From Syntrophales bacterium (lineage in GTDB: Bacteria; Desulfobacterota; Syntrophia; Syntrophales; UBA2210), in the NCBI GenBank assembly GCA_963666365.2, contig CAXXNF010000002.1, positions 1,984,001 to 2,048,000 on the forward strand: a stretch of 64,000 nt of DNA, in the 5' to 3' direction. Below are positions 1 through 64,000 of the stretch, one piece after another (position 1 is the first letter of the stretch; every line of letters starts with the position of its first letter). The notes under the pieces were generated by a model. That model was given only the letters and a program-made list of their open reading frames with translations. It had not been told where the DNA came from and made no database searches. Made by a program: the position numbers and the translations under genes.

Positions 1-837
1 TTCGTATCCTTCATCGTTTGCTAGGATGTCGAGATGCAGTGTGGCGATATCCTCCACATCGAGATTGGGATGTTCTTTCGTTTCTCTAAAGTCCACCGTT
101 TTTATGTACCGGTTGCACACATTACACACATCGACACGGTACTTTTCCTCATCCTCCACCGTAAAATAGGCGAGGGATTGCTGGTCCTCATTGGCACAGA
201 AGGGGCATTTAAGGCGGGAAAACCGCCATTCGAAACCGCACTGGCTGCAAAAGAGATATTTCTCTCCAGCTTCGTCACGAAGCTCGGCAATTTTGGGTTC
301 CCTGCCGCAGATCGGGCAATACCCTTCGGACCAATTCAATTGTGCAATCAGACCTTCATATTTTTCCGCCAGAATTTCGAGAGAAGGCCTCAGGCTTTCT
401 TCGACAAGAAATCCAAGAAGATCGAAAAGGGCGTCGTCCTCTTCTTCTTCGCCGGCATCTTCTTCCGCCTCGCTATTGAACGATTCACGGACCATCTTCA
501 GGAAATCAAGCCGTCCCTCCTCAAGATCGCTCATGATCTCATCGGCTTCACCAAGCTCGCGCGCCTCGGCGATTTCAAGAAGGGCAACAAAGTAGTTCTG
601 TGCTTCCCTCAGATCAATATTTCCGTTAAAAAAATCGACAATCGGCATGCCGCCTTTTATCTTCTTATCGATCAATGCATCATCGACCCTATAAATATCG
701 TGCTCGACTTTTCTTCTAAATTCTTCACGCAGAATCAATATCTCGCCCAGAATATCCAGCAACTCTTCGTAATGGGGATTCACATGCTTATAACGCTCTA
801 TTGTTTTAAGCGTTTCATTGAGCTTTGTTCCCACCAA
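1..837 (-). CDS. fdhE: Formate dehydrogenase accessory protein FdhE, 3' end runs off the window (absent from ORF track)
   Basis: Manual translation from TTG 837 or GTG 834 (RBS GAAGGGG): WSEGYCPICG, FCSQCGFEW, KCPFC, YRVDVCNVCNRYIKTVD, EDIATLHLDILANDEGY; four CxxC motifs; downstream of fdnGHI. Confidence 0.9.
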   Translation of the reverse strand, partial: MVGTKLNETLKTIERYKHVNPHYEELLDILGEILILREEFRRKVEHDIYRVDDALIDKKIKGGMPIVDFFNGNIDLREAQNYFVALLEIAEARELGEADEIMSDLEEGRLDFLKMVRESFNSEAEEDAGEEEEDDALFDLLGFLVEESLRPSLEILAEKYEGLIAQLNWSEGYCPICGREPKIAELRDEAGEKYLFCSQCGFEWRFSRLKCPFCANEDQQSLAYFTVEDEEKYRVDVCNVCNRYIKTVDFRETKEHPNLDVEDIATLHLDILANDEGYE

Positions 838-984
838 TCTACCCCCTTCATTATCCTTTTTCATATCGGGAGACCTCTATATATCCTTTTCCATTCAAGT
901 TCAAGTAAATCTTTTTTACCCTTCAAGGTGAGACTATGCCGCCGGGATTTCAGATTTGACAGTGACTTTGCCGCTCACCATAAC

Positions 985-1015
985 AAAAGGACCTGCCCGT
1001 CCGCGGGCAGGTCCT
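985..1015 (-). terminator. Intrinsic terminator after fdnI
   Basis: 12-bp perfect stem AGGACCTGCCCG/CGGGCAGGTCCT, 4-nt loop, short T run on the minus strand. Confidence 0.75.
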
Positions 1016-1037
1016 CTCTCACTGCTATATACTGCTT

Positions 1038-1706
1038 CTAGTGCTCGGCTTGCGTTTTTTCTTCACCGTACACTTCCAGTTTGCCCGACTCTTCCATTTC
1101 TTCAAGCCAGAGTGGACACTGTTTCTTCGCCCAGGCCCTGGTTACATACCCGGTAAAAATGGCCTGCGCCGATCCGGGAACACCAATGGTCCCCAAATAG
1201 AGGTGGACAAAGAAGAATGGAAATATCACCAAAAATCCCAGCGCGTGCAGGGGATACATCCAGCTTACCAGGGTTCGTGAAAAACCTAGGGGGAACCACA
1301 TGATAAGCCCGCTGATGATCATGAGGACGCCAAACAGTGCCACTGCAATGAAAAACGCCTTCTGGCCGGGGTTATATTTCCCTGTTTTGGGCACTTCGTC
1401 AACATGCCAGAGATAACCGCCCGCCACCATAATCCACTGAAGATCTTCAGGAAACTTGAAGATCGCCGCTTCTTTCCACCAGATCAGAATGGCGAAAAAA
1501 AGTGAGGGAATAAAAAGAATTCCCACGAAATTGTGGACCAGTTTCAAGTTTTTCAATCCACCAAAGGGAATTCCGATGAAATTGAACGAATGAAACATCA
1601 TTCCCAACCCCGTGATTATCAGGATCAGACACGATATGGCCAGACACCAGTGTACGATCCTTTCAAAGGAGTCGCTTACCTTTATCATTCCTTTTTTGGG
1701 AATCAT
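1038..1706 (-). CDS. fdnI: Formate dehydrogenase gamma subunit (cytochrome b556)
   Basis: ERIVHW, GKYNPGQK, four TM segments with His ligands; start moved to ATG 1706 after RBS GGAGGTG. Confidence 0.92.
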   Translation of the reverse strand: MIPKKGMIKVSDSFERIVHWCLAISCLILIITGLGMMFHSFNFIGIPFGGLKNLKLVHNFVGILFIPSLFFAILIWWKEAAIFKFPEDLQWIMVAGGYLWHVDEVPKTGKYNPGQKAFFIAVALFGVLMIISGLIMWFPLGFSRTLVSWMYPLHALGFLVIFPFFFVHLYLGTIGVPGSAQAIFTGYVTRAWAKKQCPLWLEEMEESGKLEVYGEEKTQAEH

Positions 1707-1707
1707 G

Positions 1708-2502
1708 TTATTCACCTCCTCCCTGACCCGCCTGGTCGTTGCCGCTCGTATCCTTCGGTCCATGGATGATGTAATGCAGGAATGAACCGGCCAGTACACC
1801 GCCCGCCGCAATCAGACTGAGTGGTTTGAGCCAATCTTTCCAGGCAATGACGGAAACGGGCACCCTCGGTTTTTCCGGCAGCTTGTCATAGACCGACGCC
1901 TTTTCCGGAAGCACGAATATCATATGAGTGCCGCCGACAAACTGGTCGCCGTAGACGGAAGCGTCGCCGCCCAGCTCCTTAGCGCGCGCATGAGCCAGTT
2001 GTATCATCTCGTCCTTGTCGCCGAATTGAAGCGCTCCCGTGGGACAGGCCTTTACACAGGCAGGTTCCAGGTTATTGTCGATCCGGGAATAGCAGAGATC
2101 GCATTTGGCAATCTTGTCCGTCTCTGGATCATACCGGGGGACATCAAAGGGACAGGCGAATATGCACTCCTTACAGCCGATACATTTACTGCGATCGAGC
2201 GCCACAGTGCCGTACTTTGTATGATGAAGCGCGCCGCTGGGGCAGACTTTCACACAGGCCGCATCGGTACAGTGCATGCACGCATCTTTTCTGAACAGCC
2301 ATTTCACAGCGCCATTTCCATCGGAAACCTCCTGGAATCTGATGAGCATCCAGGTCGTAGGCTGAAGGTCGGGGGGGTTCTGGTACGATCCCCTGTTGAT
2401 CGTTTGTTTCGCCGGAAGCTGGTTCCACTGTTTACACGCCAGTTGGCAACCTCTGCACCCGGTGCACTTCGAAAGATCGTAGAGCTTAACTTTTTCAGAC
2501 AT
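1708..2502 (-). CDS. fdnH: Formate dehydrogenase beta (Fe-S) subunit
   Basis: CTGCRGCQLAC, CMHCTDAACVKVCP, CIGCKECIFACP, CDLC...CVKACP; C-terminal TM anchor. Confidence 0.95.
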   Translation of the reverse strand: MSEKVKLYDLSKCTGCRGCQLACKQWNQLPAKQTINRGSYQNPPDLQPTTWMLIRFQEVSDGNGAVKWLFRKDACMHCTDAACVKVCPSGALHHTKYGTVALDRSKCIGCKECIFACPFDVPRYDPETDKIAKCDLCYSRIDNNLEPACVKACPTGALQFGDKDEMIQLAHARAKELGGDASVYGDQFVGGTHMIFVLPEKASVYDKLPEKPRVPVSVIAWKDWLKPLSLIAAGGVLAGSFLHYIIHGPKDTSGNDQAGQGGGE

Positions 2503-2505
2503 CGT

Positions 2506-5500
2506 TTAGACCCCCTTCCTTTCAACATTGACCATGAATGATTTGCTCTCCGGAATCATGGTGTTGGGATCACCGATGAAGGGTGTTAGCAGGTTCGCCG
2601 AGTCACCGGTAGTGAACACCTCGGGCACCTTGTCTCCGTGGACAAACTTTCTCATGGCCGTGGTCACCCAGCCGAAATGCCAGGGGATACCGACCTGGTG
2701 CACTGTCTGCCCTGCAATGTCGAAGGGTTTGAAGCGTTCCGTCACAATGGCGACACAGTCCACTTCTCCACGGGCCGATTTGACCATCACATGCTCGCCG
2801 TTCCTAATGCCCCTGAGCTTTGCCAGCTCGACGCTCATTTCCACAAACATCTCGGGCTGCATTTCTGCAAGCCAGGGAGTCCACCGTGTCATAACGCCGG
2901 TCTGCCAATGCTCGCTCACGCGATAGGTGGAACAGACAAAGGGGTACCGCGGGTCGCAGGTCGCTCTCTTGTCGAGTTCGGTTCCCTCAACATCAAATCG
3001 GAACGATGTGGGATTGATGTACTGCGGCGACATCAGATTTTTTTCGATGGGACACTCAAGGGGCTCGTAATGCTCCGGGAAGGGCCCGTCTTTGAGGCCG
3101 GGGCCGAAGATGCTCCCCACCCCGTGAGGTTTCATTATGAAGGGCGGTCTGCCGGAACCGGGCGCCGCAACGCCGTCGGGCACATCGCCGACCCATTTGC
3201 TCCCGTTCCATAGGATAACGGGATGCTTTTTGTCCCAGGGTTCTCCCGTTTCGGGATCGACCGAGGCGCCGTTGTAAATGATCCGACGATTGACGGGCCA
3301 GCACCAGGCCCACTCGGGGTAGAGGCCGATTCCCGATTCGTCCTTTTTCCCTCTTCGGGCCGCCATATTGCCCTTCTCAGTATAGGAATTGCAATAAAGC
3401 CAGTTGCCCGACGAAGTGGAGCCATCGTCCTGCAGGAAGGCAAAGCTGGGAACCAGTGTACCCTTCTTGTAGAGCTTACCCTTGATCTCCTTGTCTTCCA
3501 GAAAGTATCCGTTGATCTCCCTGGCGATATAGTGCACGTCAAGGTGGCGCACCTTGCCATCGGCGCCCTTGGGACCATAGTCCCAGGTCATACTGGTGAT
3601 GGCCTCTGCGAGGGGACCACCCTCTTTTTCATAAAGTTCCCTCACTTTGTAATAAAGCTCGGAGATAATCTCCCCGTCAGGCAGGGCATCTCCAGGCGGC
3701 TCTACCGCCTTGTAGCGCCACTGCATCCAACGGCCGCTATTGGTGATGCTTCCCTCTTTTTCAATCGATGCGGCGCAGGGAAGACTGAAAACCTCTGTCT
3801 TGATCTTTGTCGGATCCATCCCGGGGCCTCTCCAGAAATTCCCCGTTTCCGTATCGAAGATATTGACGTTCACCATCCAGTCGAGCTTCGTCAGCGCCTG
3901 GCGGGTCTTGTTCGAGCTTGCGCCGCTGCAGGCGGGGTTCTGGCCCCAGGAAAAGAAGCCCGTAAACTTTTCCTTGTACATCTCGTCAAAGATGTTGAGC
4001 CATGAATAGGTCTTGCCGTCGTCAAGCTTCGGCAAATATTCATAAGCCTCTTCCAAAGAAACATTCATGCCGTAATGAGCCCTCAGGAGACTTGCCACAT
4101 ATTTCGGCTTGTTGCTCCACCAGTTAAGGCTCTTGGGCTCCTTCGTTTTTGGCGTATTCTTTTCGTTGTAGGCTGCAAGGGTCGGAAGCGACGCGGTCGG
4201 CGTCTGCAAGTATCCCGGCAGGATATGAAACAGCAGACACTGGTCCGTCGATCCCTGCACGTTCGACTCGCCCCGAAGCGCGTTGACGCCGCCGCCCGCA
4301 ACCCCCATGTTTCCAAGGAGAAGCTGAATGATGGACATGGTGCGGATGTTCTGCACACCCACCGTATGCTGGGTCCATCCCATGGCGTACATGATGGTCC
4401 CCGCCTTGCCGACTTCGCCCGTCTTTGTATAGGCCTTGTACACTGCGAGAAGCTTGTCTTTGGGGGTGCCCGTAATCTTCGAAACCAGGTCGATTTCATA
4501 TCTCGAATAGTGCTTTTTCAAAAGCTGAAACACGCAATTGGGATCCGAAAGCGTCATGTCTTTTTTGACGACGCCGTCGGCATCCGTCTGGAATGACCAG
4601 GTCGATTTGTCGTACTTGCTGTCCACAAGCCCGGAGAACACTCCCTCATTCTCACCGGGCATTTTGAACTCCGGGTTTACCAGGAAGGACGCATTGGTGT
4701 AATACTTCACATACTTTTCCTGAATCAGTTTATTATCCAGGATGTACTTAATCATGCCGCCGAGAAAGGCAATATCACTGCCCGATCTCAACGGGGCGTA
4801 AATATGCGCCTTCGAAGAGGTCTGCGTAAATCTTGGATCGACGTTGATCAGGGTTGCGCCTTTTTCTATTGCTTTGGTTACGTACTTAAATGAAATGGGA
4901 TGATTGGCCGCTGCATTACTTCCCATAATTAATATACAGTCACTGTGTTGGATATCGATCCAGTGATTGGTCATCGCACCGCGTCCGAACGACTCTGCCA
5001 GAGCCGCAACAGTAGCGGAGTGTCAGATACGGGCCTGGTGTTCAATATAGACCAGACCCAACCCCCTCAAGAATTTTTGATAGATGAAACACTCTTCGTT
5101 ATCCATGGCAGCGCTTCCGACGGATGCGATCCCGTTGGTCCTGTTCACCACCTGGCCTTTTTTATTTGTGATGGTAAAACTTTCGTCCCTGCTCTTTTTA
5201 ATGTTCTTTGCAATCTTATCAAGAGCCCACTCCCAGGAAACTGCCTTCCATTCGGATGCATAAGGCGCTCGATAAAGCACTTTATCCATTCTGTTTTCGT
5301 TTACCGAAAGCTGATAAATCGAACCTCCCTTACTGCACAGCGATCCTCTGTTTACGGGGTGATCAGGATCCCCTTCCGTATTGATCACCTTCCCATTACG
5401 GGCGGACACGATAATACTGCATCCCACGGCACAGTATGGACAGATCGTTGTGGTCTCTTTAGCATACTTGATCTTCAAGGGCTCCGCATAGGCGGACACC

Positions 5501-5586
5501 GGCTTCAGATTGACACCGATACCACTTGCCATCAACGCAGCGCCCGAGATCTTCAAGAAACCTCGTCTGCTAACATCCATGCTCAA
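2506..5586 (-). CDS. fdnG: Selenocysteine-containing formate dehydrogenase alpha subunit, 1026 aa (joins track ORFs 5023..5586 and 2506..4974)
   Basis: Tat motif SRRGFLK, CPYCAVGC; in-frame TGA at 5023-5025 reads EHQARI-U-HSATVAALAESFGRGAMTNHW, the canonical FDH Sec site; ALRGESNVQG motif. Confidence 0.97.
4989..5007 (-). promoter_or_regulatory. SECIS-like hairpin of fdnG
   Basis: GCGGCUCU-GGC-AGAGUCGU begins 15 nt after the UGA; loop starts with G. Confidence 0.75.
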
Positions 5587-5624
5587 CGCTCCTTTCTTTA
5601 TTTAATATCGCACCTTTTCACGCT

Positions 5625-5745
5625 CTTAGCCTTTCCAAGCACAGGAGGCATAACCGCTTCCAACTTGCTTACCCTCCACCAAATACTCATTAGAAGCAGT
5701 GAATGGAAGAGCATTTATCACCTGAAGCAATGACCTCAGGATATC
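5625..5745 (-). ncRNA. Probable Moco RNA motif (molybdenum/tungsten cofactor riboswitch candidate) in the fdnG leader; 5' boundary approximate
   Basis: Minus strand AGGGU...GUUGGAAGCGGU...GCCUCCUGUGCUUGGAAAGG resembles the recalled 3' half of the E. coli moaA Moco motif; upstream of a Mo/W enzyme. Confidence 0.55.
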
Positions 5746-5837
5746 ACTGACCGTTGGTCATAAGATTATTTCCAATAGCAACGGCAACTGTCAAAGTCAA
5801 GTCATTTTTCCATATTTCTCTAATAAATACCCTTTGT

Positions 5838-5855
5838 TATGCCAATTATGACATA
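5838..5855. promoter_or_regulatory. Palindromic operator TATGcCA-N4-TGACATA between fdnG and the ModE-like gene
   Basis: TATGCCAATTATGACATA; second copy at 6513-6530. Confidence 0.65.
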
Positions 5856-6023
5856 TGGTTTTCCCGCAGCAGACCGCTTTTTCACATATTCACCTCCGAA
5901 AAAGGTTCGTGACCTTATAAGATCAGTATTTTTGATGCATTTCTTGCATGATTTTTTTAATCATGTTACAAGTTAATCGTTTTGGACAGTTGGTACGACG
6001 GAAAAGAAAGGGGGAACGGAACC

Positions 6024-6365
6024 ATAGAGATCAAGTATAAAATATGGCTGGAGAAAGACGGCCGCGTGCTCTTCGGTCACGGCCGGGAAGAGTTGTTGCG
6101 CGCCATCGATGAATGCAACAGCCTCAGTGCGGCGGCAAAAAAGCTCAATATGTCCTACCGGGCCGCATGGGGCAGGCTCAAGGCTTCAGAAGAACGGCTT
6201 GGCATAGAACTGGTGGACCGTTCTCAGGGAAAGAGCATGCACCTTACCCCGGTCGCACGGGAATTGCTCAATCAGTTCGACGAGTTAGAAAAAGATACGG
6301 CGCACATGCTGCACAAGGCGTATCAAAAGCTTTCCCATATCATCGATTCCCCTTCCGGAAAATAA
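6024..6365 (+). CDS. ModE-like winged-HTH regulator without molybdate-binding TOBE domain; start uncertain (ATA 6024 or TTG 5982)
   Basis: KIWLEKDG...FGHGR..LL.AIDECNSLSAAAKKLNMSYRAAWGRLKASEERLG; G-rich RBS at 6010-6014. Confidence 0.85.
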   Translation: MEIKYKIWLEKDGRVLFGHGREELLRAIDECNSLSAAAKKLNMSYRAAWGRLKASEERLGIELVDRSQGKSMHLTPVARELLNQFDELEKDTAHMLHKAYQKLSHIIDSPSGK

Positions 6366-6489
6366 CCACATTCCCTGGGTATATCGGGAAAAGGTTTATA
6401 CACGCACATCAGATCAGAGAGGCGGATCATCGCATCGAGCAGGGCATTTTTACCTACCTTGCCTGTTTAGAAATCAGCACACTTTTTTA

Positions 6490-6530
6490 TTGACAACCGG
6501 CCGCCAATGACATATGTCATTTCTGACATG
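6490..6530 (+). promoter_or_regulatory. Sigma70-type promoter of the hydrogenase operon with overlapping operator TATGTCA-N4-TGACATG
   Basis: TTGACA at 6490-6495; the palindrome 6513-6530 starts 17 bp later, over the expected -10. Confidence 0.65.
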
Positions 6531-6652
6531 TCACTTGTAGCATGGGTTGTTCCATGGGTTCACTCAGAGAACGCATCGCTTTTTCAGAGACACAATCACG
6601 ATAACAGGGCGCCTTATAATGTGAGGAAAGGGTAGTCATCCAGGGAGGTCGC

Positions 6653-7822
6653 ATGGCACAGGGATCAGACTATACAAGAACGGTAAAAAAATAGTACCAG
6701 GGATTGTTAACGCACTGTGAGACACAGATGAAACGGATCGACCGGGAATTGCCGGCGCCGAGGACCGATTTCAAGGAGGCACTTTCGGATAACGGTATCA
6801 GCAGAAGAAGCTTTCTGAAATGGACGTCGCTCATGACTGCGGCGCTCATGCTGCCGCCGGTGTTCAGACCTGCCGTCGCAAGGGCCGCCGAAAATTTCAG
6901 CCGCCTTCCCATAGTGTGGCTCCATTTTGCCGAGTGCACCGGGTGCAGCGAGGCATTTCTCCGCTCATCCTACCCAAATGTGGATGACATTCTGCTGGAT
7001 ACAATTTCGCTTGAATACCATGAAACCCTTATGGCCGCTGCAGGACATCAGGCTGAGCAAAATCTGGAAAAAGCGTTGCATGATTTTACAGGAAAATTTA
7101 TCTGCGTCATCGAAGGAGCGCTGCCGACCGGTCTCAACGGCAATTATCTCACGCTGGGACCGAAGGGAAAGACGGGAATAGAGATGGCCAAAGAGGTCAC
7201 CGCCCGGGCCGCGGCCACCATCTGCATAGGAAGCTGCTCCGCCTTCGGTAATGTACAGGCAGCACGACCTAATCCCACCGATGCAGCGGGAATCAGCGCA
7301 GTCCTGGAAATCAGAACGGTCAATATCGCCGGCTGCCCGCCTAATCCCATCAATTTTACGGGAACATTGCTCCACTATCTCATGTTCGGAAGCATGCCCG
7401 CCCTTGATTCACTGGGAAGACCGGTCTGGGCATACGGCAAAAGGATTCATGACTATTGCGAACGCCGGCCCCATTATGATGCGGGTGAATTTGTCGAGCA
7501 ATGGGGCGATGAGGGCGCCAAAAAGGGCTGGTGCCTTTATAAAATGGGCTGCAAAGGACCATACACCTTTGCAAACTGCGGCAAAATCCGCTTTAACAAC
7601 GGCGTATCCTGGCCGATTATGGCGGGACATGGCTGCATGGGCTGTACCGAACCCGGGTTCTGGGACACCATGGCGCCCTTGGAAAAACCGATTTCGGAAC
7701 AGCCACTCGGCGGTGGAGAGCACACAGTCGATCGTATCGGAATGGCCCTGGCAGGGGTTGCCGTAGCAGGCGCTGCAGCCCATGGGGTGCTGACCGCAGT
7801 CAGACACAGAGATACAGAATAG
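6653..7822 (+). CDS. Group 1 [NiFe]-hydrogenase small subunit; in-frame TAG at 6692-6694 after the best start (possible pseudogene)
   Basis: RBS GGAGG plus ATG 6653 in frame with track ORF 6704; SRRSFLK, ECTGCSEA, GCPPNP, CLYKMGCKGP; C-terminal TM. Confidence 0.9.
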
Positions 7823-7853
7823 CTCGGCATAAGTCTTCGGGAGGAAACACAGT

Positions 7854-9527
7854 ATGGCTGAAAGAATTATTGTAGATCCGATCACACGAATAGAAGGGCA
7901 TTTGCGTATAGAAGTCGAAGTCGACAGCAATAATGTTATCAGCGATGCCTGGAGCAGTATCATGCTCTGGAGGGGCATTGAAACTATCCCCAAGGGAAGA
8001 GATCCCCGTGACACCGGCCTTATGGTCCAGCGATTCTGCGGCGTCTGCACGTACTCCCATTATGAAGCAAGCATAATGACCTGCGAAGACGCCTTCGGGA
8101 TCAAACCGCCGTCCAACGCCCGTCTCGTGAGAAATCTTATTAAAGGCGCCCAATATATCAATGATCACATCATGCATTTTTATCATCTCCACGGTCTCGA
8201 CTGGGTCGATATCGTAAGCGCGCTCTCGGCGGATTCTCGAAAGGCCGTAGATCTCGCAATGGCATACCACGACAATCCCTACAATTGTTCCGCAACCCAT
8301 TACCATGCGGTACAGAAACAACTGACAAAATTCGTTGAATCGGGACGCCTGGGACCATTCGCAAACGCCTACTGGGGGAATCCTTCCTACAAGCTTTCCC
8401 CCGAGGCGAATCTGGTCATTACATCTCACTATCTCGATGCGCTCGCCATATCGAAAACGGCCGCGCAGATGATGGCCATCTTCGGCGGCAAAAACCCCCA
8501 CCCTCAAAGCCTCGTCGTAGGGGGCATCACCTCGGTCATGGACGCCCTTGATGCGAGTCGACTGGGTGAATATCTTTTCCGTCTCAAAGAAATGAAAAAC
8601 TTCATTGATACGGCGTATATTCCCGATGTTCTTATCGCCGCAGCTGCATATAAAGACGAAGGTCTCGCGGGAATCGGCGCGGGAGTGCCCAACTACCTCT
8701 GCTACGGCGGGTTCCCTCTGGACGACAATTGGCATCACACACTGCTTCCGCGAGGGGTGGTCAAGGGAAGAGATATCGCCAATCCGCTCACGCTTGACGA
8801 AGCAAAGATCAAAGAAGAGGTCGACCATTCATGGTACGAAGGCAACGACAGCCTTCACCCCTATGAAGGGAAAACGGAACCCAACTATACCGGCTTTGAC
8901 AAAAACGGATTTGTAAAGGACGACGAAAAATACACCTGGTGCAAGGCCCCCCGTTATGACGGGGAACCCTTCGAGGTGGGACCGCTGGCCCGTTTCATCG
9001 TCGGTTATGCACAAGGGCACAAAGAAATCAAGCATCTCGTCGATTCGACACTGAAGACCACCGGTCTGCCCGTGACAGTACTTTTCTCCACGCTGGGGCG
9101 CACAGCGGCGCGGGCACTGGAGACAGTCCTGGTAGCGAATCATGTCGAAGGCTGGATCGATGAGCTGGTCGCCAATATCAAGGGCGGCGACACCCGCACA
9201 TGGACTCCCTGCGATGTTCCGTACAAGGGAGAAGGCAGAGGCATGAACGAAGTTCCCCGCGGTGCACTCGGCCACTGGATCAGGATCGAAGACAAAGTCA
9301 TTGCCAACTATCAGGCTGTCGTCCCCTCAACCTGGAACTGTTCCCCCAGAGATAAGGGAGGAAAGCGCGGTCCCTACGAAGAATCATTAATCGGAACGCG
9401 CCTGGCCAACGTGGATCAGCCTCTGGAAATCCTCGGGACGATTCACTCCTTCGATCCCTGCATGGCCTGCGCCGTGCATATTATCAACCCGGCTGCGAAC
9501 ACCATGAAAGAGTTCAAGGTCGCCTGA
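7854..9527 (+). CDS. Group 1 [NiFe]-hydrogenase large subunit
   Basis: DPITRIEGH, QRFCGVC, SFDPCMACAVH plus cleavable tail. Confidence 0.95.
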   Translation: MAERIIVDPITRIEGHLRIEVEVDSNNVISDAWSSIMLWRGIETIPKGRDPRDTGLMVQRFCGVCTYSHYEASIMTCEDAFGIKPPSNARLVRNLIKGAQYINDHIMHFYHLHGLDWVDIVSALSADSRKAVDLAMAYHDNPYNCSATHYHAVQKQLTKFVESGRLGPFANAYWGNPSYKLSPEANLVITSHYLDALAISKTAAQMMAIFGGKNPHPQSLVVGGITSVMDALDASRLGEYLFRLKEMKNFIDTAYIPDVLIAAAAYKDEGLAGIGAGVPNYLCYGGFPLDDNWHHTLLPRGVVKGRDIANPLTLDEAKIKEEVDHSWYEGNDSLHPYEGKTEPNYTGFDKNGFVKDDEKYTWCKAPRYDGEPFEVGPLARFIVGYAQGHKEIKHLVDSTLKTTGLPVTVLFSTLGRTAARALETVLVANHVEGWIDELVANIKGGDTRTWTPCDVPYKGEGRGMNEVPRGALGHWIRIEDKVIANYQAVVPSTWNCSPRDKGGKRGPYEESLIGTRLANVDQPLEILGTIHSFDPCMACAVHIINPAANTMKEFKVA

Positions 9528-9544
9528 TGATAAAGGAGGAGTCC

Positions 9545-10213
9545 ATGGAAGCAGTCCTACCGAAAAAAGAATGGTCCGTGGCCATACGTATCAATCACTG
9601 GCTCATGGTGCTGTCGATTTTTATTCTCATCGTGACGGGGTTCTATATTGCCAGTCCCTTCACCATATACAAGGGAGAAACGGTAGAGAAATTCTTCATG
9701 GGAGATGTGCGCTTTTACCACATTCTCTTTGGGTTCATTCTTACGTTTATCTTTCTCTGGCGGATCTATCTGGCCTTTTTTTCCAGTTTTCACGCGGACT
9801 GGAAGGACTTTTTCGCCTGGACGCGAGGGGAAAACACGATAAAGCAGCTTAAATTCTACCTCCTTATTTCAAAGGAACCGCCTGCCCATACCTATCTCTA
9901 CGGACCGCTGCAATCTGTCGCTTACGCCGGATTGTTGATCATGCTTTTTCTGATTGTCCTGACCGGTCTCATTCTGATGGGGACGGGGTTCCACGGAGGC
10001 TTGACGGCCTTTGTATACAGCGTTTTGAAACCCATTGAAAATTTAATGGGCGGTGTGGCCGTCATTCGGTGGATCCATCACCTTCTCACGTGGCTATTCA
10101 TTCTGTTTATTATTGTGCATATATATATGGCCTTCTGGTATAACGCCGTCTTCAAGGAAGGAACCGTCTCATCAATGATAAGCGGAAGGGTATTCAGAAA
10201 AGCGCACGATTGA
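9545..10213 (+). CDS. Ni/Fe-hydrogenase cytochrome b subunit
   Basis: RINHW, RFYH, RWIHH, VHIY; RBS AAGGAGGA before ATG 9545. Confidence 0.92.
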   Translation: MEAVLPKKEWSVAIRINHWLMVLSIFILIVTGFYIASPFTIYKGETVEKFFMGDVRFYHILFGFILTFIFLWRIYLAFFSSFHADWKDFFAWTRGENTIKQLKFYLLISKEPPAHTYLYGPLQSVAYAGLLIMLFLIVLTGLILMGTGFHGGLTAFVYSVLKPIENLMGGVAVIRWIHHLLTWLFILFIIVHIYMAFWYNAVFKEGTVSSMISGRVFRKAHD

Positions 10214-10220
10214 ATCGAAT

Positions 10221-10718
10221 ATGAATCGGAACACATCGATTGTCATCCTTGGCCTTGGCAATATTCTGCTTGGCGATGAGGGATTCGGCGTTCACTTTGT
10301 ACGGTGGTTCGAAGAACGGTACCGTCTTCCCCCTGAGGTCGAAATCGTCGATGGAGGCACCCTGGGCTACCTCCTTCTCGACAATATCTGTAATTGTCGG
10401 CGCCTGATCGTTATCGACGCAATAAAGATTGATGATGCCCCCGGTTCTGTCTATCACTTTCCCGGAGAAGAAATGGCGCTTTATATGCCGCCGCCGACAT
10501 CGGCCCACGAAGTCACCTTTCCCGATGTTCTGCTCAAGGCGGAGCTTCTGAACGAATTGCCGGAAACGATGTTTATTTGCACAGCACCAAAAAACATTGG
10601 CACTATGAACCCATCATTAAGCGACAGTGCTCGCGATCGCTTTAGCACTGTTGAAGGCATACTTTTGAAAGAACTTTCTTCACGGGACATTACCGCAGAG
10701 AGGATAGAGAATGCATGA
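10221..10718 (+). CDS. Hydrogenase maturation protease (HyaD/HybD family)
   Basis: LGLGNILLGDEGFG, DGGTLG, IDAI, SAHE. Confidence 0.93.
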   Translation: MNRNTSIVILGLGNILLGDEGFGVHFVRWFEERYRLPPEVEIVDGGTLGYLLLDNICNCRRLIVIDAIKIDDAPGSVYHFPGEEMALYMPPPTSAHEVTFPDVLLKAELLNELPETMFICTAPKNIGTMNPSLSDSARDRFSTVEGILLKELSSRDITAERIENA

Positions 10719-11054
10719 GCTGTCGCTTATTAGATCAATGCTCGATATTGTCGAAGATTATGCAATTACAAAAGGATTTCACAAGGCCAACACCCTCAAT
10801 CTCTCTTTCGGGCGGCTCTCTTCTATCGACCTCAGGCCCTGACCTTTGCCTTTGAAATTCAGTCTGAGGCAACCATAGCCGAAGGCGCCCGGCTGGAATT
10901 GGAAGTGCTGCCGGCGGTTGTCTTCTGTTTCGATTGCGAGGAGGAAATCCGAACCGAGACATACAGGGGATGCTGTCCCCTCTGCGAAGGTTCGCAGATA
11001 ATTCTCACAGGGGGAATGGAAGAATTGAAATTGAAAGAAATGGATGTGGATTAG
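10711..11054 (+). pseudogene. hypA: hypA with a 1-bp deletion near 10830
   Basis: MHELSL...GRLSSID then TGA at 10840; other frame continues QALTFAFE...FCFDC...CPLCEG...LKEMDVD-TAG; total 344 nt. Confidence 0.9.
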
Positions 11055-11066
11055 GAGCAAACCATC

Positions 11067-11294
11067 ATGTGCATCGGATTCCCCGGAAAAATCATCGAGA
11101 TTGATGATAACAGGGCGATCATCGAAATAAGCGGGGTGACCCGTGAAATCTGGCTCGATCTCGTGCCCGAGGAGGTGTCCATAGGAGATTATGTCATCTG
11201 CCATGCGGGATTCGCCATTCATCGAATAGACAATGAGGCAGCGCAGGAAAAATTGAGTCTCTTTCAAGATATTATCGACAATGAATTATATTGA
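11067..11294 (+). CDS. hypC: Hydrogenase chaperone HypC
   Basis: MCIGFPGKI, GDYVICHAGFAI. Confidence 0.95.
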   Translation: MCIGFPGKIIEIDDNRAIIEISGVTREIWLDLVPEEVSIGDYVICHAGFAIHRIDNEAAQEKLSLFQDIIDNELY

Positions 11295-12378
11295 CGAATA
11301 CCGCAATCCCGCCATAGCACAGGCCCTTTTAACCCGAATTCGACACCGGGCAAAGGACTTGAAGCGCGAAATAACGCTCATGGAGGTGTGTGGGAGTCAC
11401 ACCACTGCTATCGGCCGTTTCGGAATCAGAAAACTCCTTCCCGATTCCATTCGCCTCGTCTCGGGACCGGGTTGTCCTGTCTGCGTCACCTCCATCGGCG
11501 ATGTCGACAGGGTTCTTTTTCTTGCTATCCAAACGGGGGTCATCTTTACCACCTTCGGCGATATGCTGCGCGTACCGGGCACGGAAGGGAAAAACCTTCA
11601 GACGCTGCGGGCATCGGGCGCCGATGTACGCATCCTGTCGTCGGCAACAGAGGCACTCGATATTGCAAAGGAAAATACTCAGCGAAGAATCATCTTCATG
11701 GGAATCGGGTTTGAAACAACAGCCCCTACCATAGCCCTCGTTCTTCAGATATGGAAAAAGCAACGAATCGATAATCTTTCTCTTTATTCTGTTCACAAGA
11801 TCATACCGCCTGCCATGAAGATCCTCATATCCGACAGGTCGCTTAACATTGACGGTTTTCTCTGCCCCGGACATGTGAGTACCGTGATAGGCGCAGAAGC
11901 CTATCGTTTCATCGCTGATGCTGGCAGGGCGGCCGTAATTACGGGATTTGAACCGATAGATATCCTGGAGGGCATCCTCATGATTCTTGAACAGCTTGCC
12001 GGCGGGTCCCCAGATGTTGAAATCCAATACAGTCGAGGCATGCACAAAGGGGGTAATTCAAGAGCTCTTGATGCTATGGAGACTGTGTTCGCCACGGGAC
12101 CGGCACTCTGGCGCGGGCTGGGCGAAATTCCCGAAAGCGGGCTTTTTCTCAAAGACTCTTACCGGATCTTCGATGCGCTCAACCATTTTGAGATTCCCTT
12201 CCTCAATACCGAAGAGCCGAAGGGGTGCCGTTGCGGAGATATACTCCGGGGTCTCACCGCCCCCGATCAGTGCCCCCTTTTCAGCCGCCTCTGTAATCCC
12301 GCGCACCCCATAGGGCCATGCATGGTCTCATCGGAAGGAACCTGCGCTGCCTATTATAAATATCGCGATGGGAGGTAA
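11281..12378 (+). CDS. hypD: Hydrogenase maturation protein HypD
   Basis: MEVCGSHT, GPGCPVC, PGHVS, GPCMVSSEGTCAAYY. Confidence 0.96.
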   Translation: MNYIDEYRNPAIAQALLTRIRHRAKDLKREITLMEVCGSHTTAIGRFGIRKLLPDSIRLVSGPGCPVCVTSIGDVDRVLFLAIQTGVIFTTFGDMLRVPGTEGKNLQTLRASGADVRILSSATEALDIAKENTQRRIIFMGIGFETTAPTIALVLQIWKKQRIDNLSLYSVHKIIPPAMKILISDRSLNIDGFLCPGHVSTVIGAEAYRFIADAGRAAVITGFEPIDILEGILMILEQLAGGSPDVEIQYSRGMHKGGNSRALDAMETVFATGPALWRGLGEIPESGLFLKDSYRIFDALNHFEIPFLNTEEPKGCRCGDILRGLTAPDQCPLFSRLCNPAHPIGPCMVSSEGTCAAYYKYRDGR

Positions 12379-12386
12379 CATAAGCG

Positions 12387-13049
12387 ATGAAAGTACCCGT
12401 TGTCAAAAACATTCTCGACGCAAACGACCGGATCGCCGGAGAAAACAGGTCGCTCTTCGATTCCCACGGTCTTTATGTAATCAACCTTATGAGTTCGCCC
12501 GGGGCGGGAAAGACCACCCTGGTGGAAAAGACAATTCAGGCTCTTTGGGCACGATACCGAATCGGCGTAATTGAAGGAGATATTCAGGACACCTATGACG
12601 CCGACCGGATCGCCGCCCTCGATATTCCTGTGGTGCAGATCAACACGGGGGGCGGCTGCCATATCGACGGGAACATGGTACGAGAAGCGCTCCCCGGCCT
12701 GAATCTTGCCGAATTGGATCTCCTCATCGTAGAAAACGTGGGAAATCTGGTCTGTCCCGCCGAGTTTCGGATCGGAGAGGATGTGAAAGTCATGCTGCTC
12801 AGTACGCCTGAGGGCGCCGACAAACCGGCCAAATACCCTCTCATGTTCCACGAATCGGCAGCGCTGATCATCAACAAGACCGACCTGATCCCCTATGTAG
12901 ACTTCGATATGACAACGGCAAAGAAGGCGTCCCTGGCAATCAATCCGAAGCTTGCCATATTTGAAGTGTCCTGCAAAACCGGGGAGGGCCTCGAGAAATG
13001 GTGTGCCTGGCTCGATGCACGAATCCGAAGTGCCAGAGACGCACAATAA
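12387..13049 (+). CDS. hypB: Nickel insertion GTPase HypB
   Basis: SSPGAGKT, ENVGNLVCPA, NKTDL. Confidence 0.96.
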   Translation: MKVPVVKNILDANDRIAGENRSLFDSHGLYVINLMSSPGAGKTTLVEKTIQALWARYRIGVIEGDIQDTYDADRIAALDIPVVQINTGGGCHIDGNMVREALPGLNLAELDLLIVENVGNLVCPAEFRIGEDVKVMLLSTPEGADKPAKYPLMFHESAALIINKTDLIPYVDFDMTTAKKASLAINPKLAIFEVSCKTGEGLEKWCAWLDARIRSARDAQ

Positions 13050-15317
13050 AATTATAAGAACCCGTTTTCTTTTTACGGGAACCGTCCAGGGGGTGGGGTT
13101 TCGTCCGTTCGTATACAGGATCGCCACAGCTCATAGACTTGCTGGTTTCGTAAGAAACAGTTCCGAAGGCGTGATTGTTGAGGTTGAAGGACCCGAAGGA
13201 AGAATGGAGGACTTCCTTTGCGACATGGACAAAACACCCCCCCCTGGCTCGAATTGACGGTGTAAAAAAGCCGGATCGCACTTCGCGGCGACGACTCCTT
13301 TCACATAATAGAAAGCGCCGCCACCGGCGTCCCGTCGGTCCATATCACTGCCGATACCGCCACCTGTGATGCCTGTCTCAAAGAACTCTTCGACCCCACC
13401 GACCGACGCTATCGCTATCCCTTCATCAATTGCACCAACTGCGGTCCCCGGCTTACCATCATCAGGGGCATCCCCTATGACCGTGAAAATACTTCCATGG
13501 CCTCTTTTCCTCTATGCCCTCGCTGCCGCAAAGAATATACTGATCCGGCAGACAGGCGTTTTCACGCAGAGCCGAACGCCTGTCCCGACTGCGGCCCCCA
13601 TCTGGAATTTCTCGACGCCCAGGGGACTCCTTGCGTAACTGCCGATCCAGTGGAAGAGGCGTTCAAGATCCTCTCTTCCGGCCGCATCCTTGCACTGAAA
13701 GGGCTGGGGGGGGTTCATCTTGCCTGCGACGCGATCAATGATGAGGCAGTAAGGCGTCTCAGAACACGTAAATTTCGAGAAGAAAAACCTCTGGCCGTGA
13801 TGGTGCAAGACAGTGCGGCCGCTGCGTCTTTCGTCGTTCTGAGCGAGCCGGAACGTATGCGTCTCCCCTCTCCGGAACGCCCCATCGTTATCGCAAGACA
13901 AAAGAGCGGCGTCCCACTTGCGCCATCAGTGGCCCCGGGAATGAACACCCTGGGAATTATGCTCCCCTATACGCCGCTCCATCATCTATTACTGGCCGGT
14001 CCTTTCAAGGCCCTCGTCATGACAAGCGGCAATCGAACCGACGAACCGATCGCGATCGAAAACGGCGAGGCCGTCACAAGGCTTGCGGGAATCGCCGATC
14101 GATTCCTTCTGCACAACCGGGACATCCTTGTCCGCTGCGACGACTCAATCGTAATGGAGATGGCAGGAAGGACAGTTATGGTAAGTCGTTCCCGAGGATT
14201 CGCGCCCCGTGCCGTCGAATTGCGGAAAGACTTCCCTCCCGTACTCGCACTGGGAGGCCATATGAAGACCACGATCTGTGTGACAAAAGACCGCTATGCC
14301 TTTTTCAGTCCCCATATAGGGGATATGGACACGCCCCAGGCGCGCGACTTCCATCGCGAAAGCATCGCACTGATGGAAAAGATTACCCGCTGCACACCCC
14401 GAATTATCGCCTGCGACTGTCATCCCGGCTACTACACCTCCCGTATGGCACACGAAATGAAGGATGTAGCGGTAGTGGAAGTCCAGCACCACCATGCCCA
14501 TATTGTGAGCTGCATGGCCGAAAGAGGGCTCACCGGACAGGTCATCGGCCTCGCCATGGACGGAACCGGCTACGGTACTGACGGCCATGTATGGGGTGGC
14601 GAATTTCTCTGTGCCGACGAAAGAAACTTCACGCGACTGGGCCATTTCACACATCTCCCCCTGCCCGGCGGAGAGGCGGCGGTGCGCGAACCCTGGAGAT
14701 GCGCCGCAAGTCTGCTGAAACACGCCTTTGGTAATGTATGGTCTGCCGTTGCGAAGCAACTGAATCCGTCCCTGCCTGAAAACGCCCTTTTGATGATCGA
14801 CCGGATGATGACAGAAGCCATCCAGTGTCCCCTCACTTCAAGCCTGGGACGGCTCTTTGAGGGCATAGCCGCGCTCATCGGTCTCCGCCAGAAGGCAAGT
14901 TTCGAGGGACAGGCGCCGATGGAGCTGGAAGCACTGGCCGAAAGGGGAAATCCCCGTCCCCTCCCCTTTGCAACGGCCGTCGAGGGGGATATCACCATAA
15001 TAGATATCGCGCCGGCAATTCGCGAGCTTGTGGCAAAGCGCACTGAAGGCTGCGAACCAGCGGATCTTGCCGCATCTTTCCTACAGATGGCAGTCGAGAT
15101 ATTTCTCGCACTGTCGCGGGAAATACGGCACAAGACAGGCCTCAACCGGGTCGTTCTGAGCGGGGGCTGTTTTCAGAACCGGAATCTGGTGGAAAGGACC
15201 GTCTCGGTTCTCGAAAAGTCGGGGTTCGATGTCTACACCCACTCACTGGTACCTCCCAATGACGGGGGGCTCGCTTTGGGACAGGCCGTTGTGGCCGCTG
15301 CAAAAGCGGAACAGTAA
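13015..15317 (+). pseudogene. hypF: hypF carbamoyltransferase with two frameshifts near 13237-13269; start approximate
   Basis: GTVQGVGFRPFVY in one frame, PPLARID in a second, CDAC...YPFINCTNCGPR...QHHHAH...PPNDGG in a third; shifts map to C8 and A6 runs. Confidence 0.85.
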
Positions 15318-15342
15318 AAATAATCTCGCGCTGAGCCGCCGA

Positions 15343-15390
15343 GACGCTGAGGATAAGAGAAAAAAAGTTTTTTCTCTTATCCCCTGCGTC
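15343..15390. repeat. Long intergenic inverted repeat between hypF and hypE
   Basis: GGATAAGAGAAAAAA/TTTTTTCTCTTATCC (15 bp perfect) with outer GACGC/GCGTC. Confidence 0.7.
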
Positions 15391-15435
15391 CCTGCGGGAA
15401 ATAAAATATATAAACGCGACATGAGGTAAGAGGCA

Positions 15436-16446
15436 ATGAATCACGATACCATTCTTCTCGAACACGGGGGCGGCGGTCTTCTTTCCAACACATTGATCGC
15501 CGAAACCTTTCTTCCCCTTTTTAACAATGCCTACCTGGAGCAGCTCAGAGACGGCGCCGTTTTCGATATAGGTACCAAGCGTGTCTGCTTTTCCACTGAT
15601 TCCTACGTGATCAACCCGATCTTTTTCCCGGGAGGGGATATCGGATCACTGGCCGTTCACGGCACCGTCAATGATATCGCCATGTGCGGCGGGAAACCGC
15701 TCTTTTTGAGTGCCGGCTTCATTCTTGAGGAAGGGTTTCCCATGACGGATCTCAAGAAAATTACGCAGTCCATGGCAGAGGCTGCGCATAAGGCGGGAGT
15801 CATGATCGTCACGGGCGACACCAAAGTGGTGACCCGGGGCGCCGCCGACGGCCTTTTCATCAACACATCGGGATTAGGGATCGTGGCATATCCGCAGACA
15901 CTTTCGCCTCAGGCAATAGAACCGAACGACGTGATCATCATAAACGGTACCATCGGTGATCACGGTGGTGCCGTGCTCAGCAGCCGGGAGAGGCTTCAAT
16001 TCAGCGCGCCGCTCTATTCCGATTCAGCCCCTCTGAACAGGCTTGTGGAAGAGATTCTCAGAGCAAGTCCCCGTATTAACTGCATGCGCGACGCCACACG
16101 AGGTGGACTCGGCGCTATTCTCGCCGAACTTGCAGGTCAATCCAACCGCGAACTGCGTATCGACGAGGCAGCGATACCCGTGAAAGATGAGATCAGGGGT
16201 CTTTGCGAAATACTCTGGTTCGACCCGCTCTATCTCGCCAATGAGGGGAAGATGGTAATTTTTGCAGCACCGGAAGAGGACGCCCGCATTTTACAGATCA
16301 TGAAACAACACACATACGGAAAAGATGCCGCCGTTATCGGTCACGTCGGGAAAAAAAACAGGGGACGGGTCATCATGAAAACGCTCATAGGCGGCTTCAG
16401 GGAAATCGATCTCCCCACAGGGGAACTGGCGCCCAGAATCTGTTAA
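15436..16446 (+). CDS. hypE: Hydrogenase maturation protein HypE
   Basis: HGGGG, FFPGGDIGSLAVHGTVND, MRDATRGG, C-terminal PRIC. Confidence 0.96.
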   Translation: MNHDTILLEHGGGGLLSNTLIAETFLPLFNNAYLEQLRDGAVFDIGTKRVCFSTDSYVINPIFFPGGDIGSLAVHGTVNDIAMCGGKPLFLSAGFILEEGFPMTDLKKITQSMAEAAHKAGVMIVTGDTKVVTRGAADGLFINTSGLGIVAYPQTLSPQAIEPNDVIIINGTIGDHGGAVLSSRERLQFSAPLYSDSAPLNRLVEEILRASPRINCMRDATRGGLGAILAELAGQSNRELRIDEAAIPVKDEIRGLCEILWFDPLYLANEGKMVIFAAPEEDARILQIMKQHTYGKDAAVIGHVGKKNRGRVIMKTLIGGFREIDLPTGELAPRIC

Positions 16447-16491
16447 GATACTTGTTCTTTTATGAGAGTTTGAATATAGTTTTTCGCAAAA

Positions 16492-17331
16492 TTATCGGAT
16501 CTTTTCCAAGAGTTGGTGCTTCAACAACTCTTTGACCGGCGCCGCCTGATTAAAAATCTCGTCCATTTTGCCGAAATCGAGCATGCGCACATCCTCGATC
16601 CGGGGTCTCAGGTACACATCGGGGGCACGGTACTTCATTTTCTGAGCAAGAACGGCCGACTGCATGATATCGAAGGCGCCAAGAATAGACTCAATAACCG
16701 AAGGTATCTCTTTTTTATCGGTATCTCTGTTTCTGCCTACATTCACGGCAATGGTCAGATCGCAACGATCGATGAGATGATCGTAGGGAACCAGATTCAC
16801 GGCGCCTCCGTCCACAAGCACCTTTCCCTCGAATGATACAGGGGTAAAAATACCTGGGACGGCCATGCTGGCTTGAATGGCAGGCAGCAGTTCTCCGCGT
16901 TCAAAAACGACCTCGCGGGCCTCCCAGAAGTCAGCGGCAACGACAAGGAGGGGAATTTCCAGCTCCTCGAATGTCCTTTTTCGAATCTCATCGAAGAGAT
17001 AGCCGAAAAATCGGTCCGCACTCACCAACCCTCCCTTCCCCCAGCCGGGCACGAAGGAATCGACCCACATGAGTAATTCCGTCTTTTTTTCCAGCACCTC
17101 CCGCCAGGTGTCGTCTTTAGAAATGGTATGCGATTTTACCAGTTTTCGTATCTGACCGCCAGACATCCCCGACGCATAGAGGGCGCCTATTATGGCTCCC
17201 ATACTTGTTCCCGCGATAACAGCCGGTTTCAAGCCCAATTCGTCCAGGGTTTCGAGAACCGGGATATGGGCAAGTCCTCGAACGCCGCCGCCTCCCAGCG
17301 CAAGACCGATGGTTTTTGATATTTTCTTCAT
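16492..17331 (-). CDS. Patatin-like phospholipase
   Basis: LALGGGGVRG, GTSMG, DGG. Confidence 0.9.
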   Translation of the reverse strand: MKKISKTIGLALGGGGVRGLAHIPVLETLDELGLKPAVIAGTSMGAIIGALYASGMSGGQIRKLVKSHTISKDDTWREVLEKKTELLMWVDSFVPGWGKGGLVSADRFFGYLFDEIRKRTFEELEIPLLVVAADFWEAREVVFERGELLPAIQASMAVPGIFTPVSFEGKVLVDGGAVNLVPYDHLIDRCDLTIAVNVGRNRDTDKKEIPSVIESILGAFDIMQSAVLAQKMKYRAPDVYLRPRIEDVRMLDFGKMDEIFNQAAPVKELLKHQLLEKIR

Positions 17332-17413
17332 GCTGCAGTACTCAAGCGCCGGCAATAATCCACTTTTCTATGAAGGATACATATCGCCTTTGCACTTTCC
17401 TTTGTCTGATTTT

Positions 17414-17791
17414 CTACGGTTCCATTTCCCTGACTTTTCTCTGCATTTCGTCCAGGTAGGCGTCAAGTTCCTTAATGCTTGCAAAGACCTTCAGTGACGG
17501 AAGGGCGTTGATAATATCCAACACCTTTTGTACCGGCGGTTGAAGGTTCACAAGGAGAAGGTTCCCCCCCTGATTCTTGAGATCCCGTTTCGCCTTCAGT
17601 ATGATGCGAATGCCCGCACTGCTCATGTAGTGTACAGATTCCATATCAAGCACAATTTCGGTAGGAGCATGTTTCAAAATCGTATCAATGCTTTTTTCCA
17701 GGATTGAATATGTATCTGAATCGAGTGACCCCACCGGATGTACCTTGAATACGCCTGCCCTTGTTTCCTGCTTGGTGACTGTGAGTGCCAT
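17414..17791 (-). CDS. STAS-domain anti-sigma factor antagonist
   Basis: GSLD, LDMESVHYMSSAGIR. Confidence 0.9.
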   Translation of the reverse strand: MALTVTKQETRAGVFKVHPVGSLDSDTYSILEKSIDTILKHAPTEIVLDMESVHYMSSAGIRIILKAKRDLKNQGGNLLLVNLQPPVQKVLDIINALPSLKVFASIKELDAYLDEMQRKVREMEP

Positions 17792-17902
17792 TGTATACCA
17801 TCCTTTTTTTGAATTAATATTCTTTTCGTTCTAGTTCCTTGCAACTGAAAAGAACCCCTGTCCCGCAATGTAAGGCAGGGGACTTCAATGCAGAAATGGA
17901 AA

Positions 17903-18313
17903 TCATCTGTACTTTATCATGGTGAAACGGTTTTTCCCTTCTTCGCGTCTGTAGAAGAATTTATCCATCAATCTGCGAACGATCAATATGCCATACCCTC
18001 CAATCTCATCTCTTTCATAGAAAGGCGTCTCGGTGTCGGGACGGTAATCTTTGATCGGGTCAAAGGCCTTTCCATCGTCCTCGATTTCAATGATCAGCCG
18101 ATCGTCCTGTACATCGATAGTAACGACTATGGTGTGTTCGGCATCGTCATCGTATGCATATGATATGATGTTTGTGAGAACTTCGTCAATGGCGAGGTGA
18201 AGGCTATCGACAAGATCATCAGAGATGGAATGCACATTCCCGAATTCGACGAGGTCATGAATCAAATTCTTTATTTCGCCCAGTCTGTTTTTCAGAAAAA
18301 ACCTTTTTTTCAT
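17903..18313 (-). CDS. RsbW-type anti-sigma factor kinase
   Basis: LAIDEVLTNIISYAY, DDGKAFDP, GGYGILIVRRLMD. Confidence 0.9.
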   Translation of the reverse strand: MKKRFFLKNRLGEIKNLIHDLVEFGNVHSISDDLVDSLHLAIDEVLTNIISYAYDDDAEHTIVVTIDVQDDRLIIEIEDDGKAFDPIKDYRPDTETPFYERDEIGGYGILIVRRLMDKFFYRREEGKNRFTMIKYR

Positions 18314-18321
18314 ATTTTTAT

Positions 18322-18525
18322 TTACCCTTTTAAATATCGCAGGGCCGGCACAGTTATATCATCGGATTGAGGGACTCCTTCAGAGAATGATTTCACCTGA
18401 TCACAGATTGCCTGAACCAAATCGTTTACAGTCCTGTCTTTCTGTGTGAACCGGAACAGGTTTAAAGATTGTATCAATCCCCGCAAAGCAGTTCAGCAGT
18501 CACTCCGTTCGTTGAAAACATTAAG
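18322..18525 (-). pseudogene. C-terminal remnant of a SpoIIE/RsbU-type PP2C phosphatase
   Basis: LVQAICDQVKSFSEGVPQSDDITVPALRYLKG-TAA; stops upstream in that frame; a degenerate FSTNGVT (cf. YTDGVT) in another frame. Confidence 0.7.
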
Positions 18526-18833
18526 ATCTCCCTTTTACCAAGAATATATGGTTGCAGAGTTGTAAAACAACGAAACGAGGTCAATGGCTACATATCAATT
18601 GAAATAGCGATTCGCTGTGTCAAGGTATGCTACCCTAAATACCGGAAAAGTAAAAGGTGTTTTTATTTTATGCACTTCTGCCTTTGCCTATGACGCCTGT
18701 TTTTGATACGTTTAGAAAGTTTTTCTGTCTGGGCGGACAATAAATGTCCGAATATTTAAAAAGAGAACCTGCTCCATTCATTTAATCGAAATGCCGGGGT
18801 TTCTATATTTTAAAATCACAAGGAGTATACTTA

Positions 18834-19394
18834 ATGAAAGTGATCGGTGCAATCGGCCAAAACGGTTCGGGAAAAGACGAAGTGCTGAAATATCTAAAAA
18901 CCGCCTACGGCATCCCCTTTTTTTCAACCGGCGACATGGTGAGAGAAATTGCCGCGAAGCAAGGTGTCGAACCCACGAGAGAACACCTTCGCAACATTTC
19001 CGAACGATATTTCCGCGAGAAAGGCGAGGGATGTTTTGTCAGGCTTCTGGCCGAACGTATCGCAAAAGAAGCGCCTCCTGTTGTAGGAATAAGCGGAATA
19101 CGATCGCTTACGGACGTAACGATTCTGCGCGACAGATTCGGAGCGAATTTTATCCTGATTGAGGTAACCGTCGAGGATCCGAAACTTCGCTACTCGCGCA
19201 TGGTCGCAAGGGCCGAAGAACGGGACCCCACAAGTTACGAGCAATTTCTTGCCCAGGATAAGGCAGAGGAAGAACTTTTCCACCTGGGTGCGGCAGGACG
19301 CAATGCCGATCACCGCATTGGTAATGACGGAACCCTGGCCGATCTCCAAAAAGTCATAGATACGCTGGTTAATCAGAAAGATATCCTTCGTTAA
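18834..19394 (+). CDS. P-loop nucleotide kinase, dephospho-CoA-kinase-like
   Basis: GQNGSGKD, STGDMVRE, GIRS, AD..I.NDGTL. Confidence 0.75.
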   Translation: MKVIGAIGQNGSGKDEVLKYLKTAYGIPFFSTGDMVREIAAKQGVEPTREHLRNISERYFREKGEGCFVRLLAERIAKEAPPVVGISGIRSLTDVTILRDRFGANFILIEVTVEDPKLRYSRMVARAEERDPTSYEQFLAQDKAEEELFHLGAAGRNADHRIGNDGTLADLQKVIDTLVNQKDILR

Positions 19395-19422
19395 GAAGAG
19401 GGAAAGGGTCCTCGCATAAAAC

Positions 19423-19466
19423 TCGTCGCCCCTCGCTTCCTTTCGAAAGGAAGCGGGGGGCGACGA
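19423..19466. terminator. Long hairpin between convergent genes
   Basis: TCGTCGCCCCTCGCTTCCTTT-CG-AAAGGAAGCGGGGGGCGACGA. Confidence 0.7.
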
Positions 19467-19494
19467 TAATATTTTGATATTTAACACCTTTTTA

Positions 19495-22482
19495 TCAGAA
19501 ATGGAATGCATCCCTGAAGATGAGGTATGCCAGCACTAACCCAAAAAGCGTAGCGGCGATTCCCATAATGCCGGCAAGCAGGCGAGTCCTCACGCTGGGC
19601 GCCCTGCGTATCAGCGTTTCCAGGCGATTTTCCGCAATGATCCGCTCGTACTCTTCCGGTCGTTCCTCCTTGAGCGCTGCCACACTATACCGTCCGGTAA
19701 AAATATTCGATTCCATGGGGAATTTGTTCGGCACCAGATGATTATGAAAGTAGTGGACCGTGAAAATGAAGACGGCCGCCAGGAACGCTTCCTCTGAGTG
19801 GGCAACCGTGGCCACGTTGATCATCCACCCTGGCAGGATGTAGGAGAACAACTCCGGGAACCAGAGGATAAGACCCGACATACCGATCACGAACATTCCC
19901 CAGAAAACGGCGAAGAAGTCGAACTTCTCCCAGTAGGTCCAGCGCTCGAAGCGAGGCATCTCCCCCCTGTTGAAGAACCATCGGAACATCCCCTTGAGAT
20001 CAAGCCAGTCCTTCAGGTTAAAGAAAAGTGATTCCGGCCCGAAGAGACGTCCCAGCCATCCGCGGACCCTTCCGTTCGGGAAGAGGAACTTCACGCTTCT
20101 CCAGCATGTGTATATAAAGAGCACCCACAACACAGTGGCGGCTGCGCGGTGCCAGAATCCGGCCATCTCAACCCCGCCCAGCATATTGATGAAGAATTTC
20201 GCCGTTACCGTTTCATGGTATTTAAGCGGGAAGCCAGTAATGACAAGCATAAAAAATGAGATCATCAGGAGAAAATGCATGATGCGATCTCGCCAGGAAA
20301 AACGCTGCACATAGGTAGTCATATCCCCTGAACAGGGCTCTTCCCATTCCATCAAGTGCACACCTCTGCCCGTCCATTTCTTCCAATAGGCCTTCCTCCA
20401 CCAGAGGATAGTATGCACCCAGAAAAAGGCAAACACAAAAATAAGAAGTCCGATCATGAATATATTGGTCCAGAACAATGCAGGATTGTGTTCGGGATCG
20501 CTGTAATCCGGATGAGCTTCATACTTGACGAACCGTGCATGAAATCCACTGTGGCATTGTGCGCAGTCCTTCATAAGATCGCTTTCGTGCACAGTTGATC
20601 GAGGATCCGATGAAGGCAGGATATTGTGGCCGTTATGGCAATCGGCACACCCGGCTACCCGCTCGGCAGTTCCCACGTCAAAAACCTTGCCATGAAATGT
20701 TTCGTGATACAAATCGGCCGCCGAAATTGACATGTTGTTGCGCTTTACCAGTTCCTCATCGCCGTGACAGCTGATGCACGCGACTGTGTATGCCTCCTTT
20801 TCCTGCGCGCGGCCTTCCTTGGTTCCCCTGTCATAAAACGGCGTGTCATGAAGCCCGTGACAATCGGCACAGGAAGCCGCATCCTCATTCCCCTTGAGAA
20901 CGGCGTTACCGTGTCCGTTGCGCACATAGCGGTCCTTTTCGTGACAAGCGGTACAGCGGTTGATTACCGCAGTCTTTGTTCCCCCGTCTTCCTTTTTCCG
21001 AACGTGCGCATCGCTATGACAATCAAGACAGGTTTTCCCCGCCTTGAGGGCGTGCATGTCGTTTTCATATTGCAAGGCGATATCCTTATGGCAGCTCGCA
21101 CAGGCGGTAAGACCCGGCTTCTTCTCCTTTTTCATGTGAGCCGCCACGTCATCTATCCCGGTGTGGCAGGTTGTGCAGGCAAGGATGCCGTGGACCGACT
21201 GTGCGAACCTATCGACGTATTGCGCATCGTTGTGACAGGTAGCGCATTGTATGAGGGCTTCCGCGGTTTTCTTTTCCGCCGGTACCGTCTCCCCGCCCTT
21301 CATCTCTTTTGCCATCGCCGGCTTTGCCGCCGCCTCCGTCTTTGCCGGCTTTACCATCGGCGACGGGATGACGAAATCGAACTCGTGGCACTGGTGACAA
21401 AAGTTCTCCGACGGCTTGTGGGCGTGATGGCAGAGATCGCAGTCCAGCTCGGGGCCGTAATGGGAGTTATGCGGATTGGCCTCTTTGACGTCCTTTGTCG
21501 CCTCAACGAGATCTTCGGGCTTATGACAGGTAAGGCAGTGACTCGTGCCCACGAACTTCGGGGGATCGGTCTCGCCGTGACACCCGGCGCAGGAGACCCC
21601 GCCTAAGAGGTGGCTGTGGCTCAGGGGGAGCACGCTGGTCAGCTTCGGATCGTCTTCCTTATGGCAGGCCATGCACTGGGCGAGATCCATCCCCTTCGTG
21701 TCGGGGTGCGTCCCGGGAATCATGGCCTCCTTGTGACAGGCGGCACAGTCTCCACCCCTCGCTGCTGCTGAGGGCGCCGTCTCGGGAGCGGGTGCGATTG
21801 CGGCAATCGTCTTTTCCTCAGAGGCCTTTTCCTGACCGACCGTTACAGCCGCCGGCGCAGTCTTCTTCGATTCTTCACCCTTCGAGGGCTCTTTCGCCGC
21901 AGGCGCCTCTTTCTTCGCGGGCGCTACCATCGGCGACGGGATGACGAAATCGAACTCGTGGCACTGGTGACAAAAGTTCTCCGACGGCTTGTGGGCGTGA
22001 TGGCAGAGATCGCAGTCCAGCTCGGGGCCGTAATGGGAGTTATGCGGATTGGCCTCTTTGACGTCCTTTGTCGCCTCAACGAGATCTTCGGGCTTATGAC
22101 AGGTAAGGCAGTGACTCGTGCCCACGAACTTCGGGGGATCGGTCTCGCCGTGACACCCGGCGCAGGAGACCCCGCCTAAGAGGTGGCTGTGGCTCAGGGG
22201 GAGCACGCTGGTCAGCTTCGGATCGTCTTCCTTATGGCAGGCCATGCACTGGCCGAGATCCATTCCCTTCGTGTCGGGATGCGCCTCGGGCACCATGGTA
22301 TTCCCCTCATGGCACAGTGCACATTCCCCGCCTTTTGCAGTCGGCACTGCTTCGGGTTCCGCCGAGAGTGCAGTCTTTGAATCGGCGCTGCAGAAAATGA
22401 AAAAAAGACACGCAACGAGGAAAGGGATGATGCTTCTGCGGCTCCGGATTGGAAACTCACGCATATGTGGGTTTGGCTTCAT
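19495..22482 (-). CDS. 21-heme cytochrome c fused to a cytochrome b membrane domain (two hexaheme modules plus CbcL-like 9-heme/cyt b part)
   Basis: Signal-like N-terminus, 21 CxxCH counted (6+6+9), Pro/Ala/Lys/Glu linkers, C-terminal TM helices with RIMH, FWHR, WEKFDFFAVFWG, AHSEEA. Confidence 0.9.
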   Translation of the reverse strand: MKPNPHMREFPIRSRRSIIPFLVACLFFIFCSADSKTALSAEPEAVPTAKGGECALCHEGNTMVPEAHPDTKGMDLGQCMACHKEDDPKLTSVLPLSHSHLLGGVSCAGCHGETDPPKFVGTSHCLTCHKPEDLVEATKDVKEANPHNSHYGPELDCDLCHHAHKPSENFCHQCHEFDFVIPSPMVAPAKKEAPAAKEPSKGEESKKTAPAAVTVGQEKASEEKTIAAIAPAPETAPSAAARGGDCAACHKEAMIPGTHPDTKGMDLAQCMACHKEDDPKLTSVLPLSHSHLLGGVSCAGCHGETDPPKFVGTSHCLTCHKPEDLVEATKDVKEANPHNSHYGPELDCDLCHHAHKPSENFCHQCHEFDFVIPSPMVKPAKTEAAAKPAMAKEMKGGETVPAEKKTAEALIQCATCHNDAQYVDRFAQSVHGILACTTCHTGIDDVAAHMKKEKKPGLTACASCHKDIALQYENDMHALKAGKTCLDCHSDAHVRKKEDGGTKTAVINRCTACHEKDRYVRNGHGNAVLKGNEDAASCADCHGLHDTPFYDRGTKEGRAQEKEAYTVACISCHGDEELVKRNNMSISAADLYHETFHGKVFDVGTAERVAGCADCHNGHNILPSSDPRSTVHESDLMKDCAQCHSGFHARFVKYEAHPDYSDPEHNPALFWTNIFMIGLLIFVFAFFWVHTILWWRKAYWKKWTGRGVHLMEWEEPCSGDMTTYVQRFSWRDRIMHFLLMISFFMLVITGFPLKYHETVTAKFFINMLGGVEMAGFWHRAAATVLWVLFIYTCWRSVKFLFPNGRVRGWLGRLFGPESLFFNLKDWLDLKGMFRWFFNRGEMPRFERWTYWEKFDFFAVFWGMFVIGMSGLILWFPELFSYILPGWMINVATVAHSEEAFLAAVFIFTVHYFHNHLVPNKFPMESNIFTGRYSVAALKEERPEEYERIIAENRLETLIRRAPSVRTRLLAGIMGIAATLFGLVLAYLIFRDAFHF
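21352..22252. repeat. 328-bp direct repeat (21352-21679 and 21925-22252), 573-bp period
   Basis: Copies read identical by eye; similarity continues about 30 bp further with mismatches. Confidence 0.92.
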
Positions 22483-22626
22483 ACTTCCCCCTGATCGGAT
22501 TCGGCAGTGCAACTCGCGATACTACCCATATTAAAAACCTACCGGCTGCCGCCGCGTGGTGGCATATGTCCCTCTCCACCCCGCGACGGCTTCGGTTAAC
22601 CACACAATCAGTTGCTCTTCCCGCCG

Positions 22627-24159
22627 TTATACTTTCGCGGCGGCACTCTGGCCGGCAATGCGTCCGAAGACGATGCAATCGAGCACGGCGCAGCTTCCCA
22701 GACGCACGGCGCCGTGGACACCGCCGGTAATCTCACCGGCCGCGTAAAGTCCCGGGATGGGTTTACGATCAAGCCCGATAACCTGCGCCTTCGTATTTAT
22801 CTGAATGCCGCCCATGGTATGATGCACCTTGGGCCAGGCGCGACATCCATAGAACGGAGGCGTTACCATCGGTTTCTGGTCGGTCTGCAGATATCGGCCG
22901 AATTCCTCATCCTTGCCCTGTTTCACATACTTGTTCCACTTGTTTATCGTTTCCTTGACTGTGTCCACCGGAATCTTATATTCGGCGGCCAAGGCCTCGA
23001 TGGTGTCGAACTTCTTCGCCACGCCCTTTGCCAGGATCTTGTCGAGGATGGGAACCCGTTTGACCCCTTCACTGTCTGCAATGGTAATGGCCGGATGTCC
23101 CGTCCTGATAATGGCATCGGCACGGATCTTTCGGTCTGCCAATTCATTGATGAAGCGCTTCCCCGTTTGCGGATCCACCATGACACCATAGACAAAACCG
23201 GCTATGGCGTTGAAGACATAGCCGATGCCCATGCCTTTCTCGTCGGGACTGGTCCAGGGACCGAGCTGTATCCAGGAAATCTGCACGGGCGTCGCGCCTG
23301 ACCTGAGCGCATCCATGAGCACCTCTCCCGTTGCCCCGGGCTGATTGGTGGAATCCACATCGGCCGTCAGCTTCGGATCCTGGATCGTTCTGAAATAGAG
23401 ATCCCTGCCGAAACCGCCAGAGGCGAGCACGAGCCCCTTGTTGGCCTTCAGATATTTTACCGTGCCGGTGCTCTCATCGGGGAAGCGGTAGCCTTCTCTG
23501 ATCTTCAGGCCGGCAACCTTCCCGTCCTTATCCTGGATGATGGACATGACATAGGCCTGCATCCTCACCTCGACACCAAGGCCCTTTACCTTCTCCAGCT
23601 CCTTCATTACGATGGCCGATCCGCTGCTGTTGTAGGTCGAATAGCTGCGGGGGACCGAATGGCCGCCCAGATGGGTTACCCGGTCCTTGTACTTGACGCC
23701 CAGCATCTCCGTCCATTCCGCTGCTTCCCGCGACTTTTCCGCAATCATCCTGGCCAGATCCACATGATTGAGGTAGAGCCCGGCCTTCAACATATCCTTC
23801 AGCAGCAGTTCCGGCGAATCCTTGATCCCTTCCGCCTCCTGCTTCGGTGATCCCGCCACGGCAAAGACGCCGCCGTTGATGATGGAGTTCCCTCCGGGAA
23901 CACGCATTTTCTCAAGAACCACGGTCGAAGCGCCCGCCTGCTTCGCCTCGATGGCCGCAGCCAGACCGGCGAACCCGCTGCCGACCACCACCACATCGAA
24001 CTCCTCGTCCCATTTGGCGGGCATGTCGGCGCCATAGGCCTTAAGAGGACCGGCAAGCAGGGAACCGGCTGCCACACCGGCCAGCGCGGCGCCACCTGTG
24101 GTCTTCATGAACCCTCTTCGCGTCAAACCCTCAGCTACATTGTTTTTTTCATCTTTCAT
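22627..24159 (-). CDS. Tat-exported flavocytochrome c flavin subunit (fumarate reductase superfamily), copy 2
   Basis: TRRGFMK, VVGSGFAG, GGNSIINGG, IQLGPW, VHHTMGG, GAVRLGSCA; no CxxCH; RBS AAGGAG before ATG 24159. Confidence 0.92.
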   Translation of the reverse strand: MKDEKNNVAEGLTRRGFMKTTGGAALAGVAAGSLLAGPLKAYGADMPAKWDEEFDVVVVGSGFAGLAAAIEAKQAGASTVVLEKMRVPGGNSIINGGVFAVAGSPKQEAEGIKDSPELLLKDMLKAGLYLNHVDLARMIAEKSREAAEWTEMLGVKYKDRVTHLGGHSVPRSYSTYNSSGSAIVMKELEKVKGLGVEVRMQAYVMSIIQDKDGKVAGLKIREGYRFPDESTGTVKYLKANKGLVLASGGFGRDLYFRTIQDPKLTADVDSTNQPGATGEVLMDALRSGATPVQISWIQLGPWTSPDEKGMGIGYVFNAIAGFVYGVMVDPQTGKRFINELADRKIRADAIIRTGHPAITIADSEGVKRVPILDKILAKGVAKKFDTIEALAAEYKIPVDTVKETINKWNKYVKQGKDEEFGRYLQTDQKPMVTPPFYGCRAWPKVHHTMGGIQINTKAQVIGLDRKPIPGLYAAGEITGGVHGAVRLGSCAVLDCIVFGRIAGQSAAAKV

Positions 24160-24198
24160 ACCCAATCTCCTTTGTTTCTATAGTGAACACTTGTATTG

Positions 24199-24226
24199 AT
24201 TGTAAAACAATACCAATGCAAGTCAA
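24199..24226 (-). promoter_or_regulatory. Putative internal sigma70 promoter
   Basis: TTGACT-N16-TACAAT about 40 nt upstream of the start codon. Confidence 0.5.
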
Positions 24227-24456
24227 GGGCGCAGAGCCGAGTATTTTCCCTACTTTAGACGCTGAAAAGACTATTTTTTCACACTCCAAATACTGATAGG
24301 TCCTCTCCATGTGCAGCGATGCCCGCTCATCAGTGCATAGGCAGGGGCAATTCAGGCCCACACTATGCAGGGCCAATGCGATGTGCGGCAAAAAATAATC
24401 CTTTTCCGCCGCATTCCGCATCCTCATTTCAACCCAAGTCCTGTGGCGCGGCTTTT

Positions 24457-26007
24457 TTACAGGGCAGCCGCATTCTTGCCCGCAATACGTCCGAAGACCA
24501 GACAATCCACCACGGCACAACTGCCGAGGCGCACCGCTCCGTGAACGCCGCCGGCCACTTCGCCGGCCGCATAAAGCCCCTTGATCGGAGCACCGTCCAC
24601 ATCGATCACCTCTGCCTTGTCATTGATCTGCACACCGCCCATGGTATGGTGCACCTTCGGCCAGAGTCTGACGGCATAAAAGGGAGAAGTCGCAATCGGT
24701 TTGGCGTCGGGCTGGAGGAATCGTCCGAATTCCTTGTCCATTCCCGTCTTCAGATATGAGTTGTAGTCGTCGACGGTCTTTTTGACAGCCGCAAAGGGTA
24801 TTTCATAGGCCGCGGCCAGTGCCTCGAGGGTATCAAATTTTTTGACGACGCCACGCTCCAGGAGTTTTTTCACTGCACCGGGAGGACCTCCGCACTTTTT
24901 CGATCCCTCTTCGTCGGAGATACCGATCGCCGCATGACCGGTTCTGATGATGGCGTCGGCCCGAATTTTGCGATTTGCAAGCTCACTGATGAAGCGCTTT
25001 CCCGTTGCGGGATCCACCATGACACCGTAGCTGAAAACCGGACCCGTTGCGAAATGGGGCGCCAGCCCGAAGCCCTTTTCGTCAGGACTTGCCCAGGGAC
25101 CGAGCTGAATCCAGGAGGGCTGCACGGGATTCGCGCCAAGCCTGAAAAGCTCCTTGAGCCCTTCGGCGGTGGCGCCCGGCTGATTCGTGGAATTGACCTT
25201 GGCTATGAGCTTTGGATCCTGCGTCATTCTGTAGTGCACGTCCTGAGAAAATCCGCCCGTTGCCATCACAAGACCCTTCTTTGTGCGGATCGTCTTGACA
25301 GCGCCGCTCTTTTCATCGGGAAAGCGATACCCTTCCCGTATCTGGATACCGGCAATACGCCCATCCTTGTCTCTGAATATTCTTTCCAGATAGGCCTGCG
25401 TAACGATGGGCACACCCAGCTCCTTTAGTTTGGCCGCTTCCTTCATGACAATGCCCGAACCGCTGTAGTTCGAAGTGGGGCAGCTTCTAGCCACGGCATG
25501 ACCCCCCATATGGAGAAGCTGCGCCGCTTTTCCGAATTTGACGTCAAGATGCTCCTTGCACCAATTGTATGCGTCCCTGGATTGATAGGCCACCATTTTT
25601 GCCAGCTCGGGGTAGTTCAAGTACAGTCCGGCCTTCATCATGTCTTCCAGCATCAGCTCCGGAGAATCCTTAATCCCTCTCTCATCCTGCATATCGGATC
25701 CGGCCACGGCCATGACGCCACCGTTAATAATTGAATTGCCTCCATTCACGCGCATTTTCTCATAGACCGCAACCGACGCGCCCGCCTCCTTGGCCTCGAT
25801 TGCCGCGGCAAGCCCTGCAAAACCGCTGCCGATGACGGCCACATCGATTTCCTCGTCCCATTTCTGGGGCATCTCGGCGCTGAACGCCTTTGACGGACCG
25901 GCCAGCAATCCACCGGCGGCAACGCCGCCAAGGGCGACAGTGCCCGTTGTTTTGAGGAACCCTCTACGGGTCAAACCCTCATTTTTTGGTAATGTATCTT
26001 TCGCCAT
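24457..26007 (-). CDS. Tat-exported flavocytochrome c flavin subunit, copy 1
   Basis: TRRGFLK, IGSGFAG, IQLGPWASPDEKG, VHHTMGG, GAVRLGSCA; paralog of the neighbour. Confidence 0.92.
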   Translation of the reverse strand: MAKDTLPKNEGLTRRGFLKTTGTVALGGVAAGGLLAGPSKAFSAEMPQKWDEEIDVAVIGSGFAGLAAAIEAKEAGASVAVYEKMRVNGGNSIINGGVMAVAGSDMQDERGIKDSPELMLEDMMKAGLYLNYPELAKMVAYQSRDAYNWCKEHLDVKFGKAAQLLHMGGHAVARSCPTSNYSGSGIVMKEAAKLKELGVPIVTQAYLERIFRDKDGRIAGIQIREGYRFPDEKSGAVKTIRTKKGLVMATGGFSQDVHYRMTQDPKLIAKVNSTNQPGATAEGLKELFRLGANPVQPSWIQLGPWASPDEKGFGLAPHFATGPVFSYGVMVDPATGKRFISELANRKIRADAIIRTGHAAIGISDEEGSKKCGGPPGAVKKLLERGVVKKFDTLEALAAAYEIPFAAVKKTVDDYNSYLKTGMDKEFGRFLQPDAKPIATSPFYAVRLWPKVHHTMGGVQINDKAEVIDVDGAPIKGLYAAGEVAGGVHGAVRLGSCAVVDCLVFGRIAGKNAAAL

Positions 26008-26139
26008 ATTAAACCTCCTTGTTAAGGTAATAATGAAATGTAATCGGCGCCACTAAACCCTGAGGACTTCGTCGCGCACTATTGAAGCACCCCGAGAGCA
26101 TAATTCGGGATTCTTTTACCTTTGTGAGAGAACTTTTCC

Positions 26140-26157
26140 TTATGAAAGCATTCACAA
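26140..26157. promoter_or_regulatory. Rex-like operator
   Basis: TTATGAA-AGCA-TTCACAA, one mismatch from TTGTGAA-N4-TTCACAA. Confidence 0.55.
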
Positions 26158-26245
26158 ACTTTCATTTTTCTCAGACTACTTTTGGTGCAATTTGTAAGAA
26201 CTCTGAATCGAAAATATCAGAGCGCATAGTAGAGGACAGACCGGA

Positions 26246-26380
26246 AATGAATTACCCCGCCGCAAGCTACGGGGGAATTAGCCCACAGGAAATAAATCAC
26301 ATTGGGGTTTTTACTCCTCGCCCCTTGGGACATTCAATGCTTTTAAAGATACCCCGCTGCTTGCGGCGGGGCAATTCATT
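26246..26380. mobile_element. 135-bp non-autonomous element (MITE/REPIN-like) with hairpin-bearing inverted ends
   Basis: 30-bp terminal inverted repeats (26/30 match), each containing CCCCGCCGCAAGC(TA/AG)CGGGG; no transposase. Confidence 0.65.
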
Positions 26381-26520
26381 ATCAAAACGGTTTATTATGA
26401 TAAAAACTATCTTTCAAGTCAAGCATTTTCCTTTGACTTTTAGTCTGCTGTGTGTTGCTTCGATTACATTATGAGGGAAATTGTGGGAAATAACACCAGT
26501 GAAACGCTCAGGCTTTACCT

Positions 26521-27144
26521 TTAATGCCCTTCCTTATTGTCGTACCCAGTAATCATGGCGCTGAAATTTGCAACAACTGTGTGGCCGGTGGTGGCAAGGT
26601 AGATGTGCGCTATAAAAAACAAGCAGAAAATAGCTGCCATAATATAGTGGAACACCGCCACGGTCGCTAATCCACCGACAGACGCCACCAGGGGCTCGAA
26701 AAAGGAGGGATAGAGGTATATGATACCGCTGATCAACAGGAGCGGCATCATGATGAACATAAACATAAAATACGTTGCTTTCTGCAACGGATTAAACTTG
26801 TTGTCTTCCGACGGATTATAGGGATGGGGCCTGTTTTTGAAAATATCATACAGATAAAATCGCGCCTGCACGATCATGCCCGGATGAATATCTTCTTTTC
26901 TCATCACATAATGCGAAATCCTCTTTGAAATCAAATTATAAGCCAACCAGAAAACAAAATCGGCAACGAGCACCCATCCCAACCAGTTATGCAGTGAAAG
27001 CGCATTTGAAAAGCTTCCAAAAATATTAACGCTGTCCGGCCAGTGCATCTGGATACCTGTTAAAATAAGCAATAATATTAAAAGTGCATGAATCCAATGC
27101 CATATGCGCTCGGCGATCGGATGCAGATATATTTTCTCTGACAT
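26521..27144 (-). CDS. Cytochrome b membrane subunit (PhsC/FdnI-like)
   Basis: ERIWHW, LHNW, KFNPLQK, FHY, AHIYLATTG. Confidence 0.9.
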   Translation of the reverse strand: MSEKIYLHPIAERIWHWIHALLILLLILTGIQMHWPDSVNIFGSFSNALSLHNWLGWVLVADFVFWLAYNLISKRISHYVMRKEDIHPGMIVQARFYLYDIFKNRPHPYNPSEDNKFNPLQKATYFMFMFIMMPLLLISGIIYLYPSFFEPLVASVGGLATVAVFHYIMAAIFCLFFIAHIYLATTGHTVVANFSAMITGYDNKEGH

Positions 27145-27148
27145 GTTC

Positions 27149-28912
27149 TTATTTTCTCCTCTTGCCGGTAAATCTCAATGCTCCGTGCACTGCACATCCC
27201 ACAAGCGTAAGAAGCGCCAGCAAAATTACAACGACGTCGAGAGCCGGAATTCTATTGCTGCCCACCACATAATTCCCTTTTTCAATAAGCCCGGCGTTGG
27301 TAAATTTCCAATTGGCCAGCGAATAATCCGGTTTTCCTTCAGCCTCTTTCAAGAGAATCGTGTTGTATGTATGACAAAGCTGACAATCGTCAACGGGAGC
27401 TGCCATTGAAGGATCGTGACATACGAGACAATCGGTTTTTTTCAGGTGAAGCTTCGGCTGTTCCAGCCAGTTATGCCGCACGGATGGAGCGGGCTTTAAC
27501 GTAACGAACACATCTTTGTTTGCATCGATTTCCCACGATTCGGCAGCATCCTTTTCCGTCAGAAACAGTTCATCCTTTCCGTGACAGGAAAGGCACGTTT
27601 CGTTTTGTGGGGTCTTCAGTTGAATGCTATGCGGCGTTGCATATTTCCATGTTTGCACTTTGCCCACTTCAGTCAGGGCGTCCTTCACGTAAAAATCAAA
27701 GAGATCCGGACTTACGGGAATATGTCGAACCGTCACATATTGCTCAGGCCGGTCTTCGCTCATTTTCGGATTCATTCCGATTTTGAAGCCCACCTTTGAC
27801 GGCTTTGTTTTAAAATAGGGAGCACCTGATGCGTCTTTACCCACATGACAACTATAACAGTGTTTATAAGGCATCGCGTGACATACTTGACAACTCACCT
27901 TGTCTTTGTGAATCATATGGCTCGGATGTACACGCTCTTTCGCTTCACTTTCGTCTTGCGCCGCTTCATCTTCAGAACCTGCCAATTTATGACACTTTTC
28001 GCACCTTGACCCGTCTGCAACGTCATATCTGTCAAAGGTCTCATGGCTCATGCCGTTTCCGTGCATTTCATCACCGGAATGGCAATCCATACATGACATA
28101 CATTTATCAATACGGTGCACATCACCCTGCACACCCTTATTCTGGCCGTAGAATTCCTTGCCTACCCTGCTTCCGTGACAGGAGGTGCAATTTGTTTCAA
28201 CAGGAGGAGTTTTCTGAAAAATGTGGCCTTCTACGAATCCGCCTTCGACGGAATTGGGACGGCTTACGTGACATTGACCGCAACTGCTGTGACACTTCAT
28301 ACAGTGCGTTTCCATGGCGCAGTCTATTTTTTCACGTACCGATGGATCCGCATTTGCCCTTAGATAAATTTTGTTTTTAAACGGGGCAAGCGTTACATGC
28401 AGATTTGTTTTGTTTTTTTCTGCAATTTCCGGATGTCCCTCTTCATCGTCTACGAAGTGGCACTCGCCGCACTTCTGCACAGGATCGGGATAGGAAGGAT
28501 CTCTCATCAGACCTTCATGTGCCGTCTCATAATCATCGCTTTCAGGATCGCCACCATGGCACTGTTCACAGGATATCTGCCCATGGACATCATCGTCGAT
28601 GAAATCAGAGTCAACCAGCACTTTTTCGTATGGCTCCAACTGAGCCACAGCTCCGCCTCACCCTTCGCCTTCCGATTCAGCGGACTTTTTCTGCTGAGGA
28701 TTTTTCGCTGCAATCTCTTTTGTAATTCTTACCAGCTCTTTCACACTTGTATGGCATGAGACGCAGCCGCTTTCCTCGGCACTAACCATCTGCCCCGCAC
28801 CAAGAAAAACAACAACAAAGATGGCAGCAACAATAACAAAAAGTTCTGACGTGTACCGCGCACACATTATTTTGTGTGCAGAAACCCCTCTGTAAACAAT
28901 GCGTTCTTTCAT
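27149..28912 (-). CDS. Predicted selenocysteine-containing 13-heme cytochrome c, 587 aa (joins track ORFs 28658..28912 and 27149..28648)
   Basis: TGA 28658-28660 is in frame with the downstream ORF (SEGEG-U-GGAVAQLEPYEK); upstream part gives the signal-like hydrophobic segment and 1 CxxCH, downstream part 12 CxxCH and a C-terminal TM; SECIS-like hairpin follows. Confidence 0.85.
28629..28649 (-). promoter_or_regulatory. SECIS-like hairpin of the multiheme cytochrome
   Basis: UGUGGCUC-AGUUG-GAGCCAUA; loop 16 nt after UGA, G at loop position 2. Confidence 0.75.
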
Positions 28913-29167
28913 AACGCCCTAACACATATCAAAAACCGCTGTACGGGTAAAGGTTTTTTTACTCACAGTTACTTGAAAAAGACAGACCTCCCAAATTTCG
29001 GCTTCCAATCCTGGAATCTAGTGCCTGCCCATCGAAGGTTCCTGCATGAAAGCAAGGCCTATGCATAACTCCTGTATTTTGTACCCGCTGTGATTTTACT
29101 TTTTTTAAAAAACATGTTATGGATTGCAGGTAGTGAAAGAAATCTTATTTTTGGAGGTAAAGCTATT

Positions 29168-29614
29168 ATGCGTAATCAGATGGTTTTTAGGAAAGGTCTT
29201 ATCATTTCCATTGCCGTGATTTTAGTGCTCTCATTGTCCGGATATTGTCTGGCGGACAAGACCAGCAAGGATTTTGTAAATGAAGCGAAAAAAACGGTGA
29301 AAGAAATCTCCGTCGCCGATGCAAAGGCAGAAATAGATTCGGGAAAAGTGGCAATAATTCTCGACTGCAGAACGGAGAAGGAGTTTAAAAAAGGACATAT
29401 TCCTAAAGCAATGAATATTCCTCGCGGTCTTCTGGAATTCAAAATTGAAAAGAAAATACCGAAGAAAGACGCCTACATAATTTGTTACTGCGTATCAGGC
29501 GGCCGTTCCTGTCTTGCCTGCAGCACCATGAAAGAGATGGGATATTCAAACTTGAAAAGCATGGCGGGCGGATGGAAGGCATGGGTCAAAGCCGGTTATC
29601 CGATAGAGGAATAA
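29168..29614 (+). CDS. Exported single-domain rhodanese/sulfurtransferase
   Basis: Signal peptide, LDCRT..EF..GHIP.A.NIPRG.LE, active loop CVSGGR, GGWKAW; RBS GGAGG. Confidence 0.9.
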   Translation: MRNQMVFRKGLIISIAVILVLSLSGYCLADKTSKDFVNEAKKTVKEISVADAKAEIDSGKVAIILDCRTEKEFKKGHIPKAMNIPRGLLEFKIEKKIPKKDAYIICYCVSGGRSCLACSTMKEMGYSNLKSMAGGWKAWVKAGYPIEE

Positions 29615-29640
29615 CGCTAAAATCAAACGGATAAAACTGG

Positions 29641-29677
29641 AGGGGAACAATTCTGAAAGGGGTTGTTCCCTTTTTTT
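29641..29677 (+). terminator. Intrinsic terminator after rhodanese
   Basis: GGGAACAATTC...GGGTTGTTCCC followed by T7. Confidence 0.75.
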
Positions 29678-29703
29678 ATAATCGCACAGTATGCACTGTT
29701 CCG

Positions 29704-30546
29704 TTACATGTAACTGTGCAAACCCGAAAGTATGTAATTTACCCCGAGATAAGTAAAAATCACGGCAAAAAAACCGAGAATGGCAATACAGGCCATGATG
29801 GTTCCCTTCCATCCCTTTACCAGGCGGGCGTGGAGATAGGCGCCGTAAATCATCCAGGTGATGAGCGACCAGGTCTCTTTCGGATCCCACCCCCAATACC
29901 TTCCCCAGGCAGTATCGGCCCAGGCTGCACCAGTAATTATTCCCAGACTCAGTAAAACAAAACCGATTGAGGTTATTCGATAGGCCAGATCGTCCCACAT
30001 CGCGGCATCCGCGAGAAGTGCCGTAATTCTCGGTCCTCCCTTCACTCTGATCAAATAGAGTATGCTGGTGATGAACGAAAGAGCAAAACAGGCATAGGCA
30101 AGAAAGGAACTCACCACGTGACTGATGAGCCAATTACTTCTTAATGCGGGTATAAGAGGCTGAATTTCCGTGCTCACACTGCCGGAAAGCGACGCATAGG
30201 CCGGCAGCAAAAAGGCCAGGAAGGATGCCAGTATTCCGATACTTTCATTACCGTAACGTCTCCACATTATCAGCAATACGAGCATTACTGACCAGGAAAA
30301 AAAGACGAGCGATTCGTAGAGATTGGAAAGAGGTGCATGCCCGATTTCCAGTTGATACGAAATTGCCCAGCGCAGAATAATCGCAAACGTTTCTATGGAA
30401 AATCCGCTTGCCACCAGGATCAGTGCCAATACACGGATGACCTTTTTTTTAAAAACAAAGGCAGTAAAGAAGAAAAGAGTTCCAAAAAAATAAAGAAATG
30501 TTGCAATACTTACAAAAAATGTATCGTTCATACCAGTATCAATCAT
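29704..30546 (-). CDS. System II cytochrome c synthase subunit (CcsA/ResC family)
   Basis: GHAPLSNLYESL, WLISHV, WWD domain WADTAWGRYWGWDPKETW, C-terminal LHSY. Confidence 0.95.
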   Translation of the reverse strand: MIDTGMNDTFFVSIATFLYFFGTLFFFTAFVFKKKVIRVLALILVASGFSIETFAIILRWAISYQLEIGHAPLSNLYESLVFFSWSVMLVLLIMWRRYGNESIGILASFLAFLLPAYASLSGSVSTEIQPLIPALRSNWLISHVVSSFLAYACFALSFITSILYLIRVKGGPRITALLADAAMWDDLAYRITSIGFVLLSLGIITGAAWADTAWGRYWGWDPKETWSLITWMIYGAYLHARLVKGWKGTIMACIAILGFFAVIFTYLGVNYILSGLHSYM

Positions 30547-31868
30547 TGTTGTAGTTTATTAAGATGCTTTGCAAGAATTTTCTCGAAGTTGCCGTCGCGT
30601 TTTCTGTCTGTTTTCGCTGCAACTTCAACATATGATCCTTCGCCGGACGGCGTAATCCGTATCGACAGACACCGGTGCGACCCAAAGAGCACAATTACAA
30701 AACCGATGAGAATCAGGGCAAACCCACTCCATACCACGGGCATTCCCGGATTTTTGCTTATCTGTATGCCCGTGTAGTAGCGAGCGGTAAAATCTTCCAG
30801 TGCAAAGATATACTCTCCCCGTTCTACTTCCTGAGACCGGTGCCTCTGAAATGGTATCCAGAAAATATCGTGACTCATCCCCGGCACAAGCATCACACCC
30901 AATACTGCCGCCCCCTGTCCTTGAAAATCCGGCACAAACCGTGCAACGGCAAAGGAAGAGTCGCTTCCCGGCAATGGCACTTTTCGCATCCGATGGAGTG
31001 TAAGCACCGATCTGGTGCCGCTTTTCTTTTCCGTAACGGCGACTTTGAAATCGGAAGCATCGGCCATTCCATATGAAGCCTGACATAGTTTGTATCCCCG
31101 AAAGACAATGGGATGATTTACTCGTATCGATTCCTCCGCCACAGACGCACCCTCATCAATGATCGTTACATCGGATCGGTATTCTTTCGGCATACCACTG
31201 TCGTAAAATTCAACGGAAAAACGATTGCATCGTACCGAAAAGGGCAGCGTCATTTCTTTGGTTCCCGGAGAAACAAGAACCTTGCTCGAGGTTTCTCCCT
31301 CGACAATCGTCATTTGGCCTTCAAAACCGCCGACTGCACCTATGAGACCGCCGGCCAGAATTATCAGAATGCTCACATGAACGAACAGGATACCAAGCCG
31401 CGCATAGGCACCTTTTTCCGCATAAAGGTATCGCACGTCACGCTCACCTTTCACATTCGGCTTCCCGACAAGCGCTTTTACCAACATTCGCAGATTGCCT
31501 TCTATGCGTTCCCCTCTATCGTGCATTTCGAACTTATGTTGTATCGGCCACCCGCAAAAGGCCGCATCGCTCTTATCACCCCGCTTCCGAAACAGCGGGG
31601 CGCAAATTCCCGGAAGCGTTTTCGCCGTACAGGCAATGAGGTTAACTGCCAAAAGCGCCAGGAGAACGGTGAACCACCAGGAATGGTACATGTCTGAAAT
31701 ATCGAAAAACTCAATAAGAGAAACCGTACCCGGTCCATAGACATTCTCATAGTGGTCCTTTGGGAGCCCCTGTGCTACCAAAGTGCCGAACACGGAGGTT
31801 GCGGCCAGCGCAAAAAAAAGGAATATGGTAAGTTTTGCCGAAGCAAGTCCCTTGATAACTTTTTTCAT
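30543..31868 (-). CDS. System II cytochrome c biogenesis protein (ResB/Ccs1 family)
   Basis: GTLVAQ, DMYHSWWF, VHVS, IRVNHP, YTGIQISKNPG. Confidence 0.93.
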   Translation of the reverse strand: MKKVIKGLASAKLTIFLFFALAATSVFGTLVAQGLPKDHYENVYGPGTVSLIEFFDISDMYHSWWFTVLLALLAVNLIACTAKTLPGICAPLFRKRGDKSDAAFCGWPIQHKFEMHDRGERIEGNLRMLVKALVGKPNVKGERDVRYLYAEKGAYARLGILFVHVSILIILAGGLIGAVGGFEGQMTIVEGETSSKVLVSPGTKEMTLPFSVRCNRFSVEFYDSGMPKEYRSDVTIIDEGASVAEESIRVNHPIVFRGYKLCQASYGMADASDFKVAVTEKKSGTRSVLTLHRMRKVPLPGSDSSFAVARFVPDFQGQGAAVLGVMLVPGMSHDIFWIPFQRHRSQEVERGEYIFALEDFTARYYTGIQISKNPGMPVVWSGFALILIGFVIVLFGSHRCLSIRITPSGEGSYVEVAAKTDRKRDGNFEKILAKHLNKLQQ

Positions 31869-31907
31869 TATACACCGTTGTTGATCATAATCGGACAGGT
31901 GGATTCT

Positions 31908-32200
31908 TTACCCCTCCCAGAGCGTCCGGCTTCGAGGGATTTCAGATTCCCTGGTACTTGCAGAATCCTTATAGGCCCGGAATAGCAAATAGCTGCCGAG
32001 GGAAAAGAGCAATCCGTCCCTTACAAGATACCAGATCATTGAACTGGCGACACCACCTTTTTCAGGAGAGCTGAAACAGCCACAGCAAATGACTCGGGAT
32101 CAACTATTTTGTGGATGCTCGCATAGATAAAAAGCGCTCCCATCAAAAAACTGATAACACGACAATATATTTTTTCCCTGTCACAACTCTGCTGCTTCAT
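31908..32200 (-). pseudogene. MauE/DoxX family membrane protein with internal deletion
   Basis: N-terminal GALFIYASIHKIVDPESFA abuts, in a different frame, CGCF...LVRDGLLF; middle helices absent. Confidence 0.75.
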
Positions 32201-32581
32201 GAACCGCAACATCTTTTCAGAGAGGAAGCGACATCGATCTGACCGCATTGACTACAAAACCACATACAAAGGCAATTAATAGAATCAGACCCGCCTGGAA
32301 TATGCACACTCATACCTGTCTGTCAATAGCCTTTTTTTCTCTTTTTGTTCTGTCATATGCTAAAAGATATCTTTCATTTTCTCCCCCGAAAAAAAATGAG
32401 GAACTCCCATAATATCCCGGGGGATAACAGTCTTTCGCTACATCACAGACCTTATTGCTCTTACCGATTGCTTTTATAGGAAAACCTTTGCCTATTGCAA
32501 GAATTTTGTCAACAGCCTTTCTATGAGTGTTTCCTTGACCCTTTAGAGGCAATTAGGTAAAAGAAACTGAAAGGTAAAAAG

Positions 32582-33364
32582 GTGAATATGAAAAAAGGTC
32601 GAATCAGCGCCATTCTCTTTGAACAGGCCCGCACAGCAGGTGAAAATAGAATTGTAACGGACGTAAGAATCGGTCTCGGCTATATCGGCGTTGCCCTCGA
32701 CAACGATCGGCTTGGATTGGCAGCGGTCATACAGGAAGATTTTCAGACGAGCTGTACCGCGCTTTCAAAAGCCGGCACACTTGCCGGATTGAGCGCATCA
32801 CAGCTGCTGAAGTTTCTGGTGGAAGGACGCAACCCCCTGGAAAAGGCTTTGGGATTGGCCACGGCAAACGCGATCCTGCGCCCCGGCTCTTGTGCCGATG
32901 AAGAGGTGGAAGCGATAGAGGCGATGAAGCTCACCGGGCAGGATACTGTGGCCATGGTGGGTTTTTTCGGGCCGCTTGTCGGCAGGATAAAGGCAACGGG
33001 CGCAACCCTTTCCATTATCGAAAAAAACCCTCGCCGTCCGGGCATTACAGATGCGGCGCGCCAGAAAGAAATCCTTTCAGGCGCCACCGTCGCCATCGTC
33101 ACGGCCACATCAATTTTGAACGACACCATCGAAGACATATTGCACTATCTTGATTCCGCCAGAGAGGTAAGCATACTGGGGCCCTCGACGCCACTCTACC
33201 CGGAGGCGTTTCGAAATACTCCGGTCACTCACCTCGGCGGTTCGGAAAGTCTCGATAACAAAAAAATTATGCAGATTATCTCCGAGGGAGGGGGAACGCC
33301 CGCCATGCGCCCCTATCTTCGGTTTATCAATATTTTTTTCACTAAGGATATGCAGCGCCCATGA
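32582..33364 (+). CDS. DUF364 family Rossmann-like protein
   Basis: DVRIGLGY, GLATANA, VAMVGFFGP, TATSILNDT, LGPSTP. Confidence 0.8.
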   Translation: MNMKKGRISAILFEQARTAGENRIVTDVRIGLGYIGVALDNDRLGLAAVIQEDFQTSCTALSKAGTLAGLSASQLLKFLVEGRNPLEKALGLATANAILRPGSCADEEVEAIEAMKLTGQDTVAMVGFFGPLVGRIKATGATLSIIEKNPRRPGITDAARQKEILSGATVAIVTATSILNDTIEDILHYLDSAREVSILGPSTPLYPEAFRNTPVTHLGGSESLDNKKIMQIISEGGGTPAMRPYLRFINIFFTKDMQRP

Positions 33365-33891
33365 CCCCCATTCTGTCGATTGTCGGAAAATCAAACTCAG
33401 GAAAAACAACCCTCATTGAAAAAATCATTCCCCCTCTGCGTGAAAAGGGCTACCGGGTCGCGACCATCAAGCACAACCGTCACGGTTTCGATATCGATCA
33501 TGAAGGAAAGGACAGCTGGCGTCACAAAAAAGCGGGCGCCTTCACCACAGTGATTGCATCCCCCCACAAGATCGCGGTAATAGAAGATACGGACTGCGAC
33601 TATGGGATAGACGAGCTTGCCGCACGGTACATCCGGTCGGCCGATCTGATTCTGGTGGAAGGATTCAAGGACAACCCCTTCCCGAAGATAGAGGTATCGC
33701 TGGTCCGATCGCAGCACGACCTCCTCTGCACAAAAGAGGACAACCTCATTGCAATCGCCGCAGATGCGCATTATGATAGAGGAGTGCCCTGCTTTGACAT
33801 CAATGACATAGGCGGGTTGGTCGCATTTATTGAAGACTGTTTTTTAAACATGAGGGATAAAAACAGCCGCGGATCGTCTCTTGACTGGTGA
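33361..33891 (+). CDS. mobB: Molybdopterin-guanine dinucleotide biosynthesis protein B
   Basis: GKSNSGKTT, TIKH, DIDHEGKDSWRH, VEGFK. Confidence 0.93.
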   Translation: MTPILSIVGKSNSGKTTLIEKIIPPLREKGYRVATIKHNRHGFDIDHEGKDSWRHKKAGAFTTVIASPHKIAVIEDTDCDYGIDELAARYIRSADLILVEGFKDNPFPKIEVSLVRSQHDLLCTKEDNLIAIAADAHYDRGVPCFDINDIGGLVAFIEDCFLNMRDKNSRGSSLDW

Positions 33892-33913
33892 GACAAAAAA
33901 ATATCGCTAAAAT

Positions 33914-34192
33914 ATGAGTGACATTGACTGGCTAAAAATTGTAAAGTGGGTATTTATTGTGTTGGTTGCTGGATTTATCGGCCAGTTCGGGAAAATGCTT
34001 GCCAATCATTTCGCCTCCAAGGCAAAGTTGAAAAAGAAGCGCACACCACAGATGCCCGCGGAAAGTGGACCCAATAGAGTAATTGAAGAATCGGCAAGGG
34101 ATAAAGCCAAGGAAGAAAAGAAACTGTTGAAGGCCCGGACCAAACAACAGAAGAAGGAAGCAAAGGCGCTGCAAAAGCAAAATGAATTGTAA
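33914..34192 (+). CDS. Small protein with one N-terminal TM and Lys-rich tail
   Basis: ORF in operon position between mobB and greA. Confidence 0.65.
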   Translation: MSDIDWLKIVKWVFIVLVAGFIGQFGKMLANHFASKAKLKKKRTPQMPAESGPNRVIEESARDKAKEEKKLLKARTKQQKKEAKALQKQNEL

Positions 34193-34212
34193 AAGAAGTG
34201 GAGGGGTGCATT

Positions 34213-34695
34213 ATGGACAAGGTCCCGATTACGAGACCTGGATTTGAGAAACTGAAAAAGGATCTGGATCATATCAAACGGGTTGACGTACCTGAAAACA
34301 TTCGCGACATCGAAGAAGCTCGTGCACATGGAGACATATCGGAAAACGCCGAGTACGAGGCAGCCAAGGACCGGCAGGCCTTTCTTCAGGCCAAGATTCA
34401 GGAAATAGAAAACAAACTCGCCACATCCATGATAATAGATCCCAATGATCTCACGGATGAACGGGTGGTCTTCGGCGCAACGGTCACCATGGAAGATATG
34501 ATCAAGGAAGAGACTGTCGAGTATCTGCTGGTCGGTCCTTTCGAATCGGACATAGAAAGAAACAGGATCTCCGTCACTTCTCCTATTGGAAAAGCGCTGA
34601 TAGGAAAAGAAGTGGGTGAAGAGGTTTCCGTAAAGACACCAGGAGGGCTCCGCCGGTTCGAAATCGTCGACATCTGCATCAAGCCTCACGATTGA
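34213..34695 (+). CDS. greA: Transcription elongation factor GreA
   Basis: ARAHGDISENAEYEAAK, ISVTSPIGKALIG. Confidence 0.96.
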   Translation: MDKVPITRPGFEKLKKDLDHIKRVDVPENIRDIEEARAHGDISENAEYEAAKDRQAFLQAKIQEIENKLATSMIIDPNDLTDERVVFGATVTMEDMIKEETVEYLLVGPFESDIERNRISVTSPIGKALIGKEVGEEVSVKTPGGLRRFEIVDICIKPHD

Positions 34696-35032
34696 GTAAA
34701 TGTCCATACCGTTTAAAGGATGCAGGTTGAGGCCTGCCGCAGCAACGGCGGCAGGCTTCAATGGTTCTCATACTATTCATTATTGCCGGAGAATCGGTTT
34801 TCACTGCAGTTTTGCAGAATACACAGAGTGTGCTCCGGCAGAGAATTAAGTCGCATATCTGCAATTATTTTACTTAAGAGAGTATCATTTTTGCATCTTA
34901 TTATTTGTGTGCAATGACAAGGCGGCGCCATATCGCTTCGATATACATGAAGTTTTTATTTTTATCATACTACGTTTCAGTGGCATGATTCTTGGTTATT
35001 GTTGCAAAGATCTTACATGAAAGGAATATACT

Positions 35033-35401
35033 ATGAAAATCGCAATTACCTCAACGGGCGAGGGCATGGAAAGTAAAGTGGACAGGAGTTTTGGAAGGGC
35101 AAAATGGTTTGTCACGATCGACAGGGAAACCAAAGCGATAGAAGCCCACTCGAACGCCCAGAACATACACGCCTCCCACGGCGCGGGCATTCAGGCGGCT
35201 CAGAATGTGGCGAACCTCGGCGTCGAAATCCTGCTGACCGGCAATGTAGGCCCCAATGCGTTTCGCACGTTGCAGGCGGCTTCCATAAAGATCTTCATGT
35301 TTGATAACACCGTAGAGACGGTGGAAGAGGCCCTGGCCCGCTGGGAAGCGGGAGATCTGGCGGAAATAGGCGCACCGACCCGCGAAGGCCACTGGGTATA
35401 A
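35033..35401 (+). CDS. NifB/NifX-family cluster-binding protein
   Basis: MKIAI, FGRA, HGAGIQAAQ, TGNVGPNAF. Confidence 0.88.
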   Translation: MKIAITSTGEGMESKVDRSFGRAKWFVTIDRETKAIEAHSNAQNIHASHGAGIQAAQNVANLGVEILLTGNVGPNAFRTLQAASIKIFMFDNTVETVEEALARWEAGDLAEIGAPTREGHWV

Positions 35402-35456
35402 AGAAAAAACGACCTCCATCCCTGTCATATGGAGGAAACCTGGAAGGTAAAAGATA

Positions 35457-36335
35457 ATGAATATAGCAATTGCAAGCGGCAAGGGCGGTACGGGAAAGAC
35501 GACCATTGCCACCAACCTCTCCCTCGCCCGTGCAGAGAAGGGTGAGCGCGTTACTCTGGCGGATTGTGATGTAGAAGAACCGAACTGCCATATTTTTCTG
35601 AAGCCCCGTATTGTCTACTCGGAAGCGGTCACGGTTCAAAAACCGGAAGTCATTGAAGACCGTTGCACAGGCTGCGGCATCTGTGGAGAAGTCTGTGAAT
35701 ATAACGCAATAGCCGTCATAAAAAAGAAGGTGCTCATATTCCCCGAACTCTGCCACAGTTGCGGGGCCTGCAGTCTTCTTTGCCCGGAAAATGCCATTGC
35801 CGAAACACCGAGGCATGTGGGCATGCTTGAAAAAGGAACCTCTTCCAATCTTTCATTCATTCAAGGACTGCTGAACATCGGCGAGCTGATGTCTCCGGCG
35901 GTCATTCATGCCGTAAGAGAAGCTGCAGGAAGTGATGGTCATGTCGTCGTTGACGCACCACCGGGTACTTCCTGCCCCGTGATCGAGGCCGTCAAGGGTT
36001 CCGATTTTGTCCTGCTCGTTACCGAACCGACTCCTTTCGGTCTTCACGATCTTACACTGGCCGTAGGAATGGTCCGCGAGCTTGATATCCCCTTTGCCGT
36101 GGCGATCAATCGATCCGACATGGGAACGGATGAACTTGCGCGCTACTGCGCCTCCGAAGGAATCGATGTCATACTCGAAATACCTGACGACCGGCGAATC
36201 GCCGAGGCCTACTCGCGGGGAGAGATGATTATTCATGCCCTTCCGGAGTATCGCAACCTTTTCGATGCCTGTTGGAATGAGGTGATGTCACGACAGGGCC
36301 TCCCATTGTCAAAACAGAACGAGGAGGTACTCTAA
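35457..36335 (+). CDS. MinD-superfamily P-loop ATPase with inserted ferredoxin domain
   Basis: SGKGGTGKTT, DCDVEEPN, two CxxCxxCxxxC, DAPPGTSCP. Confidence 0.9.
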   Translation: MNIAIASGKGGTGKTTIATNLSLARAEKGERVTLADCDVEEPNCHIFLKPRIVYSEAVTVQKPEVIEDRCTGCGICGEVCEYNAIAVIKKKVLIFPELCHSCGACSLLCPENAIAETPRHVGMLEKGTSSNLSFIQGLLNIGELMSPAVIHAVREAAGSDGHVVVDAPPGTSCPVIEAVKGSDFVLLVTEPTPFGLHDLTLAVGMVRELDIPFAVAINRSDMGTDELARYCASEGIDVILEIPDDRRIAEAYSRGEMIIHALPEYRNLFDACWNEVMSRQGLPLSKQNEEVL

Positions 36336-36339
36336 GGCC

Positions 36340-37230
36340 ATGAAAGAAATTGTGATAATCAGCGGAAAAGGGGGAACAGGCAAAACAAGCATCGTGGCGT
36401 CCTTTGCCGCGCTGGCGGGGAAAAAGGCACTTGCCGACTGCGATGTCGATGCCGCGGACCTTCACCTTGTACTGAATCCGGTGATTGAGGGTCGTGAAGA
36501 TTTCAGCGGCGGAAAGAAGGCGCGCATACTTGAAGACGCATGTATCGCCTGCGACAGTTGCATCGAGACATGCCGATTCGACGCGATATCCTACGGCGTC
36601 GGAGGAAAAGTCGATGCGGAATCGATTCCTTCAGTTAATCCGATTTACTGCGAGGGATGCGGGCTTTGCGTGCGCATCTGTCCGGCCGAGGCTATCGCTT
36701 TCGAACCGAGGATAAACGGCGAATGCTACGTATCGACCACGAAATATGGACCCATGGTGCATGCACGGCTCGGCATTGCCGAGGGTAATTCAGGAAAGCT
36801 CGTAAGCCTTGTGAGACAAAAAGCACGGGACATTGCGGAACGAGAGGATCTTGACTACATTCTCGTCGACGGGTCTCCGGGAATCGGCTGTCCCGTCATT
36901 GCATCCATAACGGGGGCCGATGTGATAGTGGCCGTAACGGAACCAACGCTTTCGGGAAAGCACGATCTATTGAGAGTCGCCGATCTGGCGGGTCACTTCA
37001 GAGTTCCCCTGCTTGTGTGCATCAACAAATGGGATCTGAACCCTTCAGTTGCGGAAGAAATTGAAAAGGTAACCGGCGAACGAGGCGCCGCCGTGGCCGG
37101 CCGCGTGCGATACGACAGGGCTATCACCATGGCACAGATAGAAAAAACCACCGTCATCGAATATACCGATCAGGGCGCCTCCCAGGACATTAAGGCACTC
37201 TGGGAAAGAGTGAGGGCCGCTCTCCAATGA
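36340..37230 (+). CDS. MinD-superfamily P-loop ATPase with inserted ferredoxin domain (partner paralog)
   Basis: SGKGGTGKTS, DCDVDAADL, two CxxCxxCxxxC, DGSPGIGCP. Confidence 0.9.
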   Translation: MKEIVIISGKGGTGKTSIVASFAALAGKKALADCDVDAADLHLVLNPVIEGREDFSGGKKARILEDACIACDSCIETCRFDAISYGVGGKVDAESIPSVNPIYCEGCGLCVRICPAEAIAFEPRINGECYVSTTKYGPMVHARLGIAEGNSGKLVSLVRQKARDIAEREDLDYILVDGSPGIGCPVIASITGADVIVAVTEPTLSGKHDLLRVADLAGHFRVPLLVCINKWDLNPSVAEEIEKVTGERGAAVAGRVRYDRAITMAQIEKTTVIEYTDQGASQDIKALWERVRAALQ

Positions 37231-37391
37231 ACGGGCAGATCAAAGAAAAGGAGCGAAGGAGAGGCCGACCTATGCGTATCGATGCAGTGAGCGCCTGTAA
37301 ACATTTGGGCCATTGCATATAAAAGTCGATTGAAATATATATAAAAGTCGTATAAGGAAGATAGGTTATATGTCGAAAGGAGACAGGGTAC

Positions 37392-38654
37392 ATGAGCGGT
37401 AACGGAAAAGATCAGGAAGGTCGTAGCGGCGAAACGCCGCCGGCCGGCGACAGCACACTGAAATCCTATACGGAGGGTCAGGCTTTGACGAACCGCATGG
37501 GTGAAATACAAAACAAGATTATGGTCCTCTCCGGCAAGGGGGGCGTGGGCAAAAGTACCGTCGCGGCAAATATCGCGGTCGCCCTCGCTATGGAAGGAAA
37601 AAAAGTGGGCCTTCTTGACACGGACTTTCACGGCCCGAGCATTCCCACACTTCTCAACCTTGAGGGAAAGCGGCCGGGAAGCGACGGCACATCGATCCTG
37701 CCCGTGGAGTACGTCGAGGGCATCAAGGTCATGTCCATCGGCTTTCTGGTGCCCAACCGTGATGACGCCGTCATCTGGAGAGGCCCCATGAAGATGAACG
37801 TGATCAAGCAGTTGCTCTCTGACGTGAACTGGGGAACACTGGATTACCTCGTGGTGGACTTCCCTCCGGGAACCGGCGACGAGCCCCTCTCGGTCGCCCA
37901 GCTCATTCCCCACAGCAACGGCGCGGTGATTGTCACAACCCCTCAGGATCTTTCACTCAACGACGTGCGGAAATGCATCAACTTCTGCCGCCAGGTCAAC
38001 ATTCCCGTCCTGGGCGTCATAGAAAACATGAGCGGATTGGTCTGTCCCAATTGTCACCACCTCATCGATGTCTTCAAATCGGGCGGCGGGGAGAAGATGG
38101 CGAAAGAAATGGGCGTCCCCTTCCTGGGGAAAATACCCATCGACCCGAATGTCGTTGAAGCCTCGGACAGAGGAATGCCCTTCGTATACCATTATTCCAA
38201 GTCGGATGCCGGAAAGGCATTTCGCGAAGCCATCGAACCCCTGCTGAATCTCACGCCCTCCGGAGCGTCGGCAGTTTCTGCAGAAACCCTCAAAAAGGAC
38301 AGTGATATGAAGACAACGCGCATTGCGATTCCTGTGGTGCAGGGACGCCTCAGCCCCCATTTCGGTCATTGCGACACCTTCGCCATTTACGACATCGATC
38401 CCGAAAAAAAAGAGGTCCTCTCTGAAACCACAGAGGAAGCCCCTCCGCACGAACCGGGACTTCTCCCCCGCTGGCTCGGAGAGAAGGGCGTACATGTCAT
38501 TATTGCTGGCGGCATGGGGGCGCGGGCCCAGGAGCTCTTTGCCGAACAGGGGATATCGGTTTCCATCGGCGCACCTTCAGATACCCCCGAAGCGATCGTC
38601 AATGCCTTTATGGAAGGCACCTTGACCCTGGGGGATAACATCTGTGACCACTAA
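37392..38654 (+). CDS. Mrp/ApbC Fe-S carrier ATPase fused to a C-terminal NifB/NifX domain
   Basis: SGKGGVGKS, VIWRGP, PPGTGD, ENMS..VCPNC; C-terminal HFGHC...ICDH. Confidence 0.92.
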   Translation: MSGNGKDQEGRSGETPPAGDSTLKSYTEGQALTNRMGEIQNKIMVLSGKGGVGKSTVAANIAVALAMEGKKVGLLDTDFHGPSIPTLLNLEGKRPGSDGTSILPVEYVEGIKVMSIGFLVPNRDDAVIWRGPMKMNVIKQLLSDVNWGTLDYLVVDFPPGTGDEPLSVAQLIPHSNGAVIVTTPQDLSLNDVRKCINFCRQVNIPVLGVIENMSGLVCPNCHHLIDVFKSGGGEKMAKEMGVPFLGKIPIDPNVVEASDRGMPFVYHYSKSDAGKAFREAIEPLLNLTPSGASAVSAETLKKDSDMKTTRIAIPVVQGRLSPHFGHCDTFAIYDIDPEKKEVLSETTEEAPPHEPGLLPRWLGEKGVHVIIAGGMGARAQELFAEQGISVSIGAPSDTPEAIVNAFMEGTLTLGDNICDH

Positions 38655-39096
38655 TGAACGGCAGAAAGATGACAGGGGAATAATTGAGGCGCTCCTGGGA
38701 ATGGCCTATGAAAAGGCCGCCGAGGTGTATTCCGAAGCCCTCGTGGATGCGGGTATGAACCCACAGCACTACGGCACGCTGCCGAACCCCGACGGATATG
38801 CGGCAGTCACCGGGACCTGAGGAGACACCGTCCAGATCTTTCTTCGGGTAAGAAAGGATATCATCGAGGAAGCAAAGTTTTCCACCGACGGGTGTATGTT
38901 TACCACCGCCGCGGCGGAAACGGCAGCCAGGCTGTGCCTGCACAAATCAATCCGGGACTGCCTTTTTATTAACGAAAGCGCAATTCTTGCGCAACTGCCC
39001 AGGATGCCCGAGGATCACAGGCATTGCGCGCTTTTGGCCGCAATGACATTCCAGAAGGCGCTGAAGGAGTGCATCGGAGGCAAGGGGACACAATAA
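38644..39096 (+). CDS. Predicted selenocysteine-containing NifU/IscU-like scaffold protein, 150 aa (only its last 66 aa are in the ORF track)
   Basis: GTG 38644 after GGGGGA; MNPQHYGTLPNPDGYAAVTGT-U-GDTVQIFLRV...FSTDGC...DHRHCALLA; TGA 38818-38820 occupies the Cys of the CGD motif. Confidence 0.87.
38837..38857 (+). promoter_or_regulatory. SECIS-like hairpin of the NifU-like gene
   Basis: UCUUUCUU-CGGGU-AAGAAAGG; loop 24 nt after UGA, G at loop position 2. Confidence 0.72.
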
Positions 39097-39111
39097 ATCA
39101 GGAGGTATGCG

Positions 39112-40071
39112 ATGGCCGGAACCGCAGCGATCACCGAGGTTGACAAGGTAGAAATCATTACGCTTCAAGACAACTATATCGAGATTACCGCGCAGGACAA
39201 CAGTGCGGTTATTTCGCGGGCCATGGCCGTCCGCAACGGAGAAATCAACAACTCCATCCAGGCGGAGCACGGGTTTTCTGCCATAGTGAGAACCACAAGG
39301 GGGGGCGCCGGACGGACCATGCTCTTCGACTTCGGCTTTTCACCTGAAGGGGCCGCCTTTAATGCGCGGGCCCTCAACATCCCCCTGCAGGAGGTTGAAG
39401 TCATGGCCTTGTCGCATGGTCACAGCGATCACACCGGCAGCATGGGGGAACTTACCCGAATGATCGGTCGAGACGGCATTCCGCTTGTCCTCCATCCGAC
39501 CGCCTTTGCCTATCCCCGCTATCTCAAGCCGATTCCGGATCTCAAAATATATTTTCCCCGTCTGATTCGCGAGGATTTGACTGCCCAGGGCATCGAGGTC
39601 ATCGAAACGAAAGATCCCTATCCCCTTCTTGACACCCAGGCGCTCTTTCTCGGTGAAATAGAACGAATCACTGATTTCGAAAAGGGGTTCCCCATCGCCT
39701 ATCGGGAAGAAGCAGGAAAGGAAATCTGGGATCCCATCGAAGATGATACCGCTGTTGTCATGAACCTGAAGGGAAAGGGGCTTATTGTGCTTTCCGGCTG
39801 TGCCCATTCGGGCATAGTCAACACCGTTGCCTATGCGAAAAAAGTGACCGGTATCGATCAAGTCCATGCAATAATGGGCGGATTTCACCTTTCCGGACCT
39901 TTGTTCGAACCGATTATCGACAGAACCACGGAAGAGATAAAAAAATTTCGGCCTACCTATGTGGTGCCCTGTCATTGTACGGGAAGAAATGCTATTATGC
40001 GCATGGAACGGGAAATGCCGGACGAGTTTATTTTAAATATGAGCGGCACGACGCTGACCTTTACCGCTTGA
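39112..40071 (+). CDS. MBL-fold metallo-hydrolase
   Basis: AEHGFS, LSHGHSDHTG, SGCAHSG, GGFHL, PCHCTG. Confidence 0.9.
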   Translation: MAGTAAITEVDKVEIITLQDNYIEITAQDNSAVISRAMAVRNGEINNSIQAEHGFSAIVRTTRGGAGRTMLFDFGFSPEGAAFNARALNIPLQEVEVMALSHGHSDHTGSMGELTRMIGRDGIPLVLHPTAFAYPRYLKPIPDLKIYFPRLIREDLTAQGIEVIETKDPYPLLDTQALFLGEIERITDFEKGFPIAYREEAGKEIWDPIEDDTAVVMNLKGKGLIVLSGCAHSGIVNTVAYAKKVTGIDQVHAIMGGFHLSGPLFEPIIDRTTEEIKKFRPTYVVPCHCTGRNAIMRMEREMPDEFILNMSGTTLTFTA

Positions 40072-40095
40072 GGGTTCATACCCTTTGGACCCGGC

Positions 40096-40132
40096 AACGC
40101 TCCCTTCCGCAACGCGGAGAGGGAGCGTTTTT
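40096..40132 (+). terminator. Intrinsic terminator
   Basis: AACGCTCCCTTCCGC-AAC-GCGGAGAGGGAGCGTT plus T run. Confidence 0.8.
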
Positions 40133-40162
40133 ATGTAAGCCCGCTCTCTGAAGGAAAACGCA

Positions 40163-42169
40163 ATGGATGTGAAAAACGAAACACTGTGCAGTTTATTTCA
40201 CCGGCAGGCGCTTCGCTACGGTGATACATATGTTTTTCTTAAGGCAAAATTCGACGACGAGGGGAAACCCGCTTCCTCATACCACTCTCTCACATGGAAA
40301 GACGTCCGCGATCAGGTGTTGGAGTTTGCCGGCGGACTCTTGTCTTTCGGAGCAAAAAGGGGGGATAGGGTTGCCCTCTTTTCGGAAAGCCGCCCACGAT
40401 GGATCATCGCCGACCAGGCCATACAGGCGGCTGGGTGTATAGGCGTGCCCCTCTATCCCACGCTGACCAGGGAGGAACTGACGTACATGCTCCGCGACAG
40501 CGGCGCCGGCATCATTATCGTCTCAACCGCCGACAAAGCATCCATGGCCCTTGGCGTAAGAACCTCGGAAAAGCTGGATTTAATAATTATTGTCATGGAA
40601 CCCTGGGAAGCGGAAAAACCGGAAGACCTCTATACTTTCTCTGAAGTAAGGGAGATGGGACAATTGGGAATAGTCACCGACGAAGTGGAGCAGCGGATAG
40701 AAGCGGTCAGACCGGAGGATAGCGCCTCCATCATCTATACCTCGGGAACAACCGGGTATCCAAAGGGAGTGGTGCTGACGCAGTCGAACTGGGTGGCCGC
40801 CATGCACCAGGCATCTCATTCCACATTGATTCGCAGGCAGAAAACAAGGGAACTCCATCTCACCTATCTTGTCCATCTTCCGCTCTGTCACGCCTACGGA
40901 CGAACCACGGACTATCATGTGGGGGGGCTTCACCTGGGAGGGATTCTGGTCTTTGCCGAAAGTTACGAAAAACTGGTCAAAAATATCGCCGAGGTCCACC
41001 CCAATGTGATCATCAGCATCCCCAGGTTTTTCGAAAAAACCTATGATATTGTAAAATCGACCCTGGCAAGGCAGCAGCCTTTCACCCGCAGACTTTTCAA
41101 ATGGGCAATGGAGACGGGCACAGATTTTACCAATGCCATGGCCGGAGGCCCGAAGATGTCGCTTTCGACTTCACTCAAGTTCGGGCTGGCTCACCTGCTG
41201 GTGTTCAACAGGATCAGGGAAAACGCGGGATTTGATCGCCTCGTTATCGGCATATCGGGGGGTGGAAGACTTTCCGGCGATGTGTGCAGTTTTATCAGAG
41301 CGCTGGGCATTCAGCTCAATGAAGGATACGGACTTACGGAAACCTGTGCGCTCCTCAATTTCAACGAACCCGAACTTTACGATATTAAAGAAAAGAAGCT
41401 CACTGCATGGGAACACAGGATGATCGATTGGATCGTCGATCTTCTGGTGGCCAGGCAGGCGCAGGGGAATAGTCCCTACGCCAACCCCTTCAGCGCGCTG
41501 AAAATGCTTATTGCCTATTACAGTATCGGCTACCGGCTGAGGGTAAAGCCGGGAACGGTGGGAAGACCGGTTGCTCTTACGGAGGAAATAATCGCCCCCG
41601 ACGGTGAGATCCTGGTCAAGGGACCCCAGGTATTTCAGGGGTACTGGAACCTGCCGAAGGAAACCGAGGCGGCCTTCAACGAAGAAGGCTGGTTCATGAC
41701 AGGCGATATCGGCGCATTCGACTCAGAGGGGTTTCTGACCATAAAGGACAGAAAAAAAGAACTCCTTGTCACCTCCGGAGGAAAAAATATCGCCCCGCAA
41801 CCTATCGAGCACGCTCTTGCAACCCGCCCCTACATCGATCAGGCCGTCTGTACCGGCGATGGCAGAAAATATCTGACGGCGCTTATTGTGCCGGATTTTA
41901 AAAAACTTCGGGCCTATGCAAAATCCAGGAGTCTTAAAGCGGATTCGGAACAGCAGCTTCTTCAAATCGATGAAATTAAAACACTGATCAGAGGCGATGT
42001 GGCCGAGGTGAACCGCCGCCTCCCCCGCTACGAACAGATCAAATACTGCACCATCCTGACAAAGCCCTTCCTCATCGAAACGGGAGAACTGACACCGAGC
42101 ATGAAGATCAAACGCCGGATCATCGAAGAGAAGTACAGGGAAGAAATCGAGGCCATGTACGAAGAGTGA
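40163..42169 (+). CDS. Long-chain fatty acid-CoA ligase family protein
   Basis: IYTSGTTGYPKG, GYGLTE, TGDIG, DRKKE..VTSGGKNIAP, ELTPSMKIKR. Confidence 0.92.
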   Translation: MDVKNETLCSLFHRQALRYGDTYVFLKAKFDDEGKPASSYHSLTWKDVRDQVLEFAGGLLSFGAKRGDRVALFSESRPRWIIADQAIQAAGCIGVPLYPTLTREELTYMLRDSGAGIIIVSTADKASMALGVRTSEKLDLIIIVMEPWEAEKPEDLYTFSEVREMGQLGIVTDEVEQRIEAVRPEDSASIIYTSGTTGYPKGVVLTQSNWVAAMHQASHSTLIRRQKTRELHLTYLVHLPLCHAYGRTTDYHVGGLHLGGILVFAESYEKLVKNIAEVHPNVIISIPRFFEKTYDIVKSTLARQQPFTRRLFKWAMETGTDFTNAMAGGPKMSLSTSLKFGLAHLLVFNRIRENAGFDRLVIGISGGGRLSGDVCSFIRALGIQLNEGYGLTETCALLNFNEPELYDIKEKKLTAWEHRMIDWIVDLLVARQAQGNSPYANPFSALKMLIAYYSIGYRLRVKPGTVGRPVALTEEIIAPDGEILVKGPQVFQGYWNLPKETEAAFNEEGWFMTGDIGAFDSEGFLTIKDRKKELLVTSGGKNIAPQPIEHALATRPYIDQAVCTGDGRKYLTALIVPDFKKLRAYAKSRSLKADSEQQLLQIDEIKTLIRGDVAEVNRRLPRYEQIKYCTILTKPFLIETGELTPSMKIKRRIIEEKYREEIEAMYEE

Positions 42170-42230
42170 AAAAAGGGTCCAGTATGCGCACAACGCGGTC
42201 GTACGACTGCACATAGCACACAAGAATGAT

Positions 42231-42267
42231 AAAAAAAGGTCCTTTCACTCTCGGAAAGGACCTTTTT
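42231..42267. terminator. Bidirectional terminator
   Basis: AAAAAGGTCCTTTC-N7-GAAAGGACCTTTTT between convergent genes. Confidence 0.85.
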
Positions 42268-42285
42268 AATTAACCTGTTTATCGG

Positions 42286-43953
42286 TTACTCCGGATCCTT
42301 GAACACGGCCCCCGTGCTGGCAGAAGTGACCATCTTGGCATAGCGTCCCAGGTATCCCGTTTTGATGAGCGGTTCCTTGGGCGTAAATGCTTTTTTGCGA
42401 CGGGCCAGTTCCTCCGCATCGACCTTCAGATCGATCGTCTTCCCCGGAATGTCGATGGCGATGATATCGCCTTCTTCGATGAGGCCGATGGGTCCGCCTT
42501 CGGCCGCTTCCGGTGATATGTGGCCGATGGCGGCGCCGCGGGTCCCGCCGCTGAATCGCCCGTCAGTCAAAAGGGCCACCGACGTGTCCAGTCCCATGCC
42601 GACAATGGCCGACGTGGGCGACAGCATCTCGCGCATGCCCGGTCCTCCCTTGGGACCCTCGTAGCGGATCACCACCACATCGCCCGGCTTTATCGTTCCT
42701 CCAAGAATCGCCTCAATGGCGTCATCCTCGGAATCGAAGACCCGGGCGCGCCCCTCGTTTTTCATCATGTCGGGCGACACGGCGGACTGCTTCACCACCC
42801 CTCCGTCAGGGGCGAGGTTTCCGCGCAGTATGGCGATTCCCCCTTCCGTTCCGTAGGGATCGTCAGCGGATCTGATGACGGTGCGGTTTTTGACGCGGGC
42901 CTTTTTCAGATTTTCTCCCACCGTTTTCCCCGAGACCGTAAGCGCATCGAGGTTAACGACGCCCTTCGCGCTTATTTCCTTCATTACCGCCTGAATGCCC
43001 CCGGCGCCGTCAAGGTCTTCCAGGTGGTGGGGCCCGGCAGGACTGAGGTAACAGATGTTGGGCGTTTTTCTGCTGATATCGTTGAAAAGGTCGAGATCGA
43101 GGTCGATGCCCGCCTCGTGGGCGACGGCCGGAATATGAAGCACCGTATTGGTGGAACAGCCCAGGGCCATATCGACGGCGATGGCGTTTTTGAAGGCGTC
43201 GAGCGTGGCGATGTCACGCGGCTTGATATCCTTTTTTACGAGATTCATGACGGCCATCCCCGCCTCTTTTGCAAGCCGTCTGCGGGCGGCGGTAACGGCG
43301 GGAATGGTCCCGTTCCCCGGGAGTCCCAGTCCGAGGGCCTCGGTGACGCAGTTCATGGAGTTCGCCGTAAACATGCCGGAACAGGAACCGCACCCCGGAC
43401 AGGCGCAATCCTCCAGTTCGCCAAGCCCCTTCCGGGTCAACGTCCCCGCCTTGACCCTTCCTACGCCCTCGAACACATTGATCAGGTCGACGGGATCACC
43501 GTCATGGACTCCCGCCATCATGGGCCCTCCGCTTATCACCACGGCGGGAATATTGAGACGCAGCGCCGCCATAAGCATGCCCGGCACTATCTTGTCGCAG
43601 TTCGTCACAAGCACAAGACCGTCGAAGGGATGGGCCGTGGCCATGATTTCGATGGAATCGGCGATCAGCTCCCTGCTGGCCAGGGAATATTTCATGCCGG
43701 CGTGGCCCATGGCGATGCCGTCACAGACGCCGATCGTGGGAAATGTCACCGGCGTTCCGCCTGCCATTCTGATTCCCGCCTTCACATCCTCCGTAATAGT
43801 GTTGAGATGTACATGGCCGGGAATAATTTCGTTGGCCGAATTTACTACCCCGATTATCGGCCGGGACAGCTCTTCGTCGGTATAGCCCATGGCCTTGAAG
43901 AGCGATCGGTGCGGCGCTCGCTCAAGACCCTTTTTCATAAGATCACTTCTCAT
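42286..43953 (-). CDS. ilvD: Dihydroxy-acid dehydratase
   Basis: [42 protein letters not shown]; start set at MRSD. Confidence 0.97.
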
Positions 43954-44081
43954 TTCATCGTCCTTTTTTGTGTCGTTGAGGGGTAAAGCGATGAATATGG
44001 TTTCATGGAGAGGGCAACGGAACCACTGCAGGGAATACTCGGTCTTTCCACCCTCTCCACACTCGGATCTGGCAATGCCGC

Positions 44082-45140
44082 TTACTTCTTGCCCCGCCGC
44101 TCCGGACGAAGCTCTCGTAGGACGGTTCCGGCCTGCCACATCTCCATAGTGCGCATCGCGCTCAGCTCTTCCTCAAGCCGTTCGCGGTAATCGGGGGCGC
44201 TGTTTACCCGCAGGACAATTTCCGTCTCTTTTCCCGATTTCACACTTTCATAGAGTTCATCGAATACCGGATCAACGGCCTCGCGGAACCGGCTTTTCCA
44301 GTCGAGGGCGCCGCGCTGCGCCGTGGTGGAACAGTTTGCGTACATCCAGTCCATACCGTTTTCTCCCACAAGACGGATCAGGCTCTGGGTCAATTCTTCC
44401 ACCGTCTCATTGAAAGCCTCGCTGGGGCTGTGGCCGTGTTTCCTGAGACAGTTATACTGGGCTTCCATTACGCCGGCCAGGCATCCCATAAGGACGCCGC
44501 GCTCGCCGGTCAGGTCGCTGAACACTTCGTTCTCGAAGGTGGTGGGGAAAAGGTATCCCGAACCGACGGCAATGCCGATCGCCTTCGTCCTGTCCATGGC
44601 ACGGCCGGTGGCATCCTGAAACACGGCGATGCTGGAGTTGATGCCGCTTCCATCAAGGAAATTTCTTCGAACCGTCAAACCCGATCCCTTGGGCGCCACC
44701 ATGATGACATCGATGTCGGCGGGAGGGACAATCCCCGTCTGTTCCTTGTAGACAATAGAAAACCCGTGTGAAAAATAGAGGGCCTTCCCTGCGGTCATTA
44801 AATCCTTGATTTTCGGCCATACCGCCGCCTGGCCCGCATCGGAAAGCAGCAGCATGACAATGGTGCCTCGCTTCGCCGCCTCTTCCAGGGAGAAGAGACT
44901 CTCGCCGGGCACAAACCCGTCATTGATCGCCTTGTTCCAGTAGAACTCTTCGCTCTCCCGCTGTCCCACAATGACCTTGAATCCGTTGTCCTGCATGTTG
45001 AGCGCCTGTCCCGGTCCCTGCACACCGTAGCCGAGCACGGCAATGACCTCGTCTTTCAGCACTTCACGAGCCATTTCCAGAGTAAATTCGTCCGCCGTGA
45101 TCACCTCTTCGACCACATCTCCGATTTTTATTTCCGCCAT
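44082..45140 (-). CDS. ilvC: Ketol-acid reductoisomerase
   Basis: [39 protein letters not shown]. Confidence 0.95.
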
Positions 45141-45169
45141 CTTTCATCTCCTCACTTTTTATTATTTAT

Positions 45170-45643
45170 TTATAATACAACCATTCCCGATCTGCTCATG
45201 TCCTCAATGCCAAGTGTCTCGAAATATGCCAGGGCCCGATCGATATCCTTCTTGACCCCCGTCAACTCGAACAGAAAACAATCAGGACCCTCCGCCACGA
45301 CCCTGCTCCCGAATTCTTCAATGGCTTTGATGACCTCTCCCCGGTTGTCCCGTGTGACGCTCACACGAATCAGCACCATCTCCCGCTGTATCGACGATCT
45401 CGCCTTTACGTGGGTCACCTCGATGACATCCACCAGTTTCTGCATCTGTTTTTCTATCTTCACGACGGTGTTCGCGTCGCCCTTTGTCACCATGGTAATC
45501 TTGGTCACCTCGGGATTCATGGTCACGTTGGCGCTTATATTTTCTATATTGAATCCCCGGCCGCTCAGAAGTCCTGAAATCCGGGCAAGCACGTCGGGTT
45601 TGTTATTCACCAGAAGTGAAATCGTATGATCCTTTACTTCCAT
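45170..45643 (-). CDS. ilvN: Acetolactate synthase small subunit (copy 1)
   Basis: VNNKPDVLARISGL..GRGFNIE, KLVDVIEV. Confidence 0.9.
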   Translation of the reverse strand: MEVKDHTISLLVNNKPDVLARISGLLSGRGFNIENISANVTMNPEVTKITMVTKGDANTVVKIEKQMQKLVDVIEVTHVKARSSIQREMVLIRVSVTRDNRGEVIKAIEEFGSRVVAEGPDCFLFELTGVKKDIDRALAYFETLGIEDMSRSGMVVL

Positions 45644-45758
45644 AGGTTTGCAATCCTTTCATCAATCAGAAAATCACAGGGCCCGATAGAGACAGGCCGA
45701 CCTTCCGGTACAGGTTCTGCAAGCGACGGACATCGCATACTATCCGCACGCGGGCTTT

Positions 45759-47465
45759 CTAAAGCCCTGTATCCCGCACCAGTTTCATTTCCGTCAAGGC
45801 CGCCCCGGGACCTACCATGGGATAGACGCCCTCCTCGGCTTCGACTATAAATTCCATTACCACCGGTCCCGGCGTCTCCAGACCCTTTCGAAGCGTCGCT
45901 TCCACTTCATCCGGTTGTGTCGCCCTCAAGCCCACGATGCCGTATGCCTCGGCGACCTTCACAAAATCGGGCCTCTGACTGCTGCCGATATCAGTGTGGG
46001 AATAGCGTTTTTCATAAAAAAGTTCCTGCCACTGGCGCACCATTCCCAGATATCCGTTGTTCAGGATCACGATCTTGACGGGAAGGTTATAATTTGCCGC
46101 TGTGGCGAGTTCCTGAATGTTCATCTGAATGCTTCCGTCGCCGGCGATGTCCACCACCAATTTATCGGGAAAGGCCACCTGAGCGCCAATCGCCGCCGGA
46201 AAGCCATAGCCCATGGTCCCCAATCCTCCAGAGGTAAGAAAGGTATTTGGCTCATTGAACCGAAAGAACTGCGCCGTCCACATCTGGTTCTGTCCCACCT
46301 CGGTGGCGATAATGGCGTTCCCCTTTGTGAGTTCGTAGAGCGTTTCGATGACCTTCTGCGGTTTGATGGTAGTGCTCTTACAGTAGCTCATAGGACCCTC
46401 GAGCCGCCAGCGCTCGATTTGTGCGAGCCACTCCTTTCGTCCTTCCCGAAGCGCGGAAAGACCGTTCTTATCCAGTATGGTGTTCAGTTGCACAAGGGCC
46501 GACTTGCAGTCGCTTACGATGGGCACATGGACGAGCACATTTTTATTAATCGATGCGGCATCAATATCGATCTGCACGATGGTCGCATTCGACGCGAAGG
46601 AAGAGAGCCTCCCGGTGACGCGGTCGGAAAATCGCACGCCCAGGGTGAGCAGCAGATCGCAATTGCTTATGGCCATATTCGCATAGTAGGTGCCGTGCAT
46701 CCCAAGCATCCCAAGCCAGAGGGGATCGGTGCCGGGAAACGATCCCAGGCCCATAAGTGTTGAAGCGACAGGCATGTTGAGCTTTCGCACAAACTCGGCA
46801 AGCTCAGCACTCGACCGGCTGTGAATGATACCGCCCCCTACCAGCACCACCGGCTTTTTCGCCCCCTTGATCAATTCAAGTGTTTCTTTGAGCTGTTTCG
46901 GATCGGGAAGATAGACCGGTTCCGCCATAGTCGATCGGGAAAGCCCTCCTTCGCGATATTCGGCCTTCGCCTGAATGACATCCTTGGGAAGATCGACGAG
47001 GACCGGCCCGGGACGGCCGGAGCGGGCAATGTAAAAAGCCTCCCTTATGGTTTTTGCCAGCTCGTCCACGCGTCGCACCAGCATATTATGCTTGGTGCAG
47101 GGCCGAGTGATGCCGGTGATATCGGCCTCCTGAAAGGCATCGGTCCCGATAAAAGGAGTCGGCACCTGTCCCGTCAGAATAACCATGGGGATAGAGTCCA
47201 TATAGGCCGTAGCAATGCCGGTTACCGTATTTGTGGCGCCGGGACCTGAAGTTACGAGACAGACGCCTACCTTTCCCGACGATCTGGCATACCCGTCGGC
47301 GGCATGAGCGGCCCCCTGCTCATGGCGCACCAGTATATGGTGTATTGAGGACCTGTACAGTTCGTCGTATATATCGAGAACCGAACCACCGGGATAGCCG
47401 AAAATCGTGTCGACACCCTCTTCAAGCAATGACCGGATTAATATTTGTGCACCTGTGAATTCCAC
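45759..47465 (-). CDS. ilvB: Acetolactate synthase large subunit (copy 1)
   Basis: FGYPGG, RHEQGA, RFSDRVTG, GDGSIQMN, GMVRQWQ; GTG 47465 after GAGGAGG. Confidence 0.95.
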   Translation of the reverse strand: MEFTGAQILIRSLLEEGVDTIFGYPGGSVLDIYDELYRSSIHHILVRHEQGAAHAADGYARSSGKVGVCLVTSGPGATNTVTGIATAYMDSIPMVILTGQVPTPFIGTDAFQEADITGITRPCTKHNMLVRRVDELAKTIREAFYIARSGRPGPVLVDLPKDVIQAKAEYREGGLSRSTMAEPVYLPDPKQLKETLELIKGAKKPVVLVGGGIIHSRSSAELAEFVRKLNMPVASTLMGLGSFPGTDPLWLGMLGMHGTYYANMAISNCDLLLTLGVRFSDRVTGRLSSFASNATIVQIDIDAASINKNVLVHVPIVSDCKSALVQLNTILDKNGLSALREGRKEWLAQIERWRLEGPMSYCKSTTIKPQKVIETLYELTKGNAIIATEVGQNQMWTAQFFRFNEPNTFLTSGGLGTMGYGFPAAIGAQVAFPDKLVVDIAGDGSIQMNIQELATAANYNLPVKIVILNNGYLGMVRQWQELFYEKRYSHTDIGSSQRPDFVKVAEAYGIVGLRATQPDEVEATLRKGLETPGPVVMEFIVEAEEGVYPMVGPGAALTEMKLVRDTGL

Positions 47466-47484
47466 ACAACACCTCCTCATTATT

Positions 47485-47519
47485 AAAAAAAAACCGCTAC
47501 CGGGGAGCCGGTAACGGTT
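47485..47519 (-). terminator. Attenuator terminator upstream of ilvB copy 1
   Basis: AACCGUUACCGG-CUCC-CCGGUAGCGGUU with a U9 run. Confidence 0.85.
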
Positions 47520-47543
47520 CTTAGTTCTCCTATGGTAAAAAGA

Positions 47544-47624
47544 TCAGACCATTAGCCAGCCCCTCGTATGGGAGGAGATAATTATAATTACGCCGCTAAT
47601 TATAAAATTTCTCTCAGTAGTCAT
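47544..47624 (-). CDS. Ile-rich attenuator leader peptide MTTERNFIISGVIIIISSHTRGWLMV
   Basis: 6 Ile and 2 Val in 26 aa; its 3' end GGGGCUGGCUAAUGGUC can pair with the terminator left arm; TTGACA at 47693-47698. Confidence 0.85.
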   Translation of the reverse strand: MTTERNFIISGVIIIISSHTRGWLMV

Positions 47625-47718
47625 GCCGACAAATCTGATCTTTCCGATTCGTATTGAAATAACTGCGCTTAGCTATCAGAAATGTCGTGTACTGTCAAGC
47701 GATTTTATCGGCTCCTTT

Positions 47719-48201
47719 TTATTTATTTTCCAGCGCAATGGCGCCTGTCCGGCAGATATCCTTTACGCCCAGCGGTTTCAAATAATTGAGCACCGTTTCC
47801 ACTTCTCCCTTGTACCCCACCGCCTGGATTATCAGATAGTCGTCCTTCATCGACACAATTGAACACCCGAACAGGGAAATCGCCTGCGTGATTTCGGCCC
47901 GATGGGCCTTGTCGAAGGGAAGGCCTATAAGCATCATCTCCCGTTTGACCGAGTGCGTATCTTCCAGTTCCGTCACCTCGATCACGTCAACCAGTCGATT
48001 CAGGGCCTTTCTGACCTTCTCCATGAACTGCGAATCTCCCTTGCTCACCGAGGTAATGCGCGACACTTTCGGTGAAATGGTTTCGGCCACACAGAGACTC
48101 TCAATGTTGTAACCAAGACGGCCGAACACACCGGAGACCCGCGCCAGAACGCCCGGTCTGTTGTTGACCAGCATTGATATCACATGTTCTCTAATTTCCA
48201 T
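47719..48201 (-). CDS. ilvN: Acetolactate synthase small subunit (copy 2)
   Basis: VNNRPGVLARVSGVF...GYNIESL, RTGAIAL. Confidence 0.9.
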   Translation of the reverse strand: MEIREHVISMLVNNRPGVLARVSGVFGRLGYNIESLCVAETISPKVSRITSVSKGDSQFMEKVRKALNRLVDVIEVTELEDTHSVKREMMLIGLPFDKAHRAEITQAISLFGCSIVSMKDDYLIIQAVGYKGEVETVLNYLKPLGVKDICRTGAIALENK

Positions 48202-48250
48202 TGTTCCTTTCCACTCCTCTCAATTCTGAATCGCCTGTATACCATCTTAC

Positions 48251-49927
48251 TTAATCGGAACGCCCGTAAATCATCTGCACATTCGATCTTCCCGGGGGTA
48301 TGATCGGATAGACATAGTTGTCCGGGTCCACGAGCACCTCCAGCAGGAAGGGTCCGTCGGTACTGCACATCTCGTCTATGCCCGCTCCGGCATTGGCGAC
48401 ATCGACTTTCTCCGATGCAATGCCGAACCCCTTGGCAATTGCCGCTATATCAACCTTTCCACCAAGCTGGCTGTCACGAAAGCGCGAATTATAGAAAAGA
48501 TCCTGAATCTGGCGTATCATTCCCAGGTTGCCGTTGTTGAAGACCACGATCTTTACAGGCAGATTATAGCAGCTGATCGTTGCCAGCTCCTGAATGTTCA
48601 TAAAAAATCCGCCGTCACCGGTAAAGACGACTACGCCCCGGTCGGGAGCGCCGACCTTGGCACCCATGGCCGCGGGCACGCTGAATCCCATGGTGCCCAT
48701 CCCGCCGCTGGTGATCAGTCCCCTCTGAATGCCGACTTTCCATGAACGCACCGTCCAGATCTGATTCAGACCCACATCGGCGACGGCAATCGTTTCTTCC
48801 GGCATTGCGCTCTGCACCTGTTCGATGAAATCGCCTGCAGGACCACATCCACCAGCGCCGCCGTTCTGCTGCAGTTTGGTCCGCTCATTCTGTATCCTCG
48901 ACAGCCATTCGGCCCTGTCCTTTTCATCAATCAGTGTAATCATTTCTTCCAGCGCCAGCTTCAAATCACAGACTACGGACATATCCGTTTTGATGTTCTT
49001 CCCGATCGAAGTCGGATCGACGTCGATCTGGGCAATCTTTGCCAAAGGAGCGAATTCTTCGATAACGGAGGTGCTGCGATCACTGAAGCGCGCACCAATG
49101 GCAAGAATGAAATCTGATTGATGCACCATGCGGTTTGCCAGATCGTTGCCGTGCGTGCCGATAAATCCGAGATTGTAGCCGTTCGTCGTCGCCACCGACC
49201 CGATACCCATCATTGTGGTGACGAAGGGGAGCTTCCCTTTCATAATCACATCGGCCATCTCCGTAAAGGCGGATGCCAGCTTGACTCCACCGCCGATAAT
49301 AAGCACGGGCTTTTCCGCCTCGTTCAGGTACCGGGTGATCTGCTGCAACTGACGTTTGTCCGGACCGGTCAGGGGGGTGTGATCCGTGCTTGGCAGTTCT
49401 ATATCGCGCTGTTCCTTCTCTTGGGTCCGCGCGGCCATAATATCCCTGGGCATGTCGATAAGCACCGGACCGGGACGGCCTGTCGTCGCAATATGCAGGG
49501 CTTCCCGTACCGTGGCGGCGATGTCATTGACATTATGCAGCAGAAAACTGTGCTTCGTAATCGGCATGGTAATACCGATTATATCCGTTTCCTGAAAGGC
49601 ATCGCTTCCCAGAAGATTGGTGGTGACCTGCCCCGTAAGGGCGATCATGGGTGTGGAATCCATGTAGGCGGTGGCGATTCCCGTCACCAGATTGGTGGCG
49701 CCCGGCCCCGATGTGGCCATGCACACGCCTACCTTGCCGGTGGCTCGGGCATACCCGTCAGCGGCATGCGCCGCTGCCTGTTCGTGCCGCACAAGCAAAT
49801 GTTCTATGCAGCTTTCGTTCAGACAGTCATGAACGGGCAGAGTGTTCGCTCCGGGGTATCCGAAGATATGCTGGACCCCTGCTTCTTTTAATGTTTGCAG
49901 CAGTATTTCTGCTCCTGAACGTTCCAT
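48251..49927 (-). CDS. ilvB: Acetolactate synthase large subunit (copy 2, divergent)
   Basis: FGYPGA, RHEQAA, RFSDRST, GDGGFFMN, GMIRQIQ. Confidence 0.9.
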   Translation of the reverse strand: MERSGAEILLQTLKEAGVQHIFGYPGANTLPVHDCLNESCIEHLLVRHEQAAAHAADGYARATGKVGVCMATSGPGATNLVTGIATAYMDSTPMIALTGQVTTNLLGSDAFQETDIIGITMPITKHSFLLHNVNDIAATVREALHIATTGRPGPVLIDMPRDIMAARTQEKEQRDIELPSTDHTPLTGPDKRQLQQITRYLNEAEKPVLIIGGGVKLASAFTEMADVIMKGKLPFVTTMMGIGSVATTNGYNLGFIGTHGNDLANRMVHQSDFILAIGARFSDRSTSVIEEFAPLAKIAQIDVDPTSIGKNIKTDMSVVCDLKLALEEMITLIDEKDRAEWLSRIQNERTKLQQNGGAGGCGPAGDFIEQVQSAMPEETIAVADVGLNQIWTVRSWKVGIQRGLITSGGMGTMGFSVPAAMGAKVGAPDRGVVVFTGDGGFFMNIQELATISCYNLPVKIVVFNNGNLGMIRQIQDLFYNSRFRDSQLGGKVDIAAIAKGFGIASEKVDVANAGAGIDEMCSTDGPFLLEVLVDPDNYVYPIIPPGRSNVQMIYGRSD

Positions 49928-49956
49928 CGTCGTCTCCCTCAAAGTTCTCGTAAATT

Positions 49957-50030
49957 AAAAAAGCCGCTTTCTTCTGCAAAGCGGCTTTTTCGAAATAAAA
50001 AAGCCGCAGGCTTTACGGGGCCTGCGGCTC
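49957..50030 (-). terminator. Two tandem intrinsic terminators of the ilvB copy 2 attenuator
   Basis: T1 49997-50030 GCCGCAGGC/GCCUGCGGC+U6; T2 49957-49990 GCCGCUUU/AAAGCGGC+U6. Confidence 0.85.
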
Positions 50031-50046
50031 GTTTTCGTGATTTATG

Positions 50047-50130
50047 TCAGCGCGATCGAGCAGCAGTCCCCGTAAGTACTACTACGAGTACATATACGCT
50101 GCTAAGTACGACCCCAAACCGACCTGTCAT
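50047..50130 (-). CDS. Val/Leu-rich attenuator leader peptide MTGRFGVVLSSVYVLVVVLTGTAARSR
   Basis: RBS GAGGAG, 7 Val and 3 Leu in 27 aa; 3' end UUACGGGGACUGCUGCUCG complementary to T1 left arm and loop. Confidence 0.88.
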   Translation of the reverse strand: MTGRFGVVLSSVYVLVVVLTGTAARSR

Positions 50131-50159
50131 TTAACACTCCTCATTATAGCTAAAGTGTG

Positions 50160-50187
50160 ACTATACGCGAAAAATATCTCTTGTCAA
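50160..50187 (-). promoter_or_regulatory. Sigma70 promoter of the ilv cluster
   Basis: TTGACA-N16-TATAGT. Confidence 0.75.
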
Positions 50188-50230
50188 GCATTTTTTTACT
50201 TTATTTTATTCCACACCTGCTGAACCAGTT

Positions 50231-50611
50231 TTACGTGCGTACAAGAAGATAACTGCCTCCGTCATCTCTGCGGATCTCCCAACGAGTAGACTCCATTGCC
50301 TGCTCTGCAGCGGTAACGCTGTAATCAATCCGCCATTTGTTATCACACCATACTCTGATCCTGGTAGGATGGTAATGCCAGTCGAAGACAACATTAACAC
50401 TGCCGCCTGGATCAATTGACGCTTCATCTGTATCCGTGCCATACCCGGGAGCATCAAAGTCGCTATCAATCATCACATAGGCATGCTGGTCTAACGTGTT
50501 CTTAACACTGATATTTTTATACGCCCCGCCCGCCATGAGTGGTGCCGCCGCAAATAACACAAACAGGGGGCACAATAGAAATACCGCAGTAATCTTTATC
50601 GATCTTTGCAT
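50231..50611 (-). CDS. Hypothetical secreted protein
   Basis: RBS AGGAGGGG, signal peptide ending PLMA; no recognised family. Confidence 0.7.
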   Translation of the reverse strand: MQRSIKITAVFLLCPLFVLFAAAPLMAGGAYKNISVKNTLDQHAYVMIDSDFDAPGYGTDTDEASIDPGGSVNVVFDWHYHPTRIRVWCDNKWRIDYSVTAAEQAMESTRWEIRRDDGGSYLLVRT

Positions 50612-50642
50612 TTTCCCCTCCCTAATTTGTCATTTAAAATAA

Positions 50643-53081
50643 TCATCGCGACAACTCCTCCTTATCACTCTTCATAAAACTGTCGAGGTCGATTTTTTGC
50701 GAATCCGATTTTGGCGCATCACGCAGGGTCATCATATCGGTGTGAGACGGTTCGGTCCCTTCGAGAAAACACTCGAATACGCTCTCTTCCGCTCCCGGCT
50801 TTGCAAGCGTTCCCGTTTCAGGATCGATACGGGCGAATACAATCCCGTCGGGCGGCGCAAAGGATTCCACCGGTTTTGACTCAAGCGCCTTTTCCATAAA
50901 ATAGAGAAAGATGGGGCTTGCGGCACGGGAACCCGTTTCATGCCTCCCCAGGGGTCTGAGATCGTCGTATCCCACCCATACTCCCGTGACCAGTGACGGA
51001 GTAAAACCGATAAACCACGCATCGAAAAGATCGTTCGTCGTGCCCGTCTTTCCCGCCACGGGTCTTTTCAGGGCCTTCACCCGCCAGCCGGTACCGCGCT
51101 GGACCACCTCCTGAAGAAGATGACAGGTGATATAGGCAATTCTCGGATCTACCACCTGTTCAATATTGGGCTTTGTCTCCTCCAGCGCCGTCCCGTTTCT
51201 CTCAACAATTCTTTTTATGGAGAAGGGCTCGGCTCTTTTCCCGTTGTTGGCAAAAGTACTATAGGCCTTTACCATTTCGAGCAGCGTAACGCCGGAACTC
51301 CCCAGCGCCATGGAGAGATCCCGCGCAAGGGGAGAGGAAATGCCCAGGTTCCGGGCGTAGTCGGCGGCATAATCGATCCCGATATCCTTAAGCACCTTAA
51401 TCGTGACAAGATTGCGCGACTTGATAAGGGCGGTGCGCAGTGGTGTGGGACCGTAAAACTTTTCCTCGTAGTTGTGCGGCTTCCAGGAACTGTCTTTCAG
51501 CGTATCCCGAAAAATTATCGGGGTGTCCATCACTATGGATGCCGGGGTCATGCCTTTATCAAAGGCAGCGGCATAGATGAACGGCTTGAATGCGGAGCCG
51601 GGCTGGCGTCTTGCCTGTGTCGCCCGATTGAACTCACTTTTTCCATAACTTCTTCCACCCACCATTGCCTTTATTTCACCGGTTTTCGCATCCAGACAGA
51701 CAAGGGCGCCCTGGACTTCAGGCTCCTGCTCCAAGGCAAGCATAAACAGGGAATTCCCCTCCTCCTCGACAGTATCGACAATCAACGCCTCCACCACATC
51801 CCCGACCCTCACTACGTCTGCGGGGTCCTGTACCGGATCGGCCTTGTAGGCGACATCAGGATCGGGTTTTCGGGCCCAGGCCATGTCTTTCAGTACCATG
51901 GTCCCTCGATGGGCGCCCACCCTCAGGGACACAATCTTTTTCTCGCTGTTTACATCGACCACAAGGGCCTTGACGATTTCACCTTTTTCATATGCCCTGC
52001 CGCCTCCTTGTTCCATCGTAGACGTCTCCAGATAGCCGTCAAAGCGATCCAGGGGGATATGTTCCAAAGGCCCTCGATATCCCTGCCGTTTGTCCAGTTC
52101 ACGAAGTCCCCGCACGACCGCGCGGCGCGCCGCTCTCTGCATGGCCGCGTTCAGCGTCGTATACACTTCAAGCCCTTCTTTGTAGAGCACATCGCTGCTA
52201 TAGGTGGTCTGGATATAACGGCGCACATTTTCGGTAAAATAGGGGGCGATTTTTTCTTTCTCTTCATCTCTGAGCACCACAAGGGGGGCATCAATGGCGT
52301 CCTTTCGCTCTTTTTCCGTAATATACCCGTCTTCCGCCATTCTCCTGAGCACATAGATCTGCCGGTTTCGCGCCAGATCGAAATGATACAGGGGGCTGTA
52401 CCTGCTGGGCGCCTTCGGAAGTCCTGCCAGAAGCGCCGCCTCCGTGAGCGTCAATTCCTTCGCCTGTTTTCCGAAATACCGTTGCGAGGCCGATTCGACA
52501 CCATAGGCGCCGTGGCCCAGGTAAATCTGGTTCAAATAGAGGTTCAATATCTCGTACTTACTTAAATATCGCTCAATCTTACTGGAAAGCATCGCTTCCT
52601 TGAGTTTCCGAATATAACTCTTTTCCGGCGTCAGGAAGAGCGATTTGGCAACCTGCTGCGTAATGGTGCTTCCACCCTGCACAATGGCGCCGGCCTTGAG
52701 GTTCTTTAAAAAGGCCCGCACAATGCTTTGCAGGTCAATGCCGCTGTGCTGGAAAAAACGGGCGTCTTCGGCGGCCACAAAGGCCTGTATGACGAAACGG
52801 GGCAGATCCTCGATCCGGATAAGCTTACGGTCTTCGAGATAGAACTGGTCGATCAACTCGCTGTCGTCGTCATAGACGCGGGTGATGATGCTGGGCCGGT
52901 AATCCTTCAGTGCCGCAATGCTGGGAAGATCGTTGTTGAGAGAGTAAAGTGTCCATGCTCCGAAGGCAGCGACGATGACAGCGGCAAGAAAAAGGCCGAT
53001 CAGAAGTTTTATGATTAGAGATGCTGCCGACCTTTTCTTTTTACCGGCATCGTCTCCCTCCAATTTATTCCTTTTCTTCAT
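50643..53081 (-). CDS. mrcA: Penicillin-binding protein 1A
   Basis: EDARFFQH, GGSTITQQ, RKLKE, SAFK, SRN, KTGT. Confidence 0.95.
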   Translation of the reverse strand: MKKRNKLEGDDAGKKKRSAASLIIKLLIGLFLAAVIVAAFGAWTLYSLNNDLPSIAALKDYRPSIITRVYDDDSELIDQFYLEDRKLIRIEDLPRFVIQAFVAAEDARFFQHSGIDLQSIVRAFLKNLKAGAIVQGGSTITQQVAKSLFLTPEKSYIRKLKEAMLSSKIERYLSKYEILNLYLNQIYLGHGAYGVESASQRYFGKQAKELTLTEAALLAGLPKAPSRYSPLYHFDLARNRQIYVLRRMAEDGYITEKERKDAIDAPLVVLRDEEKEKIAPYFTENVRRYIQTTYSSDVLYKEGLEVYTTLNAAMQRAARRAVVRGLRELDKRQGYRGPLEHIPLDRFDGYLETSTMEQGGGRAYEKGEIVKALVVDVNSEKKIVSLRVGAHRGTMVLKDMAWARKPDPDVAYKADPVQDPADVVRVGDVVEALIVDTVEEEGNSLFMLALEQEPEVQGALVCLDAKTGEIKAMVGGRSYGKSEFNRATQARRQPGSAFKPFIYAAAFDKGMTPASIVMDTPIIFRDTLKDSSWKPHNYEEKFYGPTPLRTALIKSRNLVTIKVLKDIGIDYAADYARNLGISSPLARDLSMALGSSGVTLLEMVKAYSTFANNGKRAEPFSIKRIVERNGTALEETKPNIEQVVDPRIAYITCHLLQEVVQRGTGWRVKALKRPVAGKTGTTNDLFDAWFIGFTPSLVTGVWVGYDDLRPLGRHETGSRAASPIFLYFMEKALESKPVESFAPPDGIVFARIDPETGTLAKPGAEESVFECFLEGTEPSHTDMMTLRDAPKSDSQKIDLDSFMKSDKEELSR

Positions 53082-53847
53082 GCTCCTCGCCGGACCCCTC
53101 TTTATTGAGTGCCCCCCCTTTCTTCTCTCCCATCCTGACGACCCACACGCTGATTTCGTAAAGAATGATCAGCGGCACCGCCATCATGCATTGCGTCACT
53201 ACATCGGGAGGGGTCAAAAGCGCAGCGGTTATGAAGGTGAGAAGAATAGCATATTTTCTCTTCTTGATCAACGTCGTGGAATCCACCAGACCAATGCGGG
53301 CGATAAAAAACATAAAGATAGGAAGTTCAAAGATGACCCCGAAGGCAAGCAGAAGCTTCATCGAAAAGGCAAGATACTCCTTCATGGAAAGCATCGGTTT
53401 TATCAGATCGGTTCCGAAGGCCACAAAAAATTTAAACCCCAGAGGAAAGACCAGAAAGTACGCAAAACAGGCGCCGCCGACAAAAAACAGGGTGGAAAAT
53501 GCCACAAAGGGCACAACATATTTTTTTTCCGACTGATAGAGGCCGGGAGATACAAATTGCCATATCTGATACAGGACGAAGGGGCTTACCAGAAATATGC
53601 CAGCAAAAAACGAGATCTTGAGGTAGGTAAAAAAGGCCTCGGGAAGACTTGTAAAGATCATGGCGCTCCCCTCAGGCATTATGTCGGCAAGGGGAAGCAG
53701 AAGGAGTGAAAAGAGCCGCTCCTTGAAAAAATAGCATGCCACGAAACCGATCCCGATTGCCGCCAGACTTTTCATCAGCCGGCTGCGCAGCTCATCCAGG
53801 TGGGAGGTAAAGGGCATTTTTTCTTCGTCAATAGCAGTATTTTCCAT
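53065..53847 (-). CDS. tatC: Twin-arginine translocase TatC
   Basis: HLDELRSRL, FVSPGLY, FELP, TPPD. Confidence 0.96.
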   Translation of the reverse strand: MENTAIDEEKMPFTSHLDELRSRLMKSLAAIGIGFVACYFFKERLFSLLLLPLADIMPEGSAMIFTSLPEAFFTYLKISFFAGIFLVSPFVLYQIWQFVSPGLYQSEKKYVVPFVAFSTLFFVGGACFAYFLVFPLGFKFFVAFGTDLIKPMLSMKEYLAFSMKLLLAFGVIFELPIFMFFIARIGLVDSTTLIKKRKYAILLTFITAALLTPPDVVTQCMMAVPLIILYEISVWVVRMGEKKGGALNKEGSGEEHEEKE

Positions 53848-53898
53848 GGGCGGATGCTTTTATCAGGCTAATCTGTGAATTTGCAGGAAATGAACCAC

Positions 53899-54159
53899 TC
53901 ATTGCTCCTTCTTTTCGGCACTTTTTGTATCACCCTTTTCCTTATCGCCTGTGCCGTACAGAAGGGAGTCCTTGATTTCGCTTGCATCATCTTTAAATTT
54001 ATCGACATTGATCGATTCTTTCACATCATCGGTGGCCCGCCGGAACTCGGCCAACCCCTTTCCCAGAGATTTTGCCAGGTCGGGCAGTTTTTTAGGACCG
54101 ATGATGATCAGGGCAACTATTAAAATTACAATTAGTTCAGGCATTCCGATGCCAAACAT
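53899..54159 (-). CDS. TatA/TatB family translocase subunit
   Basis: MFGIGMPEL...GPKKLP; adjacent to tatC. Confidence 0.9.
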
Positions 54160-54381
54160 ACCAATCCCTCGTTTCGTAAGATAGGTGACTATATATTCAG
54201 TGTTCCTTCCTTGTCAATCTGTTTCATGGCCTCATTGATGAAGAGGGCGCCTGCAGCGGCTGTTCAAATAATATTTCATTCTGCAATCAATATAGCAAGG
54301 ATTCTTTTTAAATCGGCCCTTCTCGGTTTGCATTTCAATCCGGCTTGTGATAAAAAAATCCGTCATTTATCAGGGGGTCTT

Positions 54382-55458
54382 ATGGAGTCTCGGGTGTGTT
54401 CCCGCACAGGCATTGTAGTCGATGAACGGTATCTCCGCCATGATCCAGGCGCCTACCACCCGGAAGCATCTCAGCGACTTGAAGCCATATATGAAATGCT
54501 CGAGACCTCTGAGATGCGATCCGCATTCACTCGCATCACACCGCGAATGGCTTTGGTTGAAGAGATTGAAATGATCCACCGGTCTTCTTATATTGCACGT
54601 GTGGCCGCGACTGCCGGGAAAAAATCCACAACCCTGGATCCCGACACGGTGACATCTTCGGATTCCTACGAAGTGGCGCTGCTTGCCGCCGGCGGGCTTC
54701 TCAGCGCGGTGGACGCCATCATGGCGGGAAACCTCGGAAACGCCTTTGCACTGATACGACCTCCGGGACACCATGCCGAGTCAAATCGTTCGGCCGGGTT
54801 TTGCCTCTTTAACAACGTGGCCATTGCCGCCGCTTATGCGCGGGCAACCTACGGACTTACACGAATTCTTATTGTCGACTGGGATCTTCACCACGGCAAC
54901 GGCACCCAGCACGCCTTTTATGAAAGTCCGGAGGTGCTGTACTTCTCGACCCATCAATACCCCTTTTATCCCGGGTCGGGCAGCATCAATGAGACAGGTC
55001 GGGGGAAGGGGGAAGGATACACGATAAATGTACCGCTTCCCCGGAGGCAGGGTGACGGGGAATTTCTCACTATTTACAAAAAGATCCTCGAACCCGTGGC
55101 AGTCGCCTTCAACCCCCAGTTCGTGCTCGTTTCGGCCGGCTTTGACATCTGCGCAAAGGATCGTCTCGGCGGAATGATGAAGGTGTCGCCGCAGGGATTT
55201 GCCGCCCTGACCCGCGTGGTGCTCGACATTGCGCAGCACTGCTGCGGGGGACGCCTGGCGGTCACTCTGGAAGGCGGATACAACATCGAGGCGATGACCC
55301 GGTCCATCGAGGCGGTCCTGATGGAGATGAGCGGATGGGTTCACACATCGACGGACTATCTCGAGGCGACAGTGAAAGAGGCCGATCCGTCAGTGGACGC
55401 ACTCATTGCAAAGGTTATAAATAGAATCGCTCCCTATTGGAATGTAGTTAATCATTAA
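54382..55458 (+). CDS. Histone deacetylase family amidohydrolase
   Basis: HPE, RPPGHHA, GFCLFNN, DWDLHHGNGTQ, SAGFD, LEGGY. Confidence 0.93.
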   Translation: MESRVCSRTGIVVDERYLRHDPGAYHPEASQRLEAIYEMLETSEMRSAFTRITPRMALVEEIEMIHRSSYIARVAATAGKKSTTLDPDTVTSSDSYEVALLAAGGLLSAVDAIMAGNLGNAFALIRPPGHHAESNRSAGFCLFNNVAIAAAYARATYGLTRILIVDWDLHHGNGTQHAFYESPEVLYFSTHQYPFYPGSGSINETGRGKGEGYTINVPLPRRQGDGEFLTIYKKILEPVAVAFNPQFVLVSAGFDICAKDRLGGMMKVSPQGFAALTRVVLDIAQHCCGGRLAVTLEGGYNIEAMTRSIEAVLMEMSGWVHTSTDYLEATVKEADPSVDALIAKVINRIAPYWNVVNH

Positions 55459-55489
55459 TGTAATCACGTCACACAGGAGGAAGGGACTT

Positions 55490-55777
55490 TTGAAGATAAC
55501 AAAAAACGAGGTCGCCTACGTGGCTCATTTGGCGCGCCTTAATTTCACCGATGAAGAAAACGAAAAATTCACTTCACAGCTTAACGATATCCTGCTCTAC
55601 ATGGATATCCTCAATAAGGTCGACACCACCGGAGTAAAACCGCTGACCCATGCAATTGCCCTCACCAATGCATTCAGAGACGATGAGGAAAAGGGGTCGC
55701 TTCCCATTGAAATATCGCTGGCTAATGCGCCCGATGATGACGGAGCCTCTTTCAAGGTTCCCAAGGTTATTGAATGA
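55490..55777 (+). CDS. gatC: Asp/Glu-tRNA amidotransferase subunit C
   Basis: [18 protein letters not shown]. Confidence 0.95.
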
Positions 55778-55785
55778 GGAATCCC

Positions 55786-57243
55786 ATGAAACTTTACGAA
55801 TCGACGATTCACGAATTAGAAAAGAAATTGCGTAACGGCGACACATCCTCGGTGGATATCACTGCCTCGGTCTTTGAACGAATTGAAGCCGTTGAGGAAA
55901 GGGTTCATTCCTACATCACAATTCTGAAAGAGGAGGCCCTTGAAACTGCCCGCAGGGCCGATGAAGCACTACAAAAGGGAAACGCTTCCCCCCTTATGGG
56001 GATCCCCATCGCCATAAAGGATCTTCTTTGCACCAGGGGGATCAGGACCACCTGCGGTTCCCATATACTGCACAACTTCATACCCCCCTACGATGCCACG
56101 GTGATCACAAAGCTGAAAGAGGCGGGCGCCGTATTTCCGGGTAAAACCAATATGGATGAGTTTGCCATGGGATCATCGACGGAGACTTCCTATTTCGGCA
56201 TTACACGAAACCCCTGGGATCTGGAAAGAATCCCCGGAGGTTCCAGCGGCGGTTCAGCGGCAGCCGTTGCCGCTGACGAATGCATCGCCTCTCTCGGTTC
56301 GGATACGGGTGGTTCCATTCGGCAGCCGGCGGCGCTCTGCGGCGTTGTGGGGTTAAAGCCGACCTACGGAAGGGTTTCCCGCTTCGGTCTCGTTGCCTTT
56401 GCATCGTCGCTGGATCAGATCGGCCCTTTCACCAAAGATGTGGAAGACTGCGCTATCATGATGAATGCGATCGCGGGATATGATCCGAAGGAATCCACCT
56501 CCGTCCCCATTGAGGTTCCCGACTATCGGAGCTTTGTAAACAGAGACATCGAAGGCTGGACCATCGGCATCCCCAGGGAATATTTTATCGAGGGAATCGA
56601 TTCGGAAATAACGGCTGCCGTTGACAGGGCCATTGCCTCCATTGAAAAGCTCGGCGCAAAGTGCCTCGACATTTCTCTTCCCCACAGCCGCTATGGCGTT
56701 GCCGCCTATTACGTGGTGGCGCCCGCCGAGGCAAGCTCGAATCTTGCCCGTTATGACGGCGTGAAATACGGCTTCAGGGCGCCCGGGAACCACGACCTCA
56801 TGGATATGTATAAGATGAGCCGTTCCGCGGGATTCGGCGCCGAAGTCAAGAGAAGGATCATGATCGGCACCTATGCCCTCTCCTCGGGATACTACGACGC
56901 CTACTATAAAAAGGCGTCAAAGATCCGCGCACTCATGAAGCAGGATTTTGACGAGGCCTTCAAAACCTGCGACGTGATTCTTACACCCACAACCCCCACG
57001 CCGGCCTTCAAGGTTGGTGAAAAAACGGATGATCCCCTTCAGATGTACCTTTCCGATGTTTTTACCCTTCCCGTAAATCTCGCAGGTATTCCGGGGATAT
57101 CCATTCCCTGCGGGCACACGGAACGCGGCCTGCCGATCGGCATGCAACTCATGGCGGGACACTTTCAGGAAGGCACACTGATTCAGGCCGCTGCTGCCTT
57201 TGAACGGCATCTCAAAACAGAAAAAAGGAGACCTTTGCTATAA
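55786..57243 (+). CDS. gatA: Asp/Glu-tRNA amidotransferase subunit A
   Basis: [32 protein letters not shown]. Confidence 0.97.
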
Positions 57244-58672
57244 TGGAATATGAACCGGTAATAGGGCTTGAAGTACACGCCCAGCTCCTCACGAACACCA
57301 AGATATTCTGCGGCTGTTCCACCCGTTTCGGTGCCGCGCCCAACAGTCACACCTGTCCGGTGTGCCTCGGCATGCCCGGCGTGCTGCCGGTGCTTAACAA
57401 GAAAGTGGTCGAATTTGCCATGAAAATGGCCCTGGCAACGAATTGCCGCATCAATCCCTCCAATGTGTGGGCGCGAAAAAATTATTTTTATCCCGATCTT
57501 CCAAAGGGCTATCAGATATCCCAGTACGCCTACCCACTGGCCGAGCATGGCTACGTCGATGTGGATGCCGACGGCGCAAAGAAAAGAATCGGCATCACCC
57601 GGATTCACATGGAAGAGGATGCGGGTAAATTGATTCACGACGAGAGCACGCCGGTAAGCTTCGTCGATTTCAACCGTACCGGAGTGCCGCTGATAGAGAT
57701 TGTAAGCGAACCGGATATGCGAAGTCCCGAGGAAGGGGCAGAATATCTGCGAAGACTGCACGAAATCCTCGTATACCTGGAGATCTGCGACGGCAATATG
57801 GAGGAGGGAAGCTTCCGATGCGATGCCAATGTATCGCTTCGACCCAAGGGCCGGGAAGAATTCGGCACCAGGGCTGAGTTGAAGAACATGAACTCCTTCA
57901 GAAACGTGCAGCGGGCACTGGAGTATGAAATAAAGCGCCAGCAGTATATCCTGGAAAGCGGAGGTTCAGTGGTGCAGGAAACCCGCCTCTGGGATGATGC
58001 GCAGGGGGTCACCCATTCCATGCGCGGCAAGGAAGAGGCCCATGACTATCGATACTTCCCCGACCCCGATCTTGTGCCCGTCGTCGTCTCCGATCAATGG
58101 ATCGAGGAGGTGCGGGCATGTCTGCCCGAACTTCCTCTGGTAAAGCGGGAGCGCTTTATCAGAGACTACGAGATTCCCCCCTATGATGCGGGCGTCCTCA
58201 CGGCTTCACGGGCCCTTGCCGACTATTATGAAGCGACGGCTGCACGCTGCGGCAAGCCGAAGAGTGCCAGCAACTGGGTAATGGGCGACATCCTGGGCCA
58301 CCTCAAGGAGGACAAGCTTTTCATGTCGGAGTGCCCCATCACACCTCAATCGCTGGGAGACATGATCGGTCTGATAGAAGACGGCACCATCAGCGGCAAG
58401 ATCGCAAAGGATGTATTCGAAGAAATGTGGAGATCCGGCAAGGAACCGAAGATCATAATAGAGGAAAAGGGGCTGGTGCAGATTACCGATGCCGGGGCCC
58501 TCGAAGCGGCCATCGCCGAGGTTCTTAAGGCAAATCCCTCTCAGCTTGCGGAGTACCGGCAGGGCAAAGACAAGCTTTTCGGATTCTTTGTGGGACAGAC
58601 CATGAAGGCGACCAAAGGGAAGGCAAATCCAACGCTTGTGAATGAAATTTTAAAAAAGAAGCTTTCCGAAAG

Positions 58673-58676
<4 letters not shown>
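57243..58676 (+). CDS. gatB: Asp/Glu-tRNA amidotransferase subunit B
   Basis: [36 protein letters not shown]. Confidence 0.97.
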
Positions 58677-59713
<1,037 letters not shown>

Positions 59714-59726
59714 GAATCGTTTTATC

Positions 59727-60341
59727 ATGAAGAATCTCTATCTTTTCGATTTCGACGGGGTCATTGTCGATTCTCTCGATCTCTATGAACATTCGATCCG
59801 TACCTGCCTTGAAGCAATCAATCGGCCCATTATTCAGACACGGGAAGATTTCCTGGATCTGTTTGAGGAAAATTTCTACGAGGCGATCGAGAAAAAGGGG
59901 GTTTCGCTGGAGGCGTTTGCACGGGCTTCCGCATCAATTGCTTCCTCCATCGATTATGCCCAGGTCCGCGTTATTCAGGAAGTAAAACCCCTGCTGCAAC
60001 AACTTTCCGGCGCCAATGTTCTCGTCGTCATTACTTCGAACAGGAAAGAAGTGGTGGAAAACACCCTTCGCCGGGAGCACATGGCCAGTCATTTTATCGA
60101 CATTCTGGGCGCCGATTTCATGTTGAGCAAAACCGCAAAGATCACCTACGCCATGGATCGATGGAATAAAAGTCCGGCCGAGACATTCTACATAGGCGAC
60201 ACGGCCGGCGATATAAGAGAAGCAAAATCAGCCGGGGTGCATACCGTCGCAGTGACCTGGGGCTGGCACCCGGAAGCGCGGCTTCAGGTCGCCGGGGCCG
60301 AGTACGTGGCACGAACACCGGGAGATCTGCTCCTCCTGTAA
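59727..60341 (+). CDS. HAD-family hydrolase
   Basis: FDFDGVIVDS, IGDTAGD, VTWG. Confidence 0.9.
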   Translation: MKNLYLFDFDGVIVDSLDLYEHSIRTCLEAINRPIIQTREDFLDLFEENFYEAIEKKGVSLEAFARASASIASSIDYAQVRVIQEVKPLLQQLSGANVLVVITSNRKEVVENTLRREHMASHFIDILGADFMLSKTAKITYAMDRWNKSPAETFYIGDTAGDIREAKSAGVHTVAVTWGWHPEARLQVAGAEYVARTPGDLLLL

Positions 60342-60391
60342 CTGAAAAACGGGAAGAGAAGGACTGTTCCTCTTCCCGCGTCACGAGTGCA

Positions 60392-61177
60392 CTAGCGTCG
60401 TGTTATCGGGGTAGAGGTAAGATGGAATCCCCCGTCCAGGATCAGGGTCTCTCCCGTCACAAGAGGCGCCCCTGTGATAAAATACATAATCGCCTCTGCC
60501 ACCGTTTCGGGCGTCGCCGTCATGCGAAGCGGCGTCGTAGATTCCAGGTATTGCTTCGTAAATTCATAGGTTTCTTCTCCCATACCCTCGCGAAGCCAGT
60601 TCCCCTGAATAAACCCGGGGCATACAGCATTCATTCTGATTTCCGGACCGAGCACACGGGCAAGCGAAAGCGTCATGGTAATCAGCGCCCCCTTGGAGGC
60701 GGCATAGGCAACGGAACTTCCTATGCCCGTTACTCCTGCGATGGAAGCTACATTTACAATCGATCCCTTCCCGGCCTCTTTCATATGGGGCGCCGCGGCG
60801 CGGACCATCTGATAGACCCCGACGACATTGATCCCATAAATATACAAAAAGTCTTCTTTTGATAGACCCTCCAGATTGTCATGGGCACAGAATTTGGTGG
60901 TTCCCGCATTGTTGACCAGAATGTCAAGACGTCCCCACTTTTTTACCGCTTCCGCAACCATCCGCCGACAGTCTCCATCATCGGCCACATCGGCCTTACA
61001 GAGCAGTGTGTCTGCCCCGAATCCTCTGCAAAGCTCTTCGACCTCCCGTGCCTGGGCATCGCTTTTCGAGTAATTGATGACTACATTGCACCCTTTTTCC
61101 GCACACATTTTTGCCGTGGCCGCGCCCACACCCCGCGCCGATCCGGTTACAATGGCCACATTGCCGGAAATATCCAT
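60392..61177 (-). CDS. SDR family oxidoreductase
   Basis: TGSARGVG, NNAG, YAASK. Confidence 0.93.
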   Translation of the reverse strand: MDISGNVAIVTGSARGVGAATAKMCAEKGCNVVINYSKSDAQAREVEELCRGFGADTLLCKADVADDGDCRRMVAEAVKKWGRLDILVNNAGTTKFCAHDNLEGLSKEDFLYIYGINVVGVYQMVRAAAPHMKEAGKGSIVNVASIAGVTGIGSSVAYAASKGALITMTLSLARVLGPEIRMNAVCPGFIQGNWLREGMGEETYEFTKQYLESTTPLRMTATPETVAEAIMYFITGAPLVTGETLILDGGFHLTSTPITRR

Positions 61178-61216
61178 TCAGTATCTCCTTTCATACGAGG
61201 GATTGTTCTTCTTACG

Positions 61217-62071
61217 TCATTCATGACGGCCCACATCGGGCCTATCCGCTGCGGACGTTACCACAGGCGAGGCATCCCGGTCAAAAGGATTGGTCCGCAT
61301 GGCCAGGGAAAAGAGATAGGGGTAATTGCCTTTCAAATACCGCATATACTCAAGCCATTGGTACACCAGCAAGCGGTAGGCCCGCCTTATATCGCTCGTG
61401 ATATGCGCTACATCCGAGTCAGGGAGACACGTCACATCGCCCCTGCAATCCAACTCCTCCGTAATATGAAAAACCGCGCGCAAGAGCTCGGTAAATCGTT
61501 CGTGTTCAAGAATCGCCGGATTCTCCAGAAGGCGAAGGAAAAAATCCCTCTTGCCGCCCAGCACGTCCCGCAGCGCTTCGAGATTGAGCGTATCAGGCAG
61601 CACCTGGCAGTCATAGTCAGTGAGCGCCGCCTCGACTCTTCGGAACTCCTTGTCGTTCCAGCTTCCTTTGACAATGAGATTCGTGCGAATGTGATCAATG
61701 TCGGGATCACAGGCGGAAAACGCGGCGAGAAGCTTAAGTCCCACTTCGCTGAAAAAGGCGCCGATCACCAGATTCAGTTTTTCCATCCTCTGGTCTTGCT
61801 CACGCCGGCTCAGCATGAGTTCCGTTGTGTTGGCCACTACCCCGAGAAAGGTTCCCGCCCCCAACACAATGATCAACAGGACCAGTATCTTGCCGGCCGT
61901 CGTCACGGGGTGGATATCGCCGTATCCCACGGTTGCAACGGTTACGATACTGAAATAGAAGGCATCTGCAAGCGTGCCCCCTTCGAGTGCCTTGAAGCCG
62001 AGGGTCCCCAGCGCCATAACCGCCACAAAACCCGCAAGGGCAAACTTCAAGCGCATACGAATCTGATTCAT
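61217..62071 (-). CDS. Two-TM potassium channel family protein with an unrecognised cytoplasmic domain
   Basis: DAFYFSIVTVATVGYGD filter; start set at MNQIR. Confidence 0.88.
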   Translation of the reverse strand: MNQIRMRLKFALAGFVAVMALGTLGFKALEGGTLADAFYFSIVTVATVGYGDIHPVTTAGKILVLLIIVLGAGTFLGVVANTTELMLSRREQDQRMEKLNLVIGAFFSEVGLKLLAAFSACDPDIDHIRTNLIVKGSWNDKEFRRVEAALTDYDCQVLPDTLNLEALRDVLGGKRDFFLRLLENPAILEHERFTELLRAVFHITEELDCRGDVTCLPDSDVAHITSDIRRAYRLLVYQWLEYMRYLKGNYPYLFSLAMRTNPFDRDASPVVTSAADRPDVGRHE

Positions 62072-62154
62072 TGCAGTGTACCACCCGTTACCGCAACCCG
62101 ATGGGGACGGCGCCGTCCCTGCAGCCGTCCCCCGGACACATCGGGCATGTTCGA

Positions 62155-62658
62155 TCAATCCACCCTTCTGAACATCTTCCCCTTCGCCCCGCATACGGGA
62201 CACAGGTCGGGCGCATCTCTCTCTGCCGTATATCCGCATACAGGACATACATAGTAAGGATACTCTTCCGGTTCCGAAGCCGAATCAAGCGTATTTAAAA
62301 GACCTTCGTAGAGGGCGGCATGAATCTTTTCAACATCCAGGGCATACTGAAAACTCCGCTCGGCCGCTTTGTGTCCCTCGGCCTTTGCCGTTTCTATCAT
62401 TTCCGGGTACATGCTTCTGAACTCATGAGTCTCGCCCGCTAAGGCTTCCCCGAGATTTTCTTTGGTACTTTTTACAGCCTTCATCGCCCTGAGGTGATTG
62501 TGTGCATGCACCGTTTCGGCATCGGCCGCCGCTCTGAATAAACGCGCCACCTGATGGAAGCCCTCTTTATCAGCCTGCTCGGCAAAGGCAAGGTAGGTTC
62601 TGTTCGCCTGGGATTCTCCCGCAAAGGCCTCTTGTAAATATTCTTCGGTTTTCGACAT
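62155..62658 (-). CDS. Rubrerythrin
   Basis: AFAGESQA, ETVHA, EKIH, CPVCG...CPVCG. Confidence 0.95.
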   Translation of the reverse strand: MSKTEEYLQEAFAGESQANRTYLAFAEQADKEGFHQVARLFRAAADAETVHAHNHLRAMKAVKSTKENLGEALAGETHEFRSMYPEMIETAKAEGHKAAERSFQYALDVEKIHAALYEGLLNTLDSASEPEEYPYYVCPVCGYTAERDAPDLCPVCGAKGKMFRRVD

Positions 62659-62706
62659 ATATTCCGCCTCCTTCTATCTACACGTTAATAAATATAACTG
62701 CCATCA

Positions 62707-63462
62707 TCATGTTTCCTCTTTCACCTCCGCAGTCGCTTGGGGATCGAAGGGATTGGTCCGCATTGCCAGGGAAAAGAGATAGGGGTACTCACCTTTCAGG
62801 TGTTTCATGTAGGTAAGCCATTCGGAAACCAGCAGGGTATAGGCCCTTTCCATGTCGTGGGCGAGGTGCCGGTAGTCGGTTTCAGGCAGACAATTCACAT
62901 CCTCTCTCTCCGCAAGCTCCTCGGTAAGGTGAAAGACCGCCCAGAGAAGCGTGGTGAAGGTCTCGTGTTCGAGCAGGTTGGAATTCTGCAGCAGATTCAG
63001 GAGAAATCCCCTTTTACCAACCAGGTAATCCTGCAAATCCGGCATATCACCCCTGTGGCAATCAATGCGACACTCGTAGAGATGACGTTGGGAGGAAGCG
63101 CTTTGAAATTTATCCTCCGGCCACTCACCGCATGCAATCAGCCATTCCTTTATCTTGTCGCCGTTTTCGTTGAATTTGTTAAATCTGCGCAATAATCCGG
63201 TACCCACTTCGCTGAAGAAAGCGCCGATTACCATGTTGAGCTTTTCGAGCATCCTCTTTTTATCCCGATAATTCAGAAGCTCATGGATAATCATGCTTAC
63301 GATGAGCACTTCGATAAACACAAAGGCCACGTCGCCCACCAAAAAAATAAAGAGGTGGTGCGGATCGCGAAAGATGAAAAAATGCACAACGTAGGCAGCC
63401 GCCGACAGGATCACCAAAACAATTCCCCATGCCACCTTCCATCTATCGAACTCAATCTTCAT
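62707..63462 (-). CDS. Membrane protein sharing the cytoplasmic domain of the neighbouring K+ channel but lacking the filter
   Basis: EKLNMVIGAFFSEVG...YPYLFSLAMRTNPFD shared with 61217..62071. Confidence 0.85.
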   Translation of the reverse strand: MKIEFDRWKVAWGIVLVILSAAAYVVHFFIFRDPHHLFIFLVGDVAFVFIEVLIVSMIIHELLNYRDKKRMLEKLNMVIGAFFSEVGTGLLRRFNKFNENGDKIKEWLIACGEWPEDKFQSASSQRHLYECRIDCHRGDMPDLQDYLVGKRGFLLNLLQNSNLLEHETFTTLLWAVFHLTEELAEREDVNCLPETDYRHLAHDMERAYTLLVSEWLTYMKHLKGEYPYLFSLAMRTNPFDPQATAEVKEET

Positions 63463-63477
63463 CGCAGTGTACTCCTT

Positions 63478-64000
63478 TCATTGTGACGAACATTCTGTCC
63501 GTGCAGCCGCACGACAGGCATCGACAAATCCTTTTGCATCCAGCTCGGGACAGATTCCCAGCCGCGTTAAGGCAAAGTCATACCTCACCGGATCATGCGG
63601 CAGAATCGTTTTGAAGGCATTCGTAATTTCCAGCGCCGTCTTCATGTCTGCCTGTCGCCGTTGCGTCATGCCCAGCGCACACCCAAGTCTGTACATGTGC
63701 GTATCCAGCGGCGTTACCAGCATTGACGGGGCAATTCCCTCCCATCCCCCCGGATCGACGTCGTCCTTTCTGACCATCCATCGCAAAAACAGATTGAGAC
63801 GCTTACAGGCACTCCCTCCCACGGGAGAGGGAAGCAGACTGTTATATGCGTCCACACCGCCGCCGTGCCTTATCTCGTCGATAAGAAAGGAAAGGGCCGG
63901 GATAATTGTCTCCCTGTCGCTGTCAAGGGCGGTCGCCATACAGGCCCGAAGCGACCCATGCAGTTCGAGCACATGTCTCATGCCGCACAACATGTCAGCC
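63478..64000 (-). CDS. DUF2400/TIGR02757-like protein, 5' end outside the window
   Basis: SACKRLNLFLRWMVR.D.VDPG.W, PLDTH, DPVRYDFAL. Confidence 0.88.
   Translation of the reverse strand, partial: ADMLCGMRHVLELHGSLRACMATALDSDRETIIPALSFLIDEIRHGGGVDAYNSLLPSPVGGSACKRLNLFLRWMVRKDDVDPGGWEGIAPSMLVTPLDTHMYRLGCALGMTQRRQADMKTALEITNAFKTILPHDPVRYDFALTRLGICPELDAKGFVDACRAAARTECSSQ

Follow-up and report, generated by a model that had tools for sequence, protein, structure and literature searches.

The window analyzed, a 64,000-nt stretch of the genome of a Syntrophales bacterium, carries on its minus strand a gene for a multiheme cytochrome fused to a cytochrome b domain and, directly upstream, two genes for flavoproteins (Table 1). 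The 1005-aa translation of the cytochrome ORF contains exactly 21 CXXCH motifs, grouped 6+6+9, while no CX3CH or CX4CH motif was detected in it. The heme motifs are found at residues 64, 89, 117, 135, 167, and 181 in the first hexaheme module, at residues 256, 280, 308, 326, 358, and 372 in the second one, and from residue 423 to residue 650 in the nine-heme domain. Translation probably begins at the ATG of residue 11 (window position 22482), with GGGGGAAG located 5 nt upstream, and a hydrophobic signal-like segment spans residues 27–45. The two hexaheme modules, A and A′, are each followed by a linker in which P/A/K/E/T/S/G make up 80% of residues 187–255 (linker 1) and 71% of residues 378–422 (linker 2); a linker like the latter is also found in a one-module relative (P0007). 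The nine-heme domain shares 44–66% identity with the corresponding part of its relatives. The first-pass annotation had read this single ORF as hexaheme A, linker, hexaheme A′, linker, nine hemes, and cytochrome b domain, an order confirmed by the grouping of the 21 motifs and by the FdnI-like six-helix domain that follows them.

Table 1 Genes, protein domains, and flanking elements of the locus, with positions in the window
Feature	Position	Strand	Description
20-bp-stem hairpin, possible terminator	19423..19466	.	lies where the cytochrome gene and the neighboring + strand gene converge
21-heme c / cytochrome b fusion protein	19495..22512	-	1005-aa ORF; 995 aa if started at the probable ATG (22482)
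FdnI/HydC-like cytochrome b membrane domain	19495..20517	-	residues 666–1005; six predicted helices (hydropathy)
Nine-heme domain	20518..21261	-	residues 418–665; nine CXXCH; PF14522, PF22113, and PF22678 matches
Linker 2	21262..21351	-	about residues 388–417
Hexaheme module A′	21352..21774	-	residues 247–387; the single module of relatives aligns to A′
Linker 1	21775..21927	-	about residues 196–246; Pro/Ala/Lys/Glu-rich, without heme motifs
Hexaheme module A	21928..22347	-	residues 56–195; six CXXCH; PF14537 full-length match at 110–186; Fcc3 heme-domain match, E 8e-7
Flavoprotein 2	22627..24165	-	512-aa ORF, probably started at the ATG at 24159; heme-less FAD enzyme with Tat signal; PF00890 238 bits
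Flavoprotein 1	24457..26007	-	516 aa; Tat-signal, heme-less FAD enzyme, flavocytochrome c family; PF00890 236 bits
513-nt intergenic region	26008..26520	-	upstream of flavoprotein 1; presumably holds the promoter of the three-gene unit

The membrane domain matches the FdnI family TIGR01583 weakly (32 bits against a cut-off of 115.85), and the only PDB match that Foldseek returns for its AF2 model is FdnI itself (1kqf_C, E 7e-4, TMt 0.67). PF01292 is not reported for the fusion protein at E ≤ 0.01, yet it is precomputed for many homologues. An alignment of 35 sequences shows five invariant histidines in this domain (His746, 788, 905, 920, and 925), among them the putative b-heme ligands. The AF2 model of the full-length protein has a mean pLDDT of 59.7, with module A and both linkers below 50. 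Because the relatives align to A′, module A is left without alignment depth in this model, and its low confidence is therefore uninformative on the flexibility of the linkers.

Nine c-hemes followed by a HydC/FdnI-like b domain constitute the layout of CbcL, as the first reading had it and as stated in PMC6295460. The fusion carries the features of the CbcL/MtrH/MtoC family, namely nine CXXCH motifs before the membrane domain, a six-helix b domain, and conserved helix histidines; according to the same paper, members of this family have 3 to 23 CXXCH motifs, and Syntrophus homologues cluster with Geobacter CbcL. Unlike CbcL from Geobacter sulfurreducens, the fusion has twelve extra hemes in two flavoprotein-partner modules, and its gene lies in an operon with reductases rather than with genes of extracellular electron transfer. 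A 9-heme paralogue encoded elsewhere in this genome is 51% identical to the core of the fusion. In the core tree, the module-bearing and the 9-heme forms separate with 2 changes, and the core domain of the fusion nests among 15-heme forms.

Around the three genes, no Rfam match was obtained in the region 18800–29200. A promoter-like site with 10/12 matches is present at 26422–26394; neither promoter-like nor terminator-like sites are more numerous overall than in shuffled sequences. An ORF at 18924–19511 on the minus strand, which overlaps the end of the cytochrome gene, is taken as spurious because the opposite-strand ORF 18834–19394 has an AAA_17 match.

The two flavoproteins are 65% identical to each other and score above the curated cut-off of TIGR01813 (451 bits for flavoprotein 1 and 487 bits for flavoprotein 2, against 285.45). 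Neither contains a CXXCH motif, both carry a twin-arginine motif (TRRGFLK and TRRGFMK, respectively), and TatC is encoded in the same window, in agreement with their initial annotation as heme-less Tat flavoproteins directly upstream of the cytochrome. The closest solved relative of flavoprotein 1 is the urocanate reductase 6t85 (260 bits). Alignment of flavoprotein 2 (P0002) with 1d4d places Arg345, His448, and Arg488 at Arg402, His504, and Arg545, and these three residues are invariant among 59 family sequences, as is, or nearly so, the segment SWIQLGPW. In contrast, the fumarate-specific His365 of 1d4d is replaced by Gly302, and the M375–R381 loop has no conserved counterpart, with MITEAVR aligning to YVFNAIA across gaps. 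His365 and Thr377 bind the second carboxylate of fumarate according to PMC4427408 and bioRxiv 10.1101/2024.02.11.579808. Since neither residue is matched, the flavoproteins are not filed as fumarate reductases of the Fcc3 type. Similar replacements are reported in the same papers, with Trp and Val in Mrd (PMC4427408) and Gly and Tyr in ArdA-type enzymes (bioRxiv 10.1101/2024.02.11.579808). Two more flavoproteins, including one with a Tat signal, are encoded at a second locus, which brings the number of such flavoproteins in this genome to four. A PAS-LuxR regulator encoded at that second locus may act as a sensor.

Hemes 3–6 of the module, the last four, match positions 2–79 of the 79 positions of PF14537, and phmmer aligns the module with residues 14–93 of Fcc3 (E 8e-7), which substantiates the resemblance to the tetraheme domain of flavocytochromes c suggested at first sight. 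A heme-less AF2 model of a single module has a mean pLDDT of 71.8, and its comparison with solved folds yields Fcc3 (2b7s) as the best Foldseek match with a nonsignificant E of 4.3 and nothing at Z ≥ 2 with VIA-align; the likeness to Fcc3 is therefore one of sequence. The module is also homologous to free 4- to 7-heme cytochromes encoded beside flavocytochrome-c-type flavoproteins.

Gene linkage was evaluated in two sets of loci. The first one comprises order-level loci with the 1.5-kb flanks of CbcL-like genes: a flavoprotein gene is present in the flank of seven of the nine module-bearing genes and of two of the 21 genes without a module. Of these two exceptions, L027 has a separate module-like cytochrome and a flavoprotein alongside, and L018 is a truncated gene. 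The second set consists of 76 loci from other species, found with a module profile and containing 77 module-bearing ORFs. Here, a flavoprotein gene lies at most 400 nt from the module ORF in 59/77 cases, drawn from related genomes that are not independent samples: 9/13 fused ORFs, 13/17 free hexaheme ORFs, and 37/47 free 4/5/7-heme ORFs. No flavoprotein gene is found within this distance for 18/77, six of which are at most 1.6 kb from the start of the locus, mostly a contig end. Three 19-heme fusions (G172, G175, and L083) have no flavoprotein directly upstream and possess instead a 7-heme cytochrome and a flavoprotein downstream. The 9-heme paralogue in the genome under study (L049) has no flavoprotein neighbor. 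Module-type cytochromes are thus gene-linked to flavocytochrome-c-type flavoproteins across many taxa.

This combination recalls several known systems. In the ArdAB acrylate reductase of Shewanella woodyi, as described in bioRxiv 10.1101/2024.02.11.579808, a heme-less FAD subunit with a Tat signal (ArdA) adjoins the gene of a multiheme cytochrome c with a Sec signal (ArdB), which is required for ArdA activity, and the fumarate-binding His is replaced by Gly, as with Gly302 in flavoprotein 2. ArdB, however, is a free tetraheme protein, whereas the partner here is a hexaheme module that occurs in two copies and forms one polypeptide with a quinol dehydrogenase. Likewise, the methacrylate redox system of Geobacter sulfurreducens AM-1 associates in one operon a periplasmic Tat flavoprotein (Mrd, 526 aa), which keeps the catalytic Arg/His/Arg with the fumarate His and Thr replaced, and a Sec multiheme cytochrome, Mcc, its physiological donor (PMC4427408). 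There, Mcc is a soluble protein of 231 aa whose own reductant from the quinone pool is encoded outside the operon described, while the donor here is fused to a membrane quinol dehydrogenase. The locus shares with this two-subunit type the heme-less Tat flavin subunit and the adjoining Fcc3-like multiheme c partner with a signal-like segment, and departs from it by the fusion of the partner to a membrane protein. The Shewanella proteins Fcc3/FccA and Ifc3 have a flavin domain matching flavoprotein 2 with 234–259 bits, and the tetraheme domain of Fcc3 aligns with hemes 3–6 of the module, including the C-terminal CHxFDF..P motif. Fcc3 differs in that its cytochrome is fused to the flavoprotein in a soluble, fumarate-reducing enzyme, whereas here it is the membrane protein that carries the cytochrome, and the flavoproteins are proteins of their own that lack the fumarate-specific His365. 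The cardiac glycoside reductase Cgr1/Cgr2 from Eggerthella lenta reportedly also associates a membrane-associated multiheme cytochrome with a fumarate-reductase-like flavoprotein. The last hemes of the module give a weak match of 30 bits to the Cgr1 family NF051471, far under its cut-off of 340 bits, so that the module is not a member of this family.

The three genes probably code for a menaquinol:2-enoate reductase system anchored in the membrane, in which the second module would be an equivalent socket. We infer that the FdnI-like diheme b domain would oxidize menaquinol and that electrons would proceed through the nine periplasmic-side c-hemes to the N-terminal hexaheme module, carried on its heme-free Pro/Ala/Lys-rich linker. 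This module would be the fused counterpart of the small Sec-exported donors of the ArdB/Mcc type that serve Tat-exported flavocytochrome-c-type flavoproteins, its last four hemes corresponding to the tetraheme domain that lies against the FAD domain in Shewanella Fcc3. By docking on this module, the flavoproteins would gain the electrons to reduce an α,β-unsaturated carboxylate other than fumarate at its C=C bond, and the second module would add a second, equivalent socket and not an arm dedicated to one enzyme. The genes of the operon are about 144 nt and 297 nt apart, and flavoprotein 2 is preceded by a promoter-like site, so that joint transcription of the three is presumptive.

Electrons could also run the opposite way, with the flavoproteins oxidizing a periplasmic saturated substrate like their ketosteroid-dehydrogenase relatives and the cytochrome feeding the menaquinone pool. 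CbcL/MtrH/MtoC homologues have been proposed as quinol oxidases or quinone reductases (PMC6295460), and the flavoproteins give weaker NCBIfam matches, all far under the cut-offs, to 3-ketosteroid dehydrogenases and TcuA. We nevertheless regard this direction as quite unlikely: among families and structures, the flavoproteins match reductases best (flavocytochrome c, Fcc3, and UrdA), the proton-donor Arg of the reductases is invariant, and the characterized two-subunit relatives are terminal reductases according to PMC4427408 and bioRxiv 10.1101/2024.02.11.579808. An equally slight chance is given to the extra hemes acting mainly as a longer periplasmic wire or a charge store for extracellular or interspecies electron transfer, with the flavoproteins as side users comparable to Shewanella FccA. 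Indeed, CbcL has been studied as a quinol oxidase of extracellular electron transfer (PMC6295460), FccA is said to moonlight in electron transfer (bioRxiv 10.1101/2025.05.29.656830), and a pair formed by a 12-heme cytochrome and a cytochrome b is encoded just upstream. However, the module that was added is of the flavoprotein-partner type and is accompanied by flavoprotein genes in the proportion given above, plain 9-heme paralogues stand without flavoprotein neighbors, and no porin-cytochrome genes were found among the ORFs scanned at 11–35 kb.

The two modules are offset by 573 nt and share an exact repeat of up to 328 nt (21352–21679 and 21925–22252), with 382/396 nt identical between 21331–21726 and 21904–22299; in the flanks of the repeat, the nucleotide identity drops to 15–67% per 60-nt block. 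At the protein level, A′ is 91% identical to A (blastp), hemes 2–6 and the C-terminal FDFVIPSP motif being identical, and the two modules are sisters in the module tree (99/93*). No other protein with two hexaheme modules was found among the 120 protein matches listed, across 338 further genomes of the order (longest matching open frame, 950 aa), or in the 76 module-profile loci. The second module stems from a recent tandem duplication restricted to this genome, and the identity of its core is most simply maintained by gene conversion. A perfect repeat of 328 nt is the sort of sequence that assemblers mishandle, and the only version of the fusion in the protein collection has 620 aa, starts at residue 386, and comes from a 69,024-nt contig. 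That the duplication results from such an error is nonetheless hardly credible, as the N-terminal ends of the two copies are not the same, linker 1 does not resemble linker 2, the reading frame is intact, and the genome is assembled in 2 contigs. Furthermore, read-derived Logan contigs of 305 and 603 nt, from two runs of one sample that is perhaps the one used for the genome's own assembly, join core, unique linker, and core, and the core unitig has a depth of 12.9, roughly double that of the neighboring unitigs (6.6–8.5). The support by reads on which the first-pass annotation had made the duplication depend is thereby provided.

The same annotation had proposed two docking arms feeding two reductases or a dimer; in a stronger version, an adaptive duplication would provide a separate arm for each flavoprotein of the operon or for either half of a dimer. 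The coincidence of two modules with two flavoprotein genes in one operon of this genome, the catalytic residues kept in both flavoproteins, and the difference between their substrate-loop sequences are in line with this proposal, which we judge improbable. A genome of the same genus (G229) and one of the same family (G254) have orthologues of both flavoproteins (81–84% identity), which fall in starred clades of the tree, that of flavoprotein 1 being 100*, beside a one-module cytochrome accompanied by a third flavoprotein. More generally, one-module cytochromes adjoin one to three flavoprotein genes, the number of modules does not track that of flavoproteins across genomes, and two modules face four such flavoproteins in this genome. 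Since hemes 2–6 and FDFVIPSP are identical in A and A′, no specificity resides there: the modules cannot tell partners apart and are equivalent sockets rather than dedicated arms.

Tentatively, the tethered module may serve as a general socket for interchangeable periplasmic flavoprotein reductases, allowing a multi-substrate respiration of unsaturated acids via one quinol dehydrogenase. If so, it would provide an organic electron sink to bacteria usually seen as obligate hydrogen or formate producers, and the duplication, kept identical by gene conversion, would double the number of sockets for which three or four reductases would compete. Cinnamate may serve Syntrophus buswellii as an acceptor; our literature search on this point returned nothing relevant.

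The initial statement that no description of the fusion was known holds in part. The one-module form, with 15 or 19 hemes, is common in sequence collections (34 of the 120 protein matches listed) and frequent in genomes labeled Syntrophales or Syntrophaceae, and a 19-heme Syntrophus protein with the same heme spacing appears as a CbcL homologue in supplementary file 2 of the 2018 census PMC6295460, where its entry makes no link to flavoproteins. On the other hand, our literature searches found no functional description of this form, and those on flavocytochromes in Syntrophus or Smithella yielded only an unrelated mention of a sulfide dehydrogenase. The one-module fusion is thus common but unstudied in syntrophic bacteria, and the two-module form is a one-off.

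Two-subunit flavocytochrome c reductases (ArdAB and Mrd/Mcc) and CbcL-type quinol dehydrogenases are both known already, and it is usually a separate protein that supplies soluble reductase systems from the quinone pool. In this genome, as in many others labeled Syntrophales or Syntrophaceae, the quinol dehydrogenase incorporates the partner cytochrome, so that the electron route from menaquinol up to an organic acceptor appears to be encoded in full by one operon. This distinct and recurrent architecture is masked when such proteins are annotated as "cytochrome c3 family protein" or "cytochrome b subunit of formate dehydrogenase". The duplicated module offers a clean natural example of how a multiheme cytochrome gains a module, and it bears signs of concerted evolution within one gene. 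If the proposed function is correct, syntrophic bacteria would own a respiratory outlet for unsaturated acids.

The 21-heme cytochrome contains exactly 21 CXXCH motifs and neither CX3CH nor CX4CH motifs, and its domain matches bear out the architecture proposed in the first-pass annotation, in which hexaheme modules A and A', nine further hemes and a cytochrome b domain form one polypeptide. In Pfam, Cytochrom_c3_2 (PF14537) matches in full length at residues 110–186, and the nine-heme part gives c7, MtrC-domain and NrfB-like matches. By sequence, the membrane part has a weak FdnI match (TIGR01583, 32 bits versus a cut-off of 115.85). It is the confident region of the AF2 model (pLDDT about 80–90), and FdnI of Escherichia coli formate dehydrogenase-N is the one solved structure that it matches significantly (1kqf_C, E 7e-4, TMt 0.67). 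His746, His788, His905, His920 and His925 are invariant across 35 relatives. The C-terminal portion has the CbcL layout, as first annotated: nine CXXCH motifs and a six-helix HydC/FdnI-like b domain, as laid out in PMC6295460. Modelled without hemes, the modules themselves gave AF2 structures of too low a quality for fold searches.

Features of the three-gene unit and of the 21-heme cytochrome
Feature	Position	Strand	Description
Flavoprotein 1	24457–26007	-	516 aa
Flavoprotein 2	ORF 22627–24165	-	512 aa; probable ATG 24159
21-heme cytochrome	ORF 19495–22512	-	1005 aa
Signal-like hydrophobic segment	residues 27–45		
Hexaheme module A	residues about 56–195		
Linker 1			between A and A'; no heme motifs; 80% P/A/K/E/T/S/G
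Hexaheme module A'	residues about 247–387		
Linker 2			between A' and nine-heme part; 71% P/A/K/E/T/S/G
Nine-heme domain	residues 423–650		
Six hydrophobic helices	residues 684–999		C-terminal
tatC	53173–53805		within the window

Among the 120 best protein matches, 75 have 9 CXXCH motifs (among them a 620-aa form of the window's cytochrome), 20 have 15 (6+9), 14 have 19 (6+4+9, the extra four repeating the first four of the nine), 11 have other counts from 8 to 18, and none has 21. Their source names are "cytochrome c3 family protein" or "cytochrome b subunit of formate dehydrogenase", from MAGs labelled Syntrophales, Syntrophaceae or Syntrophus. The cytochrome is matched at E ≤ 1e-50 in 127 of the 339 genomes of the order, and the window's own is the only open frame above 950 aa among these matches. 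The view that the fusion was undescribed stands as regards function: no functional account was found in full-text literature searches or in passages of two multiheme-cytochrome surveys. As regards sequence it does not stand entirely. The 2018 census of CbcL homologues reports proteins of 3–23 motifs and 416–1034 aa (PMC6295460), and among the entries of its supplementary file 2 is a Syntrophus protein of 925 aa and 19 hemes, in which motifs one to six are spaced as in the module; the spacing of its 23-heme entry is unlike the module's, and the word stem "flavo" is absent from the paper. Another 19-heme, 934-aa CbcL-like class (L044–L047, from G275, G276, G277 and G302) has repeats of the nine-heme type without the flavoprotein-partner module, and in L044–L046 cytochrome b is also encoded by a gene of its own at a distance of a few kb.

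The module is homologous to the heme domain of flavocytochrome c3 and genetically linked to flavoprotein genes. Its hemes 3–6 align with residues 14–93 of flavocytochrome c3 (E 8e-7), confirming the likeness to the tetraheme domain noted earlier, and the alignment reaches the CH.FDF..P motif, which there leads into the flavin domain. A profile built from 11 modules and searched against one genome per species returned 76 loci, 73 of which contain 77 module-bearing ORFs. A flavoprotein gene lies within 400 nt of 9 of the 13 ORFs fused to nine hemes and cytochrome b (within 3 kb, 11), 13 of the 17 free hexaheme cytochromes (about 170–280 aa) and 37 of the 47 free 4-, 5- or 7-heme proteins, whose records are labelled Sutterella, Duodenibacillus, Shewanella, Selenomonas and others. 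The free hexaheme cytochromes are mostly encoded just 3' of the flavoprotein gene, whose product is 53–77% identical to the window flavoproteins; 6 of the 18 module ORFs without an adjacent flavoprotein lie within 1.6 kb of the locus start. Within the order, considering 1.5-kb flanks, a flavoprotein gene stands beside 7 of 9 module-bearing CbcL-like genes versus 2 of 21 module-less ones, figures given as counts rather than as a statistical test because related genomes are not independent. One module-less exception (L027) has a separate module-like cytochrome and a flavoprotein convergent with the 9-heme gene, an arrangement resembling the unfused state; in the other (L018) the gene is cut by the contig end. 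The 9-heme paralogues in the window's genome and in G254, of the same family (L049, L050), have no flavoprotein neighbour, and the module was not found elsewhere in the window's genome. On the module tree, at least two changes between fused and free states are needed. The 19-heme loci labelled Syntrophus (L038–L040, L083 from Syntrophus buswellii DM-2, and L124) also encode, on the strand opposite to the fusion, a 7-heme cytochrome of 239 aa whose C-terminal part resembles the module, together with its own flavoprotein (37% identical), so that fused and free donors coexist within a few kb.

The two proteins encoded directly upstream are indeed heme-less Tat flavoproteins: both carry twin-arginine motifs and no heme motif, PF00890 spans their full length, and they score 451 and 487 bits against TIGR01813 "flavocytochrome c" (curated cut-off 285). 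Among solved structures, the flavocytochromes c3 of Shewanella and urocanate reductase are closest to them. In the printed alignment to 1d4d, from which residue correspondences were taken, Arg345, His448 and Arg488 of flavoprotein 2 correspond to Arg402, His504 and Arg545, and none of the three varies among 59 family members. Gly302, within the motif SWIQLGPW (invariant or nearly so in these 59), takes the place of His365, and loop M375–R381 of 1d4d has no conserved counterpart in the family. Mrd of Geobacter AM-1, which does not reduce fumarate, carries Trp in place of the His and Val in place of the Thr/Ser (PMC4427408), ArdA-type enzymes carry Gly and Tyr at these two positions, with acrylate reduced by ArdAB (bioRxiv 10.1101/2024.02.11.579808), and both sources hold the His replacement responsible for substrate choice. 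Given the retained Arg/His/Arg, the His365-to-Gly302 exchange and these precedents, we read flavoproteins 1 and 2 as putative 2-enoate reductases, not fumarate reductases. Their variable loops differ (YVFNAIAGF versus PHFATGPVF), which hints that their substrates may differ. At a second locus (G000:C2:1380715–1385558; L057 6215–11058), a PAS-LuxR regulator gene is followed by two more flavoproteins of the family, which share 54% and 52% identity with flavoprotein 2. Of these, the first lacks a signal peptide at every in-frame start and might be cytoplasmic or exported piggy-back with its neighbour; the second has a Tat signal (SRREFLK) and is sister (100, starred) to the third flavoprotein of G254 in the flavoprotein tree. 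No cytochrome gene was found near this locus.

The two modules had been proposed to act as two arms for two reductases (or a dimer), a reading to be checked by whether module number tracks flavoprotein number across genomes. It does not: G254 and G229, the latter from the same genus, each have one module, yet both encode orthologues of the two window flavoproteins (81–84% identity) and a third, distant flavoprotein after the cytochrome gene, and other one-module cytochrome genes stand beside one flavoprotein gene. Each window flavoprotein falls in a starred clade with its G229 and G254 counterparts (100 and 99), so the flavoprotein pair predates the module duplication. The two additional members at the second locus bring the window's genome to four family flavoproteins. 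Modules A and A' are identical over hemes 2–6 and the C-terminal motif and hence cannot discriminate between partners. One arm per reductase is therefore not supported. Flavoproteins encoded next to fused cytochromes are polyphyletic, the flavoprotein tree forcing six changes or more; a socket accepting different enzymes would fit this pattern and the fused/free switches of the module.

Modules A and A' are offset by 573 nt and share an identical 328-nt run (21352–21679 and 21925–22252). Over a wider stretch 382 of 396 nt agree, beyond which identity falls to 15–67% within 60–120 nt. A core with zero changes flanked by strongly diverged edges is better explained by gene conversion inside an older duplication than by a copy made only recently. 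The module tree places A and A' as sisters (99/93, starred), and eight 15-heme proteins form a starred clade within which the nine-heme and b core nests. Closest to it is P0007 (79% identical), which has a single module, whose N-terminal end resembles that of A, and a linker resembling linker 2. The second module therefore arose in the lineage of the window's genome. The duplication is also backed by reads: contigs of 305 and 603 nt, from two runs of one sample, span from one core across the unique linker into the other, and the unitig of the 328-nt core is covered at a depth of 12.9 versus 6.6–8.5 alongside. This is read support, not independent replication, since the assembly, which consists of two contigs, may have been built from these two runs. 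In run X3 (organism B; another study and organism label), a 305-nt contig is identical to the module core (window 21375–21679), the rest of the stretch being absent; it could derive from a close relative sharing the core, or from carry-over. A 69,024-nt contig, apparently from the same organism, encodes the 620-aa cytochrome version, beginning at residue 386, a 453-aa flavoprotein 2 version from Val60 and full-length flavoprotein 1 (entries P0008, P0128, P0162); the short versions could reflect an indel-ridden assembly or odd start calling.

The most likely start of the cytochrome is the ATG at residue 11 (window 22482), with GGGGGAAG 5 nt upstream. Co-transcription of the three genes is predicted as likely from the intergenic gaps of about 297 and 144 nt. 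The unit is bounded by a gap of 513 nt on the flavoprotein 1 side, and a hairpin with a 20-bp stem lies 3' of the cytochrome gene. Upstream of flavoprotein 1 is a 29-nt inverted repeat (26246–26274 and 26352–26380, 90% complementary, 77 nt apart), each arm with its own GC-rich hairpin; its 18-nt pattern occurs genome-wide at these two sites only, and the repeat may serve as an operator or form a small structured element. Directly upstream of the operon, window 26521–28648 (-) encodes a 12-CXXCH cytochrome (499-aa ORF with a hydrophobic C-terminal tail; with the called GTG as start, no signal is obvious) and, after it, a cytochrome b of 207 aa as a protein of its own (PF01292, 97 bits). The pair looks like a split counterpart of a CbcL-like unit and was not found next to the orthologous operons of G229 and G254. 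Genes for cytochrome c assembly and hydrogenase maturation and tatC lie nearby (29704–31868 (-), 11281–16446 (+), 53065–53847 (-)), comprising ResB, CcsA-type, hypD, a cobW/HypB-type GTPase, hypF, a HypE-like AIR-synthase-family gene and tatC.

The analysis establishes homology and gene linkage. By analogy with the characterised ArdAB, Mrd/Mcc and Fcc3 systems, from which we infer in which direction electrons flow, how docking proceeds and what class of substrate is reduced, menaquinol would be oxidised at the b domain and electrons would then pass through the nine c-hemes. A module on its heme-free linker would have to be charged by docking on the nine-heme domain, whether in a transient or a stable contact, and a flavoprotein seated on its Fcc3-like end would reduce its enoate. 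The interest of the system lies in a recurrent, functionally undescribed fusion of syntrophic lineages, by which a cytochrome of the flavoprotein-partner type is built into a quinol dehydrogenase of the CbcL type; the window's cytochrome is a unique two-module variant of this fusion, its uniformity kept by apparent gene conversion.

Follow-up and report, generated by a model that had tools for sequence, protein, structure and literature searches.

A selenocysteine-containing multiheme cytochrome encoded with a Sud-like rhodanese and a PhsC-like cytochrome b: a candidate molybdenum-free sulfur reductase in a Syntrophales bacterium

Can a quinol-linked sulfur reductase be built on a selenocysteine-containing multiheme cytochrome in place of a molybdenum enzyme? 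We addressed this question at a locus of a Syntrophales bacterium in which a multiheme cytochrome gene interrupted by an in-frame TGA lies between the genes for a cytochrome b and a rhodanese. The original prediction for this DNA, a stretch of 64,000 nucleotides referred to here as the window, had been a molybdenum-independent, quinol-linked sulfur or selenium redox system. The features considered are listed below.

26521..27144, minus strand: PhsC-like cytochrome b of di-heme type (PF01292, 97.2 bits)
27149..28912, minus strand: selenocysteine (Sec) multiheme cytochrome c, 587 residues with 13 CXXCH motifs in read-through translation
28629..28649, minus strand: SECIS-like hairpin (stem 7-8 bp, loop 5 nt, (A/C)GUUG), from folding and covariation
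28658..28660, minus strand: in-frame UGA read as Sec, residue 85, motif GEGUGG, from conservation in relatives
29090..29614, plus strand: exported single-domain Sud-like rhodanese with loop CVSGGR (PF00581, 80 bits)
29704..30546, minus strand: CcsA, subunit of the System II cytochrome c synthase (TIGR03144, 249.5 bits)
30543..31868, minus strand: ResB/CcsB, its System II partner (PF05140, 299.7 bits)
32036..32248, minus strand: short open reading frame of 70 aa, faintly resembling the first MauE/DoxX helix (23.7 bits; cut-off 27 bits)

Two open reading frames on the minus strand, 28658-28912 and 27149-28648, share one frame with a single TGA between them, and an exported cytochrome with 13 CXXCH motifs arises only if this codon is decoded as Sec; the signal peptide is encoded 5' of the UGA, so the downstream frame alone would not be exportable. 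The aligned site reads TGA in all 76 full-length loci of the family and in every one of 8 distant relatives that retain 30-37% identity. Outside the 76, one locus is N-masked at the site and three are truncated at the ends of contigs; of the latter, two read TGA and the third an in-frame stop. Residues other than Sec or Cys are rare at this position: P0021 carries W and P0122 reads GGRGGH.

The hairpin begins 9 nt 3' of the UGA and its apical loop begins 16 nt after it. The region folds with -25.4 kcal/mol (z -2.38), and 88.4% of cells are paired across the stem (alignment columns 13-19/25-31, 69 sequences). Compensatory changes occur in two pairs (AU 35/CG 28 and GC 47/UA 22), and none of 500 shuffles matched this covariation and pairing. 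The hairpin agrees with the bacterial SECIS model, which PMC13188914 describes as a small apical loop with G in its first two positions, placed 16-37 nt from the UGA. The genome also encodes the Sec machinery, with SelA (608 bits), SelB (361.5 bits), SelD (382.8 bits) and tRNA-Sec (76.3 bits) all above their cut-offs. A genuine stop, which would make the locus two genes or a pseudogene, agrees with public gene calls, which split the cytochrome and leave a 499-aa piece as its only database entry, but the conserved UGA, the covarying hairpin, the Sec machinery and the signal-less downstream frame leave this reading with next to no probability. UGA, hairpin and rhodanese neighbour recur together in dozens of species, a pattern that chance does not explain, and comparative sequence analysis confirmed the recoding of the UGA as Sec.

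By hydropathy, the full-length protein carries a hydrophobic N-terminal signal (residues 25-43) and, at its C-terminus, a membrane helix (residues 549-567); its true start is likely the ATG at 28867. A motif count found no CXXCK, CX3CH or CX4CH in it. Eleven non-motif histidines are conserved in the family against 11 core hemes, so that no heme is obviously open or Sec-ligated, and no non-motif cysteine is conserved. None of the curated family models covers these proteins, which stand in databases as headless pieces, some misnamed sulfurtransferase, because gene callers cut the gene at the UGA.

The placement of a PhsC-like cytochrome b directly behind the Sec cytochrome, part of the original prediction, was borne out: its gene begins 4 nt past the stop codon, and the protein scores 162.5 bits against NF011582 (thiosulfate-reductase cytochrome b, PhsC), below the 204-bit cut-off. 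It is the probable quinol-oxidising membrane partner of the Sec cytochrome. Among the Sec cytochromes that share a C-terminal di-heme and anchor extension, here called the long form, a cytochrome b gene lies immediately 3' in 13 of 13 loci; short-form members, which make up most of the family, have no membrane partner alongside. The database forms P0030 and P0032 are fused to a PF01292 domain, and P0123 is a NapC/NirT-type protein terminating exactly at ...SAESEGEG, directly ahead of the Sec site.

The exported CVSGGR rhodanese was likewise found as predicted, divergent from the Sec cytochrome, with a likely true start at the ATG at 29168 and a hydrophobic N-terminus, its export being judged by hydropathy only. 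A rhodanese gene adjoins the Sec cytochrome in 70 of 80 loci, in 60 of them directly downstream on the same strand (median gap 82.5 nt), and is missing from two loci with ample flanks (L012 and L074). C79 and R84 are invariant in the 44 rhodanese sequences, the six-residue loop has the form CX4R, and relatives carry N-terminal signal sequences. The loop of the window protein reads CVSGGR and that of its relatives CKxGGR. The family profile matches Sud of Wolinella (1qxn) with E 1.6e-16. The expectation that homologs would be linked to a rhodanese or a cytochrome b therefore held for the rhodanese in most loci of the family, and for cytochrome b only in the long and fused forms.

A cytochrome b paired with, or fused to, a multiheme cytochrome c also resembles quinol dehydrogenases. 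The cluster could accordingly be a CbcL-like conduit from quinol to the periplasm without substrate chemistry, its Sec serving as heme ligand or redox tuner, and the histidine count permits bis-His coordination at all hemes. However, a wire poorly explains why Sec is kept over 30% identity and why a rhodanese neighbour is conserved, and the short form, the majority of the family, has no membrane partner at all; we regard a pure conduit as very improbable.

A functional precedent exists in Geobacter sulfurreducens, in which the Sec multiheme cytochrome MccSep (ExtKL, GSU2937-2936; PDB 9wt8) is proven to reduce polysulfide and has a rhodanese gene as its neighbour (Mihara et al. 2026, PMC13510729). 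The window cytochrome resembles MccSep in being a periplasmic multiheme cytochrome c with a single UGA-encoded Sec (catalytic in MccSep) and a downstream hairpin, and in sharing its gene cluster with a rhodanese and a cytochrome b module in the membrane. The two differ in heme number (13 against 5 in MccSep) and in the position of Sec, which lies in the N-terminal GEGUGG loop of the window protein but in a C-terminal Ig-like domain (DGUP) of MccSep. MccSep has a His/Cys heme, whereas the family has no conserved free Cys, and the MccSep cluster encodes a Rieske/b6-type complex rather than a PhsC-type cytochrome b. Assignment of the window protein to MccSep/ExtKL (NF040886) was rejected, with an hhalign probability of 7% and a PDB profile match to 9wt8 of only E 0.048 and 16 bits. 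By analogy, MccSep may nevertheless serve as the functional model for the window system.

Kinship in sequence leads instead to ExtM (GSU2935; NF040943), a 12-heme protein encoded next to MccSep. An hhalign comparison with the family gave 99.6% probability (E 3.7e-24, 307 columns, 28% identity), and 67 of 68 members match NF040943 weakly (best E 3.5e-15), so that at the level of sequence profiles the family is a distant homolog of this uncharacterised Geobacter cytochrome. Both are multiheme periplasmic proteins of similar size with a rhodanese in the cluster, but ExtM has large insertions and lacks the Sec loop. The window protein does not belong to the ExtM equivalog, scoring 23.1 and 24.9 bits where the cut-off is 800. 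The cysteine of a PGCQ motif is invariant in ExtM, and ExtM-like proteins of four other genomes read PGUQ there; in the profile alignment, the PG(C/U)Q residue is absent from the family, the G-C of ExtM standing opposite a two-column gap.

ExtM is also the nearest curated family, and it takes its name from an operon that PMC5877670 associates with selenite and tellurite reduction. A selenite/tellurite reductase or selenium-handling system, with the rhodanese carrying perselenide, could be read from this name and from the selenite activity of MccSep (PMC13510729). Yet selenite is the poorer MccSep substrate, the operon name derives from an extI mutant rather than from ExtM, and the family is common in sediment and syntrophic Desulfobacterota, where sulfur species far exceed selenium; a dedicated role in selenium or tellurium chemistry appears improbable.

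Octaheme tetrathionate reductase (OTR) is a multiheme enzyme that reduces S-S bonds, and OTR of Shewanella oneidensis (PDB 1sp3) was the sole structural relative found, as a middling match. The whole Sec cytochrome aligned with it at Z 7.5 (rmsd 5.3, 239 residues; next match 4.6) and the core model at Z 7.2 (rmsd 5.4, 249 residues, nearly the whole chain; next match Z 2.6), both below the tool's firm-match level; Foldseek returned no structural match for the Sec cytochrome. In these models, the predicted fold moderately resembles that of OTR. OTR has 8 hemes compared with 11-13 in the Sec-cytochrome family, the 1sp3 entry contains no Sec, and to our knowledge OTR has no rhodanese or cytochrome b partner. 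Of 68 members, a single one matched the OTR octaheme family model TIGR04315 (E 0.0016); the window protein gave no match.

This resemblance, the nearness of the cytochrome b to PhsC and the use of thiosulfate as a donor by rhodaneses raise the possibility of an OTR-like tetrathionate or thiosulfate reductase. Tetrathionate would be split by Sec at its S-S bond, or thiosulfate at its sulfane-sulfonate bond, and the rhodanese would handle thiosulfate. However, a Z of about 7 would denote a shared fold and not a shared substrate, the TIGR04315 result speaks against it, and MccSep, the one characterised Sec cytochrome, is inactive on both compounds (PMC13510729), making this reading unlikely.

The ccs genes and the MauE/DoxX frame proved less specific to the system than had been proposed. 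A dedicated heme lyase, such as CcsA1 for MccA, would appear as a second set of ccs genes in addition to the housekeeping set, together with an unusual heme motif in its client. ResB and CcsA are indeed present, but ResB has one locus in the whole genome, the second CcsA-like gene sits in a hemA-hemC-hemD-hemB operon, and CcmE was not found in the genome. The claim of dedicated ccs genes was rejected because this is the sole ResB/CcsA pair found, CcmE was not detected and the cytochrome has ordinary CXXCH motifs only; the genes are housekeeping and form the only cytochrome c maturation system found in the genome. The supposed MauE/DoxX remnant proved weak as well, falling short of the family cut-off, with a match confined to positions 1-36 of the 128 in the profile and no in-frame continuation; it is probably a decayed remnant outside the system. 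The proposed lack of a molybdopterin catalytic subunit was upheld: no molybdopterin open reading frame occurs between 19.5 and 34 kb of the window, the nearest being 2506-4974, within a formate-dehydrogenase-like set.

In Wolinella succinogenes, the molybdenum polysulfide reductase Psr is fed sulfane sulfur by the periplasmic rhodanese Sud. The window shares with Psr/Sud the combination of a small periplasmic rhodanese, homologous to Sud, with the logic of a putative quinol-linked reductase, and with the thiosulfate reductase PhsABC a cytochrome b nearest to PhsC. Psr and PhsABC rely for catalysis on a molybdopterin subunit paired with an FeS subunit, whereas in the window a Sec multiheme cytochrome would replace both. 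Neither DsrA nor MccSep was found in the host genome (94% complete).

We favour, at a probability of roughly 0.55, a Sec-dependent enzyme that draws its electrons from quinol and reduces polysulfide or the sulfane sulfur bound to the rhodanese. The cluster probably enables its host to use sulfur compounds for respiration with no need of a molybdenum enzyme. For this reading we infer the substrate, the direction of electron flow, a transfer of sulfur from the rhodanese and a location of Sec next to a catalytic heme. The cluster would form a membrane-attached respiratory reductase without molybdenum whose catalytic subunit is the periplasmic 13-heme cytochrome c, anchored by its own C-terminal helix and bearing one invariant Sec on the glycine-rich loop that separates heme 1 from heme 2. 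Electrons would pass from menaquinol to the PhsC-like cytochrome b, translated right after the Sec cytochrome, and on to the latter. Polysulfide or elemental sulfur would supply sulfane sulfur, which the exported rhodanese would bind as a persulfide on its cysteine and pass to the selenolate, and the heme chain would reduce the resulting Se-S bond, releasing sulfide; selenite or tetrathionate may be side substrates. Weighing against this reading are the histidine count, the middling OTR match, the loci that lack a rhodanese, the rare forms with neither Sec nor Cys, and a rhodanese that in the window has a deviating loop and, being divergent, is not co-transcribed with the Sec cytochrome; no RNA run contained the locus. 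The molybdenum-independent, quinol-linked system of the original prediction fits the ExtM homology, the putative OTR-like fold and the MccSep precedent (PMC13510729), without the dedicated ccs genes and the MauE remnant.

Nothing in the sequence fixes the direction, and the His/Cys-heme enzymes TsdA and SoxAX oxidise thiosulfate (as cited within PMC13510729). Sulfide, persulfide or thiosulfate might thus be oxidised at Sec, with electrons running through the hemes to cytochrome b and quinones. However, the family occurs in anaerobes whose multiheme networks are of low potential, and the hydrogenase and formate dehydrogenase of this host, with their cytochrome b subunits, can reduce the quinone pool, an arrangement that suits an acceptor-side enzyme; an oxidative role has a low probability.

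A broader and tentative proposal, which we hold to be possible but doubtful, is that the ExtM/OTR-like cytochromes together make up a superfamily of reductases that depend on a chalcogen. Each would have a single Cys or Sec placed by one catalytic heme, in at least two ways: ExtM and its relatives with Sec would carry it on the PG(C/U)Q strand, whereas in the present clade a glycine-rich loop near the N-terminus would extend into this pocket and stand in for the cysteine that was lost. Sec might even ligate the catalytic heme on its distal side (His/Sec), a ligation that we know of in no described cytochrome. The present clade, together with its obligate Sud-like rhodanese, would be the main molybdenum-free respiratory enzyme for elemental sulfur and polysulfide in Desulfobacterota and syntrophs without Psr and MccSep.

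The family is more widespread than might be anticipated: a scan of 185,579 species genomes found relatives of the Sec cytochrome in 231, and 44 of the 401 Desulfobacterota genomes sampled have it. Carriers include two cultured Desulfosarcina strains, Desulfosarcina alkanivorans (locus L046) and D. widdelii (locus L053). Before August 2026, no enzyme for sulfur respiration was known in Geobacter-type bacteria; MccSep then filled that role (PMC13510729). The family described here would be a second Sec multiheme cytochrome solution, unrelated in sequence to MccSep, and its kinship with ExtM offers the first functional lead for that conserved Geobacter cytochrome. Because its members are represented by headless and in part misnamed database pieces, metabolic reconstructions of sediment and syntrophic communities miss a probable sulfur-reducing step and, with it, a selenium requirement.

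Open reading frame (ORF) and profile searches, together with the joining of two same-frame ORFs through a TGA codon for the selenocysteine (Sec) cytochrome, gave the following gene layout:

30543-31868 (-), resB
29704-30546 (-), ccsA
29090-29614 (+), rhodanese, divergent from the cytochrome gene
27149-28912 (-), Sec cytochrome gene
26521-27144 (-), cytochrome b

A single TGA (28658-28660) divides the cytochrome gene into two ORFs in the same frame, 84 and 499 codons long. Read-through gives a 587-residue product with 13 CXXCH motifs, other heme-motif types being absent from the motif count. By hydropathy, residues 25-43 form a hydrophobic signal sequence and residues 549-567 a membrane helix. 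Both the signal peptide and heme motif 1 are encoded 5' of the TGA; the 499-codon ORF has no export signal at its start, so that heme loading of this ORF on its own would be impossible. The product is a predicted exported, membrane-tethered multiheme selenoprotein, and a PhsC-like cytochrome b is translationally coupled to it, starting 4 nt past the cytochrome stop codon as the original prediction had stated.

The TGA of the cytochrome gene encodes selenocysteine. Scanning a single genome for each species returned 231 relatives, of which 80 loci were fetched, and the aligned codon is TGA in all 76 loci with a complete gene; of the other four, two that are truncated at contig ends likewise have TGA, another has an in-frame stop, and Ns mask the last. 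Cultured carriers of the family include Desulfosarcina alkanivorans PL12 and D. widdelii PP31 (loci L046 and L053). TGA is kept in the same loop in 8/8 more distant relatives from a phylum sample (30-37% identity), with loop motifs that include GEGU-AGAPP and VAGU-GVSAP. Starting 9 nt past the UGA is a hairpin whose 7-bp stem carries the loop (A/C)GUUG. Its pairing holds in 88.4% of cells across 69 distinct sequences, two stem pairs change on both sides (AU in 35 and CG in 28; GC in 47 and UA in 22), and the observed covariation was reached by 0 of 500 shuffles. The stem-pair switch coincides with an Ala/Glu codon swap around the loop (VAPLEPY versus VEPLAPH), under which the helix stays intact. 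The loop begins 16 nt past the UGA and has G at position 2, a spacing and base that fit the bacterial SECIS model quoted in PMC13188914. For the hairpin region of the window itself, the folding energy is -25.4 kcal/mol (z -2.38), and the host genome encodes the full Sec machinery (SelA, SelB, SelD and tRNA-Sec). The host SelD gene (G000:C1:483557-484486) has an in-frame TGA and probably encodes a selenoprotein too. Among database proteins, P0021 carries W at the Sec site; a search for Cys forms through the N-terminal region yielded only one protein spanning the site, P0122, which reads GGRGGH there, neither Sec nor Cys. These rare non-Sec members may be decayed or re-purposed forms.

The Sec cytochrome family is without a curated model and is not homologous to MccSep (ExtKL), the Sec multiheme polysulfide reductase of Geobacter sulfurreducens. 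Pfam yields generic cytochrome c3/c7 domains, none covering the family, and the only NCBIfam match is ExtM, the 12-heme cytochrome encoded beside MccSep, at 23-25 bits against an 800-bit cut-off. A Foldseek search of the PDB had no hit at E <= 0.001, and phmmer against PDB sequences gave heme-motif noise only. As MccSep reference we took four MccSep genes from ext clusters, one of which has Sec at position 325 and an N-terminal stretch with a single residue different from the mature N-terminal peptide given in PMC13510729. Membership of the MccSep family was ruled out (profile-comparison probability 7%; PDB MccSep chains, E 0.048). Comparison with a profile of eight ExtM sequences gave a probability of 99.6% (E 3.7e-24, 307 columns), and by this profile evidence the family is a distant homolog of ExtM. 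No tested function of ExtM is reported in the available portions of PMC5877670 or PMC13510729.

ExtM has an invariant Cys in the motif PGCQ. In four other genomes, ExtM-like cytochromes with 11 hemes have an in-frame TGA within a VPGUQD motif, with PGUQ at the place of the ExtM Cys, and look like a further cytochrome selenoprotein group:

L107:763-2610 (-), ExtM-like TGA cytochrome, VPGUQD
L108:582-2402 (+), ExtM-like TGA cytochrome, VPGUQD
L109:610-2721 (+), ExtM-like TGA cytochrome, VPGUQD
L110:624-2369 (-), ExtM-like TGA cytochrome, VPGUQD

PGCQ/PGUQ is a classic Cys/Sec pair and marks ExtM and the ExtM-like cytochromes as enzymes rather than wires. The ExtM Cys falls in an alignment gap of the Sec cytochrome family, where Sec sits on an N-terminal loop; we infer that the N-terminal Sec and the ExtM Cys/Sec positions serve the same pocket. 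AlphaFold models of the whole protein (pLDDT 72.8) and of core residues 40-480 (pLDDT 78.5, pTM 0.77) were compared with 48,161 representative chains; the sole structural relative of each was octaheme tetrathionate reductase (OTR; 1sp3), with Z 7.5 for the whole protein and, for the core, Z 7.2 and rmsd 5.4 over 249 residues, nearly the whole chain (runner-up, Z 2.6). The predicted OTR-like fold is a lead, not proof.

A rhodanese with the active-site loop CVSGGR had been noted divergent from the cytochrome, and it does lie there in the window. The accompanying expectation, that homologs would be linked to rhodanese or cytochrome b, held for the rhodanese, with a homolog in 70 of the 80 loci; cytochrome b is linked in 13/13 loci of the long form, which has an extra C-terminal di-heme segment and membrane anchor, and is absent from the fetched flanks of most of the soluble short forms, which have neither segment nor anchor. 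The rhodanese gene lies directly downstream on the same strand in 60 loci (median gap 82.5 nt); 8 loci share the window's upstream, divergent arrangement, and in 2 the gene is downstream and convergent. Among the 10 loci without it, 8 end close to the cytochrome gene, and two (L012 and L074) have room yet none. The partner rhodaneses have signal peptides, some with a lipobox, and the Cys and Arg of their six-residue active-site loop are invariant, the loop being CKxGGR in most partners. A profile built from these partners hits Sud, the periplasmic rhodanese of Wolinella (1qxn), at E 1.6e-16. The rhodanese is a conserved Sud-like partner of the Sec cytochrome. Several headless family members, with cytochrome domains only, are called thiosulfate/3-mercaptopyruvate sulfurtransferase by one source, a name perhaps transferred from an adjacent or fused rhodanese.

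Cytochrome b is tied to the long-form subfamily. It lies 7-19 nt downstream in every long-form locus; only two short forms have a homolog in their fetched flanks, about 2 kb off, on the opposite strand and at about 40% identity. Other links to the quinone pool appear among database proteins: P0030 and P0032 are fusions of about 960 residues that combine the core, additional hemes and a PF01292 domain, and P0123 is a 620-aa NapC/NirT-type multiheme protein ending in ...SAESEGEG, where a Sec codon would halt the gene caller. P0032 (959 aa, a cytochrome and cytochrome b fusion) begins right past the Sec site, and a longest contig of 672437 is listed for both it and P0123. If adjacent, the two would together make up a single protein of about 1580 residues, with two quinol-dehydrogenase modules joined to a Sec cytochrome.

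The ccs genes had been proposed to be dedicated to the Sec cytochrome. We reject this proposal: the window copy is the single ResB locus in the host genome, CcmE was not found there, the client has standard CXXCH motifs only, and the only other CcsA-like gene in the genome (L105:6694-7506; G000:C2, about 1.6 Mb) sits inside a heme biosynthesis operon (hemA, hemC, hemD/cobA, hemB and a radical SAM gene) and resembles a HemX-type protein more than it does a cytochrome synthase. The window ccsBA is therefore the general cytochrome c maturation system. About six close relatives also have it adjoining the cytochrome, and a distant Sec paralog (30% identity, GEGU-AGAPP) from a different genus of the host's order lies beside divergent resB-ccsA (L115; G116:C20:30500-40500). 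This recurrent adjacency may reflect synteny, or co-expression with one major client. The suggested MauE/DoxX remnant is weak, with one helix matched below the Pfam threshold and no in-frame continuation.

Further features flank the cluster:

24457-26007 and 22627-24165 (-), two paralogous flavocytochrome-c-type FAD proteins
19495-22512 (-), 1005-aa multiheme cytochrome, after the FAD proteins
1038-4974 (-), formate-dehydrogenase-like set: molybdopterin subunit, 4Fe-4S subunit and cytochrome b
6704-16446 (+), NiFe hydrogenase (small and large subunits, cytochrome b, maturation protease) with hypD, hypF and hypE-like genes

We dropped the idea that the two flavocytochrome-c-like genes, downstream of the cluster, are functionally linked to it: no relative carries them within 8 kb, and a 513-nt gap and a rise in GC from about 0.45 to 0.57 set them apart from the Sec cytochrome cluster. 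Neither they nor the 1005-aa cytochrome is linked to the Sec cytochrome in any relative. By eye, the translations of both FAD proteins have N-termini resembling twin-arginine signals. A sigma-54 regulator lies near the cytochrome gene in 46/80 loci; none was seen in the window. The molybdopterin ORF first matches its profile at position 99, and the missing head may lie 5' of another Sec UGA. With its NiFe hydrogenase and formate dehydrogenase, the window reads as a respiratory island.

Sec multiheme chalcogen reductases with rhodanese, as a kind, have been in print since 2026 (PMC13510729). Our literature searches found no description of the present family; the supplements of that paper, or the groundwater-MAG survey cited in the 2026 selenoproteome review (PMC13188914), may list it. 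In the available part of that review, the only cytochrome selenoproteins found are ExtKL, a GSU2204-family protein and an OTR-family octaheme entry, and the family is absent from these.

We favour a quinol-fed, Sec-dependent reductase of polysulfide or rhodanese-bound sulfane sulfur. Cytochrome b would oxidise menaquinol, the 13 hemes would conduct the electrons, the rhodanese would deliver sulfane sulfur as a persulfide, and the selenolate would attack the persulfide sulfur to give a Se-S intermediate that is reduced to sulfide. This scheme is modelled by analogy on MccSep and, as second precedent, on the Psr/Sud pair of Wolinella. In MccSep, polysulfide is reduced by Sec together with a Cys bound to heme, and selenite is reduced less well (PMC13510729). 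Two findings speak against the model, however: there are enough conserved histidines to give all core hemes bis-His ligation, and the window rhodanese is divergent, with an atypical loop. Neither DsrA nor MccSep was found in the host genome (94% complete), and the same window encodes a hydrogenase and a formate dehydrogenase, each with a cytochrome b subunit; on this gene content, the Sec cytochrome enzyme could be the host's route to a sulfur acceptor.

Follow-up and report, generated by a model that had tools for sequence, protein, structure and literature searches.

A selenocysteine codon between two reading frames

Two open reading frames lie one after the other on the minus strand of the Syntrophales DNA analysed here, a stretch of 64,000 nt referred to as the window, and are separated by a TGA. 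The question raised by this locus is whether the TGA ends a short protein or encodes selenocysteine (Sec) within a long one, and what the long protein would do. The upstream frame (28912–28658) encodes 84 aa and ends with the TGA; the downstream frame (28648–27149) starts with GTG and encodes 499 aa. They are in frame across the TGA and three further codons, as described in the initial annotation, which did not give the strand. Translation of the TGA as Sec (U) produces a c-type cytochrome of 587 residues (27149..28912), with U85 in the sequence GEG-U-GG and 13 CxxCH motifs. Homologues align across the TGA (28658..28660), and the codon reads identically in contigs of three sequencing runs from two samples and two studies, X1 perhaps being the source of the present DNA.

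A signal-peptide-like leader (residues 1–45, 28778..28912), with a putative cleavage site and Met16 as an alternative start, and the heme 1 motif (C50–H54, 28751..28765), invariant in 29 of 29 homologues, are upstream of the UGA. Twelve hemes and a C-terminal hydrophobic membrane helix are downstream of it. The initial annotation was correct that a signal-like segment is present only in the upstream frame, that the downstream heme-containing frame has no export signal, that there are 13 hemes and that Sec is about 30 residues past the first CxxCH; the His of this motif is followed 31 residues later by U85. A hydrophobic leader precedes heme 1 in 28 homologues inspected by eye. The Sec peptide that had been proposed for detection, GEGUGGAVAQLEPYEK, is too short at its N-terminus. 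Trypsin would cleave after the KK just upstream, therefore the expected tryptic peptide is five residues longer at that end.

Conservation of the UGA codon

Within the phylum sample the family is present in 30 of 301 genomes, including the source genome itself, and the codon aligned to U85 is TGA in 29 of these 30 loci; the 30th starts past this position, at the edge of its contig. An alignment-based scan of GTDB confirmed at least 585 places among 594 stretches. Of the best 80 GTDB loci kept, 79 have TGA at this position and the other has no readable bases there. These two sets overlap and their counts are therefore not summed. The TGA is conserved over 31–61% protein identity and in several phyla. 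The initial annotation suggested a search for homologues with Cys or TGA aligned to the Sec codon, and both were found.

In 55 representatives with an N-terminal heme, the Sec column holds Cys 13 times, Trp 5 times, Tyr 4 times, some other residue 9 times and a gap 24 times, although a few of these rows, some with Cys among them, are misaligned, and these are protein records in which the codons are not seen. Cys is the commonest residue in this column among those full-length homologues having a residue there (13 of the 55). The Trp of five protein records may be encoded by TGG, or by TGA under another genetic code. A second alignment adds His and Met forms: P0124, P0126 and P0142 have His in place of Sec, P0157, P0171 and P0149 have Tyr, P0131 has Met, and R249, discussed below, is mostly lost in these.

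The genome carries selA, selB and selD, all above cut-offs, together with tRNA-Sec (selC). Co-occurrence with selA was considered as additional support and rejected as uninformative, because selA is found in 27 of 29 carriers and in 138 of 151 genomes of the phylum. A 98-nt ARAGORN 'tRNA-His (atg)' at G000:C2 790224–790321 lies inside a GTPase-like gene (790144–790836) and is likely to be a false call.

The conserved TGA, the covarying SECIS described below, the Cys in full-length homologues and the genomic Sec machinery strongly support read-through, and it is hardly in doubt, on these comparisons, that the UGA is decoded as Sec. Were the UGA instead a true stop, this would be a broken gene or a pair of genes for two separate proteins. 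The GTG three codons after the TGA offers a start for the second of these, and gene callers do split the gene. Against this, none of the 29 and 79 loci that can be scored has a TAA, TAG or frame shift across the junction, any of which would have pointed to a true stop, the Cys homologues are uninterrupted, the SECIS covaries and the downstream part lacks an export signal, making a stop very improbable. The two annotated reading frames are almost certainly, on the sequence comparisons, one gene for an exported, membrane-anchored 13-heme Sec cytochrome.

The SECIS hairpin

A SECIS-type hairpin of eight pairs is present on the minus strand at 28649–28629, with the loop AGUUG and a G at loop position 2, as the initial annotation reported. 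The distance of 16 nt from the UGA that was given there is that of the loop; the stem begins 8 nt after the UGA. The folding energy of the hairpin taken alone is within chance (z of −0.9 to −2.0 in four windows), therefore the case for a SECIS rests on conservation. Here the SECIS prediction is borne out by covariation and by frozen synonymous codons. In the 19 loci of the type found in the window, 86.8% of the cells are paired and 15 cells, affecting four pairs, are changed on both sides, counts which may be inflated by relatedness of the loci. None of 500 shuffles gave as high a covariation score for these 19 loci, and slid controls scored lower. The swap can be seen in the protein as APLEP versus EPLAP.

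Within the hairpin, three codons show no synonymous variation (10 of 10, 16 of 16 and 16 of 16), against none of 94 other comparable columns reaching 0.9 or above in 17 loci. Of 78 distinct hairpins in the larger set, 73–78 keep each of the five loop-proximal pairs, with L105 and L109, which have one extra codon, counted out of register. A second SECIS clade of 10 loci has 90% pairing and no covariation.

Core structure and the position of Sec

For the mature chain, the better AlphaFold2 model was made with an alignment of 128 rows and has a mean pLDDT of 87, and about 90 around U85. With a shallow alignment the mean is 62.9 and the Sec loop is below 50. The two models thus differ on the flexible arm that the initial annotation proposed for Sec. 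In the VIA structure comparison, octaheme tetrathionate reductase (OTR; 1SP3) is the sole match, with a Z of 8.4 and an rmsd of 4.2 over 256 aligned residues, which is barely above the stated VIA background of Z 7–8; the next row has a Z of 4.2. MccSep is not among the VIA rows. The family profile searched against the PDB also places 1SP3 first (E 6.4e-9), with MccSep (9WT8) at E 0.068. Foldseek against the PDB returned no match at E 0.001, and a single-sequence PDB search returned weak heme-motif matches only. Judged by the predicted fold and the profile, the core of the family (about residues 107–481 with hemes 2–11, 27470..28594) is a remote relative of OTR and is not related to MccSep/ExtKL. 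In our own mapping, hemes 3–9 and 11 would correspond in order to the eight hemes of OTR, and heme 4 (C204–H208) to OTR heme II.

Nine non-motif His are invariant for 11 core hemes. A tenth, H397, is kept in 72 of 79 loci of the larger set but in 17 of 29 of the wider set, therefore one or two core hemes have no conserved His. U85 is the sole invariant Cys or Sec outside the heme motifs. OTR heme II has Lys56 as a ligand (PMC3769277), and neither Lys56 nor Cys64 of OTR has a conserved counterpart in the family alignment.

The presence of R249 follows the residue in the loop. It is found in 29 of 29 Sec forms, 12 of 16 forms with Cys in this arm, 7 of 11 with Trp, and 3 of 21 with neither. These counts place P0021 in the Cys group, although its residue there is Trp, and omit P0194 and P0179. 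In the 21 forms with neither Cys nor Trp, R185 is kept in 19 and D264 in 18, with G247 in 8 and R396 in 11. In reading the co-loss of R249, kinship and divergence are confounders (mean identity 0.36 versus 0.40). R249 is also present in 79 of 79 loci of the GTDB set, which is partly by construction as one search pattern contains R249, and the count of 29 of 29 is therefore preferred. R249 aligns with the stretch of OTR around Asp150–Lys153, which presumably lines the distal pocket of heme II.

The suggestion in the initial annotation that Sec is a heme ligand or a catalytic nucleophile is plausible from these alignments. That one or two hemes have no conserved His, that U85 is the only conserved free chalcogen and that Cys, His, Tyr and Met occur in the loop of homologues suggests that Sec85 might be the axial ligand of a c-type heme. 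This would be a natural His/Sec catalytic heme, equivalent in selenium to the His/Cys hemes found in TsdA and SoxA, and is a tentative reading. If true, the His/Sec heme would define a molybdenum-free sulfur-respiration module shared by several anaerobic phyla and, in the window, coupled directly to the quinone pool, and the family is a place to seek direct Se–Fe heme ligation.

The rhodanese partner and other neighbouring genes

By Pfam, 18 of 20 wide loci have a gene for an exported rhodanese directly after the cytochrome gene. In the other two the ORF caller took the wrong frame, and what looks like a tandem rhodanese is present by eye. Rhodanese genes are found in 68 of 79 loci of the larger set: in 51 the rhodanese gene immediately follows that of the cytochrome, in 9 it precedes it on the same strand, in 4 the two are fused, and in 4 it is elsewhere. 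The fusions, of the Sec cytochrome with a C-terminal tandem rhodanese, are in L121, L125, L135 and L139. The 11 loci without a rhodanese include 6 having less than 700 nt of 3' flank and five with more than 1.4 kb. In the window, an exported single-domain rhodanese that retains the active-site Cys is encoded on the plus strand at 29168..29614, the longest ORF starting from 29090. It is oriented divergently to the Sec cytochrome gene and is not co-transcribed with it. Its protein is 56–68% identical to seven partner rhodaneses and belongs to the same subfamily as the gene following the soluble homologues. Downstream in L055 and L056 are two tandem rhodaneses, the second without the usual active-site Cys, and then a DUF3034 gene. 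At G000:C2 600060–604422 three consecutive genes encode a 7-heme protein, a rhodanese and a 9-heme protein; a similar trio is downstream of the second-clade homologues L059 and L061.

Beyond the rhodanese, the system II heme attachment pair ccsB and resB (29704..31868, minus strand) is regarded as accessory. These genes also adjoin the anchored form of the cytochrome in L062, L065 and L086 (by eye). No dsrA, aprA, ExtKL or NrfD/PsrC was found in this genome, which is 94% complete. A promoter scan at the locus gave results at chance level.

The membrane tail and cytochrome b

The C-terminal module of the window protein (27152..27487) has two hemes, a YVVGSNR motif and the membrane helix, and appears to be CbcA-like. 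The match is restricted to the last 118 residues of the Sec cytochrome. In 4 of 200 other genomes the same tail was found apart from the Sec core, as part of unrelated heptaheme–cytochrome b fusions. The likeness to CbcA is reached through one of these: the tail matches the L144 fusion at E 2e-16, and the heme part of L144 matches PDB 28PB at E 4.5e-10, with no direct match of the tail to 28PB. This PDB entry is probably CbcA, a review printing the code as '2BPB'.

A cytochrome b gene (PF01292, PhsC-like; 26521..27144, minus strand) starts 4 nt after the Sec cytochrome gene. A cytochrome b directly follows the anchored form in all seven loci inspected by eye. That of the window scores best with PhsC, at 162.5 bits, which is below the NCBIfam cut-off of 204. 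The adjacent cytochrome b is, from its position and domain, the probable quinol-side partner. In P0030 and P0032 the core and cytochrome b are fused in one chain.

Further downstream on the minus strand (19495–26007) are two tandem Tat-type flavocytochrome c flavoproteins (TIGR01813) and then a 1005-aa protein with 21 CxxCH motifs, in which a tetraheme-like region is duplicated and the C-terminal part is a cytochrome b. These genes were considered as parts of the system and rejected: there is a 514-nt gap with terminator-like sites, and they are beside none of the seven anchored homologues, three of which have less than 1 kb of sequence beyond cytochrome b. This module is probably a separate quinol-fed reductase.

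A proposed function and its alternatives

The conserved UGA with its SECIS, the export signal, the hemes, the OTR-related core, the CbcA-like tail, the cytochrome b and the rhodanese partner are all read from the sequences. From these we infer the substrate, the direction of the reaction and the position of Sec, with the placement of U85 at heme 4 suggested by the alignment and by the co-loss of R249. The gene most probably encodes the catalytic subunit of a quinol-fed, molybdenum-free reductase that would act in the periplasm on sulfane sulfur brought by the rhodanese, with Sec placed in a heme pocket of the OTR type, and this mechanism as a whole is considered reasonably probable. SelB would read the UGA as Sec, generating a single exported chain to which CcsBA would attach the hemes. 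The cytochrome b would oxidise menaquinol and pass electrons through the two tail hemes to the heme chain of the core. The rhodanese Cys would deliver sulfane sulfur, from polysulfide, S0 or thiosulfate, to the cytochrome, where the Sec loop may close the distal pocket of heme 4, the equivalent of the OTR active heme, beside Arg249. The selenolate would then take the sulfur as a Se–S adduct, to be reduced by the heme chain to sulfide. A counterpoint to the sulfur model is that rhodaneses serve many roles.

The same enzyme could work in the opposite direction, oxidising sulfide or sulfane sulfur, for example in disproportionation or detoxification, and reducing quinone, with the rhodanese removing the product. 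Direction is not readable from gene content, dsrA is above the cut-off in 12 of the 29 other carriers, and TsdA and SoxAX, with His/Cys hemes, act oxidatively (PMC13510729). However, OTR and MccSep are reductases, the tail resembles CbcBA, which is described as drawing electrons from the menaquinone pool (PMC13591261), and formate dehydrogenase-like genes, a possible source of electrons, adjoin the locus in L044, L062 and L065 (by eye). An oxidative role is judged unlikely. The substrate could also be another small anion, such as selenite, tellurite, nitrite or hydroxylamine, with the rhodanese as a selenium or sulfur carrier or a bystander. Enzymes of the OTR type are promiscuous and MccSep reduces selenite (PMC13510729), and the Sec cytochrome gene is about 1.3–1.5 kb from selA at G001:C83 and G183:C32. 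Against this, the link to rhodanese is near-universal, with some fusions, and Lys56 of OTR is not conserved; a non-sulfur substrate is given little weight.

Sec might otherwise have no catalytic part, its only role being to lower the potential of a heme strongly by axial ligation, in a protein that only transfers electrons. The shortfall of nine invariant non-motif His against 11 core hemes would fit this, as would the His, Tyr and Met in the loop of some homologues, all of which are possible heme ligands. The OTR-type catalytic fold, the invariant Arg and Glu by the pocket, the co-loss of R249 and the conserved sulfurtransferase partner speak against a cytochrome of this kind, which is similarly improbable. 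The reductase of rhodanese-carried sulfur, if correct, makes this a second, independently evolved family of Sec-heme enzymes, on an OTR-type scaffold unrelated to MccSep, and a candidate for periplasmic sulfur reduction in anaerobes without Psr and MccSep.

Comparison with known systems

In the polysulfide and thiosulfate reductases Psr/Phs, a catalytic subunit in the periplasm works with a membrane subunit that oxidises quinol and with the rhodanese Sud as carrier of the sulfur. The layout of the present locus follows the same logic without a molybdenum subunit; catalysis would be heme- and Sec-based.

MccSep/ExtKL (G. sulfurreducens GSU2937–2936; NF040886; 9WT8) is likewise a periplasmic multiheme cytochrome with one UGA-encoded Sec that has been split by annotators, and its cluster includes a rhodanese gene (PMC5877670). 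ExtKL is also the subject of PMC1914089. MccSep is a polysulfide reductase that also reduces selenite; it has five hemes, Sec325 and a Cys-ligated heme, and its Sec is not a heme ligand (PMC13510729). Whereas MccSep has its Sec in a C-terminal Ig-like domain, the present family has 11–13 hemes with Sec between hemes 1 and 2. The heme-ligating Cys of MccSep has no counterpart in the family, which has no other conserved free Cys. NF040886 matches none of 29 members at E 0.1 and has no match in the genome. The reading as a rare kind of protein, distinct from ExtKL, is supported. By analogy, the chemistry is plausibly the same as that of MccSep.

OTR of Shewanella oneidensis (1SP3; TIGR04315) is the only clear relative by both structure and profile, but the present family has three more hemes, the Sec loop and a rhodanese partner, and lacks equivalents of Lys56 and Cys64. 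TIGR04315 does not match the window protein and matches 3 of 29 members weakly, with a best E of 1.4e-8. CbcBA, the quinol:cytochrome c oxidoreductase of G. sulfurreducens, similarly combines a multiheme cytochrome anchored by a C-terminal helix with an adjacent cytochrome b (PMC13591261). In contrast to the window protein, in which the last two hemes and the helix alone are CbcA-like, via L144, CbcA lacks both Sec and a catalytic core, and there is no full-length homology to the heptaheme protein.

No description of the family was found in the literature searched, mostly outside subscription journals. It is not listed in the table of 119 families of the 2026 selenoprotein catalogue (PMC13188914), where the cytochrome or CXXCH selenoproteins are ExtKL, GSU2204 and one GenBank-annotated Sec TIGR04315 octaheme protein, WP_331457571.1. 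The words 'cytochrome' and 'heme' are absent from the main text of PMC12013277 and from the passages of PMC13326102 that were searched. Family-like sequences are present in the supplementary FASTA of PMC11492766, such as WP_072909939.1, which starts just past the UGA, and the text of that paper does not contain 'selenocysteine'. Its 11-heme Desulfuromusa cluster may belong to the present family. The family is apparently widespread and undescribed, probably working like MccSep and not a member of either the MccSep or the OTR families.

Distribution and forms of the family

A protein search gives 2450 matches at E ≤1e-10. Among the 120 matches listed, most are of about 495 or 370 residues, covering 85% or about 66% of the query. 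These database homologues begin after the UGA, therefore the signal peptide is missing and the records are truncated 'hypothetical' proteins. The family is in this way routinely mis-annotated. At E ≤1e-30 there are 214 clusters at 50% identity. No NCBIfam model names the family; none is above its cut-off, and NF041027 (GSU2204) is not among the matches. A single-sequence pattern scan of GTDB genomes gave no match, and the ESM Atlas returned generic cluster names only, with no model.

Among the GTDB matches listed, the carriers include records from Desulfobacterota, Chloroflexota, Spirochaetota and Calditrichaceae. Desulfosarcina widdelii PP31 and Dethiosulfatarculus sandiegensis SPR are cultured carriers. 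Close relatives among the matches listed are MAGs of Syntrophaceae/Syntrophales, a group that is not known to respire sulfur, which counts against the sulfur model.

The common form of the protein has the leader, heme 1, the Sec loop and ten further hemes, and 67 of 79 loci have these 11 motifs with no membrane tail. Six of 79 have 13 motifs and the tail. Going by these loci, the anchored form with 13 hemes is the less common variant in a family whose members are mostly soluble with 11. The initial annotation did not notice this, nor the relationship of the core to OTR or the conserved rhodanese partner. The anchored form is one group (support 99) inside the soluble Sec forms and the non-Sec forms are scattered in a tree that is a quick version only, from which no order of events is claimed. 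In three loci (L052, L053 and L054) the protein is a lipoprotein whose last heme motif is CxxxCH, and the gene is surrounded by others for multiheme proteins; that of L052 adjoins an MtrB/PioB-like porin.
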